Virus record (IMG/VR): IMGVR_UViG_3300017779_000074 | Length of the DNA: 31,921 nucleotides | Reading direction: 5' to 3' (one strand) | DNA from: a virus | Part shown: positions 1 through 31,921 of the stretch, piece after piece | Layout: each line of letters begins with the position of its first letter | How positions within the stretch are numbered: the stretch's first letter is position 1 | Notes under the pieces: generated by a model | What the model was told of the DNA's origin: nothing | The model's input: only the letters and a program-made list of their open reading frames with translations | Database searches by the model: none | Made by a program: the position numbers and the translations under genes

Positions 1-123
1 ACCGTCCATAGCCATCTCTAGTTGTTTGCGTCTAAGCCCTTTAATGGCCTCAAAGCGACCTCTATCAATGGCAGCCTTGAAATCGGGGTTATTTCTATAC
101 CTATCCTCTATAACATCTTCGGA
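1..123. repeat. Window-terminal direct duplication, copy 1 (identical to 31799..31921)
   Basis: Compared base by base: 1..123 equals 31799..31921, so the unit length is 31798 bp. This fits a circularly closed or terminally redundant phage contig. Confidence 0.95.
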
Positions 124-234
124 GCAGTTAAAGAACTTACCCAACTCTATGAAGCTACAGTATGAACGAGATAACTCCTCTACCTCTACTAAGTCAAATT
201 CAATCATAGGTCTGCCGCGTTTACGATTTGTCAT
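1..234 (-). CDS. terS: Small terminase subunit, 5' part (gene wraps to 31682..31798)
   Basis: ATG at 232..234 on the minus strand. MTNRKRGRPMIEFDLVEVEELSRSYCSFIELGKFFNCSEDVIEDRYRNNPDFKAAIDRGRFEAIKGLRRKQLEMAMDG runs off base 1 and continues in frame at 31798 (NTQLAIFLGKNLLGQTDKMDIDQQSRIEPINIEIVAPE, stop at 31682..31684), giving 116 aa in total. The N-terminus is HTH-like, and the MAMDGN..LAIFLGKN segment resembles small terminases. It lies directly upstream of terL. Confidence 0.75.
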   Translation of the reverse strand, partial: MTNRKRGRPMIEFDLVEVEELSRSYCSFIELGKFFNCSEDVIEDRYRNNPDFKAAIDRGRFEAIKGLRRKQLEMAMDG

Positions 235-322
235 CTCAATTATCCATTAAAAATTTATGTGGTGTATTATCGCTCCCCTTCCAGGATTGCCATTCGGTGC
301 ACCCCCCCCTCTATCGCTCTCA

Positions 323-370
323 CCGATACCCGCTAGGCTTTGTGCGCGCGCGTATGCGGGAGAATATCGG
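323..370 (-). other. GC-rich hairpin with an 18-nt alternating purine-pyrimidine tract in the terS leader (candidate pac/cos or leader RNA element)
   Basis: CCGAT (323..327) and CCCGC (329..333) can pair with GCGGG (356..360) and ATCGG (366..370). The loop holds TGTGCGCGCGCGTATGCG (341..358), which alternates strictly Pu/Py. The region is visibly more GC-rich than its surroundings. Confidence 0.3.
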
Positions 371-392
371 GCAAGTAATACGATTAGGTGAG

Positions 393-420
393 TATATAGG
401 GAAAGCGCTTAGAAAGGCAA
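393..420 (-). promoter_or_regulatory. Candidate sigma70-type promoter for the late (terS-first) operon
   Basis: Minus strand reads TTGCCT (415..420), a 16-nt spacer, then TATATA (393..398), about 160 nt upstream of the terS ATG. It is the only reasonable -35/-10 pair I found between the terminator at 507..532 and terS. Confidence 0.3.
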
Positions 421-506
421 TGGCGCGTTATAGTTGAAATGATATTATGGCGAATGCTCAAATATATAATTTAATGTTTTTGGTTTGTTTTGAGTAAATA
501 GCGGGC

Positions 507-532
507 AAAAAAAAGCCGTCAATTAAGACGGC
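507..532 (-). terminator. Intrinsic terminator ending the leftward early operon (bidirectional in form)
   Basis: Perfect stem GCCGTC (515..520) / GACGGC (527..532) with loop AATTAA. On the minus strand T8 (507..514) follows; on the plus strand a T-rich run CGTTTAGTGTTTTGTT follows. Confidence 0.75.
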
Positions 533-598
533 CGTTTAGTGTTTTGTTATATGTTTTTGTATATGGGTAAAGGTAGCAGACTCCAAAAGTGAGGGCAG

Positions 599-697
599 CT
601 AATCCCAAAAGCCGCGCCATTCGTTTTTAATTTGGTAAACAATAGCGGCAGATATATATAACGCGATGAACAGATAAAACAAGTTATTAGCTAACAT
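599..697 (-). CDS. Small single-pass membrane peptide (32 aa), not in the ORF track
   Basis: MLANNLFYLFIALYISAAIVYQIKNEWRGFWD. Its ATG (695..697) overlaps the stop of the upstream gene (AGATGTTAG), and it is the last ORF before the terminator. Confidence 0.35.
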   Translation of the reverse strand: MLANNLFYLFIALYISAAIVYQIKNEWRGFWD

Positions 698-918
698 CTC
701 TTAATACCTCGCGCATCTCTTAACAGTCTATACGATAGAACGACAGCCGTTTTGAAGTCACGCTTGGTTTCAAACATTCCCAAGTGTTGAGGTTTATTAT
801 CGACTGTGCGCGATAACACATAATAATGCTGTGACTGCGTGAAGCTGTAAACATCTGCGCCTACTTCACAGTTAAGTATCTGGACAGCTTTTTCACATTC
901 TTTAATTGTCACTCTCAT
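691..918 (-). CDS. Hypothetical early protein (75 aa)
   Basis: ORF-track frame 691..942. I prefer the internal ATG at 918 (MRVTIKECEK...) because AAGGTGAG lies just upstream. Confidence 0.65.
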   Translation of the reverse strand: MRVTIKECEKAVQILNCEVGADVYSFTQSQHYYVLSRTVDNKPQHLGMFETKRDFKTAVVLSYRLLRDARGIKRC

Positions 919-968
919 AATCTCACCTTTGTATTGTATCATTTAAGTTATTGATAAACATCTTACTT

Positions 969-1358
969 TTAAAAATTGCCAGCACCTAATAGTTGGTGCT
1001 TAATCATATTTAAGTCGATTTGGCGTATCACTTCGATATTGTCTCGGCAATCGTCTAACCACTTGCAATCGTGTAGTAGTTCTTCGCCTAGAATGTAGGC
1101 GACCATATTTGCTAGTGCTTCGGGGTTACTTATATCGCAGTGGCGCTCACCGAACATTTCATCTTCGTATTCTTGGACAAGTTTAATTGCTTGCCAAGTA
1201 TCAGCGCCTAGCCATTGCTCGGCCTTATAAGTGCCGATAATAAAATAGTCTTCGTTTAGCAAGTAATGGTGCAAATCGTTGCTGTCATTATCTAAACCGA
1301 TACCGCTATCTAATTGCTCGATAATGTATTCTTTAACGTCATTTTTTAATCTGTTCAT
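969..1358 (-). CDS. Hypothetical acidic early protein (129 aa)
   Basis: ORF-track frame 969..1403. ATG at 1358 (MNRLKNDVKEY...) is preceded by AAAAGGGG. No motif recognised. Confidence 0.7.
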   Translation of the reverse strand: MNRLKNDVKEYIIEQLDSGIGLDNDSNDLHHYLLNEDYFIIGTYKAEQWLGADTWQAIKLVQEYEDEMFGERHCDISNPEALANMVAYILGEELLHDCKWLDDCRDNIEVIRQIDLNMIKHQLLGAGNF

Positions 1359-1371
1359 TTTTAAACCCCTT

Positions 1372-1551
1372 TTATAAGTAAATAAAGATAAGCGGGGCGA
1401 CAAGCACTAAAACCGCGCCCGCAAAGCCCGCTAATACATCAGTAAAACTCAATTCGTCTATCATTTTTTCAGTATGGTTATACGTTGCGCAGCTTTTGCT
1501 TTTGCTCGCATCGTATTTATACGCGCCGTTTTTGAAATCGCTCGTTATCAT
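1372..1551 (-). CDS. Small protein with a C-terminal transmembrane segment (59 aa)
   Basis: MITSDFKNG...VLAGFAGAVLVLVAPLIFIYL. Its ATG at 1551 overlaps the upstream stop (TAATG). Confidence 0.6.
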   Translation of the reverse strand: MITSDFKNGAYKYDASKSKSCATYNHTEKMIDELSFTDVLAGFAGAVLVLVAPLIFIYL

Positions 1552-1760
1552 TAGAAGGCCTCGCATAAGTCTAAAAATCTTTGTTTAGTATCGGCTTTAT
1601 TCCCTTGGCTGTGAGCAACCCAAAGAGAGCGACCCTTAACACCAACAAAGCGCGACAATTGCGAGCCGCATAAAACCCATTGGCCGCGCTGTAATTTAAT
1701 TTGCCCGCTGATAACTGAATCGCCGTGCACCCATAAATCTATCGGTTTAATAAATTTCAT
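1551..1760 (-). CDS. Hypothetical early protein (69 aa)
   Basis: ATG at 1760 (MKFIKPIDLW...) is preceded by AAGGGGAG. The longer ORF-track start at 1811 lacks an RBS. Confidence 0.65.
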   Translation of the reverse strand: MKFIKPIDLWVHGDSVISGQIKLQRGQWVLCGSQLSRFVGVKGRSLWVAHSQGNKADTKQRFLDLCEAF

Positions 1761-1774
1761 TTTTTTAACTCCCC

Positions 1775-1963
1775 TTATATGACTGTATAAATGTGGTGAG
1801 CGCCTTCCCATATTTGGACGGTTTCGCCGTTAGCTTTAAAAGTTAAAACGCGCCCACCGTTATGCGATAAGATCACATTCTCATAACGGGTCTTAATCAT
1901 TCGCTCAACGTAAAGCCAGTTTCGGCCTTGGATTTTTGTGCTGATATAGTGCTGTATTTTCAT
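1775..1963 (-). CDS. Hypothetical first gene of the leftward early operon (62 aa)
   Basis: ATG at 1963 (MKIQHYIST...) is preceded by GTGGGAG and by a small GGGCGTAGCCC hairpin. Confidence 0.65.
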   Translation of the reverse strand: MKIQHYISTKIQGRNWLYVERMIKTRYENVILSHNGGRVLTFKANGETVQIWEGAHHIYTVI

Positions 1964-2164
1964 CTTATAAACTCCCACGGGCTACGCCCTAAATTGATTG
2001 AGTTTTAATAATAGTCTAATAATTTCAATTAATCACCCTTTTTTTTTAAATTATTCAGTGTTTATTAATTCCGCACGGCGCGACAATATGCCCACATTAA
2101 ACGGTATTTTTTCTTGTTTCATTTATACGCCTAATTTTTTTCGGCTTTTTTCTGGCTAAAAAAA

Positions 2165-2184
2165 TACTGTATATTTATCCAGTA
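2165..2184. promoter_or_regulatory. LexA (SOS) box 1
   Basis: TACTGTATATTTATCCAGTA, that is CTGT-N8-CCAG. One mismatch to the gammaproteobacterial CTGT-N8-ACAG core. Confidence 0.7.
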
Positions 2185-2202
2185 CTGTATAAATTCTCAG
2201 TA
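2183..2202. promoter_or_regulatory. LexA (SOS) box 2
   Basis: TACTGTATAAATTCTCAGTA, that is CTGT-N8-TCAG. One core mismatch. It shares its terminal TA with boxes 1 and 3. Confidence 0.65.
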
Positions 2203-2220
2203 CTGTACAGATATACAGTA
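2201..2220. promoter_or_regulatory. LexA (SOS) box 3 (perfect core)
   Basis: TACTGTACAGATATACAGTA, a perfect TACTGT-N8-ACAGTA palindrome. A TTGACC -35-like hexamer on the minus strand (2223..2228) is adjacent. Confidence 0.8.
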
Positions 2221-2253
2221 TGGGTCAAAAAATCCACACACCCCCCCAGCGGA

Positions 2254-2327
2254 TTCAAGAAAAAAGCTCCCAAAATTTCAAGAGAATACCTCCCAAAATT
2301 TCAATGAAAGACCTCCCAAAATTTCAG
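2254..2327 (-). repeat. Three tandem 23-bp direct repeats (iteron-like) plus a partial fourth
   Basis: The units are 2259..2281, 2282..2304 and 2305..2327. They share an identical 14-bp core, ctcccaaaatttca (minus strand TGAAATTTTGGGAG). Period is exactly 23 bp. Confidence 0.9.
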
Positions 2328-2330
2328 GCA

Positions 2331-2359
2331 GTGACAAAAATTTAGTTGGCAAAAATAAT
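2331..2359 (+). promoter_or_regulatory. Candidate rightward promoter (upstream of two)
   Basis: GTGACA (2331..2336), a 17-nt spacer, then AATAAT (2354..2359). Confidence 0.3.
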
Positions 2360-2364
2360 TATTT

Positions 2365-2383
2365 ATTGCAACTAACTTGCAAT
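2365..2383. promoter_or_regulatory. Operator-like perfect inverted repeat overlapping the -35 of the rightward promoter
   Basis: ATTGCAA-CTAAC-TTGCAAT, two 7-bp arms with a 5-bp spacer. The right arm contains the TTGCAA -35 hexamer. Confidence 0.45.
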
Positions 2384-2404
2384 TGCGCGTATAAACTATA
2401 TAAT
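2377..2404 (+). promoter_or_regulatory. Rightward early promoter
   Basis: TTGCAA (2377..2382), a 16-nt spacer, then a perfect TATAAT (2399..2404), 33 nt upstream of the first rightward ATG. Confidence 0.55.
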
Positions 2405-2436
2405 GTTTAAATAATTTAAAGAGCAGGGATTAAAAA

Positions 2437-2682
2437 ATGAGAATTACTAATAAGCAAATATCAGCAAGAATAGAAAGAGAGTTTGGCATTCCACATATCA
2501 ATGTCTTTGTAGATTACGCGACAGGTCATAGCTTTTTTTACAGTGATGATGATGCAACTGCTGAGTGGTTAGGTCTTTGGGAAGAAACAACTACAGGTGC
2601 TTACAGATTAAACAGTTACACTCTTGATGAATGGCTACACGTTTTTAATGTTATGCGACCTAAAATAGTCAAAACTTTATAA
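2437..2682 (+). CDS. Hypothetical first rightward early protein (81 aa)
   Basis: ATG preceded by GCAGGGA. No motif recognised. Confidence 0.7.
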   Translation: MRITNKQISARIEREFGIPHINVFVDYATGHSFFYSDDDATAEWLGLWEETTTGAYRLNSYTLDEWLHVFNVMRPKIVKTL

Positions 2683-2688
2683 TACAAC

Positions 2689-2702
2689 GGGGCGCAAGCC
2701 CC
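2689..2702 (+). other. GC hairpin with a GCAA tetraloop between early genes
   Basis: GGGGC-GCAA-GCCCC. No U-tract follows, so it is more likely an RNA stability or processing element than a terminator. Confidence 0.3.
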
Positions 2703-2724
2703 ACAACCAAAAGAGGGTTAAAAA

Positions 2725-2952
2725 ATGTTCATAAAGGCAACTCAAAAAGATATGGCAAAGTATACTCTTAAAGAATTAATAGACTTCACTGAAAAAATGC
2801 AAGATAAAGCTGAAGCTCTCACGCCACGATTGCAGCGCACCACGGGAATGGACAAGTGGTATAGAAATTCCTTACCAGTTTTGTGCGGCGAGATACAAAA
2901 AAGGCAATTAACAGCTAAAGATAGAGGCGAAATATATCCCGTCTTTTCATAA
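2725..2952 (+). CDS. Hypothetical early protein (75 aa)
   Basis: ATG preceded by AGAGGG. Confidence 0.65.
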   Translation: MFIKATQKDMAKYTLKELIDFTEKMQDKAEALTPRLQRTTGMDKWYRNSLPVLCGEIQKRQLTAKDRGEIYPVFS

Positions 2953-2991
2953 TCAATTAATAGGGGCAAAAGCCTTAAAGGGTAAACAAAT

Positions 2992-3189
2992 ATGTATGCA
3001 ACAATAATTGACGAAGTTTCTTGTTACGGAGCTATAGATAGCGATTCAGTTATCGTTATGGCTTTTGATGATGAAAACTATGACGGTATTTCTGAGTCTA
3101 GCTTCAACACTTGGAGCGAAGCAGTCAAAGAGTGCTCTGATTACGCAAAATCAGTAGGAACAACATTAATTCAATTAGAGGCAGAATAA
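2992..3189 (+). CDS. Hypothetical acidic early protein (65 aa)
   Basis: ATG preceded by AAGGG. Acidic composition. Confidence 0.65.
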   Translation: MYATIIDEVSCYGAIDSDSVIVMAFDDENYDGISESSFNTWSEAVKECSDYAKSVGTTLIQLEAE

Positions 3190-3389
3190 TGCAATACACC
3201 ACAGCCAGCCAGTACGCTAAATTTCACGGTATGAAGTCATTGAAGGAAGTAGCCGATATGACTAATCAATCGTCTGAGACTCTAATTAATTGGTACAAAA
3301 AGAAGCGCGAATTGTTCGAGGTCGTTATAGTTGGCTGCGTAGTCACTAAACGAATGAATGAGATGGAGCAGGAAGTAGATGGCGATTAA
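3189..3389 (+). CDS. Hypothetical early protein, possible small HTH (66 aa)
   Basis: TAATG start/stop coupling. The LKEVADMTNQSSETLINWYKKK segment looks HTH-like, but the evidence is weak. Confidence 0.55.
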   Translation: MQYTTASQYAKFHGMKSLKEVADMTNQSSETLINWYKKKRELFEVVIVGCVVTKRMNEMEQEVDGD

Positions 3390-3810
3390 GAGAGATGCAG
3401 CAGATAATTGGTTTTCAAAATGTGTCCGTGAGCGCACTAATTACACCTGTGAAGTGTGTTATAAGCAATATGACCGCAGCTCGACTGGTCTGCATTGCTC
3501 TCATTACCACGGTAGGGCAAATAAATCCGTTAGATGGCACGGTGACAATGCCTTCGCCCACTGTTTCGGCTGTCACCAAAAAATGGGAGCAAATCCACAC
3601 GAATTCCAGCTCTGGACAGAGAATATATTAGGTTCTGGCAGGTATGACCTACTAACTGAACGCAAGAATGATACCAATATGGGCAAGCAGATGCACAAAG
3701 ATAATAAAGCGGGTCATATTGCGAAGCATTATAAAGAACAACACGCCATATTGTCAGAAAAAAGGGCAGATGGTGAAACTATGTACTTAGACTTTGAGGA
3801 TTACTTGTGA
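3379..3810 (+). CDS. ninG: NinG-like zinc-binding recombination/nuclease-family protein (143 aa)
   Basis: The pattern FSKCVRERTNYTCEVC...CSHYHGR...VRWHGDNAFAHCFGCHQ matches, from memory, the Cys/His layout of lambda NinG (FIRERD..C.SCG...AGHY..R...RF.ERN....C..CN). Confidence 0.55.
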   Translation: MAIKRDAADNWFSKCVRERTNYTCEVCYKQYDRSSTGLHCSHYHGRANKSVRWHGDNAFAHCFGCHQKMGANPHEFQLWTENILGSGRYDLLTERKNDTNMGKQMHKDNKAGHIAKHYKEQHAILSEKRADGETMYLDFEDYL

Positions 3811-3998
3811 GCGCAGTTAATAAGTTTAGAGAAAAGCAAAAAGAAAAAGGCAATGCCGAAGTGCGTGGTCTATATTGTAAAAAAGAATGTCACAAAGACA
3901 TCAAGTCACATATCAAACACATTTTAAGATTACACGATAAAGGGATAACCGATGAGCAAATCCGTAGTAGACTGGCTAGAATTGATCTGGAAAATTGA
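3807..3998 (+). CDS. Small basic protein, possible RHH-type regulator upstream of the initiator (63 aa)
   Basis: GTG start 6 nt after GAGGA. The N-terminus FREKQKEKGNAEVRG resembles small replication-regulator RHH proteins (memory only). Confidence 0.5.
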   Translation: MSAVNKFREKQKEKGNAEVRGLYCKKECHKDIKSHIKHILRLHDKGITDEQIRSRLARIDLEN

Positions 3999-4614
3999 TC
4001 TACCTAGCAACTCCAAGTATGTAGCAAGTTATCTTAGAACTTATATGAATATGAAGCGCGACCTTTGTTGGCCGTCAGTTGGTCGTATAAGCAAGGAAAC
4101 TGGGCTATCTGAGCAAACAGTAAGGGCGCATATTAAGAAGCTAGAGGCGGCTGGGTGGCTTACAGTTGATAGAAGTGAAGGCGGGCATAGTGGCACAACA
4201 AATCGCTATAAAGCGACCATACCTGATACCCCTGCAACCATTGCACCCCTGCAACCATTAGACCCCACCCCTGCAACAGTTGCACCCCTACCCCTGCAAC
4301 CATTAGAGGGGAATAAACAATACAATAAACAAGTGAATAAACAATTATTAAATAAAGAGATTCCTGATGAGTTAGCTGCGGCTGCAACAGCGTACTGGCT
4401 CAAGAAGGGCGCGAGCTTCGATATGGAAGAACAATGGCTGCTATTTACTTCTCATCATCAGGCTAAAAAGACTAATGTCCACAACTACGCAGCAGCGTGG
4501 CGAACGTGGTACGTCAATGCCGTTAGGTTTAACGCTAATCGACCTGAGAAAAAAGAAAAGATTTTCAATAGATTAACTGATGATTCGTGGGCAAATGGCT
4601 TTATTGATAAATAA
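3952..4614 (+). CDS. Replication initiator (lambda O-like layout) with a winged-helix N-terminal domain (220 aa)
   Basis: The N-terminal wHTH-like segment is CWPSVGRISKETGLSEQTVRAHIKKLEAAGWLTV. The gene contains four iterons followed by an AT-rich repeat block, as the lambda ori does within gene O. Confidence 0.6.
   Translation: MSKSVVDWLELIWKIDLPSNSKYVASYLRTYMNMKRDLCWPSVGRISKETGLSEQTVRAHIKKLEAAGWLTVDRSEGGHSGTTNRYKATIPDTPATIAPLQPLDPTPATVAPLPLQPLEGNKQYNKQVNKQLLNKEIPDELAAAATAYWLKKGASFDMEEQWLLFTSHHQAKKTNVHNYAAAWRTWYVNAVRFNANRPEKKEKIFNRLTDDSWANGFIDK
4229..4304 (+). repeat. Origin iterons inside the initiator gene
   Basis: CCCCTGCAACCATT at 4229..4242, 4246..4259 and 4291..4304, and CCCCTGCAACAGTT at 4268..4281. 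Together they encode the PATIAPLQPL repeat in the protein. Confidence 0.7.
4312..4344 (+). repeat. AT-rich 12-bp-period repeats next to the iterons (candidate DNA unwinding element)
   Basis: AATAAACAA at 4312..4320, 4324..4332 and 4336..4344. Confidence 0.5.
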
Positions 4615-4627
4615 TTTAAAATAAAGT

Positions 4628-4656
4628 TTGACAAATGCTAGATATGCGCGTAATCT
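4628..4656 (+). promoter_or_regulatory. Candidate internal promoter for the middle part of the rightward arm
   Basis: A perfect TTGACA (4628..4633), a 17-nt spacer, then TAATCT (4651..4656). The spacer contains GCGCGTA, as does the spacer of the promoter at 2377..2404. Confidence 0.5.
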
Positions 4657-4695
4657 TATAAACATCAAGTCATCAAATGCAAAGGGAGCATAAAA

Positions 4696-4968
4696 ATGAT
4701 AAACGATAATCCAGCACGAGTAGCATCTCCAGAGTCACCAGTTGAGCCAGACCTTAGAAAATTGAAGTACGATTTTTTACACAATTATCTAGATACTGAT
4801 AATACTGACTCTGCCTTTCACGAAGCCCTAGAAGATCGCATTTTTGAGAGCGGCTTAATCCACCACTGGCTGCGTAAGCTATACACTCATAAAGCTGACC
4901 AAGTGCAGCTAGATATGCAAGACCTTTTAACTGATTTTGTATCTGACTACATTGAGGCGAAGCTATGA
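4696..4968 (+). CDS. Hypothetical protein (90 aa)
   Basis: ATG preceded by AAGGGAG. Confidence 0.7.
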   Translation: MINDNPARVASPESPVEPDLRKLKYDFLHNYLDTDNTDSAFHEALEDRIFESGLIHHWLRKLYTHKADQVQLDMQDLLTDFVSDYIEAKL

Positions 4969-5198
4969 AAACTAAAGAATTGGAGGGTGCATTAGTTGAT
5001 GAGTCTATCGGTGACGCTCACTCACATAAAGAGTGGGAAGGCTGGCTAGAAGCAAACCTAATGTCGATGATGGCTGACTATGCTCGCGAAGCTGGTTATC
5101 CAACTGGTTATGAGTTCGGCAAGGCTATGGAAGCAATGGCGCTAGAGATTTGGCAGCTAATGAATGACAAGCAGCAAGACGAAGGAGTACCGTTCTAA
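4965..5198 (+). CDS. Hypothetical acidic protein (77 aa)
   Basis: ATGA start/stop overlap with the upstream gene. Confidence 0.65.
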   Translation: MKTKELEGALVDESIGDAHSHKEWEGWLEANLMSMMADYAREAGYPTGYEFGKAMEAMALEIWQLMNDKQQDEGVPF

Positions 5199-5329
5199 TG
5201 GCTATGTATACTTGTGATAACTGTAATGAGTTAAAAGACGATGACTGGTCGCCTTGCTCCGCAACTAAAACGATGGACTGGGTTTGCGAAGATTGCTTGC
5301 CAGAAGTTGAAGAAGAAGAAAATGGGTAG
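5198..5329 (+). CDS. Small Cys-rich zinc-ribbon-like protein (43 aa), not in the ORF track
   Basis: MAMYTCDNCNELKDDDWSPCSATKTMDWVCEDCLPEVEEEENG. It has CxxC ... CxxC pairs. TAATG couples it to the upstream gene, and its stop overlaps the next ATG (ATGGGTAG). Confidence 0.5.
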   Translation: MAMYTCDNCNELKDDDWSPCSATKTMDWVCEDCLPEVEEEENG

Positions 5330-5618
5330 GGAGAAAGAGTTTAGTCCTGTTGATTTTGAGCATCGCGGGACTGCTTACCAAAAGCATCACGATAGAATGG
5401 TAGGCGGCTCAAAAAGGTTTGTATCTGATACGCCTTGCCCTAAATGCGGGGAGTATCTGAGAAGGTGGCGCAAACAAAGAGAAGACCAAAAGACTTCATC
5501 TTGTGTTAGCTGCTCGCAGATAGCAAAGAATAAAACAGCCGATACGGTTAAATGCGATAAACGCAGAGCAATAGAAGAACACCAAAACAAAATGGGAGAT
5601 TACGATGACTATCTATAA
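5322..5618 (+). CDS. Zinc-ribbon protein (98 aa)
   Basis: ORF-track frame 5241..5618. I prefer the ATG at 5322 (MGREKEFSP...) because the longer start overlaps the better-supported 43-aa ORF. Cys pairs are CPKC and CVSC. Confidence 0.6.
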   Translation: MGREKEFSPVDFEHRGTAYQKHHDRMVGGSKRFVSDTPCPKCGEYLRRWRKQREDQKTSSCVSCSQIAKNKTADTVKCDKRRAIEEHQNKMGDYDDYL

Positions 5619-6207
5619 GAAAATAGCAACAGCACGAACTAAGCTACAATCTATGCCGCTAAAGAAATCAGGGCATAATAAGTTTGCAGGGTACAACTAC
5701 TTCGAGCTAGGTGACTTCTTGCCAGCTTGTAACGATATATTCGCAGAGCTAGGCTTATGCGATGTTATTAGCTTCGGCACTGAGTTAGCTACACTTACTG
5801 TATACGATACTGAGACTAGCGAGAGCGTAGTATTCAGCTCACCAATGGCATCAGCCAACTTAAAAGGCTGTCACGATATTCAAAATCTTGGCGCGAGCCA
5901 GACCTACCTACGCAGATACTTATGGCAAACCACTATGGGTATGGTTGAGCACGATGCGTTAGACGCTTCTAAGCCCGACCAGCCAAGCCGCGAGGAGATA
6001 TGCGCCAAAGCAGTAGAAGCTCATATTGATTCTCTACAGTACATTCGCAAAATGTTAAGTGACGCTACATCTGAAAATGTTGCACTGGCTAAAGAAGCGT
6101 TCGGTGAGATACCCGATACAGATCAGAGAGCTATGTGGGTTGCTCCAACTAAATGCTCTACTGCATTCCTAACAACTGAGGAGCGTAGACTGCTTAAAGG
6201 CGCGTGA
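5605..6207 (+). CDS. erf: ERF-family single-strand annealing recombinase (200 aa)
   Basis: KKSGHNKFAGYNYFELGDFLPACNDIFAELGL and GASQTYLRRYLWQTTMGM align by eye with P22 Erf (NQYNSFGKYKYRSCEDIL...GL and GATSSYARKYCLNGLFGI). RBS is GGGAG. Confidence 0.8.
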   Translation: MTIYKKIATARTKLQSMPLKKSGHNKFAGYNYFELGDFLPACNDIFAELGLCDVISFGTELATLTVYDTETSESVVFSSPMASANLKGCHDIQNLGASQTYLRRYLWQTTMGMVEHDALDASKPDQPSREEICAKAVEAHIDSLQYIRKMLSDATSENVALAKEAFGEIPDTDQRAMWVAPTKCSTAFLTTEERRLLKGA

Positions 6208-6428
6208 GAATATCTGACAGATTAAAGATGAGGATAGTTAAGATGCTGCACTTTACTCAGTTAAACTACTCTGAAATATCACGCTCGCTAGGTGTCCGTA
6301 GGGAAGTGGTTTATAAGATCGCTAAAGAAGTAAAAGACGATAAGCCGCTAACTGATGATGAGCTGGCTTGCACTAGCGTAACGCAGGGCTTTATGAATTA
6401 CTTAGCGAGGAATGACGATGGACGATGA
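6204..6428 (+). CDS. Small HTH DNA-binding protein (74 aa)
   Basis: GTG start overlapping the erf stop. The HTH-like segment is LNYSEISRSLGVRREVVYKIAKEV. Confidence 0.55.
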   Translation: MRISDRLKMRIVKMLHFTQLNYSEISRSLGVRREVVYKIAKEVKDDKPLTDDELACTSVTQGFMNYLARNDDGR

Positions 6429-6504
6429 GGAATGGTTAGAGATTATCGCAGCTTTAGTAATAATTGGTTTCGGGTTTATTTTTATAATACAAACTACACA
6501 TTAA
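6418..6504 (+). CDS. Small single-pass membrane peptide (28 aa), not in the ORF track
   Basis: MDDEEWLEIIAALVIIGFGFIFIIQTTH. Its ATG overlaps the end of the upstream gene. Confidence 0.4.
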   Translation: MDDEEWLEIIAALVIIGFGFIFIIQTTH

Positions 6505-6514
6505 GGAGAGAAAG

Positions 6515-6697
6515 ATGAAAGAAGAAAATTCAGTTTATATAGCGTTAGCACTTATGTTTGTTTCAGTAGGGGCTTGGTTCACACACATTATCCACTGTCT
6601 TATCCACGCTAAGTATTTGTTGTTGATTGCTGGCGCGTTTATGTTCCCTGTTGGGATTATCCACGGTGTAGGTATTTGGTTTGGGGTTAGCTGGTAA
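6515..6697 (+). CDS. Two-pass membrane protein (60 aa)
   Basis: Strong RBS AAGGAGAG. Two hydrophobic spans: VYIALALMFVSVGAWFTHII and LLLIAGAFMFPVGIIHGVGIWF. Confidence 0.7.
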   Translation: MKEENSVYIALALMFVSVGAWFTHIIHCLIHAKYLLLIAGAFMFPVGIIHGVGIWFGVSW

Positions 6698-6927
6698 TGC
6701 AAAAAGAGATGGTTTCTCTAATAGATCGCAGGTCAGTATTTGCCGATGGTAAAGAAATAGCAGAGGCTCTTATCGACCTGTACCATAACTCAGAGGAAGA
6801 AATTTCAACTTTTCATAGGTATCTTTTAGCAGAAGCGGCTATGCACATAAAAGGGCTGCAAGATGAGCACGAAAAATGCTTAGAGATATTTTCTAAATTA
6901 AATGGGGGGTATAGCGGTGGGTACTAA
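6697..6927 (+). CDS. Hypothetical protein (76 aa)
   Basis: TAATG coupling to the upstream gene. Confidence 0.65.
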   Translation: MQKEMVSLIDRRSVFADGKEIAEALIDLYHNSEEEISTFHRYLLAEAAMHIKGLQDEHEKCLEIFSKLNGGYSGGY

Positions 6928-7018
6928 AGGCATAGACCAAAGACCTTATGATCGAGATAAATTTAATAATAACTTTGATGCCATTTTTGGCAAAAAAGAA
7001 GAAAAAAAGAGGAGGTGA
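6917..7018 (+). CDS. Small basic peptide (33 aa), not in the ORF track
   Basis: GTG at 6917 lies 7 nt after GGGGGG. Sequence MGTKGIDQRPYDRDKFNNNFDAIFGKKEEKKRR. It fills the gap before the next gene. Confidence 0.35.
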   Translation: MGTKGIDQRPYDRDKFNNNFDAIFGKKEEKKRR

Positions 7019-7021
7019 AGG

Positions 7022-7225
7022 TTGAACGAAGAACATCTGGAGGAAGGCGATCTTATGATCGCGATAAAAAAGTCACCTGATAATGAGTCATTTTTTCTAC
7101 TCATATCGACCGACCAAACAACAAGTATTTTTGATGTCGGTGACAAAACTGATTTAAGGGCGCTCGGTGAGTTGTTCCTTGAAACAAGAAATTCAATTAT
7201 TGATCTAACAAGGGAGTTACATTAA
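7022..7225 (+). CDS. Hypothetical acidic protein (67 aa)
   Basis: TTG start 5 nt after GGAGGTGA. Confidence 0.6.
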   Translation: MNEEHLEEGDLMIAIKKSPDNESFFLLISTDQTTSIFDVGDKTDLRALGELFLETRNSIIDLTRELH

Positions 7226-7476
7226 TGAATAATCCAAGCCAGTACGACTTGATAAAAGACCACTTAGAATCAGGCAAGACTCTAACAAGATTAGAGGCTC
7301 TGAGCGATTTAGGTATTATGAATCCGACCGCACGAATATCAGAACTAAGGGCAGATGGAATCCCCGTAGAGACAAGAATGGTCGGTGTCTACAACAGATG
7401 GGACGCAAAGGTTAAGGTTGCTCAGTGGTTTATACCTGAGCAGGAAAGCCCTTTATTTAGACGTAATCGCAGCTAG
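7225..7476 (+). CDS. Winged-helix/HTH DNA-binding protein (83 aa)
   Basis: GKTLTRLEALSDLGIMNPTARISELRADGIPV resembles, from memory, the small phage HTH family with L..ARI.ELR..G. TAATG coupling. Confidence 0.55.
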   Translation: MNNPSQYDLIKDHLESGKTLTRLEALSDLGIMNPTARISELRADGIPVETRMVGVYNRWDAKVKVAQWFIPEQESPLFRRNRS

Positions 7477-7593
7477 GCAGCACTTCCTTGCGCTGCTGCT
7501 GGTCAGCGTTACCTAGCAACCAGCAAACTTTAAACTTAAAATCACTTTCAAATTTGAGAGTTATTTTCCACCTTGACTAAAGAGAGTATAACT

Positions 7594-7872
7594 ATGCAAT
7601 ACGATGACAATAACAAAGGCGCACTATGGCCAGCAAAAGACCGAGCTTCTGATAAACACCCACATTTCACTGGTAAAGCTATGGTGGGCGGGGTTGAGTA
7701 TTATGTTTCAGGTTGGAAGCGCGACCCTAACGGCAATCCAAAAGCGCCCTCGGTTAAGTTTAGCTTTAAGGCGGTAGATGAAGTGAAGGCGCAAACTATG
7801 CAGCAAGTGCCACAACAAACGCAGCCAGCTCAGGCAGCACCGATTGACTTTGATGATGATATTCCATTTTAG
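7594..7872 (+). CDS. Short ssDNA-binding-like protein carrying the bacterial SSB C-terminal tail (92 aa)
   Basis: ATG at 7594 lies 7 nt after AAAGAGAG; the ORF-track TTG at 7573 has no RBS. The C-terminus APIDFDDDIPF ends with the same 8 residues as E. coli SSB. A Gln/Pro-rich linker precedes it. Confidence 0.6.
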   Translation: MQYDDNNKGALWPAKDRASDKHPHFTGKAMVGGVEYYVSGWKRDPNGNPKAPSVKFSFKAVDEVKAQTMQQVPQQTQPAQAAPIDFDDDIPF

Positions 7873-7881
7873 GGATTAGTT

Positions 7882-8250
7882 ATGAAATATACAGCTCAGG
7901 CAACAACAGGTATTACAGGCGCACCCGCTGGAATGTATGGCGATTTGCGAGTGGACTCTTTGGGGACAGGCGATAAGTTTGACCCTTGGAAAATACAAAC
8001 CTCAATGTTTGGTGAAAAAATGAGGCTGTCTGAAGTCAGAGATAACATCAGAGATTTCCATAGGTTAAACGCCTATGGGACTCTTGTTATGTTTGCACTA
8101 AGGAATGGATTTACCGAAGACCAATTGTGCAGGGTTGCAGATAACAAAAAGAATATCTGTTATGACCTGTACTGCGGTGATGTCATTTTTAGAAAGTTGA
8201 ATGACCGCCACTATAAACGCAAAGCAAAGAAGGTGCGTAAAGGTGCGTGA
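7882..8250 (+). CDS. Hypothetical protein (122 aa)
   Basis: ATG preceded by AGGGA. Basic C-terminus. Confidence 0.7.
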   Translation: MKYTAQATTGITGAPAGMYGDLRVDSLGTGDKFDPWKIQTSMFGEKMRLSEVRDNIRDFHRLNAYGTLVMFALRNGFTEDQLCRVADNKKNICYDLYCGDVIFRKLNDRHYKRKAKKVRKGA

Positions 8251-8704
8251 ATTTATAATTAACCCAGCTAACCAAGATACTGTTGATGATTTTGTTAGCT
8301 ATTTAGATGAGACTCTGCAAGGTGGTGGCTTATTCAAAGTCACCATCAAGCAAGTTAAAGACAGGTCGCTGTCACAAAATGCTTTACTCCACATATGGTT
8401 TAGAGAGTACGCAGCAATGCGCCTTAATAAGCCCCTCAAGAAGATTACTCAAGACGATACCGATTCTATTAAGTTACTTGTCAAACAAGCCTGTTACGGT
8501 GATATGAAGTACGACTGGCTATGCCAGCGTGTGACTAATATAGATACTGGCGTCTCAGCTTTTGTTTTAAGGTCTACCAGTAGATATGACAAGGGCGAGA
8601 TGTTTATGTTTATGGAGTGGTTTCAAGCGTTCGCAGCACAAAAAGGTTTATTACTTGAATCAATGGGTGAATTCGGGAGATTAAAAGATGAAACCAACCA
8701 ATAG
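8201..8704 (+). CDS. ninB: NinB/Orf-family recombination mediator
   Basis: RSLSQNALLHIWF and STSRYDKGEMFMFMEWFQAFAAQKG align by eye with lambda Orf (RSLDQNRKLWA and STSRMRVGEFAELLELIQAFG). The true start may be the GTG at 8243, which overlaps the upstream stop. Confidence 0.75.
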   Translation: MTATINAKQRRCVKVREFIINPANQDTVDDFVSYLDETLQGGGLFKVTIKQVKDRSLSQNALLHIWFREYAAMRLNKPLKKITQDDTDSIKLLVKQACYGDMKYDWLCQRVTNIDTGVSAFVLRSTSRYDKGEMFMFMEWFQAFAAQKGLLLESMGEFGRLKDETNQ

Positions 8705-8867
8705 AGATAGATGTGAAAGTTATAAAGATATTTGCGAGGTCAGGTTCTTACTTTATATGGCGTACCAGTGCGATAGTGTGACAGAAAAGAAGAAGTTAAT
8801 TGATGACGCGATGATTAAGATTGACTCTTACATATGGGAAGATTTTGCGGAGTATCGTACTAAATGA
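8688..8867 (+). CDS. Hypothetical protein (59 aa), just below the ORF-track cutoff
   Basis: MKPTNRDRCESYKDICEVRFLLYMAYQCDSVTEKKKLIDDAMIKIDSYIWEDFAEYRTK. It is coupled at both ends by overlaps (ATGA with the next gene). Confidence 0.5.
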   Translation: MKPTNRDRCESYKDICEVRFLLYMAYQCDSVTEKKKLIDDAMIKIDSYIWEDFAEYRTK

Positions 8868-9292
8868 GATACGCCAGCCACTATAAAGACGACCCTAACG
8901 AAGATAGAATAATCGCTCACGCCTGTAGGGCTTGGAAGTGCCAAGCAAAGAAAATCCCGCCGCATTACGTTCTAGACTTCGCTATGTTGCGTAAAGGTCA
9001 GATAGTCGGCTTTGTTGAGGTTAAGAAGCGACACTTCCACTACGATAAATTCCCGACAACAATCATTCCATTCAATAAGATAATAAAGGCTAAAGATATG
9101 CTCAGGTTCGGCTATCCGTCATTCTTTATGGTTGAGTGGAACGATAGAATAGGCTGGGTGAGCTTAGACAGTAAGCCCGACAAGATAACCGTGGAAGGCC
9201 GTACAGATCGAGGCAGACCCGATGACATACAGCCTATGGCGCATTACAGTATAGACCAGTTTACTTTTCTGAACTGCCAGCCAACTGATTAG
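8864..9292 (+). CDS. PD-(D/E)XK-type nuclease (142 aa), possible junction resolvase
   Basis: LDF...GQIVGFVEVKKR gives a D ... E-x-K motif with typical spacing. It is the last gene of a nin-like recombination block. Confidence 0.5.
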   Translation: MRYASHYKDDPNEDRIIAHACRAWKCQAKKIPPHYVLDFAMLRKGQIVGFVEVKKRHFHYDKFPTTIIPFNKIIKAKDMLRFGYPSFFMVEWNDRIGWVSLDSKPDKITVEGRTDRGRPDDIQPMAHYSIDQFTFLNCQPTD

Positions 9293-9683
9293 CAACATCA
9301 ATAGCTCGCTGACCTACTTGGTCGGCGTATCGGCTATTAAGTAACTCACTTCCCGCTAAATCGAATTCACCTTCCTCAATGTAAGCGATGGTCTTTTTAA
9401 ATTGCTTAAACTTCGACAACCCCATATTAAATACTAGGTTGATGATCGCCTCTTTACGCTCTGGCGACAATTCAGCAAACCACTCAAAGTTAGACCAGCA
9501 CTGCCCAGCTACGCGAGCTATATCATTCTCTAACAGGTAGGTGGCTTCCTCTTTTGATATACCGACATCATCAAGGTTGCGACCGACACCGATAGTCAGC
9601 TTATCAGCAGTACACTTATAAGGCTCTAACTTTAAACCTTCGTGAATTATTAGTTGTTTAGTTAGTCGTTCTTTATTAATCAA
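9261..9683 (-). CDS. Endolysin, T4-type lysozyme (GH24)
   Basis: IHEGLKLEPYKCTADKLTIGVGRNL matches the E-x8-(D/C)-x5-T catalytic pattern of T4/P21-type lysozymes. There is no N-terminal TM. The likely start is the TTG at 9683, 8 nt after GGGAG; the ORF-track start is the TTG at 9698. Confidence 0.85.
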   Translation of the reverse strand: MINKERLTKQLIIHEGLKLEPYKCTADKLTIGVGRNLDDVGISKEEATYLLENDIARVAGQCWSNFEWFAELSPERKEAIINLVFNMGLSKFKQFKKTIAYIEEGEFDLAGSELLNSRYADQVGQRAIDVANQLAGSSEK

Positions 9684-9687
9684 TGGA

Positions 9688-9721
9688 AAAGCTCCCAAAA
9701 TCTAATAGAAAAGCTCCCAAA
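9688..9721 (-). promoter_or_regulatory. Two tandem copies (22-bp spacing) of the conserved 12-mer TTTGGGAGCTTT between holin and endolysin
   Basis: aaagctcccaaa at 9688..9699 and 9710..9721. The proximal copy supplies the endolysin SD; the distal one has no ORF to serve. Confidence 0.6.
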
Positions 9722-9723
9722 AA

Positions 9724-10203
9724 TTAGGAATCTTCTTTTTTGTGACTTGCGCCAAAGTAAAATGAAGTAATTGCCGAAACAACACCGCCCATATAGCCTA
9801 AAACAAGGCTAACAATAGTATCGCTATTAGCGTCAGGAGGCTGAATAGTAACAAGAAAGATATAACCCACAAAACCAACAAGGGAAATAAGGGCAACAAT
9901 TCTAGGTGTCCAATCGCCTTTGTGGGCTTTTCTTGCGTCTTGTATATCTTTCGCTTCCAGTGCAAAGATGTCAACTTCCAACTCAGCCATTTTAGTTTCA
10001 AAATCAAGCTCCGCTTTTTTAACTTCGACAAGTTGCTCTGGTGACGCAGTTTGTAACGCCTTTTCAATACTTTTAGGGTCATTACTACAACCTAAAGCCT
10101 TAGCAATAGCAGATGCAGCAGCACCACCTAAAGGGCTACCTAGCGCAGTGCCAAGAACAGGCGCAACAGCACCAATAATTCCCTTAATTGCTCCAAAATT
10201 CAT
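9724..10203 (-). CDS. Putative holin (159 aa, three hydrophobic segments)
   Basis: A Gly/Ala-rich N-terminal hydrophobic segment, a central charged helix, and two C-terminal TM spans (IVALISLVGFVGYIFLVTI and IVSLVLGYMGGVVSAITSFYF). It lies immediately upstream of the endolysin. Confidence 0.55.
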   Translation of the reverse strand: MNFGAIKGIIGAVAPVLGTALGSPLGGAAASAIAKALGCSNDPKSIEKALQTASPEQLVEVKKAELDFETKMAELEVDIFALEAKDIQDARKAHKGDWTPRIVALISLVGFVGYIFLVTIQPPDANSDTIVSLVLGYMGGVVSAITSFYFGASHKKEDS

Positions 10204-10298
10204 TTCTTTTTAGCCTTCTTCATTGGTTTAGCTTTCTTTTTCTTTGGCGCTGGTGGGCGGCCAACCTTAGAACCGTATGTACCTTTACCTTGTGGCAT
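10200..10298 (-). CDS. Very basic 32-aa peptide with a GRP (AT-hook-like) core, not in the ORF track
   Basis: MPQGKGTYGSKVGRPPAPKKKKAKPMKKAKKK. TAATG couples it upstream, and its TGA overlaps the holin ATG. Confidence 0.45.
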   Translation of the reverse strand: MPQGKGTYGSKVGRPPAPKKKKAKPMKKAKKK

Positions 10299-10501
10299 TA
10301 CTCTATCTCCTCAATCTCAGTATTACTAATAATTAATGTTGTTTTAGCCCATTCCATAGCGCCTACAATCTCACCGTAGGTTAATAGTCCCTGCTCTGCG
10401 TATTCGTCAATCAACGCAATTATATCGTTATAGAAGTCATCTGTAGCTGCATTTCGGTAGCTATAGTTATTATGCTGTGTTAAATCTTTGACATCGGACA
10501 T
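10298..10501 (-). CDS. Hypothetical acidic protein (67 aa)
   Basis: TAATG coupling to the upstream gene. Acidic composition. Confidence 0.65.
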   Translation of the reverse strand: MSDVKDLTQHNNYSYRNAATDDFYNDIIALIDEYAEQGLLTYGEIVGAMEWAKTTLIISNTEIEEIE

Positions 10502-11655
10502 TATAACCTCTCAGTTGACCGCCTTACCTCACCCTTCTCTTTATCTAGGACAAGTAAGCACATTGATTGTCCACTTACATAGCCGCTAGAATCGTGCCAA
10601 GCATCAGATGGCGGTAGACCTGCAAAGCTCTCGGTTACTGTTTGCCCATAGGTTTCGCGGCTAATTTGCTTACTGTGTATGTGGCCGTGCCAACACATTC
10701 TATGCGTGCTTGCCCCCCACTCCTCTGGGTATCTGGCTGCAAAATACTCAGCCATTTTAGCGTGTTTAATAGTGTCACCGTGAGTAACCATAAAGGCTGT
10801 TTTGCCGTGTTGGTACACCCAGCATACAGCAGGTGACATTTCTATTGTAACTCTTTTATTGTTGCGCCAATAGGCTTGTTGTTGAGCCTTGAGAGCCATA
10901 GAGGTAATCGCATCGTGATTTCCGCGACAGTGACGCACTATAACCTTGTTAAAACGCTTTAGAGCCTCCTCTACGATAAAGGACATAACTTCAAGCCCTA
11001 TTAGGAAAACGTGCTCCAGGCGGCCATCAGTGTCCAGTGGAGTGCCTTTAGTGGTTGTTCCTGTGTAAGTATCGGCGTGGTAGTAATCGCCTAGCTGATT
11101 AATTACGATTGTGTCGCATTCGGGCGCATTGTTCATTAGACGCATAAATACTTCTTTGTGGCGGCTTGCAGCAATCTTACAGTCGTAATTATCACCAGAG
11201 ATGTCATCGTGAGCCAGCATACCAAAGTGAGCATCACCGATATTGACTACAGCAAGCTCTTGATCTTTTAGCTTTTTCTTTGGTTTAGGTATATTAGGTG
11301 ATTTGTTTTTGTGATCTTCTAGGAACTCATCGAGCGCGTTTTTAATGCTTTGTATCTGATCTTCTTGCTTTAAGTTGGTCTTGACCCACTGGGCTTTGAC
11401 CTGACCATCTTCTGAATAGAGTGTTGAAGTGCCTTTGACTAGGTGGGTAGATGGAGCAGTGTGAATCATATCGTGGTTAGGTGAGTAGCCTTGACCTGCT
11501 GCTCTCCTTACTACTATGCGCTTGTGGGATTGAACGGCAGACCTTGTAACACCTAGTATTGCTGCGCTCTTGTTCTCTGATACGCCTTCGAGATATAACT
11601 TTATTACTTCGCGCTGCTTGTCCGTAGTGCAGTAATCTAATAGCTTCTTTTCCAT
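10501..11655 (-). CDS. Fusion of a sigma70-region-4/LuxR-type HTH and a calcineurin-like metallophosphoesterase (384 aa)
   Basis: The N-terminus TDKQREVIKLYLEGVSENKSAAILGVTRSAVQSHKRIV is HTH-like. The phosphoesterase motifs occur in order: GDAHFG, LGDYYH, GNHD, THGD, HGHIH. RBS is GGGGGGAG. Confidence 0.75.
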   Translation of the reverse strand: MEKKLLDYCTTDKQREVIKLYLEGVSENKSAAILGVTRSAVQSHKRIVVRRAAGQGYSPNHDMIHTAPSTHLVKGTSTLYSEDGQVKAQWVKTNLKQEDQIQSIKNALDEFLEDHKNKSPNIPKPKKKLKDQELAVVNIGDAHFGMLAHDDISGDNYDCKIAASRHKEVFMRLMNNAPECDTIVINQLGDYYHADTYTGTTTKGTPLDTDGRLEHVFLIGLEVMSFIVEEALKRFNKVIVRHCRGNHDAITSMALKAQQQAYWRNNKRVTIEMSPAVCWVYQHGKTAFMVTHGDTIKHAKMAEYFAARYPEEWGASTHRMCWHGHIHSKQISRETYGQTVTESFAGLPPSDAWHDSSGYVSGQSMCLLVLDKEKGEVRRSTERL

Positions 11656-11682
11656 AACTCCCCCCTTGGGATTGCTTAAAGA

Positions 11683-11946
11683 TTATTTCTTTTTAGACTT
11701 CTTAGCTATATCTGCATCAGCCTTTCTAGCGCCACCCTTACCTGATACAAAACTATTAACTCTGCCCATAGCCCAAGCTGACATAGGTACATTGCGAGAG
11801 CCACCAGAAAGATATGCGCCTTGACCTCTACGATAAACCTTCTCTAGCTGGCTGGGGGTAAACTTTGAACCCTCTGCCTTTTTCTTTAGAGTTGCTTTAA
11901 CGCTTGCGCTTAGTGGTTTTCTTGGCGGTGCTTTTTTTGCTGCCAT
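11683..11946 (-). CDS. Lysine-rich basic protein (87 aa)
   Basis: ORF-track frame 11683..11970. I prefer the ATG at 11946 (MAAKKAPPRKPL...). The conserved-looking core is EKVYRRGQGAYLSGGSRNVPMSAWAMGRVNSFV. Confidence 0.6.
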   Translation of the reverse strand: MAAKKAPPRKPLSASVKATLKKKAEGSKFTPSQLEKVYRRGQGAYLSGGSRNVPMSAWAMGRVNSFVSGKGGARKADADIAKKSKKK

Positions 11947-12121
11947 CTTTTCCAGTCCTCGATTTCTCAACTGCTTTTAGGTCAATGTATTCACCAGCAG
12001 CATATTTTTTAGCAGTGCGTTTAATTTCTGCGGCCTTCTTGGCTTTATTCTTAGCACCTGACAGGTACTTTTTAGCAACGCCTGTTTTTTTATCTTTTGC
12101 TACTTTTCTGAATTTAGCCAT
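11897..12121 (-). CDS. Lysine-rich basic protein (74 aa)
   Basis: The ATG at 12121 overlaps the upstream TGA (TGATG). Sequence MAKFRKVAKDKKTGVAKKYLSGAKNKAKKAAEIKRTAKK.... Its 3' end overlaps the next gene by 50 nt. Confidence 0.55.
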   Translation of the reverse strand: MAKFRKVAKDKKTGVAKKYLSGAKNKAKKAAEIKRTAKKYAAGEYIDLKAVEKSRTGKDGSKKSTAKKTTKRKR

Positions 12122-12408
12122 CACCACTTTACCTTGTCAGCCCAGTAAGCTGCACTCATCTTACCCTTGGCTATATTCTTAGCGTGTCGGGCTTTGAATG
12201 AAGCTCGTTTAGCTTTCATCTTATCTGACTCACCCTTCTTAGGTGCGCCAGCAGTTTTAGCGCCTTGCTCACCGAATCTAATAAGTTTAGTCTCACTTCC
12301 TGTTTTAGCAAGTACAACGTGAGATTTAGTTGGGTGATTAGGAGTGCGCTTTGGTTTGTTGAAACCTTCTAAGCGATTCTTAGTCAATCTTGGGTCTTTA
12401 GTAGCCAT
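12121..12408 (-). CDS. Basic protein (95 aa)
   Basis: MATKDPRLTKNRLEGFNKPKRTPNHPTKSHVVLAK...SAAYWADKVKW. Lys/Arg-rich with no hydrophobic segment. Confidence 0.65.
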   Translation of the reverse strand: MATKDPRLTKNRLEGFNKPKRTPNHPTKSHVVLAKTGSETKLIRFGEQGAKTAGAPKKGESDKMKAKRASFKARHAKNIAKGKMSAAYWADKVKW

Positions 12409-12412
12409 AGTA

Positions 12413-12808
12413 TTAACCTAGCGGATTTTTACTGCTTCTTTCAATCTTATCAATAATCCTTTCAATTTTGCTTTCCATATCGCGTATTCGGCTTTTATTG
12501 ACGCGAACGCCGCTTTGAATTTCACTTGTATCTGTTTCTTTGATTCCACTAATCTTTGTTTCAACATTTTTAATGTTCCCCTCAATTGTCGCTATGGTTG
12601 CTTGGATATGCCCTATATCGCTATTAGACTGCGTTACCTCTAAGGTTGTCAAACGCTTCTCTAAACTGCGTATTTCTTCGACATTATAAATCTCAGCCAT
12701 CTTGCCTTCTAGGGCTTCTAGCTTAGTTTCCATTGTAACAAACGAGGCTATAACACCAGCGAAGGCAGTAGCTATTCCAATCCAAGTGCTTATTTGTTCT
12801 GCTTTCAT
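12413..12808 (-). CDS. N-terminally membrane-anchored coiled-coil protein (131 aa), i-spanin-like layout
   Basis: The TM span WIGIATAFAGVIASFV is followed by heptad-like repeats (LEALEGKM, LEKRLTTLE, IEGNIKNVETKI, MESKIERIIDKIE). Confidence 0.6.
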   Translation of the reverse strand: MKAEQISTWIGIATAFAGVIASFVTMETKLEALEGKMAEIYNVEEIRSLEKRLTTLEVTQSNSDIGHIQATIATIEGNIKNVETKISGIKETDTSEIQSGVRVNKSRIRDMESKIERIIDKIERSSKNPLG

Positions 12809-13593
12809 TACGGTAACATCTCTATATTGTGATCTGGGATAGGGTAGAACTCACCCTGCATATTTGTATTTACGAGCCAAAACTCATTCTCTACACCTAC
12901 GACTTCACCAGCCCAAGCTACGTTAAGCTGGTCTAAATACATCTGGTCTATTTGCACAGATGCGGAATCGTAGAATGCCTGAACAGTATCGGAAGCCTGT
13001 GTGACAAAGGTCGTTGATTCAATTATCGCCCCTGCATACTGTTCAAGCATATTTTTTGTACGACTAGCCACAACCATTCCTTCTATACTGGCTGCGTACT
13101 TGTCGCGCGTTTCTTGTTTTATTGATCTCAGGTCGTTATCTGTAGCATACTTTTCCATACCGATCTTAGTTGACTCATCGGCAACTTCTATCTCGGCAGC
13201 GATAGCGGTAACAGCAGCCATTTGCTCTGCTTCCTCTATCATTGCATCTTTTTGATTCTCGAACTCGACTTGCTGACCGATTATCTGATCTTGTATTAAC
13301 AGACCAGTAAGGTGCTCTTGAGTGGATTGTTGTAGGGCAAGATCATAGGCAGCATTAAAGGCATCAAGCTGCTGTTGAGTAACGTGGTATTCGACACCAG
13401 TGTCGGGGTCAACGATGACACTAGCACCAGTGACCATATTTTCAGCCATTTGCGAGATGAAATTGTTAGCTCCTTCACCGATGAGGGAGTTTATTACGGC
13501 TGTGTGATCTTGCAGCTCTGTCTGGCTTTTCGCGGTAAACGACAGGGCGATCAGGGACAGCATCAGGGCGATTTTTGTAGAAAGTGTACGCAT
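12808..13593 (-). CDS. Secreted (Sec signal peptide) helical protein (261 aa)
   Basis: MRTLSTKIALMLSLIALSFTAKSQ is a classical n-h-c signal peptide with no lipobox Cys. The start lies 119 nt inside the upstream gene, in another frame. Confidence 0.65.
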   Translation of the reverse strand: MRTLSTKIALMLSLIALSFTAKSQTELQDHTAVINSLIGEGANNFISQMAENMVTGASVIVDPDTGVEYHVTQQQLDAFNAAYDLALQQSTQEHLTGLLIQDQIIGQQVEFENQKDAMIEEAEQMAAVTAIAAEIEVADESTKIGMEKYATDNDLRSIKQETRDKYAASIEGMVVASRTKNMLEQYAGAIIESTTFVTQASDTVQAFYDSASVQIDQMYLDQLNVAWAGEVVGVENEFWLVNTNMQGEFYPIPDHNIEMLP

Positions 13594-14068
13594 CTTGACC
13601 TATTAGTCCTTGGTTTGTGGGGCAGGGTGTACCCGATTCATATAATGCCCACCATACTCGGTGATCTTGGCACATTATAGATACAGCCCCCACTTTCAAG
13701 CCTAATGCCTGTAGCTGCTTACTGAGCTTCAATAGCTCACAGTTATTATCGCGAATGGGGCTTCCAATCGCAAGCCCAAACATCTGAGTCTGTACGCCAG
13801 CACCACCAGAGAACACGCAAACGTCCTGATTGTACGCAGGTGAGCTAGGAGCTACGGCAGTATTAACTACAGCGCCTTCTTGAGTAACTGTCGTAGTCGT
13901 CCTGTTATCAATGCTCTCGGCACTTTGCTGGTTGTTAGAACCGAAGTCGCCAACTGTAGCTGCCTGTTCTTCTTGAGCGTTAGATAAGTTTGATAATAGC
14001 GATAACAAAAAGACTAGGTGCAAACGCGCAAGTAATGACCGTTTTATATAAGCCACCGATCTTGTCAT
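13475..14068 (-). CDS. Secreted Cys-containing protein (197 aa)
   Basis: I prefer the ATG at 14068: MTRSVAYIKRSLLARLHLVFLLSLLSNLSNA/QEE is signal-peptide-like. The mature part has four Cys. The ORF-track start is 14089. Confidence 0.55.
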   Translation of the reverse strand: MTRSVAYIKRSLLARLHLVFLLSLLSNLSNAQEEQAATVGDFGSNNQQSAESIDNRTTTTVTQEGAVVNTAVAPSSPAYNQDVCVFSGGAGVQTQMFGLAIGSPIRDNNCELLKLSKQLQALGLKVGAVSIMCQDHRVWWALYESGTPCPTNQGLIGQDAYTFYKNRPDAVPDRPVVYREKPDRAARSHSRNKLPHR

Positions 14069-14222
14069 CGAGTTTTTCCAATCTATCATCTAACTTCTCC
14101 AGCCTTCCTTTTCGTTCCTCAAGAGTTTTCTCGATATTCTCATATCGTACAGCACATACAGATTCGTGGCTCTCGATCTTACTGAGAGCCTTGTCGATTT
14201 TCTGTTCCATTGATAAGTCCAT
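13980..14222 (-). CDS. Tail-anchored coiled-coil membrane protein (80 aa)
   Basis: An N-terminal charged coiled coil (LEERKGRLEKLDDRLEKLDDKI) and a C-terminal TM (VITCAFAPSLFVIAIIKLI). The layout recalls XhlA-type lysis-associated proteins (memory only). Confidence 0.55.
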   Translation of the reverse strand: MDLSMEQKIDKALSKIESHESVCAVRYENIEKTLEERKGRLEKLDDRLEKLDDKIGGLYKTVITCAFAPSLFVIAIIKLI

Positions 14223-14779
14223 TATTTGATTATATCGCTATACACTTGTAAGCCGCGATCAAATCCTAGTGGTTGTGTTGCCTCTCTCACTATAGAGCCT
14301 TCCACTTCAGTGGCTGTATCAAATGCAGAATCATCTATAACAGTTATCTTAATCTCAGCCGTTGTTCCGTTTGTGTAGTGTGTTTTTAACTCTGCTCCAA
14401 CGTGCGAAGGTGCGTACGGGCTAATAGCTTCTGCGTAATAGGTAGCTGCAAATGGGTCGCCTTCTATATTGACAACACCGTCTGCACCTACGTTATATGG
14501 CGTAGCACCGTCTATTGAGACTTGGAAATAGTCAGCAGTTGCCAAGCTACCCTCGCTTCTATCTGTGAGCACAATGTAGCCCGCAGTATCAGTGTAAGAG
14601 CTAAAACCCCTAAACCATTTGGGTGGGTTTCCTGACACTAACATACCTAACTCTGGCACTTGTGTTGCTGTGCTAGGGTTGAAGTCATCAACAAGCATAG
14701 AGAATCCGTGGAGCAAACTAGCACCCTGCCAGTTGAACTCACCACACTTTACTCGTATTGTAAAAGTGTTATTACTCAT
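14222..14779 (-). CDS. Hypothetical late protein (185 aa), probably virion-associated
   Basis: Beta-rich composition. TAATG couples it to the next gene. Sits downstream of the fibre-like genes. Confidence 0.6.
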   Translation of the reverse strand: MSNNTFTIRVKCGEFNWQGASLLHGFSMLVDDFNPSTATQVPELGMLVSGNPPKWFRGFSSYTDTAGYIVLTDRSEGSLATADYFQVSIDGATPYNVGADGVVNIEGDPFAATYYAEAISPYAPSHVGAELKTHYTNGTTAEIKITVIDDSAFDTATEVEGSIVREATQPLGFDRGLQVYSDIIK

Positions 14780-14781
14780 AG

Positions 14782-15042
14782 CTAAGATGCTCTAGTTTCG
14801 CTAATCCAGACTTGGCTTGTGCCGATACTTGCTGTTTGATTTGAAGTTGAGCCGCTTACAACAAAGTAAGGAGTTAAAACTATTTCCTTAATAGAGTCTG
14901 CTGAAAATGTTTCAATTAAAGTCCAGTGGCTACCTTCGATACTGCCCCAAAGAGATACGTTAGTATCGCCCTTGTCAACCTGAAGTACGCCTGTATCACT
15001 GCTAAGTGGTTTAAAATTTGTTCCTGCTGCTAGTTTAGTCAT
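14782..15042 (-). CDS. Hypothetical late protein (86 aa)
   Basis: First ORF after the 64-nt gap at 15043..15106. RBS is ACAGGTGA. Confidence 0.6.
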   Translation of the reverse strand: MTKLAAGTNFKPLSSDTGVLQVDKGDTNVSLWGSIEGSHWTLIETFSADSIKEIVLTPYFVVSGSTSNQTASIGTSQVWISETRAS

Positions 15043-15106
15043 TTTGTTTCACCTGTTCGTTAATTTGTTAAATACTATAATCTGCTTGTTTATGAATTTT
15101 TAAAAG

Positions 15107-15706
15107 TTAAAAAGAATCTTTCAAAGCTCTTATATAATGATCTGTGCTAGTCTTTCTCCAAGCACCAAAAATGTTATGATCTGAAGGAATATAAACATCA
15201 CCGAATGGATTGTTTACATAAATAAATATATAACCATCGGCACTATTCCAAGTAGTACCTGTATTGCCATCAGATACTTTTATCGTAATTTTATCCCCGC
15301 CAGCGAAAGTATCTTGTCGCCAAGTCTCTTGTGTACCTGAGCTAGTCGCTGTGGTAGCAACTAAACTACCATTTTTGTAGTATTTGATTCTGGCGTGAGA
15401 GTTAGAATCCCCTACAGTGACTAAGTGTACAGTATACTGACCATCTCTAGCAGCATAAAAATAAGAGCTTTCAATATCATTTTCACCGTCAGAAGAAATT
15501 TTTGTAACTCTAGCGCCAAAAATTAGATTAGTCTTTGTGCTCGCTGTGGAAGTTGCATTAAAAAGACCTGCTGGCTTTATTTTAGGCGCGTCAGGCTCAC
15601 CCTCTCTTATGGCTTCTTGGTTTTCAACGAGCGTAGTTAATAGCTGTACGCTAATCGGTGCGCCAGCCGCTATAGATGTGTTTGGTATTTCTCTATAAGT
15701 TGCCAT
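15107..15706 (-). CDS. Fibre/receptor-binding-like paralog 3 (199 aa)
   Basis: It shares the N-terminal block MATYREIPNTSIAAGAPISVQLLTTLVENQEAIREG and the C-terminal NNPF block with the two upstream genes. Confidence 0.6.
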   Translation of the reverse strand: MATYREIPNTSIAAGAPISVQLLTTLVENQEAIREGEPDAPKIKPAGLFNATSTASTKTNLIFGARVTKISSDGENDIESSYFYAARDGQYTVHLVTVGDSNSHARIKYYKNGSLVATTATSSGTQETWRQDTFAGGDKITIKVSDGNTGTTWNSADGYIFIYVNNPFGDVYIPSDHNIFGAWRKTSTDHYIRALKDSF

Positions 15707-16297
15707 CTAAAAAATATCCACTGGCGTTAAGGTTGGCTTTGCTAGAACGAATGTTTCTTCTTCATTTATAAACCCATACATACAAGAGTAATCTGTGTGC
15801 GGGTTGCTTGTGTAAATCCAAGAGTTACAGTATACATAGCCTGAGCTGTCTGCTGCGTCTTTAGTTAGCTCTATTTCTATCAAATCTCTGCGGTTTAAAT
15901 TTATCAAAATATGCTCATCTAGTGCAGCTCCAGCAGCCGCAGTTAGCACATTAGATACAGCGCCATTGACTTTAGTGGTGATAGTCCCGCCAGCAGTGTC
16001 AGTTATTCTGTGGTGTATATTATAATTTCCACCCCTATTTACTCTAAATGGAATACCTAGTGCTGTAGAGTTACTCCCGCCAGCATTTAAACGTGTCGCC
16101 CTAAAAGCAAGTAATTTGTCTTTTTGCCCTAGTGTAGCAGTGGAATTCTCAAGCGCGAGATTTTCGTACTTATCATCGGCAGGTGAGTTGCCCTCTGCCG
16201 CTGCTATAGGGTTATCTCTCAACTTCTCGAATAACTGGCACGTTATAGGTTTACCGAAGCCTATCTCTGATGGTCTGATCTGTTTATAAGTCGTCAT
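15707..16297 (-). CDS. Fibre/receptor-binding-like paralog 2 (196 aa)
   Basis: MTTYKQIRPSEIGFGKPITCQLFEKLRDNPIAAAEG ... RGGNYNI ... YTSNPH. It abuts both neighbours with no gap. Confidence 0.6.
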   Translation of the reverse strand: MTTYKQIRPSEIGFGKPITCQLFEKLRDNPIAAAEGNSPADDKYENLALENSTATLGQKDKLLAFRATRLNAGGSNSTALGIPFRVNRGGNYNIHHRITDTAGGTITTKVNGAVSNVLTAAAGAALDEHILINLNRRDLIEIELTKDAADSSGYVYCNSWIYTSNPHTDYSCMYGFINEEETFVLAKPTLTPVDIF

Positions 16298-17023
16298 TTA
16301 AACTGCCGAAGTATGGTCAAAATTTAATGGAAAAGTTGGATAAGGAGCAAAATGAGCAGCCATTAACTCAAACTGAAGCGGGTATGCGTAGAGAGAATAC
16401 TGACCAACTCCTACATCTTCCCTGAAAGGGTTAGAAGAATATATCAAAACAGTTATACGGCTAAAGCCCCAAGTTGAGTTTGTTGTGCTACCGAACATTT
16501 GTATTTTTAATACATCGCCAGCAGTGAAGGTTTGGTTATGTACTGTAATAGTTTCCCCATCTGCGCCTGATGTCTGGGCGGTAGTATGAACAACGCTATC
16601 ATCTATAAGGATTTTTGTTCCTATTTGCTCTTGAATAAATTGGTTTTTTTGAAGTATAACGAAAGTATACTCCCCACCTCTTGACATCGTAAAAGCTGCT
16701 GACGTTATATCAGCGTCCATTTTGCCCTTGCCAGCAGTGTTAAATGTTCCGTTATCTATCATAACTGAATGAACGAGATACTCATTGAATGGAGCGAGTA
16801 TAGTATAAGTCTCAAATTCTGGTAAATCCCCTATCGAGTCATCGCCTAACGCTTCTGGTGCGCCATCTACAGTTGAGCTGGCTAGAGCTGCGAACTGTAT
16901 GCTTGGTGCAGCACCCAACCCTTCAACAATTGCCTCTCCGTTATCTCTAATAGCAGTGATAATGCTAGAAGTTAAAGGTGCATCTAGCCCTATGTCTGCA
17001 TCTTGTATAACCGTGTAACCCAT
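16298..17023 (-). CDS. Fibre/receptor-binding-like paralog 1 (241 aa)
   Basis: MGYTVIQDADIGLDAPLTSSIITAIRDNGEAIVEG ... RGGEYTF ... YSSNPF. It follows the large tail-tip gene directly. Confidence 0.6.
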   Translation of the reverse strand: MGYTVIQDADIGLDAPLTSSIITAIRDNGEAIVEGLGAAPSIQFAALASSTVDGAPEALGDDSIGDLPEFETYTILAPFNEYLVHSVMIDNGTFNTAGKGKMDADITSAAFTMSRGGEYTFVILQKNQFIQEQIGTKILIDDSVVHTTAQTSGADGETITVHNQTFTAGDVLKIQMFGSTTNSTWGFSRITVLIYSSNPFREDVGVGQYSLYAYPLQFELMAAHFAPYPTFPLNFDHTSAV

Positions 17024-20000
17024 TTATGCCACCGTATATGGTTCTTGACCGCCAGACATTCTAGCGCGTTTTGTTATTTTAATACTTAAACCAGTCCCAC
17101 TGCTACCTGTACCAGTTAAAGTTTCTTCCGCTCCATAGCCATCGTGAACGGCTGATGGAAGTGCTCCTGATGCTGCATTTGAGCTAATTGAATTTATTGC
17201 GGTAATTGCGCCGTTAGTCTGCGTGTAAGTTACAGCTAGGTTTCTAGTATTAGCCGCCATACCAGTATACTCAGACTCATCAGGCGTAAACTCTATAGTC
17301 TCTCCGTTGCCAAAATCCTGACCGCCATTTAAAATCTGTACAGTTAAATGGTTTTCATCAGATAAGTAAATACCTACAGCTCGATCCCCAGTGTAAGGGT
17401 TAGTTGAAGTACCATCGCCACCGCTACCTGCGTCATCGAAGGCATCAGTATTGCCGTCACCAACTGAGCCAGTATTTATAGTGCCAAAATTAAATTGCTT
17501 TGCTTTTATAATGTACGATTGTGTTTTTCTATCCAGCTTTACTGACAAACACTGCATTTCTGAGGTAGATGGGCGACCATCAAAGTCTACAATATGTTTT
17601 GTATTTAAAAAGAAATGGTCGCCAGTTTTTACATTAGCATTAGACGCATCTACTTTGAATGTTAGAGTTTTTGGTGTGGTTTTGAACCTTCCTAAAACCC
17701 TTTGTGCAACGCTACTGGCAGTTGATGTATCATTAATCCCATAAGCGAATAAAGTTTTAATACCTGCTACACCATACTCGCTCGCAGTTTCACCATCTGA
17801 GTCAGCAGCGATGAATAAGTTTCTAAAGTTTTTCGGGCTATCCCTAGACTCTGTATGATTTTTCATATTGTAATAATAATAAACTCTTGAAATTCTTTCT
17901 TTTTCTGAGTTTATAAATTTAACGCTATCTTCAACAATAACATCGTCAGTGATAGTTTTTAATGAGCTAGCGTCCAGCTCAGGCGTTTCAGCCTTCATAA
18001 TAATTTTTGCTGCTAACTCATCATAAAAGAAATTAACACCGACCATACTGCCTAGCTGTGATAGCTGTTTATTCACCTCTTTAGGCTCACTAAAGATTGC
18101 GTCTATTCTATAAGAAGAAAGCCAAGCGGTTTTTTCGTCTGCCCAAGAGTACAGTCTATTAGGTATATTAGTGATTGCTTCTGCTGGAACTCCAGCCTGA
18201 TTAACCAGTAGATCATAAGCAACATCATTAATAGTTTGATTTGTACCACCGCCATCGTACTGCCCATAGAAAACACACTTTTGTACGGTATCTCCAGACT
18301 TGTGAGCATCTTGTATAGTCCCCCATTCGGCACGACCACTACTCTCTAAGTCCATATTTGCGTCACCCGCTGCGCGAGTGTATGCGATTATTTCCTTATT
18401 AATTCTTATAAAGCCGCTTGTACCATATTCGGCTTGTATTTGTACCGCTGTTGCATCAGCACCATCAATAGTTAAGACTACATTGTGTGCAGTGCCTGTA
18501 TTAAGATCGGCTTTTAAAGAAAATTCTGAAGGTACTGGTACTTTAGCTTTTAGCTCGTCAGCTAGAGTCATCGGGTCTTTACACTTGATAGTCAGCACAT
18601 CTTTATCTAGCTGAAAGCTATCTATAACATAATCTTTTCTGCCGTCTGCTACCTGAGCTACATTAGTGTTATCTATGTAGCCATCGTATACCCTAATTTT
18701 TCTACCAACATAAAAAGCATTTCTCTGTACTAGCTTTTGTAGGTAGCTGCCGTTTTCCAATGCAATTAAATTTCTAGTCTCAAAGTAAGGGTCAACGTCA
18801 GCGCCAGTCGTGTAAAAATCCCTCAACTTAATTGTTACGTTAGCTCTTAGAGATACGCCTTGAGTCGGTACAATCTCTACAGGTGCGCTAGTTACGGAAA
18901 TAAGTGCGGGATATGCGTTTTTAAACTGTCTAGCAGAATTAAATGAGCCGCCTTCTTCGCTGCCAAACCTGTAGGCTAATTTGCCGTTAGTGCTTAACCT
19001 GTAATTGGAAATATCCTGACAAGTTGTTTTAGTGTTGTAGCACTCGTTACCCGCACCAGCATTAGCTGTGCAAGTGCTAGGTGCTGTACTGTTGCCATAT
19101 TCGTTATCGCAGAAGTCCAAAAACATCTCAACAAGCTGCACTGGTTTTCGTGGCGATAATCTATGTGCGCCATTAAAGAACAAAGAGCTATCTTGCTCTG
19201 GTGGTAAAGGCGGTGCATTAGGGTCTGCTTCTGGGTCTTCTGGTGCTGGGTTTTCTGGTGTTGTAGGCTGCACTGGTGGCGTGTCAGGGTCAGCAGGCTG
19301 CTCAGGTGTCGTTTCAGTAATTGGTGCTGCATTTGTAAGTGTTGGCGGCTGCCCTTTATAAATATGGTCAGCAGGTAGAACATCTAAGCTATACTTATGC
19401 TCTAGGTAGCCGTACATCTTAGCTCTTTCAGTGCTATCTAAAATCCTATCGAATATAAGATATTCGTAGACCGTACCCTTACGAGACTTGTTCGCCGCGA
19501 AAGTCTCATCGCACATAATGGACGGCTCTATAACGCTAGGGAAGTCGCAAGTAGGCAGGTCAGAGGTTAAAGTGCCAGCATTCAGTTGGAATTTACCTAG
19601 TACAGTCTCACTAAGCTGTATCATATAAATTCTATCAAAGCCCTCGAAAGAACCAATATTAGTGAAGTTAAATGCCTGTCCGTTATCTTTCCTTTTGTAG
19701 CTGACAGTTTCGGTGTAAGACTGAGCATTAGAGTTGTCTACCGCTATCTCAATCTTCTCGCTTGCATCATTAAACGATAATGTAAAAAATGGGTCTGTAT
19801 TTGTATCAGCCCTTAAATTACAGGCGATAAAAAAAGTAAAGTTTGTTGAGGGTAATATATCTCCACCTACTCTGTAGTGGTCTGAGCGCCCTGCCTCTGA
19901 GTTAAATAAAAATCCGCCGCGATACGCTACCTCTGTAACTGTAAATACGGCATTAGTTCCACCGCTATTCTGGTCGCTTGTTTCTACTAATGTATCACCT

Positions 20001-20404
20001 ACCTCATAACCTTGTGAGCCACCTATACTTGCGACACTTACTACTGCTCCGCCGAGTATAGATAAGTTAAGTAAAACTTTAGACCTGTCTGTCCTTCCTG
20101 TAGTATCGTGAACTTCAAAATCTGTTATAACGCCATTATCAGCGCCACCTACAGAATATCCTGTACCAGCGGTTGTTATAGATAGCTTTACAATACTACC
20201 TGACGCTAAGTATTTAGGTAAGGTTGCGTTACCTTTTGCCCCACTCAGCGTAGATTCCGCATTATTCCCCTTGCCTTTATTCCGCCAATAAGTAGCACCG
20301 AAACGGCTCGGCAGGGAAGCCCTGTCATTGCCGTTAGGGTCTTGACCATCGAGCCAAGTGTAAAGGCTGCTTGATAAATGCTCAGGCGTGAAAGGAGTGG
20401 TCAT
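17024..20404 (-). CDS. Large tail-tip / host-specificity protein (1126 aa)
   Basis: It is the largest ORF and sits after the tape measure and a 302-aa tail protein. The N-terminal ~350 aa end in a LamG-like signature (YEYLIFDRILDSTERAKMYGYLEHKYSL). A Pro-rich linker follows (PEQPADPDTPPVQPTTPENPAPEDPEADPNAPPLPPEQ), then a Cys motif (ECYNTKTTCQDISNY). Confidence 0.7.
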   Translation of the reverse strand: MTTPFTPEHLSSSLYTWLDGQDPNGNDRASLPSRFGATYWRNKGKGNNAESTLSGAKGNATLPKYLASGSIVKLSITTAGTGYSVGGADNGVITDFEVHDTTGRTDRSKVLLNLSILGGAVVSVASIGGSQGYEVGDTLVETSDQNSGGTNAVFTVTEVAYRGGFLFNSEAGRSDHYRVGGDILPSTNFTFFIACNLRADTNTDPFFTLSFNDASEKIEIAVDNSNAQSYTETVSYKRKDNGQAFNFTNIGSFEGFDRIYMIQLSETVLGKFQLNAGTLTSDLPTCDFPSVIEPSIMCDETFAANKSRKGTVYEYLIFDRILDSTERAKMYGYLEHKYSLDVLPADHIYKGQPPTLTNAAPITETTPEQPADPDTPPVQPTTPENPAPEDPEADPNAPPLPPEQDSSLFFNGAHRLSPRKPVQLVEMFLDFCDNEYGNSTAPSTCTANAGAGNECYNTKTTCQDISNYRLSTNGKLAYRFGSEEGGSFNSARQFKNAYPALISVTSAPVEIVPTQGVSLRANVTIKLRDFYTTGADVDPYFETRNLIALENGSYLQKLVQRNAFYVGRKIRVYDGYIDNTNVAQVADGRKDYVIDSFQLDKDVLTIKCKDPMTLADELKAKVPVPSEFSLKADLNTGTAHNVVLTIDGADATAVQIQAEYGTSGFIRINKEIIAYTRAAGDANMDLESSGRAEWGTIQDAHKSGDTVQKCVFYGQYDGGGTNQTINDVAYDLLVNQAGVPAEAITNIPNRLYSWADEKTAWLSSYRIDAIFSEPKEVNKQLSQLGSMVGVNFFYDELAAKIIMKAETPELDASSLKTITDDVIVEDSVKFINSEKERISRVYYYYNMKNHTESRDSPKNFRNLFIAADSDGETASEYGVAGIKTLFAYGINDTSTASSVAQRVLGRFKTTPKTLTFKVDASNANVKTGDHFFLNTKHIVDFDGRPSTSEMQCLSVKLDRKTQSYIIKAKQFNFGTINTGSVGDGNTDAFDDAGSGGDGTSTNPYTGDRAVGIYLSDENHLTVQILNGGQDFGNGETIEFTPDESEYTGMAANTRNLAVTYTQTNGAITAINSISSNAASGALPSAVHDGYGAEETLTGTGSSGTGLSIKITKRARMSGGQEPYTVA

Positions 20405-21309
20405 TCGATATAACCTATAGCGTTAATTGACCAGTTTAATAAGGTTGGCGAGCTGTAACTAGGCTGCTTCAAACTGCCATCTATAGTGCAGAAATATAAC
20501 TTCTGCTGTTCTGATATCTTATTATCGTTAGAGCCAGCCGCGTCCTTATTATACATAAAGAAAAATGGGTAGTGTGATAAAAAGTAACCAGCATAATCTA
20601 TAAATGGATAGGTCTTTAAATGACCGTTGATCTTTGTATACTGGGCTGAATCAGTAGTTGTATATAGATCAGCCTCACTGAAATGCTGTAAGTTAATGCT
20701 TATTTTTTGCGGCACTTTTTTTACATCACTACTTAAATAATTAGCATTGTTGTTTCTTTTGATTGACGCTTTATAAGGTGTAAAGCTAGGCGGTATAAAA
20801 GGCGCAGAGATTTCAACGTGGTCAGTAAGCCAGTGACCCATTGATAAAATAGAAATATAGCTATCAGCGCCCCAACCTACAGTTTCTATCGTTAATCTTC
20901 GTACAGATACAGAGGCATCAAAAACAGCACCAAAAGGTGAGTATAAATTATCTTCTGGCTTGTAAGTGTTGCTAGTGTAGGGAGCGCCCTTAAAATCAGT
21001 ATCAATGTTACCAGAAGTATCGGTATCGTATAAAATCTTAATACCTTGGTTTCGGGTCAGATTATGACCATAAATAGCAAAGCCATTCACAGTTGTAGCA
21101 ACAGGAAAAGTAATTGTAATGAATGCTTTTTTAAGGCTTGAGTCGACTCTAAACGAAGTAGCACCACTATCATCTATACAATTAACAAACGGATAACCTT
21201 CGGCAGAACCGTAGGTAGCATTCTCTGTAGATACAACAGTAGTTTGACCTGACTTCCTGCGCCAGTATTCGTGGTGCAGTTTGTTTTCCAGTAAAAGTGC
21301 TCCAGACAT
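20401..21309 (-). CDS. Minor tail protein in the distal-tail-protein position (302 aa)
   Basis: It follows the tape measure directly, with ATGA-type overlaps at both ends. The call rests on position only. Confidence 0.45.
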   Translation of the reverse strand: MSGALLLENKLHHEYWRRKSGQTTVVSTENATYGSAEGYPFVNCIDDSGATSFRVDSSLKKAFITITFPVATTVNGFAIYGHNLTRNQGIKILYDTDTSGNIDTDFKGAPYTSNTYKPEDNLYSPFGAVFDASVSVRRLTIETVGWGADSYISILSMGHWLTDHVEISAPFIPPSFTPYKASIKRNNNANYLSSDVKKVPQKISINLQHFSEADLYTTTDSAQYTKINGHLKTYPFIDYAGYFLSHYPFFFMYNKDAAGSNDNKISEQQKLYFCTIDGSLKQPSYSSPTLLNWSINAIGYIE

Positions 21310-23615
21310 TATGTACCTACCAATGCGTTAATTTCTAAGCCATCTTCAGTGGCTTCGTTAATGGCTTCTATGATACGTCTTGCACCCTCTGGGTCAATAG
21401 AGCCGTCTACTGTTACGTTAATAGGTTGTGGTGCAATAACTTCATTTATTTGATCTTCTGGTTGTATTGGTGGTGAGGCTATTGCTGGGGTTGCGCCACC
21501 GCCACCGCCACCGCCACCGCCACCGCCACCGCCACCGCCACCAGACGATGAACCACCAAACTTTTGCGCCTGTATTCCTCTGATGCTATTCATACCTGTG
21601 CCTAAAGCGTAAGCAACCGCAGGTATCGCCATCGGCCAGCCTAACTTCACACCAGCATTGACACCCTCATACATAGTTATGTATGCGTTAGCAATACCAG
21701 CAGCTTTTTGCAATTTGAACATTTTTTTACTTTGACCTGCAAACTCGCCGAAAGCCTTAGTATACATACCAGTCATAAACTTGGCTTTTTCCACCTCACT
21801 TAGCTTTTCAAACTTATCCCTTTTGATTTTAGCTTGAGCATCAAGATCGCCTAATCTTGCTTTTCGTTTAAGCTCTTTTTCCTCTCTAGCTACTCTTGCA
21901 TCAGCCTTTTGTTGTTCTTTTTCTTCAATAACCACTAACTCTTGGTCATACTCAGCTCTAATTCTTTCAAGTTTAGCTTGAAGTAATACTTCTGCTGTAG
22001 TTTCTTCAATCTCCCCAGCAGCAAGCATTCTATCTATATCTTGTTGGGCTAGTTGATCTTTAAGCTCTTTTTCAAACAAGGCAGCTTCTGTGAGCCTATC
22101 TTGACGCTCAAGTTGGAAGATAGCTGCCTGACCCATTTCTTCTTCTGCGGCTAATTGGTTTGCAGCTTTAGCTTCTTCCCTTCTAATTCTTTCTTTTTCT
22201 GCTTTATCGGCAGCTCTTTTTTCATCAGCAGCAGCAGCTTTTTCTTTAAGCTCTTGTTCTTTATCGTATTTATCTAATAACGGCTTGAAAATTTTCATCA
22301 TAGGGTCATCTTTTGTCCCTACAGTAGATGAACTCTCAGGAACATCAAACTCATCTTCTCCAGTCTCTCTATCCCTGCGACCCTCAATAGCCAAAGATGA
22401 AGCTCTTGATGCAGCAAAAGCCTCTTTCCTCATTTTTACTAATTGCTGAGTTTTTTCAGCTATTTTTTCTCCAAATAATGAGTCAGCAGAATCTTTTTGA
22501 CCAAGCATTACTAGAGCAGCGTAAGCGCTTTTTAAAAAGTTTACCTCTTGTGTTAGCTCTGTGAACTCCTCTTTACCTGACGGCGTTAATGCCTTGCCGA
22601 AATCCTCAATACCACGAAAAACAGCAGCAATAACACCAACAACAGAGGTCGCTTTATCTGCTAGTCCAGCAGCCTTTGCTATTTGTATTGAAGCGTTGGT
22701 TATGTTTTCTCCAAGTAAATCTGTAGCAGCAGCTAGACCGCCGCCTTCGCCAGCACCTTTTAACTTGCCTTCTATCTTACTAAGAATAATATCTTGAGCT
22801 TCAAGTAGTTTATTGCTTTCTGCTAATTGTTTTATCTTGTCTTTTTCGGCTTGAGTAAAAGTTATACCAGCGCGAGTCATAGCGGTTAGGTTGCCGATTG
22901 GGTCTTCTAAGGCTTTTGCTAATGTTTTAGCGGAACTAGCAGCAGTCACACCCATTACTGCGGAAAGATCAACAGAGGCGTTTACAGCCCTCTCAAAGAC
23001 ATCTCCCTGAACTTTACCAAAGCTAAGTAAGATGCCTTGAACATCTCGTATTCCTGCGGCACTAGCTAGGGTGTCTCTCCCTACTTGCATTGCCATTGAG
23101 TCTAGCTGTTTTGCTGTGAACCCTGCCGAGTTACCTGTAGCTTTAGTGATAGCTTCAAGTTTAAGCATCTGCGTTTCGTAAGCAGAAAAAGCCTGTAAGG
23201 AATTTTTAACTATTGTTGTTACTCCAGCAAGAGCAACACCAGCAGCAATACCGCTTGCGCCAAACCTATCAAGACCAGTAGCCAAGAATGATAATCGACC
23301 AGAAACCCCACCAAGTGGGCCAGTCATTACGGCAGCAGAGTTAGATGCTTGCTTCAAAGAAGTAACCATCTTGTCAGTGCTTTTTGTTGTTTTCTTTTGC
23401 TGATCGCCTAGCTTTTTAGTAGCTTTTGTTAGCTTATCTTCTTTTTGTGTAAGTTTTTCTGTAGCTTGTTCAGATTTTTTCCTAGCTTTAGTTCCGTCAT
23501 CAATAGATCGAGCAGATTTACCAGACTCTTTTGCAAGTTTTTTTAACTCATCATTAGCTTTTTTAAGTTGAGCAGTGTTGGCCTCAAATATCAGTCTTGC
23601 GATTGTGTCTGCCAT
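21309..23615 (-). CDS. Tail tape measure protein (768 aa)
   Basis: A long Ala/Lys/Glu-rich coiled coil with Gly/Ala hydrophobic segments and a C-terminal G16 tract. It sits after the chaperone genes. Confidence 0.9.
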   Translation of the reverse strand: MADTIARLIFEANTAQLKKANDELKKLAKESGKSARSIDDGTKARKKSEQATEKLTQKEDKLTKATKKLGDQQKKTTKSTDKMVTSLKQASNSAAVMTGPLGGVSGRLSFLATGLDRFGASGIAAGVALAGVTTIVKNSLQAFSAYETQMLKLEAITKATGNSAGFTAKQLDSMAMQVGRDTLASAAGIRDVQGILLSFGKVQGDVFERAVNASVDLSAVMGVTAASSAKTLAKALEDPIGNLTAMTRAGITFTQAEKDKIKQLAESNKLLEAQDIILSKIEGKLKGAGEGGGLAAATDLLGENITNASIQIAKAAGLADKATSVVGVIAAVFRGIEDFGKALTPSGKEEFTELTQEVNFLKSAYAALVMLGQKDSADSLFGEKIAEKTQQLVKMRKEAFAASRASSLAIEGRRDRETGEDEFDVPESSSTVGTKDDPMMKIFKPLLDKYDKEQELKEKAAAADEKRAADKAEKERIRREEAKAANQLAAEEEMGQAAIFQLERQDRLTEAALFEKELKDQLAQQDIDRMLAAGEIEETTAEVLLQAKLERIRAEYDQELVVIEEKEQQKADARVAREEKELKRKARLGDLDAQAKIKRDKFEKLSEVEKAKFMTGMYTKAFGEFAGQSKKMFKLQKAAGIANAYITMYEGVNAGVKLGWPMAIPAVAYALGTGMNSIRGIQAQKFGGSSSGGGGGGGGGGGGGGGGATPAIASPPIQPEDQINEVIAPQPINVTVDGSIDPEGARRIIEAINEATEDGLEINALVGT
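21495..21542 (-). repeat. Perfect hexanucleotide microsatellite (GGTGGC)x8 encoding Gly16 in the tape measure
   Basis: Plus strand reads gccacc x8 without interruption. Confidence 0.95.
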
Positions 23616-23800
23616 TGTTTTAGCCTTTCTTCATCTAAGCCTAAAATGGCATTTATTTGCCATCTATCTAAGTGTTCGTCATACAGTTTAGAGTAAGCCA
23701 ATATATCTTGCAGACCTATACTCTCCACACCTTTAGAGATTAGACAGTAAGCATTCCAAGTGCTGATAAGGTGGTCGTCAAGGGTAGGCTGATCGTGCAA
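23591..23800 (-). CDS. Tail assembly chaperone T-like segment (69 aa from the TTG; frame open up to 23882)
   Basis: STWNAYCLISKGVESIGLQDILAYSKLYDEHLDRWQINAILGLDEERLK resembles gpT/TAC C-terminal domains (memory). It overlaps the tape measure start. How it is expressed is unclear; see findings. Confidence 0.5.
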   Translation of the reverse strand: MHDQPTLDDHLISTWNAYCLISKGVESIGLQDILAYSKLYDEHLDRWQINAILGLDEERLKQWQTQSQD

Positions 23801-23913
23801 CTCTCTAGGAGCGCGGCCAGATATTCTTTCAATAGCTTTCCACTGTTCTAGCCTTGTGGATTTACTACCCTTGATTCTACCGTTAGCAAAAAAAACCCAT
23901 TTGCCAAACGCGA

Positions 23914-24285
23914 TTATTTTTTCGGCTTGGCTGTCGTAAAATTTGACCTGTCAGCCATAAAAGTGTCAATCTGATCTCTGATGTAAGGGGCTTTTGTGTA
24001 TAACTCCTTGCATAACTTTTTAGTAAACTTTTCGTCCGTACCACGCCAACCTATTGTTGATGCAACCAAACTATCTATAGTCATTAACTCGTCATCAAAG
24101 TCTTTGTTCGCTCTAAGAGCTTCCATATATGATTTCTGCTGCTTCTTCGCTTGCGCTCGGAATACAGGAGAGTCCATACCCATTACTTTAATGAAAAGAC
24201 CTGTTTCATTACCTTGGTCGTCAATAATTTCTATTTCAGAGCCAGCTTCGTGTAAATCAGTTGTGTATAGTTCACTAACTTTCAT
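23914..24285 (-). CDS. Tail assembly chaperone (gpG-like, 123 aa)
   Basis: Acidic protein between the tail tube and tape measure genes. It ends ...AAG CCG AAA AAA TAA. Confidence 0.65.
   Translation of the reverse strand: MKVSELYTTDLHEAGSEIEIIDDQGNETGLFIKVMGMDSPVFRAQAKKQQKSYMEALRANKDFDDELMTIDSLVASTIGWRGTDEKFTKKLCKELYTKAPYIRDQIDTFMADRSNFTTAKPKK
23917..23922 (-). other. A6 tract immediately 5' of the chaperone stop codon (candidate slippery site)
   Basis: CCG AAA AAA TAA on the minus strand. The -1 frame is open from here for only 22 codons. Confidence 0.4.
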
Positions 24286-24310
24286 AAATCACCCTTTTTT
24301 AGTTAAGTAA

Positions 24311-24329
24311 AGCCCCGACTAGCGAGGCT
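24311..24329 (-). terminator. Weak hairpin after the tail tube gene (possible attenuator)
   Basis: The RNA AGCCUCG-CUAGU-CGGGGCU forms a 7-bp stem with one G-U pair. The following U-tract is short (UUUACUU). Confidence 0.3.
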
Positions 24330-24337
24330 ATTTAGTA

Positions 24338-25273
24338 TTACTGTAAATCTGTATCAATTACTAATGCAGAAGTTGCTGCGTTATTAGCTACTGCAACAAA
24401 GTCCATAGATACGGATAATAACCCTTCACCGCCTACTTCAACAGCACCAGTAGTATAGATGATTTTAGCCATAGTGAAGCTAAAACCAGTAGCGCCTGAA
24501 CCAAAGCTGACTGTTAAAGAGCTTGAAGTGTTACCAATAAACTTCTCTAAGAGAGCATCGCTTTGAAAGTGAGCAGTTACAGAGCCACTTACACGACACT
24601 TACCAATACCACCTTGAATTGGAATAACCGCACCAACCTTGTTAGTAGTCTCAATACCGTTCTCAACAGACAAAGAAAGGTCTGTTAAGATCGCATCAAG
24701 CTCACTAGAGGTAATTGTAGCGTCAGAAGAATGGAAAGGGTTGTTAGCTTCAACGTAATTACTTCCACCGTCATCTGGGTCAGTATCAGAAGGTGCAGTT
24801 TCAGTAGTCATTGTTGCGCCAACAATACCAACAGAGCACTCAATAAGTCCGTCAGCAGGAACACTCATTGAAAAGCTGTTAAACTCACAACCTTTATAAA
24901 TGTGAGCGTCATCACCACCGTTTAGGTCAGTGCCGAAATCTTGAGCTATAGTGTAAGATTGACGAACTGAGCCAATCTCCATAGCACCACCACTTAACGC
25001 ATTATCTCCCAAAACTCCGCGCAACATTTCTATGTATGCTGGCTGGTGTGCTAGATCAAAAGAGATTTCACCTGTAACAGAGTGAGCACCCATAATTACG
25101 TCTTGTAATTCACGATTACCAGTAATAACCGCAGATTCGTGGTTAGTCTTAGCTAAACTTAAACTAGCAGACTTAAAAGGAATGATTGTGTAGTCAGTCC
25201 CAGTAGCTGCTGTTCCATAAGTTGTTTCTTCTTTAAAACCAACTACAACGTTAGTTCCACTTGCAATTGCCAT
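24338..25273 (-). CDS. Major tail tube protein (311 aa)
   Basis: It lies between the neck proteins and the chaperones. Beta-rich, Thr/Ser/Gly-rich composition. Confidence 0.6.
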   Translation of the reverse strand: MAIASGTNVVVGFKEETTYGTAATGTDYTIIPFKSASLSLAKTNHESAVITGNRELQDVIMGAHSVTGEISFDLAHQPAYIEMLRGVLGDNALSGGAMEIGSVRQSYTIAQDFGTDLNGGDDAHIYKGCEFNSFSMSVPADGLIECSVGIVGATMTTETAPSDTDPDDGGSNYVEANNPFHSSDATITSSELDAILTDLSLSVENGIETTNKVGAVIPIQGGIGKCRVSGSVTAHFQSDALLEKFIGNTSSSLTVSFGSGATGFSFTMAKIIYTTGAVEVGGEGLLSVSMDFVAVANNAATSALVIDTDLQ

Positions 25274-25275
25274 AA

Positions 25276-25722
25276 TTAACTCCTAGCGGGCGTTACCGCA
25301 TAATAAGATACATCTATATTTCTAACAAAAAATGCACCATCTCTGCGCCCAACGCCTAGTGATACGTTCAAAATTCTAACGGTAGTACCACTGTGGGTTA
25401 AAACCGTACCTCGTTTAAATGTGTTAGCTATTGAATCCATATCGTCTTCAAATGCACCAATGCCAACTTCATTAAAATAATCTATCTGGAATATACCTTG
25501 ATGGTAGTCTGTTCCAGTAGTACCTAGTGACGCTGCTGTTGTATCAGCAGGTAACAAAGTTCCTCTAATCCATTTTATACCAGCAGTTCCTTTATCAAAA
25601 GTAGATAAATCAACTTCTTGATTCTCAAAGACTCTATTGGTAAATCCTAAAGAGGATAAGCCATCAAACTTAGCCTCTAGGGCTACCCTAATGTTTCTAT
25701 AGTCTCTAGCAGTATCGCTCAT
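25276..25722 (-). CDS. Tail terminator / tail completion protein (148 aa)
   Basis: Last neck-module gene before the tail tube. The call rests on position. Confidence 0.45.
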   Translation of the reverse strand: MSDTARDYRNIRVALEAKFDGLSSLGFTNRVFENQEVDLSTFDKGTAGIKWIRGTLLPADTTAASLGTTGTDYHQGIFQIDYFNEVGIGAFEDDMDSIANTFKRGTVLTHSGTTVRILNVSLGVGRRDGAFFVRNIDVSYYAVTPARS

Positions 25723-26111
25723 TTAGTGCCTGCATTTAAAATGTTAGTTCTAAGCATACCTTTAGGGTTTTGCCACGGACGCTTAGGTTCTCTTTCACCG
25801 CCAAACTCAACTCGATTTGCATACTCAACACCATTGGTAAGAAAAAACTTCTGCCCAATAGTTTTTGGTGTTATTTCTTTGGCAACAGCCTTATAGCTAC
25901 TTACACTATCTTGACCACTCTTACCTTCAGACCTATCTACAGCTAACGGAGAGCCAATAGTGGCGTTCCAATTATTAATAAGCTTACCAGTAATAACTGG
26001 GGTATCGGCTACTATACCGTTACAAACTTTTGAATAGTTTTTTTCCACAAACTTAGCTGCGTCAACCATCATTTGATCTGCTGCGGCTTTAACTTCTGAG
26101 TCGAAGCTCAT
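25719..26111 (-). CDS. Neck/head-tail joining protein, HK97 gp10-like (130 aa)
   Basis: ADTPVITGKLINNW resembles the D.P..TG.L..sw motif of the gp10 family (memory). ATGA overlap with the next gene. Confidence 0.5.
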   Translation of the reverse strand: MSFDSEVKAAADQMMVDAAKFVEKNYSKVCNGIVADTPVITGKLINNWNATIGSPLAVDRSEGKSGQDSVSSYKAVAKEITPKTIGQKFFLTNGVEYANRVEFGGEREPKRPWQNPKGMLRTNILNAGTK

Positions 26112-26442
26112 AATATATTACCGTAGTCGCTGGCTGCACTGGGTTAATCTCTACAACTCTTAATTTCTCAGAGTTAATTGTTGCTGTATCACCAATCTTA
26201 GGTGGTGTTGAAGTATACGCAACGGCTGGAATCTCGATAATCTGTGTAGTGTTATCGCTTTCTTCAGCCTTACTCTCATTGAATAAAACTACTTTAGCAG
26301 TGTATGTCGTTTGGTTTGTGCTACTCATACCCGAAGATGGGTTGTAGCTTCCACGACTGAAACGCGAGAAGGTTACAGACTGACCGAAATCAGTGAGTAT
26401 TCTATCTGCTGTACTTGCTAGTGGTGCATAGTCAAAGGCCAT
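26089..26442 (-). CDS. Head closure / adaptor protein (117 aa)
   Basis: Position within the head-tail connector block. Confidence 0.45.
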   Translation of the reverse strand: MAFDYAPLASTADRILTDFGQSVTFSRFSRGSYNPSSGMSSTNQTTYTAKVVLFNESKAEESDNTTQIIEIPAVAYTSTPPKIGDTATINSEKLRVVEINPVQPATTVIYYELRLRS

Positions 26443-26921
26443 TATGCCCTCACAACCCTCATAGGGTTTTTAATTAGCTTTCTAAGCGCCTGAGAGGCTG
26501 CTGGTAGCAAAGTACGATCTGCGCTAGAGTTCTTATACTCTACTTCAATCTCGCCTATCTTCTCTTTTACAGTCTCTCTGGAGATGGGGTCGTTAATACC
26601 AAAACCCTGCTCAAAGCCATAAGCTAATTCATAAATCGCAATTAGCACTTCATTAGGTATTTCATTGTTATCTTTCCCAAAGCCGTCAATAACAATCCCA
26701 CTACGAGGCCATTGCATTGATTGTGCTTCGGTTGCTTTAAGCCCTATAAATGGTAAGGACTCAAAATAATCTGTAGCTCGCAGAATATATGCTTCTGCTT
26801 GAGCGTCACTTATATCTACTCTGCTTGTGTATCTTGCATTTAGATAGGTGTCGTAATTGGCAACAGTAACATAGCTGTTAGCAGTTGTTGATTGCGAACC
26901 TGTTTCTACCGTTAAAGCCAT
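26442..26921 (-). CDS. Head-tail connector (gp6-like adaptor, 159 aa)
   Basis: First gene after the capsid terminator. The N-terminal YVTVANYDTYLNARY...AQAEAYILRATDYFE recalls gp6-like adaptors (memory). Confidence 0.5.
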   Translation of the reverse strand: MALTVETGSQSTTANSYVTVANYDTYLNARYTSRVDISDAQAEAYILRATDYFESLPFIGLKATEAQSMQWPRSGIVIDGFGKDNNEIPNEVLIAIYELAYGFEQGFGINDPISRETVKEKIGEIEVEYKNSSADRTLLPAASQALRKLIKNPMRVVRA

Positions 26922-26932
26922 TTCATCACCTT

Positions 26933-26985
26933 AAAAAAATGGCCGACCTGCAAGGGAAAGGGAGGGAAACCCAAGCAAGCCGACC
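26933..26985 (-). terminator. Intrinsic terminator/attenuator after the major capsid gene
   Basis: The RNA GGUCGGCUUGCUUGGG-[UUUCCCUCCCUUU]-CCCUUGCAGGUCGGCC forms a long imperfect stem with G-U pairs and a 2-nt mismatch, followed by AUUUUUUU. Confidence 0.5.
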
Positions 26986-26999
26986 AAAGCACTACGAAC

Positions 27000-28193
27000 T
27001 TACTGGTAAATGTTACCGATGAAGTCAGATTTCCAAGCCTTAACGCCCCAACAAGCGGCAACTTCGATCATAGACTTACGGTAGCCTTTGTAGATGCGTA
27101 CTTCAAATACTAGACCTGAAATTGGGTCTTGTACAAGAATTGCATCATCAGCAGCATCACCAACAGACGGTAAAGCAGGTGCTCGCATACCAAGCTCAAG
27201 AGCGCGGCGATGGAACATAAGGTTAGACTGATAAGAAGCTACACGAGTAACTACGTCATCGTCATCTGCTTGAGTCAAGATACCTTTAGAACCGTTGATG
27301 ATAATGTTACCACCAGCAGCGCCAGAAGCAGTTTGAGTGTCAGAAGAAACAACATAACCAGAAGTAGTGTCACCAGCGTTAGTGATGATGTCACCATTCA
27401 AGATAGTGCCGCCGCCACCTGCGTCAACAGTCAAAGTAGTCTCACCAACAACTTCGTTTGAGCCATTGTTGATTGCCCAAGCAGCTTCAGTACCAGCAGT
27501 GTGAAGTGCAGACTGGCTAGACTCACGAACGCTTGCACCGAACAAGTTAGCTAAAGTGCCGTTGTTACGGAAGTCAGCAGTACCAGCGTGGTCAGCGAAA
27601 GCGTTAGTACGGCTTGCGCGGAAAGAACCACCAGCTTGAGTGTTCAATACAACAGAAACGTCATCAGTAGGCATACCATTGTCTACAAGTAAGCGGCGCA
27701 TTTTAGCAGCTTGCTCAAGACCAGTAGTAGTTGCTGAGAACGCAAATGGGTCAGTACCAACAGTACCTAAAGCGCGTGAAGCATTGTTTTTAGCTTCAAC
27801 GAAAAGATCGCTTTCCATTTGGTTAGCTAACTTACGCATTGCTTGTTGAACTAAGTCACCGTAAACAGTTTCGTAAGTACCAGCGTTACGCAATTGAAGC
27901 TCTTTCTCAGCACCCATTGGGATTTGGATAGCTTTAGCGTTAGTTAGTTGGAAAGTAGAAGCAGTTACAGTTTGATCTGAACCTTCAGGTACAGACATAA
28001 GACCGTTAGAGATGTCTACAAAAGCAGGTGCTTCAGAAGTTACAGCAGCTTTGATGGTGTCACCAACAGCAGCACGAGTGCTATCAGCGTTCATAGTTAC
28101 AGAAGGGATAAAGCCTACAGCTTCACGGCCTACAGTGTCAGCAGCGACATAGATGTCGTTTGCTAAGTTTGTCAAAGTTAAATCATTAGCCAT
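27000..28193 (-). CDS. Major capsid protein (397 aa)
   Basis: It follows the scaffold gene. RBS context is TTTTGGAGAA, and a terminator lies downstream. The N-terminus LANDIYVAADTVGREAVGFIPSV recalls P22-coat-like capsid proteins (memory). Confidence 0.8.
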   Translation of the reverse strand: MANDLTLTNLANDIYVAADTVGREAVGFIPSVTMNADSTRAAVGDTIKAAVTSEAPAFVDISNGLMSVPEGSDQTVTASTFQLTNAKAIQIPMGAEKELQLRNAGTYETVYGDLVQQAMRKLANQMESDLFVEAKNNASRALGTVGTDPFAFSATTTGLEQAAKMRRLLVDNGMPTDDVSVVLNTQAGGSFRASRTNAFADHAGTADFRNNGTLANLFGASVRESSQSALHTAGTEAAWAINNGSNEVVGETTLTVDAGGGGTILNGDIITNAGDTTSGYVVSSDTQTASGAAGGNIIINGSKGILTQADDDDVVTRVASYQSNLMFHRRALELGMRAPALPSVGDAADDAILVQDPISGLVFEVRIYKGYRKSMIEVAACWGVKAWKSDFIGNIYQ

Positions 28194-28217
28194 TAGAATG
28201 GTTCTCCAAAAGAGTAA

Positions 28218-28898
28218 TTAAATTATTTTGCCGCCAGATTTAACGAAAGACATTCTTTTCCGACTGTCCATTGCATCAAAATCTGATCGACTTACTTGTT
28301 TGGCATCTCCAGCCCCGCTGCTTCCACCTATTGCGCCGCCCCCAGCAGCTTGTGACCCGTCAACTAGAAACGGGTATTCCGCTTTAATTGATTGTGTCAA
28401 TTCTTCTACGCTACTAACGGTTAAGTTACCATTAGTATCTAAAACTCGTACCTCACCATCTACTAAAGATAGACGCGAGGATATTTGCTGCGACAACAAG
28501 TTGGCTCTAGCAGTGTCTTTAGTCAGTTGACCTGCGACCTTGCTTGCTTGTGTTGCTACCTGCTGCTGCTGTAAGTTAGCCTTTAAAGTTGCTAACTCAT
28601 CAGCCGCCTTCTGTCGCTCTGACTCAGAACTGTTGTATAACTGTTCAAAGTCGTTTGCCTTCCGCAGCTTTTCAGCCGTTTCTAGCCTTGCTAGTTCTTC
28701 CGCTTCCATTGCTTTTTGCTGTACCGTTTTCTTTTCGGTTAGCAATTCGTCAATCTTACGCTTCAAACCACTTACATCTTCTCTCGGTACACCGTCTACA
28801 TTCAATGTGTAGCCATCTTCGCCCTGCGAATATAACCCCTTAACTGAATCGTCTAACGTATCGAAACTTTCTTCACTCACTTTGTATTGAATAGTCAT
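28218..28898 (-). CDS. Scaffolding protein (226 aa)
   Basis: Gln/Glu/Ala/Lys-rich predicted coiled coil between the portal and capsid genes. Confidence 0.6.
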   Translation of the reverse strand: MTIQYKVSEESFDTLDDSVKGLYSQGEDGYTLNVDGVPREDVSGLKRKIDELLTEKKTVQQKAMEAEELARLETAEKLRKANDFEQLYNSSESERQKAADELATLKANLQQQQVATQASKVAGQLTKDTARANLLSQQISSRLSLVDGEVRVLDTNGNLTVSSVEELTQSIKAEYPFLVDGSQAAGGGAIGGSSGAGDAKQVSRSDFDAMDSRKRMSFVKSGGKII

Positions 28899-28945
28899 CT
28901 ATAACCCCTAGTTATAAAAATGTCGTCACCCTGTGACAATTGGTT

Positions 28946-30400
28946 CTATATATCACTCTCATCTTCAGATGTCAAAGACTCTTGATCTTCTTCATCTGAT
29001 TCAGGCTCGATTTCAGGTTCTTCTGGAATTTTCGCCATTTCTGCCGCTAGTTCAGCGTCAATATCTTCATTACTGCGACCGTCTTTAACAATGCCTTGCT
29101 GTCGAGCAAGTTCTTGCATATCAGACTTCGCAATAAGGTTGCCTTCGTTCAATTGCATAGCCGCCATAAGCATTTGTGGGTCTGCAACATCATCGAAGAA
29201 CTTAGTATTTAGGATAAAGGTAGATTCTTCACTTGCACCCATAAACATACCGCACCATTCGATGCAGGTCTTGATACCTTCGGACACATTATCCGCAATG
29301 GTTGTTAGGATAGAAGTTTCGCCAGCTTGCTCGATTAAACTTTGGGTTGCTGTCTTAGCTGCGCCGATTTCAATCATTCTCGCGCCAAGTTTTCGCATTT
29401 GTTCTTCTTTGCGAGCCATAAGTTTGTCAGCTAACTGGTTTTCAGAAGCCTGTACAACAGAAAAGCCACCAGAGTCACCTAAGAAGTGACCAGCCATAGA
29501 GCCAACGGTAATTCCGTTAGGGTTAGCCTCTTGGAACTGGCTTAAAGACATAGTTGAAGATACGCCAAGCGTTAATTGACCGTGAACAAAGCAGTTTTCT
29601 TCTAAATCGGCTGAGTTTCGGAAATGTGCAATGTTAATGTAAGCAATATCACCGAGTGGCGGTACGTCAACAGTGGTGTCGTTATTTTCTGAGCCAATAA
29701 TAAATAAAGGGATAAAATCAAACGTAGTTCCATCGGCTTTTGTCGGGGTATACTCTTTAGTTATATTCTCGTCATCTCGATATACCTGTTGGGTATATAC
29801 ACCCTTTCTCAAACGTAGAACTCGGTACTGTTTCTGAGGTTCATAGCCAAACTCATCTTCATCTGCGTCATATTCTTCGCAAAGTACGGCTAGAGTTAGG
29901 ATTTTCTGTCCATTTATGACCTCTACGCGCCAATTAATGAAATTTTCAGCGGTATAGCGGTTGATTGTGGCTTTTGGAGATAATCTATCGAATTCTTCTA
30001 GTGATAAACCCGATTCTACTTCGGGGTAGTCAACTAATAGACAGTGACGACCTTTACCGATGACCTCACCAGCTACATCTTTGGCTAAACTTGTTAAAGA
30101 CTCGCCAGCACCGTCAGAGTTATATTTTAGGTATTCAACTTCAGAAGGGAGTATACATTCAGGCTCATTTCTGAAGATTGCACCTGCTAAACCTTCTTTA
30201 GTTTTACCAGTAAAGTTTACAAAGACGGCTCGCTCTAAATAATTGATGTAGCGAGTGTCAACTTGGCTTACGCCTTCCATCGGTGGTAAGTATTTGGTGT
30301 TAGCTTGTTTTATGGCACGTTGACCTTCACAACAGTCCTCGATCATTTGCCATTCTTTAAGGTAGGTACGATATTCTGGGTTTTGTAGGTCAACACTCAT
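28946..30400 (-). CDS. Portal protein (484 aa)
   Basis: It lies directly downstream of terL. Its size and its very acidic C-terminus (EPEIEPESDEEDQESLTSEDESDI) fit a portal. Confidence 0.8.
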   Translation of the reverse strand: MSVDLQNPEYRTYLKEWQMIEDCCEGQRAIKQANTKYLPPMEGVSQVDTRYINYLERAVFVNFTGKTKEGLAGAIFRNEPECILPSEVEYLKYNSDGAGESLTSLAKDVAGEVIGKGRHCLLVDYPEVESGLSLEEFDRLSPKATINRYTAENFINWRVEVINGQKILTLAVLCEEYDADEDEFGYEPQKQYRVLRLRKGVYTQQVYRDDENITKEYTPTKADGTTFDFIPLFIIGSENNDTTVDVPPLGDIAYINIAHFRNSADLEENCFVHGQLTLGVSSTMSLSQFQEANPNGITVGSMAGHFLGDSGGFSVVQASENQLADKLMARKEEQMRKLGARMIEIGAAKTATQSLIEQAGETSILTTIADNVSEGIKTCIEWCGMFMGASEESTFILNTKFFDDVADPQMLMAAMQLNEGNLIAKSDMQELARQQGIVKDGRSNEDIDAELAAEMAKIPEEPEIEPESDEEDQESLTSEDESDI

Positions 30401-30402
30401 AA

Positions 30403-31641
30403 TTAGATCACAAATCTGAACGGCACAGCCGCTATAGGTTTAATAATAGGTAGTTCGTGGGCAATAGGATAAGTAGCAGCGTCTATTAAGTGATCTAAAC
30501 CACTCGTTTTATCGGGGACACCGTTATTATCATACGTCAACTGCTCTAAACTACTTGACAATTCAGGACATTGCTCCGAATTTACCATAACTTGGAGTGA
30601 ATCAAAAGCCGCGTTTGCAGCCATTACTCGATCTTTGATAAAAGGGTTCTTTTTGGGTGCTCTACACTCAAAACCAGCCGCTTCTAAAAGAGTTATGTCG
30701 GAGATACTTGCGTTCACTGTTTTTCTACTTGCGCCAGAGGCATCTGGGTAGATAGCAATGTTGTGGTCGGGGAATTTAGTTTTCAAAGTGTGAATCATAG
30801 TTGGGGTATCGTAGATTCCCGTTAATTCTTTAACTGCGTGATAAACACCGTCACGATAAACGAATACGACAGCAGACATATTGGTTACGTTGAAATCCAT
30901 TCCGACCATTAGGAAATCAAAGCGCGTAATAACCTCTTGGCTCTCATTTTTATCACGGTTGTAACCGTTATATACCGTTCCTTGGGTTAAGTTGACAAAC
31001 TCACCGTTAAGATAGGCAGATAAGAGGTTACTAGGGTAAATAGCCTTCAAGTTATCCACATAATCGGCAGGAAGGTGAGGATTTGATGTTGTTGGAGCTT
31101 GGATTAGCTCAAAGCCTTCTCTGGGGTCTTTTTTCCAGTATTTATAGACAAACTTGAAGCCTTCAGGGGTAGTAGTCACTCCGATTGTATTGGGTTCGCC
31201 ACTGGGTTTGATCTCACGGTTACGAGCCATTATTGCGCGGAATGCAGCCGCAGCCTCAGATTCTTTGAGGGTGTCTAATTCGTCAATATCGGCATCGGCG
31301 TGAGCGTAACCGATGATTCTGTTGACGTTTTCCATAGATCGGAAGATGATTTTCCCGTAATTACCTAGATCAATGTAGTTGAGGGGTGATTTATGGAGTT
31401 TATAGGGTATTTTCAGTTCGGTGAGGAGTTCCTCGAAGCGAGGCCACGCAATCATACGAATCAAATCGTAGGTCGGCTCGTAGAAACCCCTATTGGTACT
31501 AGGGTTTCGGAGTTTACCGATGATGCAACGCTGCACCGCAGCCTCTGTCTTTCCCGCCCCGAAGCCAGCAACTAACGCTGGGAACTTCGCCTTGGTATTG
31601 ATATAATCGAACTGTGGTTTGGTTGGTACTAACTTAGCCAT
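30403..31641 (-). CDS. terL: Terminase large subunit (412 aa)
   Basis: Walker A-like VAGFGAGKTEA near the N-terminus, an acidic DADIDELD segment, and nuclease-half motifs MVGMDFN and IYPDASG. It follows terS. Confidence 0.9.
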   Translation of the reverse strand: MAKLVPTKPQFDYINTKAKFPALVAGFGAGKTEAAVQRCIIGKLRNPSTNRGFYEPTYDLIRMIAWPRFEELLTELKIPYKLHKSPLNYIDLGNYGKIIFRSMENVNRIIGYAHADADIDELDTLKESEAAAAFRAIMARNREIKPSGEPNTIGVTTTPEGFKFVYKYWKKDPREGFELIQAPTTSNPHLPADYVDNLKAIYPSNLLSAYLNGEFVNLTQGTVYNGYNRDKNESQEVITRFDFLMVGMDFNVTNMSAVVFVYRDGVYHAVKELTGIYDTPTMIHTLKTKFPDHNIAIYPDASGASRKTVNASISDITLLEAAGFECRAPKKNPFIKDRVMAANAAFDSLQVMVNSEQCPELSSSLEQLTYDNNGVPDKTSGLDHLIDAATYPIAHELPIIKPIAAVPFRFVI

Positions 31642-31653
31642 AAAGCTCCCAAA
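31642..31653 (-). promoter_or_regulatory. Fourth exact copy of the 12-mer TTTGGGAGCTTT, abutting the terL ATG
   Basis: Plus strand aaagctcccaaa at 31642..31653. It supplies the terL SD (GGGAG). Confidence 0.6.
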
Positions 31654-31678
31654 TCCCCGCAGGGGAGAAATTTTTTTT
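31654..31678. other. Short GC hairpin flanked by A8/T8 between terS and terL
   Basis: TCCCC-GCA-GGGGA (31654..31666), then GAAA and T8 (31671..31678) on the plus strand. On the late mRNA the hairpin sits directly 5' of the terL SD. Confidence 0.35.
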
Positions 31679-31681
31679 AGG

Positions 31682-31921
31682 TTATTCTGGAGCTACGATT
31701 TCGATATTTATGGGTTCAATACGCGATTGTTGGTCAATATCCATCTTATCGGTCTGACCTAATAGGTTTTTACCTAAGAATATCGCTAATTGAGTGTTAC
31801 CGTCCATAGCCATCTCTAGTTGTTTGCGTCTAAGCCCTTTAATGGCCTCAAAGCGACCTCTATCAATGGCAGCCTTGAAATCGGGGTTATTTCTATACCT
31901 ATCCTCTATAACATCTTCGGA
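31682..31921 (-). CDS. terS: Small terminase subunit, 3' part (continues from 1..234; 31799..31921 duplicates 1..123)
   Basis: The frame is continuous across the 31798/1 junction. Stop TAA at 31682..31684. Confidence 0.75.
   Translation of the reverse strand, partial: SEDVIEDRYRNNPDFKAAIDRGRFEAIKGLRRKQLEMAMDGNTQLAIFLGKNLLGQTDKMDIDQQSRIEPINIEIVAPE
31799..31921. repeat. Window-terminal direct duplication, copy 2
   Basis: Identical to 1..123. Confidence 0.95.

What the first reader, a model, noticed from the sequence alone, without database searches (positions are those of the whole stretch)
2165..2220. Three abutting LexA (SOS) boxes in the only divergent control region of a phage that encodes no repressor or integrase
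Seen in sequence: TACTGTATATTTATCCAGTA (2165..2184), TACTGTATAAATTCTCAGTA (2183..2202) and TACTGTACAGATATACAGTA (2201..2220) lie head to tail and share their terminal TA, so CTGT recurs every 18 bp. Box 3 is a perfect CTGT-N8-ACAG. Boxes 1 and 2 differ only at the first base of the ACAG arm. I found no other such site in the genome.

Established knowledge: this is the gammaproteobacterial LexA operator consensus (TACTGTATATATATACAGTA). Direct LexA control of phage switches is known for CTXphi, for the coliphage 186 tum gene and for Bacillus phage GIL01.

Inference: the array lies between the leftward operon (first ATG at 1963) and the rightward promoters (2331..2404), next to a minus-strand TTGACC hexamer (2223..2228). 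Host LexA probably gates early transcription. Because the closed genome shows no CI/Cro-like repressor, integrase, partition or telomere functions, LexA may be the main, borrowed repressor. That would allow an SOS-sensitive carrier or episomal state, or would tie lytic development to host DNA damage. A triple tandem operator is far more than a chance match.
Basis: partly seen in the sequence, partly recalled or inferred. Interest (0 to 1): 0.75.

Follow-up and report, generated by a model that had tools for sequence, protein, structure and literature searches.

The report
Triple LexA operator cassette in phage
Three near-perfect binding sites for the host DNA-damage repressor LexA sit head to tail in the control region of a small marine phage with no lysogeny genes. 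They look like an optional SOS-sensing add-on for one side operon, not the phage's master switch.

Summary
Three 20-bp LexA-type boxes lie at 2165-2184, 2183-2202 and 2201-2220, 18 bp apart. They score 25.5, 18.4 and 22.6 bits on an E. coli LexA matrix. The next best site in the genome scores 10.4 bits. Random genomes give 0.013 sites of that strength.

The genome is a closed 31.8-kb siphovirus-like phage. No integrase, partition gene or CI-type repressor was found.

The idea that LexA is the main, borrowed repressor is not supported:
- The array lies 110-160 bp from the strong rightward early promoters.
- The phage has its own operator-like palindrome, direct repeats and three small HTH proteins.
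- Close relatives with the same control region (L064, L072) carry unrelated DNA in place of the array.

The best reading is an SOS-gated auxiliary leftward promoter. TTGACC-15-TACAGT overlaps box 3 and would feed the mosaic early-left operon of small genes. Two other marine phage lineages place tandem LexA boxes upstream of operons that hold the same 129-aa gene.

Arrays of three to five LexA boxes, mostly 18 bp apart, recur in many uncultivated phage contigs and in Burkholderiales SOS promoters. I found no paper describing this. Which transcript is gated remains untested.

The parts
2165..2184 (.). LexA box 1, TACTGTATATTTATCCAGTA (CTGT-N8-CCAG)
   Evidence: 25.5 bits on the LexA matrix, heterology index 1.7. 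The sequence was read. Relatives L004 and L070 have C15 changed to G, a low-information position.
2183..2202 (.). LexA box 2, TACTGTATAAATTCTCAGTA (CTGT-N8-TCAG). It shares its terminal TA with boxes 1 and 3.
   Evidence: 18.4 bits. Identical in L004 and L070.
2201..2220 (.). LexA box 3, TACTGTACAGATATACAGTA (perfect CTGT-N8-ACAG)
   Evidence: 22.6 bits. L070 keeps a perfect core. L004 has ACAG changed to AGAG and drops to 14.6 bits on the uniform-background matrix, where the window's box 3 scores 23.9.
2202..2228 (-). Candidate SOS-gated leftward promoter, TTGACC (2228-2223), 15 bp, TACAGT (2207-2202). The predicted start is near 2195. Box 3 then covers about -25 to -6, box 2 about -7 to +13 and box 1 about +12 to +31.
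   Evidence: It is the best minus-strand sigma-70 score in 1950-2450 (10.2, roughly the top 0.1% genome-wide). It is weak evidence: the spacer is 15 bp, and the -10 is CACAGT in L004 and L070. It is present or absent together with the boxes.
2158..2164 (-). T7 run directly after the array on the minus strand (A7 on the plus strand)
   Evidence: Read. With the array it forms a hairpin (-23.9 kcal/mol, z -6.3) followed by U7 on the minus-strand RNA. T-runs also follow the LexA boxes in L091, L094 and L068.
2234..2252 (-). G-run (minus strand CCGCTGGGGGGGTGTGTGG) just upstream of TTGACC, part of the variable cassette
   Evidence: GGGGGGGTG occurs exactly twice in the genome, at 2239-2247 and 300-308. 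Both are on the minus strand upstream of leftward units. G-runs also flank the LexA boxes in L091, L094, L008 and L012.
2008..2036 (-). Proximal leftward promoter candidate, GTGATT-17-TATTAT, about 40 nt upstream of the ATG at 1963
   Evidence: Score 9.5. It is conserved in relatives with and without the array (alignments A1 and A3).
691..1963 (-). Early-left operon of five small genes: 62, 69, 59 (tail-anchored membrane), 129 (acidic, all-alpha, phrog_10208) and 75 aa. Its content is mosaic among relatives.
   Evidence: ORFs. PHROGs. Protein properties. L004 and L068 carry different cargo behind the same leader.
514..533 (-). Intrinsic terminator that ends the early-left operon, before the late (TerS) promoter region
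   Evidence: 7-bp stem with 5 GC pairs, followed by T8.
2254..2326 (+). Three 23-bp direct repeats with core CTCCCAAAATTTCA, probably sites for a phage regulator upstream of the rightward promoters
   Evidence: The core occurs exactly three times, against 0.28 expected. L004 has four copies. These are not the origin of replication.
2331..2404 (+). Rightward early promoters GTGACA-17-AATAAT (2331-2359) and TTGCAA-16-TATAAT (2377-2404), with a palindrome at 2339-2378
   Evidence: They are invariant in all relatives, including those without the array.
2437..9292 (+). Rightward early operon: NinG, O-like initiator with internal origin iterons, Erf, SSB, NinB, PDDEXK nuclease and three small HTH proteins

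Best explanation
The three boxes are genuine operators for the host LexA repressor. They form a very tight, SOS-released lock on an auxiliary leftward promoter. That promoter is TTGACC at 2228-2223 with a -10 inside box 3.

The promoter reads through a leader of about 230 nt into the early-left operon of small accessory genes (1963 down to 691). That operon also has its own LexA-independent proximal promoter.

Three LexA dimers would occupy the DNA from roughly -25 to +31 of this promoter and keep it silent. It would fire when LexA is cleaved. That happens if the host is already DNA-damaged, or if phage replication and recombination activate RecA.

The whole unit (G-run, TTGACC, three boxes, T-run) behaves as an optional regulatory cassette of about 95 bp. 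Some members of this phage group have it and others lack it. It modulates accessory-gene dosage according to host SOS state. It is not the master lysis/dormancy switch.

**Shown:** the sequence match to LexA sites, the positions, the presence or absence in relatives, and the recurrence of the design elsewhere.
**Inferred:** LexA binding, the promoter, the direction of control, and the physiological role.
For: 1. All three boxes score within the range of validated E. coli sites. Nothing else in the genome comes close.
2. The top minus-strand promoter candidate in the intergenic region overlaps box 3 and places boxes 2 and 1 over +1 to +31. Cellular promoters use a comparable geometry. In about 30 Burkholderiales genomes, two perfect boxes and a third, half-degenerate one, phased at 18 bp, start right after a -10 upstream of a small hydrophobic peptide gene. 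In one gammaproteobacterium they sit upstream of a dnaE2-like gene.
3. The TTGACC hexamer and the boxes are gained or lost together, while both flanks stay conserved (alignment A1; L070 and L072).
4. Orientation has independent support. Two other marine phage lineages carry a homologue of the 129-aa operon gene (L090-L092, L094). Both have tandem LexA boxes 370-600 bp upstream of, and co-oriented with, that small-gene operon. The order is the same: G-run, boxes, T-run.
5. In relative L068, a single 26.7-bit box sits inside the same operon, just before the homologue of its last gene.
6. Multiple SOS boxes are known to give very tight repression with no basal expression (PMC2994835).
7. The closest phage homologues of the capsid and replication proteins are mostly from Vibrio phages, and the relatives come from marine metagenomes. 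This fits a gammaproteobacterial host. Such hosts use the CTGT-N8-ACAG LexA motif (my own knowledge).
Against: - The candidate promoter is weak. Its spacer is 15 bp, and the -10 is CACAGT in the two other array-bearing relatives.
- Weaker candidates also exist on the plus strand, such as TTTTCT-16-TATATT at 2148-2175.
- The operon already has a proximal promoter 130-190 bp downstream of the array.
- Presence of the array does not correlate with any particular first gene on either side.
- Box 3 is degraded in L004.
- The host is unknown, and no binding or transcript data exist.
- The products of the operon have no recognisable function. No SOS-related logic can be read from them.
Confidence: 0.5

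Rival explanations
1. LexA is the phage's main, borrowed repressor. By binding the array it shuts early transcription, which allows an SOS-sensitive carrier or episomal state as in GIL01, or ties the whole lytic programme to DNA damage.
For: No integrase, CI-type repressor or partition genes were found. The array lies in the only divergent control region. The three sites are near consensus.
Against: - The strong, invariant rightward promoters at 2331-2404 lie 110-160 bp from the array and are not overlapped.
- The phage's own operator-like palindrome and repeats, plus three small HTH proteins, sit next to those promoters.
- Sibling phages L064 and L072 have the same switch region without the boxes.
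- No partition or other maintenance function is present.
- No copy of the array was found in 185,579 representative genomes.
Confidence: 0.06
2. The array gates a rightward transcript. Either a weak promoter with its -10 in box 1 (TATATT, 2170-2175) reads towards the repeats and the early operon, or LexA bound upstream modulates the rightward promoters indirectly.
For: Plus-strand candidates TTTTCT-16-TATATT and TTTTTC-17-TATATT score about 8. By my own reading of the L004 sequence, it has a better -35, TTGCTG, at 16 bp.
Against: The -35 in the window is very poor. The orientation evidence from L091, L094 and L068 points to the small-gene operon. A strong constitutive-looking promoter pair already serves the rightward operon.
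Confidence: 0.12
3. The array is mainly a LexA sink rather than a promoter operator. As the genome replicates, three high-affinity sites per copy titrate LexA. This derepresses host SOS genes, or the phage's own LexA-bound unit, in step with copy number. It would act as a replication-coupled timer or as a manipulation of the host.
For: The sites are stronger than most chromosomal ones, with heterology indices of 1.7-4.8. No convincing promoter overlaps them. Arrays of up to five boxes, more than repression seems to need, recur in other phage contigs.
Against: This is purely inferential. LexA is autoregulated, which buffers titration. Cellular genes also use triple arrays in ordinary promoter positions. 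The cassette is dispensable.
Confidence: 0.1
4. The palindromic array acts, alone or additionally, as an intrinsic terminator or insulator for minus-strand transcription entering from the right. It would protect the early-left unit from read-through.
For: The minus-strand RNA folds into a 22-bp hairpin (-23.9 kcal/mol, z -6.3) followed at once by U7. No terminator was detected where the late and early operons converge at 9261-9292. T-runs follow the boxes in three other loci.
Against: A hairpin does not require three separate consensus LexA boxes. Box 2 lies largely in the loop yet scores 18.4 bits. The stem is AU-rich. The substitutions in L004 and L070 are not compensatory on the minus strand (my own pairing of the sequences read). 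No minus-strand gene or good promoter lies upstream. A terminator-like site at 2704-2687 would act first.
Confidence: 0.06
5. The sites are not bound by host LexA. Either they are bound by a phage-encoded or other dimeric protein with similar specificity, or the host uses a different SOS motif and the repeats have another role.
For: The host is unknown. The phage encodes three uncharacterised small DNA-binding proteins.
Against: The match covers the whole 20-bp LexA consensus three times. The same motif precedes a dnaE2-like gene in a gammaproteobacterial genome and small SOS-type peptide genes in Burkholderiales genomes. The nearest homologues come from Vibrio phages.
Confidence: 0.06

Closest known systems
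Colicin operon operators (two overlapping SOS boxes), and the multi-box recN and lexA promoters of E. coli
   Same: Several LexA boxes are packed side by side at a promoter. This gives very tight repression with no basal expression and late or rare firing (PMC2994835). Simultaneous occupancy of tandem boxes has been reported (PMC13288465).
   Different: Here there are three boxes, each sharing its terminal TA, at an 18-bp centre spacing. From memory, colicins use about 15-16 bp and lexA uses 21 bp. The element is a phage and the controlled product is unknown. Promoter overlap is only predicted.
LexA-controlled switches of temperate elements: GIL01 (LexA plus gp7 at P1), CTXphi PrstA, coliphage 186 tum, and the N15, Gifsy and SPC32H antirepressors
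   Same: A mobile element uses host LexA to couple its own transcription to the SOS response (PMC4551915; PMC9437464).
   Different: Those elements are temperate, and LexA sits on the key lytic promoter or on an antirepressor gene. Here no maintenance or lysogeny genes were found. The array does not overlap the main early promoters. The downstream genes match no antirepressor family in PHROGs, Pfam or NCBIfam. Sibling phages lack the array.
Host transcription factors co-opted by virulent phages: Spo0A sites in phi29, and CtrA sites in alphaproteobacterial phages ('lytic deferment')
   Same: A phage without a classical lysogeny module carries binding sites for a host global regulator in its promoter regions. 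It thereby reads host physiological state (PMC9437464).
   Different: The regulator and the signal differ (LexA and DNA damage). Only one cluster of sites is present, on a side operon. No deferral of the whole cycle is evident.
Morons, which are self-contained accessory transcription units in phage genomes
   Same: A small module is present in some relatives and absent in others. It sits between conserved blocks and seems to carry its own promoter-like and terminator-like elements.
   Different: This cassette carries regulatory DNA only, with no gene of its own.

Membership tests
Gammaproteobacterial LexA (SOS) operator | A 20-bp site with a CTGT-N8-ACAG core and an AT-rich centre, scoring within the range of validated sites | tested here: met
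   25.5, 18.4 and 22.6 bits against a training range of 12.3-25.4. Heterology indices are 1.7, 4.8 and 4.1 (the matrix was built from sites recalled from memory).
Gammaproteobacterial LexA (SOS) operator | Occurrence beyond chance | tested here: met
   0.013 sites of this strength are expected per random genome, and three adjacent ones are observed. The next best site scores 10.4 bits.
Gammaproteobacterial LexA (SOS) operator | Position overlapping a promoter, so that binding represses it | tested here: inconclusive
   The best candidate, TTGACC-15-TACAGT, overlaps box 3 but has a 15-bp spacer and a weaker -10 in relatives. The main promoters are not overlapped.
Gammaproteobacterial LexA (SOS) operator | The host encodes a LexA that recognises this motif | tested here: inconclusive
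   The host is not identified. GC is about 41-42%. Relatives come from marine metagenomes. The nearest capsid and replication homologues are mostly from Vibrio phages.
Gammaproteobacterial LexA (SOS) operator | Physical binding by LexA and derepression on SOS induction | not testable with these tools
   This needs EMSA or footprinting, and reporter or RNA assays.
LexA-governed lysis/lysogeny switch (GIL01, CTXphi, 186 Tum, N15 AntC type) | The element is temperate, with integration, partition or other maintenance functions, or a resident repressor | tested here: not met
   No integrase, ParAB, protelomerase or S24-type repressor was found among the ORFs scanned. The 384-aa ORF is a phrog_704 exonuclease. 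No copy was found in the representative genomes.
LexA-governed lysis/lysogeny switch (GIL01, CTXphi, 186 Tum, N15 AntC type) | The LexA site lies on the key lytic promoter or on an antirepressor gene | tested here: not met
   The array is 110-160 bp from the early rightward promoters. The downstream small proteins match no antirepressor family.
LexA-governed lysis/lysogeny switch (GIL01, CTXphi, 186 Tum, N15 AntC type) | The sites are conserved across members of the phage group | tested here: not met
   Present in the window (L005 is identical), L004 and L070. Replaced in L064 and L072. Absent from that position in L068. L065 and L066 have a different region altogether.
Multi-operator SOS promoter (colicin / recN type) | Two or more adjacent high-affinity boxes that can be occupied together | tested here: met
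   Three boxes lie at an 18-bp phase. This is the preferred spacing in 37 of 64 neighbouring pairs in 26 other phage arrays. It also occurs in cellular promoters. Co-occupancy itself was not tested.
Multi-operator SOS promoter (colicin / recN type) | Control of a product that must stay tightly off, such as a toxic one | tested here: inconclusive
   The operon products have no known function. One is a small tail-anchored membrane protein. The 129-aa protein has no PDB fold match.
Rho-independent terminator | A stable hairpin followed immediately by a U-tract on the transcribed strand | tested here: met
   The minus-strand hairpin is -23.9 kcal/mol (z -6.3) and is followed by U7.
Rho-independent terminator | A transcription unit ends there, and pairing is maintained by compensatory change | tested here: not met
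   There is no minus-strand gene or good promoter upstream. The changes in L004 and L070 weaken minus-strand pairing (my own pairing of the sequences read).

The most novel reading that the evidence does not exclude
Arrays of three to five LexA operators, phased at 18 bp, may be a widespread and so far undescribed portable regulatory cassette of uncultivated phages that infect Beta- and Gammaproteobacteria, many of them perhaps virulent. Such phages would use host LexA to couple accessory or early operons to the host's SOS state. Alternatively they would use LexA titration to sense their own genome copy number, a replication-coupled timer built from a borrowed repressor. The strongly preferred 18-bp spacing would reflect cooperative, helically staggered packing of LexA dimers.
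Probability: 0.22. Interest if true: 0.7.

Novelty: new variant of a known kind. Interest (0 to 1): 0.5.

Why it matters
Use of host LexA by mobile elements is well known, but almost always as the induction trigger of temperate elements.

Here a phage with no recognisable lysogeny functions carries a triple, near-consensus operator as an optional cassette on a side operon. The same 18-bp-phased design recurs in many unrelated uncultivated phages and in cellular promoters of small, probably toxic, peptides.

If LexA binds, three things follow:
- Apparently virulent phages would read the host's DNA-damage state.
- The 18-bp packing would offer a natural test case for cooperative binding of LexA dimers.
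- The natural pairs of array-bearing and array-less sibling phages would give a clean system for measuring what SOS sensing contributes to phage fitness.

The finding does not, however, reveal a new kind of dormancy switch.

Tried and rejected
**Searches that found nothing**
- DNA similarity to isolated phages, in near and distant modes, gave no match. The phage is new. Its large terminase is only 47-50% identical to the best hits, a Caulobacter phage and E. coli, Salmonella and Pantoea phages.
- A Rfam scan of the whole window gave no RNA family. No tRNA was found.
- BLAST of the array against isolated phages gave only single or partial boxes, for example Vibrio phage Morian and Xanthomonas phage XbC2. 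No comparable triple array appeared.
- Four literature searches found no description of triple or 18-bp-phased LexA arrays in phages.

**Ideas tested and dropped**
- The conserved 200-nt leader (1964-2164, minus strand) as a structured RNA: z is +1.2 and there is no covariation. The small ORFs in it are broken by frameshifts in L004 (my own reading).
- The intergenic CTCCCAAAATTTCA repeats as the replication origin: rejected, because lambda-type iterons lie inside the O-like gene at 4219-4312.
- A link between array presence and a particular neighbouring gene: none was seen.

**Function of the operon and its neighbours**
- PHROGs, Pfam and NCBIfam gave nothing beyond two PHROG families of unknown function. 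The AlphaFold2 model of the 129-aa protein (pLDDT 76) has no PDB fold match.
- Genes that flank arrays in five other phage contigs are mostly small proteins without a useful annotation. Genes next to the first set of arrays gave only an endolysin, RusA and a small terminase.

**Attempts to find more relatives**
- Searching for more relatives through the adjacent 81-aa protein gave only three clusters. They lie in unrelated operon contexts.

Full report
**1.

The three 20-mers lie at 2165-2184, 2183-2202 and 2201-2220, head to tail, and each shares its terminal TA with its neighbour. CTGT recurs at 2167, 2185 and 2203.

The loose pattern CTGT-N8-ACAG with one mismatch is not rare: 17 hits against 11.8 expected. 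I therefore built a symmetrised weight matrix from 26 E. coli LexA sites recalled from memory. The boxes score 25.5, 18.4 and 22.6 bits, and the training sites span 12.3-25.4. The next best site anywhere in the genome scores 10.4 bits. Sites of at least 18.4 bits occur 0.013 times per random first-order Markov genome.

An identical copy occurs in an independent assembly (L005). This excludes an assembly artefact.

**2. What the genome is**

- The window ends share a 123-bp direct repeat, and the small-terminase ORF runs across the junction. It is therefore a circularly closed assembly of about 31.8 kb.
- GC content is about 41-42%.
- It has no DNA match among 50,697 isolated phage records. Its large terminase is 47-50% identical to the best hits, a Caulobacter phage and E. 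coli, Salmonella and Pantoea phages.
- The rightward operon (2437-9292) encodes NinG, a lambda-O-like initiator, Erf, SSB, NinB and a PDDEXK nuclease. Origin iterons lie inside the O-like gene.
- Everything else is on the minus strand: five small genes (1963 down to 691), a strong terminator (533-514), then small terminase, large terminase, portal, head, tail and lysis genes down to 9261.
- So 1963-2437 is the only divergent junction.
- PHROGs, Pfam and NCBIfam found no integrase, partition, telomere or S24-type repressor function. The scans covered all early ORFs and most late ones. The two largest tail ORFs and several small virion ORFs were not scanned. Three small HTH or winged-helix proteins are present in the early operon.
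- Capsid and replication homologues are mostly from Vibrio phages. Relatives come from Tara and other marine metagenomes. This points to a marine gammaproteobacterial host, which I did not identify.

**3. Where the array sits relative to promoters**

- The two strong rightward promoters (2331-2359 and 2377-2404) begin 110 bp and 156 bp beyond the array. Around them are a 40-bp palindrome (2339-2378) and three 23-bp direct repeats (2254-2326). LexA cannot occlude these promoters, and the phage clearly has regulatory sites of its own.
- On the minus strand, the best candidate in the whole intergenic region is TTGACC(2228-2223)-15-TACAGT(2207-2202). It would place box 3 over the spacer and the -10, and boxes 2 and 1 over +1 to +31. 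This is the classical geometry.
- That candidate is weak. The spacer is 15 bp, and the -10 is CACAGT in L004 and L070.
- A second leftward promoter, GTGATT-17-TATTAT (2036-2008), lies next to the operon and is conserved in all relatives.
- Plus-strand candidates that overlap box 1 exist but have very poor -35 elements.

**4. Relatives**

- The same control region, with the three boxes, occurs in L004 (a 32.2-kb contig) and in L070 (Tara). Their substitutions fall at low-information positions, except one that weakens box 3 in L004.
- L064 and L072 keep the leader, the direct repeats, the palindrome and the rightward promoters. They replace about 95 bp (boxes, TTGACC and the C-run) with unrelated AT-rich DNA of similar length. 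Only the first half-site remains.
- L068 keeps the rightward promoters but has a different left part, with no array at that position. It carries a single 26.7-bit box inside the left operon.
- L065 and L066 have a different control region altogether.
- The early-left operon is mosaic among these phages.
- The array is therefore an optional cassette, not a conserved core switch.

**5. Independent lineages and the wider pattern**

- The 129-aa acidic protein of the left operon has 649 homologues, almost all from marine metagenomes.
- Two other phage lineages carry a homologue (L090-L092 and L094). Both have tandem LexA boxes 370-600 bp upstream of, and co-oriented with, the small-gene operon that contains it. 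The order is again G-run, boxes, T-run.
- More distant homologues are the first early genes of marine T7-like podoviruses with 35% GC, and those have no LexA arrays.
- A pattern scan for two abutting boxes plus a third CTGT found 15 IMG/VR loci and 42 genome contigs.
- The genome hits are mostly Burkholderiales. There, two perfect boxes and a third, half-degenerate one follow a -10 directly, upstream of a 52-70-aa hydrophobic peptide gene. One gammaproteobacterial hit precedes a dnaE2-like gene. Five hits were coding tandem repeats.
It gave 26 distinct arrays of at least three boxes. Of 64 neighbouring pairs, 37 are spaced exactly 18 bp apart.
- Many of these arrays lie in divergent intergenic regions, between mostly small genes without a useful annotation.
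- The window's array is thus one instance of a recurrent design. I found no description of that design in the searchable literature.

**6. Mechanism**

The most likely reading (0.5) is that the boxes bind host LexA and lock an auxiliary leftward promoter. That promoter adds SOS-dependent transcription of the early-left accessory operon on top of its own proximal promoter.

Multiple boxes are known to give very tight, all-or-none control (PMC2994835). Release would come from prior host damage, or from RecA activation by phage replication and recombination intermediates. This last step is inference.

| Rival | Confidence |
|---|---|
| Rightward SOS promoter | 0.12 |
| LexA sink or copy-number timer | 0.10 |
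| Terminator or insulator role | 0.06 |
| Not LexA at all | 0.06 |

The terminator role rests on the array forming a -23.9 kcal/mol hairpin followed by U7 on the minus-strand RNA. The master-repressor model is disfavoured by promoter geometry, by the phage's own operators, by the dispensability of the array, and by the lack of any maintenance function or genomic copy.

**7. Comparison with known systems and novelty**

The array works like multi-box SOS promoters (colicins, recN, lexA). It belongs to the general theme of mobile elements that exploit LexA (PMC4551915; PMC9437464).

It fails the defining features of the LexA-governed lysogeny switches:
- the element shows no sign of being temperate;
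- the sites are not on the key lytic promoter or on an antirepressor gene;
- the sites are not conserved in the group.

The nearest conceptual parallel is the use of a host regulator by virulent phages (Spo0A in phi29, CtrA in alphaproteobacterial phages).

I rate it a new variant of a known kind, of moderate interest. The general 18-bp array design across phages is the part most worth following up.

Noticed in passing
window 1-123 and 31799-31921: The first and last 123 bases are identical (an assembly overlap), and the small-terminase ORF spans the junction. The window is therefore a circularly closed genome of about 31.8 kb.
   Followed up: yes
window 4219-4345: Four to five 22-23-bp iterons (ACCCCTGCAACCATTGCACCCCT) lie inside the lambda-O-like initiator gene. 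Two GAATAAACAAT repeats follow them. This is a lambda-type origin within the initiator gene.
   Followed up: partly
window 2254-2326 and 2339-2378: Three exact CTCCCAAAATTTCA cores at a 23-bp period (four in L004), and a 40-bp palindrome that overlaps the rightward promoters. They are probably sites for phage-encoded regulators. The binding protein is unknown.
   Followed up: partly
window 300-308 and 2239-2247 (minus strand): GGGGGGGTG occurs exactly twice. Both copies are on the minus strand, just upstream of promoter-like sites of the two leftward units (the small-terminase/late operon and the LexA cassette). Similar G-runs flank the LexA boxes in L091, L094, L008 and L012. Their meaning is unknown.
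   Followed up: partly
IMG/VR loci L006-L020 and L111-L214: Arrays of three to five LexA-like boxes recur in many unrelated viral contigs. Centre spacing is exactly 18 bp in 37 of 64 neighbouring pairs. Several arrays lie within 200 bp of contig ends or in divergent intergenic regions.
   Followed up: partly
L022-L062 (Burkholderiales genome contigs), e.g. L032 and L039: A conserved promoter carries two perfect LexA boxes and one degenerate one, phased at 18 bp. It lies upstream of a 52-70-aa hydrophobic peptide (...AFWGAMIPAFLWVGSAAGF) and is divergent from a 543-aa gene that looks to me like a thiamine-diphosphate enzyme (not family-scanned). It looks like an SOS-induced small membrane toxin.
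   Followed up: partly
window 972-1358 (minus strand): A 129-aa acidic (pI 4.4) all-alpha protein with 649 mostly marine homologues. In marine T7-like podoviruses that carry an integrase and an RNA polymerase it lies among the first early genes. The AlphaFold2 model (pLDDT 76) has no PDB fold match.
   Followed up: yes
L091 1162-2559 and L094 729-2642: These are very long (1.4-1.9 kb) non-coding divergent regions that hold the tandem LexA boxes. They also contain GC-rich stretches that may encode structured RNA, and repeated TGTCAATGTTTTGACA-type palindromes.
   Followed up: no
L068 1783-1802: A single near-consensus LexA box (26.7 bits) followed by T6. It lies between two genes of the early-left operon of a close relative, about 45 bp upstream of an extended -10 promoter for the homologue of the window's last left-operon gene.
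   Followed up: partly
L088 (Vibrio phage Morian) 88-177: LexA-like boxes (27.1 and 18.1 bits) are interleaved with TTATCCACA (DnaA-box-like) repeats within 200 bp of the genome end of a large lytic Vibrio phage. The record has no annotation there.
   Followed up: no
L065 / L066 upstream of the 81-aa gene homologue: An alternative control region carries two copies of GATGGGTACATTAT-N7-CTGTTACGC-N-TAATGTCAA, which look like operators for a different regulator.
   Followed up: no
window 9261-9292: The last early gene (plus strand) and the lysozyme gene (minus strand) converge and overlap by 32 nt. No intrinsic terminator was detected on either strand.
   Followed up: partly

Follow-up and report, generated by a model that had tools for sequence, protein, structure and literature searches.

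In CsrB/CsrA and TRAP (the trp leader together with the trpG and trpP start regions), a repeat array is accompanied by single sites that lie over the starts of target genes. The Cox protein of phage P2 and the Apl protein of phage 186 act on arrays of direct repeats located between early promoters and on a second locus; both bind cooperatively, and about three or more sites are needed (PMC3936717, PMC7498355). The repressors of Cluster A mycobacteriophages recognize asymmetric sites in an orientation-dependent manner, and these sites are found both at promoters and where short gaps separate genes (PMC9283540).

The element described here resembles each of these systems in part. As for P2 Cox and 186 Apl (and lambda Xis), short asymmetric direct repeats lie between early promoters, and a small protein is encoded in the early operon. 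As for stoperators (Cluster A, L5 gp71-type), an asymmetric site is found both at a promoter region and in gaps before genes, with a biased orientation. As for CsrB and TRAP, an array of motifs resembling a Shine-Dalgarno (SD) sequence in one place is combined with single sites on the start regions of target genes.

The repeat array and its genomic setting

The window, that is, the whole stretch of 31,921 nucleotides that was analysed (IMG/VR record IMGVR_UViG_3300017779_000074), is an entire phage genome of ~31.8 kb in a circular or terminally redundant assembly, with a terminal overlap of 123 bp (positions 1-123 are equal to 31799-31921). Five small genes form a left operon on the minus strand, from 1963 down to 691. 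Also on the minus strand are terS, which spans the assembly junction, terL (31641-30403), which is followed by the portal, head and tail genes, an exonuclease gene (11655-10501), a gene of unassigned function (10203-9724), and the endolysin gene that lies downstream of it (9683-9261). The early operon occupies the plus strand from 2437 to 9292 and encodes a 66-aa helix-turn-helix (HTH) protein, NinG, a 63-aa protein, an O-like initiator, Erf, SSB and NinB. Searches of Pfam and PHROG detected no integrase, repressor or partition gene in the genome, and returned nothing useful for the five left-operon proteins or for most of the early proteins.

A divergent control region of 460 bp (1979-2436) contains the array, which is flanked by the leftward and rightward promoter regions and is upstream of the predicted promoters on either side. 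To the right of the array is a strong, predicted sigma-70-type rightward early promoter on the plus strand (TTGCAA-16-TATAAT, 2377-2404) that is conserved in the clade. To its left, adjoining the leftward promoter, are three overlapping palindromes that resemble LexA (SOS) boxes (TACTGT-N8-ACAGTA, 18 bp apart, 2165-2220); in the related locus L033, homologous LexA-type boxes overlap the leftward promoter TTGAAA-16-CATACT. A triple LexA box thus stands beside the array in a genome with no detectable repressor or integrase, which raises the separate question of SOS control in an apparently lytic phage. A 23-codon open reading frame in the same region (2122-2051) was considered as a gene and rejected, its ATG being missing in the relative L003.

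Three direct repeats with an exact spacing of 23 bp make up the array (2254-2326 when read on the plus strand, corresponding to units 2259-2281, 2282-2304 and 2305-2327). A core of 14 bp, CTCCCAAAATTTCA on the plus strand and TGAAATTTTGGGAG on the minus strand, is the same in 3/3 units. Direct reading of the sequence thus bears out the exact period and shared core that had been reported in a preliminary description of this DNA. For an independent measure of similarity, a position weight matrix (PWM) was trained solely on array units of other lineages and then scanned over the window. Unit 1 (2259-2281, minus strand, TTGAAATTTTGGGAGCTTTTTTC) scored 33.5 bits, unit 2 (2282-2304, minus strand, TTGAAATTTTGGGAGGTATTCTC) 32.3 bits, and unit 3 (2305-2327, minus strand, CTGAAATTTTGGGAGGTCTTTCA), which is the closest to the rightward promoter, 32.1 bits. 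The left flank of the array (2224-2258, minus strand), which reads directly as TTGAATCC...GTGGATTTTTTGA, reads as a putative further unit in degenerate form. The end of this flank overlaps a -35-like TTGACC (2228-2223) of the leftward promoter, and an GGATTTTTT remnant also follows the array in L009, L025 and L008.

Unit 1 contains an exact 12-mer, TTTGGGAGCTTT, that occurs four times in the window, at 2263, 9688, 9710 and 31642. All four copies are on the minus strand, and these are the same positions that were given earlier. With the 123-bp terminal overlap removed from the genome, this is the sole dispersed 12-mer with at least four copies; the only other 12-mer repeated to that extent derives from a CGCCAC microsatellite. 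A 12-mer with at least four copies arose in 0/100 dinucleotide-preserving shuffles. In the PWM scan, the array units scored 32-33.5 bits and two units at the endolysin gene 26-28 bits, while the remaining window reached at most 12.4 bits, against a shuffle maximum of 12.9. The PWM finds five full sites in the window; by the same measure the copy at terL is no more than a truncated unit. The repeat is not a product of chance, in agreement with the original suggestion that it is non-random.

Satellite copies and their conservation in marine relatives

The two endolysin copies (units at 9684-9728) form a 22-bp tandem duplication (9678-9722). The distal unit (9706-9728, minus strand, 27.9 bits) comes right after the stop codon of the gene at 9724-10203 and has TTA at the place of the start codon. 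The proximal unit (9684-9706, minus strand, 26.1 bits) is the translation-initiation region of the endolysin gene itself, in which GGGAG is followed by 8 nt and then by a TTG at 9683-9681. This TTG opens a frame whose product starts in the manner of a lysozyme (LINKERLTKQLIIHEGL) and matches PHROG 7 (endolysin). The interval had been described as a holin-endolysin gap; the endolysin half of that label stands, while "holin" is unverified because the gene at 9724-10203 matches only a PHROG of unknown function. The fourth copy is a truncated unit (31642-31653, minus strand) that serves as the SD region of terL: TTTGGGAGCTTT abuts the ATG at 31641 (GGGAG-CTTT-ATG), just as had been noted from the sequence, and a hairpin, CTCCCC-TGC-GGGGA, precedes it.

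At both 9684-9706 and 31642-31653, an SD sequence lies 4-12 nt from a start codon that leads into a conserved open reading frame, and this arrangement is kept in relatives. The three array units lack it. The frames that follow them are 8-27 codons long in the window and vary in length and sequence among relatives, in which TTA or CTG often takes the place of the TTG. The array is non-coding, and the earlier view that its copies serve no real gene holds.

Neither the region nor 25 kb of the window had a DNA match in the INPHARED phage collection. Relatives were instead found by pattern and protein scans of IMG/VR and marine metagenomes, which yielded more than 20 distinct marine viral or metagenome contigs with the same unit, many of them from TARA and coastal samples. 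A pattern scan of genome contigs returned only chance matches in unrelated taxa, with no prophage copies and no clue to the host, and a search for the motif in the full-text literature returned only unrelated primer sequences.

The element is conserved across the clade. Relatives carry 2-4 tandem units with a period of 22-23 bp, occasionally with one unit displaced, and the array is always between the leftward promoter region and the conserved rightward promoter. The consensus of the unit on the minus strand is rAATTTTGGGAG-(G/C)-T-n-TT-y-y-n-TT-(G/A)-(G/A)-A. Comparison across the family places the conserved block at AATTTTGGGAG together with the downstream TT(G/A)(G/A)A. GCTTT, which had been singled out as a conserved flank, is not the conserved part, because the family consensus alternates between G and C at that position. 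A reading of the unit as a sigma-70 or sigma-54 promoter was rejected on inspection, the hexamer spacing never fitting; the sole promoter match that uses the motif, TTGGGA-18-TATACT in L008, is not conserved.

The array units have been kept while their surroundings were exchanged. Depending on the lineage, the left flank either holds one to three LexA boxes or consists of unrelated DNA. The right flank has been swapped too: promoter regions and even the first rightward gene differ among lineages, and the last unit is separated from the rightward -35 by anything between about 8 and about 150 bp.

The copies at the endolysin and terL genes recur in diverged relatives, so that the same three locations are occupied. 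Every lineage that combines an endolysin of the window's type with an array has the unit at the endolysin start, with TTG exactly 8 nt after GGGAG; this was seen in L026/L061, L027/L064, L028/L065, L033, L060, L066, and in the window and its close relatives. At terL, a full unit is found in front of the gene in L008/L060 and L026, and a pair of units spaced by 23 bp in L025/L049/L054. Where terL is preceded by a full unit or a pair, it starts with TTG, or with an ATG that arises right after the TTGA of the unit. The array and the endolysin copies are also lost together. In L029 and L030, which lack the array, the endolysin is 88-89% identical to that of the window and has an ATG start with an ordinary upstream region; in L031 and L032, which also lack the array, the element is likewise missing at the endolysin gene and the start is ATG. 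The motif is thus conserved in relatives, and the original idea of one regulon that spans the control region, terL and lysis holds up.

The orientation of the element is fixed. Among 26 loci, 96/96 PWM matches of at least 18 bits were on one strand and 0 on the other. A simple operator model does not demand such strict orientation, which counts against that model. The orientation does not always follow transcription, since a full unit occurs antisense in a short gap between plus-strand early genes in L054/L048/L052 (~14981) and in L060 (12222). These antisense units keep the whole 23-nt consensus even though they are unable to act as start sites. Because the entire consensus of about 23 nt (AATTTTGGGAG, s-T-n-TT-yy-n, TTrrA) is retained in copies with no role in translation, the constraint on the element exceeds that of an SD sequence.

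Judged by these comparisons of sequence, the repeat is a real, selected, clade-wide cis element, and its copies at the control region, terL and the lysis gene belong to one system. As this 23-bp element is conserved in the whole clade, a control site specific to the phage is a more probable identity for it than an iteron of replication or a repeat that arose by chance.

The suggestion of an iteron deserves separate comment. The array shares with lambda-type iterons a tandem arrangement of ~20-bp direct repeats, spaced by roughly two helical turns. The same spacing, and the constant presence of one copy at the terS-terL junction, would also suit recognition repeats for the small terminase (pac). 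However, the array is neither in nor beside the initiator gene and has no adjoining AT-rich unwinding tract. In the classic lambda-type layout, ori is located inside the O gene. The O-like initiator gene of the window (3952-4614, plus strand), which is 1.6 kb downstream of the array, carries the likely origin: it contains four to five ACCCCTGCAACCATT repeats at 17-23-bp spacing (4219-4312), followed by a tract of AT-rich 12-mer repeats (4312-4345), and its repeats are unrelated in sequence to the array. The term iteron therefore does not suit the array, as the likely origin, with iterons and an AT-rich tract of its own, lies elsewhere. Moreover, neither an origin nor a pac site explains the copies at the endolysin start and in the early operon, or the loss of these copies together with the array. 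We consider either role highly improbable. This corrects a risk for annotation, since the repeat could easily be taken for the iteron array of an origin, which it very probably is not.

A structural or recombinational DNA element that needs no dedicated protein would account for other features. Every unit has AAAATTTT at a period of 22-23 bp, which could generate phased A4T4 curvature, and mosaic breakpoints coincide with units on both sides of the array and at the endolysin start, as would be expected of module-boundary junctions that aid mosaic exchange. Nevertheless, curvature does not need an invariant GGGAG or a TTrrA block, and the strict co-occurrence of array and satellites and their single orientation point to a specific reader. 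Units within a genome are also not homogenised: start-region units match the array units of their own genome no better than those of other genomes. There is therefore no sign of gene conversion, nor of pairwise RNA-RNA co-evolution, and concerted evolution or cognate pairs of array and target units were rejected by the same comparison. A structural or recombinational role of this kind is very unlikely.

DNA or RNA as the target, and candidate binders

An RNA-level ligand, whether a protein, the ribosome or an antisense RNA, is possible because the units contain a good SD sequence and the satellites are true start sites. The RNA operator and the ribosome-loading decoys put forward in the preliminary description both need the array to be transcribed. 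No promoter or terminator for an array RNA is conserved across lineages on either strand, the array has no match in Rfam, and its folding z-scores (-0.47 and +1.07) give no indication of a conserved RNA structure. Taken jointly, we regard the RNA-level models as possible but somewhat unlikely.

One such model is antisense pairing. A rightward array transcript with 3-4 copies of CUCCCAAAAUU would base-pair with the ribosome-binding sites of the endolysin and terL genes and so impose an early block on the translation of lysis and packaging functions. The extent of complementarity is consistent with this model, since unit 1 could pair over 15 contiguous nt with both endolysin copies and over 12 nt with terL, and the array and the target start regions come and go together. 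The early mRNA of L054 and L060 holds the sense-strand unit as CUCCC, and the L054 copy can pair with a neighbouring GGAGG. A weak promoter-like site on the plus strand (1994-2023) is also conserved in close relatives. However, the array is upstream of the conserved rightward promoter, there is neither a lineage-wide plus-strand promoter just to its left nor a terminator to its right, and the predicted fold is unremarkable (z = +1.1) with no counterpart in Rfam. Nor do start-region units resemble the array units of their own genome more than those of others, which leaves no sign of pairwise co-evolution. We consider antisense pairing unlikely.

In a second RNA-level model, the unit is a specialised mRNA initiation region read by a translational regulator or by 30S/S1, and a leftward transcript of the array acts as a multi-site decoy or standby platform, as in CsrB or a TRAP leader. 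The composition of the units (an SD sequence, 8 nt, TTG and U-rich flanks) is that of an initiation region, and the copies at the endolysin and terL genes, which in some cases are doubled, are real start sites. On the minus strand of L023, the array is succeeded by a hairpin with a T-run, and the window has a weaker hairpin of this kind. However, the T-run is better read as part of the degenerate unit, and the hairpin is not conserved even in so close a pair of relatives as L023 and L009. The array also lies upstream of the -35 of the leftward promoter, and no minus-strand promoter is conserved to its right. Many array units have TTA or CTG in place of TTG, and some bona fide units are antisense to local transcription. 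While parts of the pattern are consistent with a decoy, this too is an improbable reading.

The reading that we favour, with a probability of roughly 0.45, is that the 23-bp units are putative asymmetric double-stranded DNA sites for a small phage-encoded regulator, for which the early operon offers two candidates. That the ligand is a protein, that it is one of these two, and that it binds DNA rather than RNA are inferences, and the regulator might either repress or activate.

The first candidate is the 66-aa HTH protein (3189-3389, plus strand), which weakly matches PHROG 409, a transcriptional regulator, with an E value of 5e-4. It has sub-threshold matches to MerR/HTH families in Pfam and a weak match to a TetR HTH in the PDB. 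It aligns weakly with residues 3-41 of lambda Cro (P 0.006), and gave no meaningful alignment with lambda Xis. Its gene is the first after the rightward promoter in most lineages, which is also the position of the genes for lambda Cro and for Cox and Apl. The 66-aa HTH family is present in array-lacking relatives too, including cultured phages of Vibrio, Pseudoalteromonas and Marinomonas; two examples with the HTH domain are Vibrio phage 1.110.O and Marinomonas phage P12026, and no copy of the motif was found in P12026. The occurrence of the family in these cultured phages places the host among marine gammaproteobacteria, and the hosts are probably Vibrio-like members of that group.

The second candidate is a basic protein of 63 aa (3807-3998, plus strand), whose gene was found only in array-bearing genomes: it is present in 8/8 array-bearing loci that reach its position and in 0/7 array-lacking loci. 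When metagenome loci were retrieved by means of the 63-aa protein, ~21/30 had the array. Those without it mostly had less than ~1 kb upstream of the gene; in L046, however, 1.8 kb was available and contained no array. The co-occurrence may reflect only clade membership or shared ancestry. An exhaustive HMMER search of 1.84 billion proteins found 6 cluster representatives of the 63-aa protein and no clue to its family. For both candidates, homologue searches returned only near-identical fragments, and all matches in Pfam, PHROG and PDB profile searches were below threshold. Single-sequence AlphaFold models were unreliable, with a pLDDT of 62 for the 63-aa protein and an implausible single long helix for the 66-aa protein, and these analyses assigned a fold to neither candidate.

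Two other proteins were considered as binders and rejected. The gene at 10501-11655, the earlier suspect, had been described as an HTH-phosphoesterase, but it encodes a DNA-repair exonuclease/metallophosphoesterase (PHROG 704, E 9e-92). The array-bearing L026, L027 and L033 lack this protein, which is 97-99% conserved in the array-lacking L029 and L030. A 74-aa protein with weak "sigma-like" character (6204-6428) is restricted to the closest relatives.

If the units are operators, the tandem array would be the main one, positioned between the divergent leftward promoter, with its LexA boxes, and the rightward early promoter. Several copies of the protein would bind the array side by side and cooperatively, two helical turns apart. 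One or two more sites would coincide precisely with the regions where the endolysin and large-terminase genes start, and in some relatives an extra site would precede an early gene. Protein bound at these satellites would hinder RNA polymerase or the expression of the gene concerned, and the state of the early switch would thereby be tied to the control of the two most dangerous late functions. The target genes would have adopted the GGGAG-N8-TTG contained in the site as their ribosome-binding site and start codon. Such adoption is proposed as the reason why the endolysin has an invariant, weak TTG start.

A broader reading is that a single 23-nt module is at once the early operator and, for the endolysin and terminase genes, both ribosome-binding site and start codon, and that one factor couples the early switch to packaging and lysis. 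We regard this as a speculative proposal. In the same reading, which is doubtful to a similar degree in this part, the factor might act on DNA or on both DNA and mRNA, and in many members of the clade host LexA may be wired into the circuit. In a variant of equal novelty, lysis would be timed by a multi-seed anti-SD RNA encoded in the array. To our knowledge, a device that couples the early switch to packaging and lysis in this way has not been described. If the favoured operator reading is correct, this clade of uncultured, apparently non-integrating marine phages would possess a compact three-locus regulon with a single asymmetric site, linking the early promoter switch to the terminase and endolysin genes, and this would explain why the endolysin is held at a weak TTG start. 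The system would also be a clean test case for a binding site that doubles as a translation start, with candidate ligands of only 63-66 aa.

Comparison with known systems

The parallel with RNA-based arrays extends only to the arrangement of sites. In comparison with CsrB and TRAP, no promoter, terminator or structure was found for the array described here, and some of its units are antisense to transcription.

The likeness to stoperators is similarly partial. Phage L5 has more than 20 sites of 13 bp distributed genome-wide, whereas the genomes described here have 5-7 sites, each about 23 bp long, and a single array accounts for half of these. Sites at late genes point in the direction of transcription, while in L054 and L060 the satellites within the early operon point against it; the orientation of the units is constant relative to the genome, and not relative to local transcription. 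In contrast to the Cluster A phages, no immunity repressor or integrase was found here, and the hosts are unrelated. With no integrase or repressor detected, it is hard to see where in the life cycle a stoperator of the immunity type would act.

With respect to Cox and Apl, the organization of the array is comparable, in that 2-4 direct repeats lie between promoters and are accompanied by satellites, here at the endolysin and terL genes. The details differ. The spacing of the units is 22-23 bp in every lineage, compared with 10-11 bp, or one helical turn, for Cox and Apl, and the unit is about 23 bp long, compared with 9 bp. The second loci are gene start regions, whereas those of Cox and Apl are at attP, and no integrase was found in the present genome. 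Cox boxes occur in both orientations, which the units described here never do. The 66-aa protein, with its sub-threshold MerR/HTH matches, is at most a candidate member of the Cox/Apl/Xis family. The element belongs to neither the Cox/Apl nor the stoperator family. It is a variant of the known operator-array and dispersed-site systems, and its unusual part is the use of the site as a translation start.

LexA-like boxes and a possible left-operon leader

Three overlapping 20-bp palindromes resembling LexA (SOS) boxes (TACTGT-N8-ACAGTA, with 0-1 mismatch each) lie at 2165-2220 with a spacing of 18 bp, and a -35-like TTGACC (2228-2223, minus strand) adjoins them. The palindromes are retained in several relatives, while others carry unrelated DNA at the same place. 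The related contig L025 carries a perfect copy (CTGTATATATATACAG), and in L033 the palindromes overlap a leftward promoter, TTGAAA-16-CATACT. Their presence in the window genome is odd, given that neither a repressor nor an integrase is detectable there.

A non-coding stretch of ~160 bp (2000-2160), which separates these boxes from the first gene of the left operon, is conserved in the window and in the related contigs L001, L002 and L003. No ORF in this region is conserved across these four sequences; a 23-codon frame was considered and rejected as a conserved ORF because its ATG is missing in L003. The left operon may thus have a structured leader here. Further into the operon, a 64-aa protein with a hydrophobic C-terminal tail is encoded at 1372-1566 (minus strand), with 42-85% identity across many relatives, including L030, which lacks the array. 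This may be a small membrane protein controlled by LexA.

Repeats and antisense units

Four to five copies of ACCCCTGCAACCATT, spaced by 17-23 bp and followed by an AT-rich 12-mer repeat, occupy 4219-4345, with all of these repeats falling entirely within the gene for the O-like initiator (3952-4614). This region is probably the true replication origin. Elsewhere, a perfect CGCCAC x8 microsatellite is found at 21494-21542, within a 768-aa ORF (21309-23615).

In relatives, complete antisense copies of the 23-bp unit are found at 14981-15003 in L054, 12222-12244 in L060, 5641 in L048 and 8201 in L052, each occupying a short gap that separates two plus-strand early genes. The CCUCC of the L054 copy is able to pair with the GGAGG Shine-Dalgarno of the next gene. 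A different RBS-like motif, TCTTGCCCTC on the plus strand (GAGGGCAAGA on the minus strand), is reused six times on one strand at 1350-6637 in L031, a relative that lacks the array.

Genome ends and the terminase region

The ends of the window are identical (1-123 and 31799-31921), and the assembly must therefore be either circular or terminally redundant. Its junction is crossed by the gene for the small terminase (minus strand, start near 237). In the terS-terL gap, immediately before the terL unit, there is a short GC hairpin, CTCCCC-TGC-GGGGA (31655-31672, minus strand), and the related contig L026 has a hairpin, ACCGC-TTC-GCGGT, upstream of terL, just ahead of its terL unit. In both genomes, the arrangement resembles a weak terminator, with the unit itself in the position of the U-tract.

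What the first reader, a model, noticed from the sequence alone, without database searches (positions are those of the whole stretch)
12413..14222. Four-gene envelope-targeted cluster with long out-of-frame overlaps just downstream of the fibre genes (after two small ORFs): candidate novel lysis or superinfection-exclusion complex
Seen in sequence, four consecutive late genes all carry membrane or export signals:
- 13980..14222: a tail-anchored coiled coil (C-terminal TM VITCAFAPSLFVIAIIKLI).
- 13475..14068: a Sec signal (MTRSVAYIKRSLLARLHLVFLLSLLSNLSNA/QEE) with a 4-Cys mature domain.
- 12808..13593: a Sec signal (MRTLSTKIALMLSLIALSFTAKSQ) with a helical mature domain.
- 12413..12808: an N-terminal TM followed by about 100 aa of coiled coil.

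The second gene starts 89 nt inside the first, so one DNA stretch encodes a TM helix in one frame and a signal peptide in another. The third starts 119 nt inside the second.

Established knowledge: phages of Gram-negative hosts need an outer-membrane disruption function. Spanin genes typically overlap or nest and pair an N-anchored periplasmic coiled coil with a second envelope protein. Separately, Cor/Llp-type receptor-blocking exclusion proteins are typically encoded right next to receptor-binding genes.

Inference: no lipobox lipoprotein (o-spanin) or unimolecular spanin is visible anywhere, and nothing follows the endolysin. This cluster may therefore be a non-canonical periplasm-spanning lysis or exclusion machine. 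I could not match any of the four proteins to a family.
Basis: partly seen in the sequence, partly recalled or inferred. Interest (0 to 1): 0.65.

Follow-up and report, generated by a model that had tools for sequence, protein, structure and literature searches.

The report
Lipoprotein-free envelope module beside phage lysis genes
Four overlapping late genes for membrane and periplasmic proteins form a widespread, unnamed module that in related marine phages sits right beside the cell-bursting genes. It may be how phages without the usual outer-membrane-breaking proteins (spanins) open the host's outer membrane.

Summary
Four minus-strand genes carry the stated membrane or export signals: g1 13980-14222, g2 13475-14089 (or start 14068), g3 12808-13593, g4 12413-12808. 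The out-of-frame overlaps are 89/110 nt (g1/g2), 119 nt (g2/g3) and 1 nt (g3/g4).

Substitution patterns in 24 relatives show that both frames of the g2/g3 overlap are under purifying selection. None of the four proteins reaches the threshold of any Pfam, NCBIfam or PADLOC family.

The module is not peculiar to this phage:
- g2 is a signal-peptide protein with four invariant Cys. Its family has 2,595 50%-identity clusters.
- A g4-type protein nearly always follows g2 within about 3.5 kb. It has an N-terminal TM, a coiled coil and an invariant C-terminal (N/S)PL.
- Cultured SAR11 and Roseobacter phages carry both.

In all 31 close relatives with enough flank, an endolysin lies within 2.8 kb of the module. 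It is often 7-175 nt after g4, behind a putative holin, and its type swaps between lysozyme and M15 peptidase. The fibre genes upstream are not conserved.

No lipobox ORF exists in the window, in a complete 41-kb relative, or in 50 kb of HTVC115P.

Best reading (about 0.45): a lipoprotein-free, multi-component spanin analogue. Function is inferred from gene neighbourhood only.

The parts
13980..14222 (-). g1: 80-aa tail-anchored inner-membrane protein. It has a cytoplasmic coiled-coil N-domain with a conserved HE..C..RY motif and a C-terminal TM.
   Evidence: ORF. Single hydrophobic segment at 62-80. Homologues of 58-80 aa sit in the same position in close and distant modules. The g1 frame is under selection within the overlap. 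No family match.
13475..14089 (-). g2: secreted periplasmic protein of 204 aa (197 aa if it starts at 14068). It has an SPase-I type signal peptide, a T/S/N-rich linker, a helical domain with 4 invariant Cys and a GTPCP motif, and a basic Pro-rich tail.
   Evidence: Family alignment A1 gives invariant C84, C110, C133, C149 and a universal signal peptide. PHROG 20531, E 9.5e-16. 2,595 50%-identity clusters. In the AlphaFold2 model only residues 103-170 are confident. No PDB match by sequence or fold.
12808..13593 (-). g3: secreted, acidic, mostly helical protein of 261 aa with a signal peptide. Its first 39 codons overlap the g2 tail in another frame. It is the variable subunit of the module.
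   Evidence: Only close homologues exist, at 54% identity or more, all unnamed. In distant modules the same slot holds unrelated signal-peptide proteins of 263-530 aa that overlap g2. Dual-coding test. Low-confidence AlphaFold2 model.
12413..12808 (-). g4: 131-aa membrane protein with an N-terminal TM (6-24), about 100 aa of coiled coil, and an invariant extreme C-terminal (N/S)PL(G) motif. Its start overlaps the g3 stop by 1 nt.
   Evidence: Family alignment A4 shows G18, P129 and L130 invariant. A g4-type gene lies 1-3.5 kb downstream of g2 homologues in nearly all distant loci with enough flank and in five cultured phages. DUF2730 scores 22.9 bits against a threshold of 24.9.
13475..13593 (-). 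119-nt dual-coding stretch. One frame encodes the g2 C-terminal tail and the other encodes the g3 signal peptide plus 15 mature residues.
   Evidence: Both frames are open in all 34 modules. The selection signature is balanced between the two frames.
13980..14089 (-). 89-110-nt dual-coding stretch. One frame encodes the g1 C-terminal TM helix and the other encodes the g2 signal peptide.
9724..10203 (-). Putative holin of 159 aa (PHROG 1544) with three hydrophobic segments. In relatives it usually follows g4 directly and always precedes or overlaps the endolysin.
   Evidence: There is no Pfam match, so calling it a holin is an inference from position and topology.
9261..9698 (-). Endolysin: a soluble T4-type lysozyme of 145 aa with no SAR or signal domain. 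It is the last gene of the late operon.
   Evidence: PF00959, 49.2 bits against a threshold of 22.3. PHROG 7, 1e-18. Sequence.
12121..12408 (-). d95: small, very basic, highly conserved protein (PHROG 7595). It often lies next to the module. It is probably not part of the complex.
   Evidence: It follows g4 in CRP-810 and lies two genes after it in CRP-207, and a distantly similar small basic protein (gp23) precedes g2 in HTVC202P.

Best explanation
g2, g3 and g4, with g1 as an accessory, are late-expressed lysis proteins. They form an envelope complex that does the job spanins do in other phages of Gram-negative hosts: breaking the outer membrane after the holin and endolysin have acted.

Shown here:
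- All four genes are real and translationally linked.
- g2 and g3 carry conserved SPase-I type signal peptides, so they are exported.
- g4 and g1 each have one TM.
- g2 and g4 are co-inherited across very divergent phages.
- The module is tied to endolysin and holin genes in the window's clade.
- Canonical lipoprotein spanins are absent.

Inferred:
- g4 is anchored N-in/C-out in the inner membrane. Its coiled coil of about 105 residues would be about 15 nm as one helix and reaches into the periplasm.
- The invariant C-terminal NPL motif of g4 docks the secreted subunits.
- g3 extends the bridge. It is acidic and helical, with predicted helices of 46 and 51 residues.
- g2 contacts the outer membrane or its proteins. 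Its domain probably holds two disulfides, and a few family members, including a paralogue in phage CRP-810, carry a lipobox instead of an ordinary signal peptide.
- The peptidoglycan mesh holds the complex inactive until the endolysin removes it. The complex then destabilises or fuses the membranes.
- g1 is a membrane-tethered cytoplasmic coiled coil. It most likely acts at the inner-membrane step, in the way the accessory lysis proteins Mu gp25 and LambdaSo Lcc6 do.
- The out-of-frame overlaps enforce co-translation and fixed stoichiometry, as in Rz/Rz1.
For: Gene reality and coupling.

Conserved signal peptides across the g2 family and in every g3 or g3-analogue.

Linkage to lysis genes:
- 31 of 31 close modules have an endolysin within 2.8 kb.
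- 29 also have the PHROG 1544 membrane protein. The gap from g4 to that gene is 7 nt in five modules and 175 nt in six.
- The endolysin type swaps between PF00959 lysozyme and Peptidase_M15_3.
- In L066 the M15 endolysin stop overlaps the g2 start.
- A freshwater podovirus, MW202481, has the order g1, g2, g3', g4, SprT-like, holin-like, lysozyme.
- L107 has a lysozyme about 0.5 kb upstream of g2.

Position in SAR11 podoviruses HTVC202P and Baldr: the module sits immediately upstream of the large terminase gene. From my own knowledge, T7 spanin genes 18.5/18.7 occupy the same position.

No lipobox ORF in the window (nearly a whole 32-kb contig), in complete MW202481 (41 kb) or in 50 kb of HTVC115P. 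The Mu o-spanin is detected by the same scan.

The fibre genes are not co-conserved with the module.

g4 architecture and the invariant C-terminal motif. Long Lys-rich N-tails in distant g4 members, and a net charge of -1 (N flank) against -32 (C flank), favour N-in/C-out.

A CRP-810 lipoprotein shares the g2 Cys motif (hhalign probability 80%).

Kongari et al. 2018 (PMC6139136) report that about 13% of Gram-negative phages have no detectable spanin. They explicitly allow that non-lipoprotein outer partners could exist.
Against: - There is no experimental or homology link to any characterised lysis protein.
- In the window itself, five genes (2.2 kb) separate g4 from the holin.
- In HTVC115P and in pelagimyophage-like contigs the module is far from any recognisable endolysin.
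- The close relatives are phylogenetically related, so 31 of 31 is not 31 independent events.
- g4 topology is ambiguous by K+R counts alone for the window protein.
- g4 resembles Mu gp25 releasin weakly (DUF2730 22.9 bits; hhalign probability 69%). That protein is predicted to have a cytoplasmic C-domain.
- g2 and g3 show no outer-membrane anchor or beta-barrel signature.
- CRP-810 has a small TM protein and a lipoprotein immediately upstream of its module. These could themselves be a spanin pair.
- The structure models are poor.
Confidence: 0.45

Rival explanations
1. The module is a lysis accessory or regulator, not an outer-membrane disruptor. It would act at the inner-membrane or peptidoglycan step. 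Examples: controlling holin triggering (antiholin or lysis-inhibition sensor, like T4 RI/RIII), or helping endolysin release (like Mu gp25 releasin or LambdaSo Lcc6). In this reading g2 and g3 are periplasmic sensors or inhibitors, and g1 and g4 are membrane-tethered partners.
For: It rests on the same lysis-gene linkage. g4 scores just below the DUF2730 threshold, several relatives carry precomputed PF10805 hits, and hhalign to Mu gp25 gives 69% probability. g1 is a membrane-tethered cytoplasmic coiled coil, the same general design as releasin and Lcc6.
Against: The window endolysin and the M15 endolysins are soluble, with no SAR domain to release. The module occurs with different holins or with no recognisable neighbouring holin, which argues against a holin-specific regulator. 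Mu gp25 lacks the NPL motif and has an RR junction that predicts the opposite topology. This reading also leaves the outer-membrane step of these lipoprotein-free genomes unexplained.
Confidence: 0.2
2. The module is a superinfection-exclusion or envelope-remodelling complex. The periplasmic and inner-membrane proteins would block receptors, DNA entry or tail lysozymes of incoming phages (Cor/Llp, Imm/Sp, Sie-like), or stop progeny being trapped on debris.
For: All four proteins target the envelope. The cluster follows receptor-binding or fibre genes in the window, L022, CRP-810 and L088.
Against: g2-g4 are conserved at 73-83% identity next to unrelated fibre genes, so they do not co-vary with receptor specificity. 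There is no lipoprotein. The genes sit in the late operon, with no independent promoter signal above chance and no intervening terminator on the coding strand, whereas exclusion genes are usually early or lysogenic. PADLOC gives no defence-family match beyond coiled-coil noise. Foldseek against PDB gave no match at E<=0.001; from my own knowledge the T4 spackle structures are in PDB.
Confidence: 0.12
3. The module has some other periplasmic function unrelated to lysis or exclusion, and its place next to lysis genes only reflects its position at the end of the late operon. Examples: manipulating host envelope physiology late in infection, or a membrane-associated assembly aid.
For: In HTVC115P and large pelagimyophage-like contigs the module stands among structural or unrelated genes, far from lysozymes. 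No family or fold match constrains the function.
Against: The linkage to endolysins survives several independent rearrangements: insertions of exo384 and d95, an endolysin-type swap, and an endolysin moved upstream of g2. Lysis genes are also scattered in T4-like phages (my own knowledge), so dispersal in large phages says little.
Confidence: 0.15

Closest known systems
Two-component spanins (lambda Rz/Rz1, T7 gp18.5/18.7, Mu gp23/gp23.1)
   Same: - Late genes beside or near the holin and endolysin.
- One subunit (g4) has an N-terminal TM plus a coiled coil of about 100 aa, with a conserved C-terminal end suited to docking a partner.
- The partner genes overlap out of frame.
- In SAR11 podoviruses the module sits just upstream of the large terminase gene, the T7 position.
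- Genomes with the module lack other spanin candidates.
   Different: - The partners are two Sec/SPase-I secreted proteins of 170-240 mature residues, not one short Pro-rich lipoprotein.
- There are three or four components, not two.
- g4 has no Cys for the intermolecular disulfides typical of Rz.
- There is no sequence similarity (hhalign to Mu gp23: 2.6% probability).
- g4 topology is not established.
Unimolecular spanin (T1 gp11)
   Same: It is an alternative, non-Rz solution to the outer-membrane step. About 12% of g2-family members have a hydrophobic extreme C-terminus, and a few have an N-terminal lipobox. That combination is reminiscent of the lipobox plus C-terminal TMD layout.
   Different: The window's g2 has neither a lipobox nor a C-terminal TM. 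The hydrophobic tails may be a by-product of the overlap with the next gene's signal peptide.
Mu gp25 releasin (DUF2730, PF10805)
   Same: A small protein with an N-terminal TM followed by a helical domain, encoded in a lysis region. There is weak sequence similarity to g4 (22.9 bits; hhalign 69%).
   Different: - g4 scores below Pfam's threshold.
- gp25 has an RR junction and a predicted cytoplasmic C-domain.
- gp25 has no NPL C-terminus.
- gp25 acts on SAR endolysins, whereas the endolysins here are soluble.
- DUF2730 is reported only in transposable phages (PMC9239132).
LambdaSo Lcc6 (Shewanella prophage accessory lysis protein)
   Same: It sets a precedent that small single-TM proteins with a cytoplasmic domain can be essential extra lysis factors. 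g1 has the same general design.
   Different: Lcc6 is anchored at its N-terminus and encoded away from the lysis cassette. g1 is anchored at its C-terminus. No similarity was tested or expected.
phiKT gp28 'disruptin' (cationic peptide for outer-membrane disruption)
   Same: It is the other known answer to how spanin-less phages breach the outer membrane.
   Different: gp28 is a single small cationic amphipathic peptide. g1-g4 are not. The three small, very basic proteins just downstream (11683-12408) have that composition, but at least d95 looks like a conserved nucleic-acid-associated protein, and they were not tested.
Cor / Llp receptor-blocking exclusion lipoproteins
   Same: Envelope-targeted proteins, encoded next to receptor-binding genes in the window.
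   Different: The proteins here are not lipoproteins, do not co-vary with the fibres, are expressed late, and number four rather than one.

Membership tests
Two-component spanin | The i-spanin is a type II (N-in/C-out) inner-membrane protein with a periplasmic coiled-coil domain. | tested here: inconclusive
   The TM at 6-24 and the coiled-coil-like remainder are present. Topology was judged from sequence only. The window protein is ambiguous. Family-wide net charge (N flank -1 against C flank -32) and Lys-rich N-tails of 30-40 aa in distant members favour N-in/C-out. No fusion data exist.
Two-component spanin | The o-spanin is an outer-membrane lipoprotein with a lipobox and a lipoylated Cys. 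| tested here: not met
   g2 and g3 have SPase-I type cleavage sites (SNA/Q, AKS/Q) with no Cys near the site. No lipobox ORF exists in any frame of the window, and the scanner detects the Mu o-spanin.
Two-component spanin | The subunit genes are adjacent, in embedded, overlapped or separated architecture. | tested here: met
   g2/g3 overlap by 119 nt out of frame and g3/g4 overlap by 1 nt. This is conserved in 34 modules, and both frames are under selection.
Two-component spanin | Encoded within or next to the holin-endolysin cassette. | tested here: met
   The distance is 2.2 kb in the window. In relatives it is 7-434 nt in 16 modules, and an endolysin lies within 2.8 kb in 31 of 31. This does not hold in HTVC115P or in the large myophage-like contigs.
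Two-component spanin | Required for outer-membrane disruption (spherical-cell arrest when absent; complements lambda Rz/Rz1 amber mutants). | not testable with these tools
   This needs genetics and microscopy.
Unimolecular spanin (T1 gp11 type) | One protein carries both an N-terminal lipobox and a C-terminal TMD. | tested here: not met
   No protein in the window has this combination.
DUF2730 / releasin (Mu gp25) | Scores at or above the Pfam PF10805 gathering threshold. | tested here: not met
   g4 scores 22.9 bits against a cut-off of 24.9. Some relatives carry precomputed PF10805 hits. hhalign of the g4 family against gp25 gives 68.6% probability.
DUF2730 / releasin (Mu gp25) | N-out/C-in topology with a basic junction, and pairing with a SAR endolysin. 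| tested here: not met
   g4 has no RR/RK junction. The endolysin at 9261-9698 and the M15 endolysins have no N-terminal hydrophobic domain.
Cor/Llp-type exclusion proteins | A small outer-membrane lipoprotein specific for the phage's own receptor, so that it co-varies with the receptor-binding protein. | tested here: not met
   There is no lipobox. The module is conserved next to unrelated fibre genes.
Disruptin (phiKT gp28) | A single small cationic amphipathic peptide. | tested here: not met
   g1-g4 are 80-261 aa. g3 is strongly acidic, and g1 and g4 are near neutral.
PHROG 20531 / unnamed g2 family | Signal peptide plus a 4-Cys domain with the motifs AxAPS...D.C...GVQTQ...C.R.K...G.KVAAVS..C.D...GTPCP. 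| tested here: met
   PHROG 20531 at E 9.5e-16. All invariant residues are present. The family has no known function.

The most novel reading that the evidence does not exclude
g2, g3 and g4 define a third class of outer-membrane-disrupting lysis machinery. It would be a lipoprotein-free, multi-subunit periplasm-spanning complex built from an inner-membrane coiled-coil protein with a C-terminal NPL docking motif and two Sec-secreted partners. It would be the missing 'spanin' of many spanin-less phages, including abundant SAR11 (Pelagibacter) and Roseobacter phages. g1 would be a new tail-anchored accessory lysis factor.
Probability: 0.4. Interest if true: 0.85.

Novelty: new variant of a known kind. 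Interest (0 to 1): 0.65.

Why it matters
[quoted passage not shown] Only one alternative, the phiKT cationic peptide, has been described.

This module is large in distribution: the g2 family has 2,595 50%-identity clusters. It is present in cultured phages of SAR11 and Roseobacter, among the most abundant marine bacteria, whose lysis genes are largely unannotated.

If the module performs the outer-membrane step, several things follow:
- It fills a gap in the three-step lysis model.
- It gives annotators two sequence markers: the 4-Cys GTPCP domain, and the TM plus coiled coil plus C-terminal NPL protein.
- It would show that membrane bridging does not need a lipid-anchored outer subunit.

The locus is also a clean natural example of two successive dual-coding overlaps, TM helix over signal peptide and basic tail over signal peptide, with measurable selection in both frames. 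Current gene callers handle these badly. Many database entries start g3 at an internal Met, one GenBank record omits g2 altogether, and two records label g4 homologues 'lysozyme'.

Tried and rejected
1. Family and fold searches. Pfam, PHROGs, NCBIfam and PADLOC scans of all four proteins and of distant homologues gave only coiled-coil noise, the PHROG 20531 match for g2 and the sub-threshold DUF2730 match for g4. A PDB sequence-profile search with the g2 family gave nothing. Foldseek of the g2 model against PDB gave nothing, and against BFVD gave only uncharacterised viral proteins. The g3 AlphaFold2 model was too poor (pLDDT 52) to search with.

2. An embedded o-spanin. ORF60 (13296-13478) is an alternative-frame ORF inside g3. 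It starts at the g2 stop, is Pro-rich, and carries a lipobox-like LLSC in the L022 clade. I rejected it because stop codons interrupt it in 11 of 34 modules and the lipobox is absent in most, including the window.

3. hol159 as a lipoprotein. It has AKALGC at residues 34-39. I rejected this because the n- and h-regions are atypical and the Cys is missing in the wider family.

4. Domain fusions. Longer g2-family proteins gave no informative fusions.

5. Host assignment through a GTDB genome scan. Only MAG contigs of mixed taxonomy were found, probably mis-binned phage DNA.

6. DNA-level relatives among cultured phages. There are none for the module. Only the small basic gene d95 matches. tblastn with g3 or g4 finds nothing in cultured phages, and HTVC115P gp49 finds only itself. 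The g4 homologues there were found by architecture and the C-terminal motif.

7. Promoter and terminator scan of 9000-15200. The counts were no better than shuffled sequence, and no terminator-like site lay on the coding strand between g1 and the holin gene.

8. Literature searches found no description of this module.


Full report
**1. What is in the window**

The window is nearly a whole marine siphovirus-like genome. It is 98-100% identical at the protein level to IMG/VR contig UViG_3300046167_000434, which is 32,222 bp.

The minus strand carries one long late operon. In order it encodes:
- terminase, portal and capsid;
- tape measure (21309-23615);
- tail tip and fibres (14222-20404);
- the four genes of the finding;
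- three small, very basic proteins;
- an HTH-metallophosphoesterase 'exonuclease' (10501-11655) and a 67-aa protein;
- a membrane protein with three hydrophobic segments (9724-10203, PHROG 1544);
- a soluble T4-type lysozyme (9261-9698, PF00959).

No terminator-like site lies on the coding strand between g1 and the holin gene; the only coding-strand hit sits inside that gene. Promoter-like hits are at the level of shuffled sequence.

**2. Checking the observation**

- g1 (80 aa) has a single hydrophobic segment, at its extreme C-terminus.
- g2 has a classic n-h-c signal peptide ending SNA/QEE and four Cys.
- g3 has a signal peptide ending AKS/QTE and a very acidic mature part.
- g4 has a TM at residues 6-24 followed by heptad-rich sequence.
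- The g2 start is ambiguous. The g1/g2 overlap is therefore 110 or 89 nt.

The overlaps are not chance ORFs.
- I collected 34-37 distinct related modules from IMG/VR. In all of them both frames are open, and the signal-peptide and TM character is kept even though the sequences vary.
- I then classified nucleotide differences by whether they are synonymous in each frame.
- In the g2/g3 overlap, differences synonymous only in g2 and only in g3 are both enriched (1.57x and 1.54x). Doubly non-synonymous ones are depleted (0.52x).
- The flanking single-gene stretches show 3.3x and 3.95x enrichment for their own frame only.
- In the g1/g2 overlap the g1 frame is constrained (1.94x). The g2 signal-peptide frame is only loosely constrained (0.94-1.38x), which fits the known sequence tolerance of signal peptides.
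- In a distant relative the two genes do not overlap at all, yet each keeps its feature.

**3. The module is widespread and has a conserved core**

None of the four proteins passes a Pfam, NCBIfam or PADLOC threshold.

g2:
- It matches PHROG 20531, of unknown function.
- Homologues go down to 35% identity.
- All have a signal peptide, a T/S/N-rich linker and a domain with four invariant Cys and a GTPCP motif.
- A profile search of 1.84 billion cluster representatives finds 2,595 clusters at E<=1e-3 and 1,198 at E<=1e-10.
- AlphaFold2 gives a confident small helical domain only for residues 103-170.
- That domain has no match in PDB and matches only uncharacterised proteins in BFVD.

g3:
- It has only close relatives.
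- In distant modules the same slot, overlapping the 3' end of g2, holds unrelated signal-peptide proteins of 263-530 aa.

g4:
- It belongs to a recognisable family with an N-terminal TM containing an invariant Gly, a coiled coil of variable length, and an invariant (N/S)PL within the last 2-6 residues.
- A g4-type gene lies 1-3.5 kb downstream of the g2 homologue in nearly every distant locus with enough flank.
- Cultured phages carry it too: Roseobacter CRP-810 (gp51) and CRP-207 (gp73), and Pelagibacter HTVC115P (gp49), HTVC202P (gp26) and Baldr (004).

g1:
- g1-type proteins are tail-anchored and carry the HE..C..RY motif. They precede g2 in many lineages but not all.

**4. Genomic association**

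The upstream fibre genes are not conserved between phages whose g2-g4 are 73-83% identical.

What is conserved is the lysis cassette.
- Among 31 distinct close modules with at least 2.5 kb downstream, 29 have the PHROG 1544 membrane protein followed by an endolysin.
- One more has a lysozyme 491 nt downstream.
- One (L024/L066) has an M15 endolysin whose stop overlaps the g2 start.
- The gap from g4 to the membrane protein is 7 nt in five modules and 175 nt in six.
- The window's 2.2-kb gap comes from inserted genes (d95, d76, d95b, exo384, d67) that are absent from those relatives.
- The endolysin is either a PF00959 lysozyme or a Peptidase_M15_3. The linkage has therefore survived non-orthologous replacement.

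More distant examples:
- A freshwater podovirus, MW202481, has the order g1, g2, g3', g4, SprT-like, holin-like, lysozyme.
- In HTVC202P and Baldr the module lies immediately upstream of the large terminase gene. From my own knowledge, T7 keeps its spanin genes there.
- Counter-examples exist. In HTVC115P and in pelagimyophage-like contigs the module is far from recognisable lysozymes.

**5. Absence of canonical spanins**

I ran a lipobox scan over every start codon in all six frames.
- It finds nothing credible in the window, in the complete 41-kb MW202481 genome, or in 50 kb of HTVC115P.
- It recovers the Mu o-spanin as a positive control.
- An alternative-frame ORF inside g3 looked like an embedded Rz1 analogue, but stop codons break it in 11 of 34 modules.
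- CRP-810 is the exception. Directly upstream of its g2 it encodes an unannotated 86-aa lipoprotein whose mature part shares the g2 Cys motif (hhalign probability 80%). A small TM plus coiled-coil protein precedes it.
- A few g2-family members have lipobox-like signals (9 of 252). About 12% (31 of 252) end in a hydrophobic stretch.

**6. Interpretation**

The most economical reading is that g2-g3-g4 is the outer-membrane component of the lysis system in phages without Rz/Rz1-type spanins. g4 would play the i-spanin role. The secreted g3 and g2 would together replace the lipoprotein partner. g1 would be an inner-membrane accessory.

Kongari et al. (PMC6139136) found no spanin in about 13% of such phages. 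They noted that other topologies or anchors might serve.

Every functional step is an inference from architecture and neighbourhood.

The weakest link is g4 topology.
- By K+R counts alone the window protein is ambiguous.
- The family-wide net-charge difference and the Lys-rich N-tails of 30-40 aa in distant members favour N-in/C-out.
- However, g4 also shows borderline similarity to the Mu releasin family DUF2730. The C-domain of that protein is predicted to be cytoplasmic (PMC9239132).
- Against membership: the score is below threshold, there is no RR junction, Mu gp25 lacks the NPL tail, and the endolysins here are soluble, not SAR-type.

**7. Rivals**

- A regulator or accessory role at the holin or endolysin step explains the same linkage. 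It does not explain the periplasmic subunits or the missing outer-membrane function.
- Receptor-blocking or other exclusion is disfavoured by the lack of co-variation with fibres, the lack of lipoproteins and the late-operon position.
- An unrelated periplasmic function cannot be excluded.
- Precedents for unexpected extra lysis proteins are Mu gp25 and LambdaSo Lcc6.

**8. Verdict**

The module consists of uncharacterised families, is broadly distributed in ecologically important phages, and offers a concrete, testable candidate for how spanin-less phages breach the outer membrane.

Noticed in passing
window 12121-12408 (-): d95 is a 95-aa very basic protein (25 K+R, PHROG 7595). It is conserved even at the DNA level (69-90% identity) in Roseobacter, Lentibacter and Celeribacter phages, SIO1 and cyanophages S-CBS2 and KBS-S-2A. 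It ends in ...SAAYWADKVKW. It lies next to the module in CRP-810, CRP-207 (gp71) and many metagenomic relatives; HTVC202P gp23, which precedes g2 there, is a distantly similar small basic protein. Its function is unknown. It also gives a weak match to part of a 'minor head protein and DNA pilot' PHROG.
   Followed up: partly
window 11683-12127 (-): Two more small, highly basic proteins: d76 (28 K+R in 76 aa, PHROG 38321) and d95b (DUF5824, 30.3 bits against a threshold of 25; PHROG 28338). Their genes overlap each other by 74 nt. Their composition resembles cationic peptides such as the phiKT disruptin. This was not tested.
   Followed up: no
window 10501-11655 (-): A 384-aa protein (PHROG 704, 'DNA repair exonuclease') with a metallophosphoesterase core and an N-terminal sigma-70 region-4-like HTH. 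It sits in the late operon between the envelope module and the holin. It is present or absent among close relatives, so it behaves as an insertion.
   Followed up: partly
window 13296-13478 (-): A 60-aa alternative-frame ORF embedded in g3, starting at the g2 stop. It is Pro-rich and has a lipobox-like LLSC in the L022 clade. It resembles an embedded o-spanin but is interrupted by stop codons in 11 of 34 related modules, so it is probably not a gene.
   Followed up: yes
window 9724-10203 (-): The putative holin (PHROG 1544) has a Gly/Ala-rich N-terminal hydrophobic segment that ends in a lipobox-like AKALGC (SVLGC or GVLGC in relatives). A coiled-coil linker and two strong TMs follow. It has no Pfam match. 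The Cys is absent in the distant homologue of MW202481.
   Followed up: partly
L042, L044, L076 (g1 homologues, about 60-180 nt upstream of g2): Some g1 homologues carry an N-terminal AT-hook-like KRGRPKNP stretch on the cytoplasmic side. This hints at DNA or nucleoid contact for this membrane-tethered protein.
   Followed up: no
L091 5315-5737 (CRP-810 gp51); L125 3292-3873 (CRP-207 gp73): Both are annotated 'lysozyme' or 'putative lysozyme' in GenBank. They are g4 homologues (TM, coiled coil, C-terminal NPL). Pfam, run on CRP-810 gp51 only, finds no lysozyme domain. These are likely misannotations.
   Followed up: yes
L092 3920-4426 (MW202481.1 about 35490-35996): The g2 homologue is not annotated in this GenBank record. 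Two tiny opposite-strand ORFs are annotated instead. The Cys/Pro-rich g3 analogue is labelled 'transport protein tonB'. In many database entries g3 is called from an internal Met (206-215 aa), which avoids the overlap.
   Followed up: yes
L086 8149-8418; L125 3870-4226 (CRP-207 gp72): Small proteins with an N-terminal EF-hand-like DxDGDG loop and two TMs occur inside or next to distant versions of the module. They are possible holins.
   Followed up: no
L086 6573-8165; L092 4299-5405: In distant modules the g3 slot holds large secreted proteins with repeated C..NPL...CPGY Cys motifs or long Pro/Glu/Lys-rich linkers. The middle subunit is therefore hypervariable while g2 and g4 are conserved.
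   Followed up: partly
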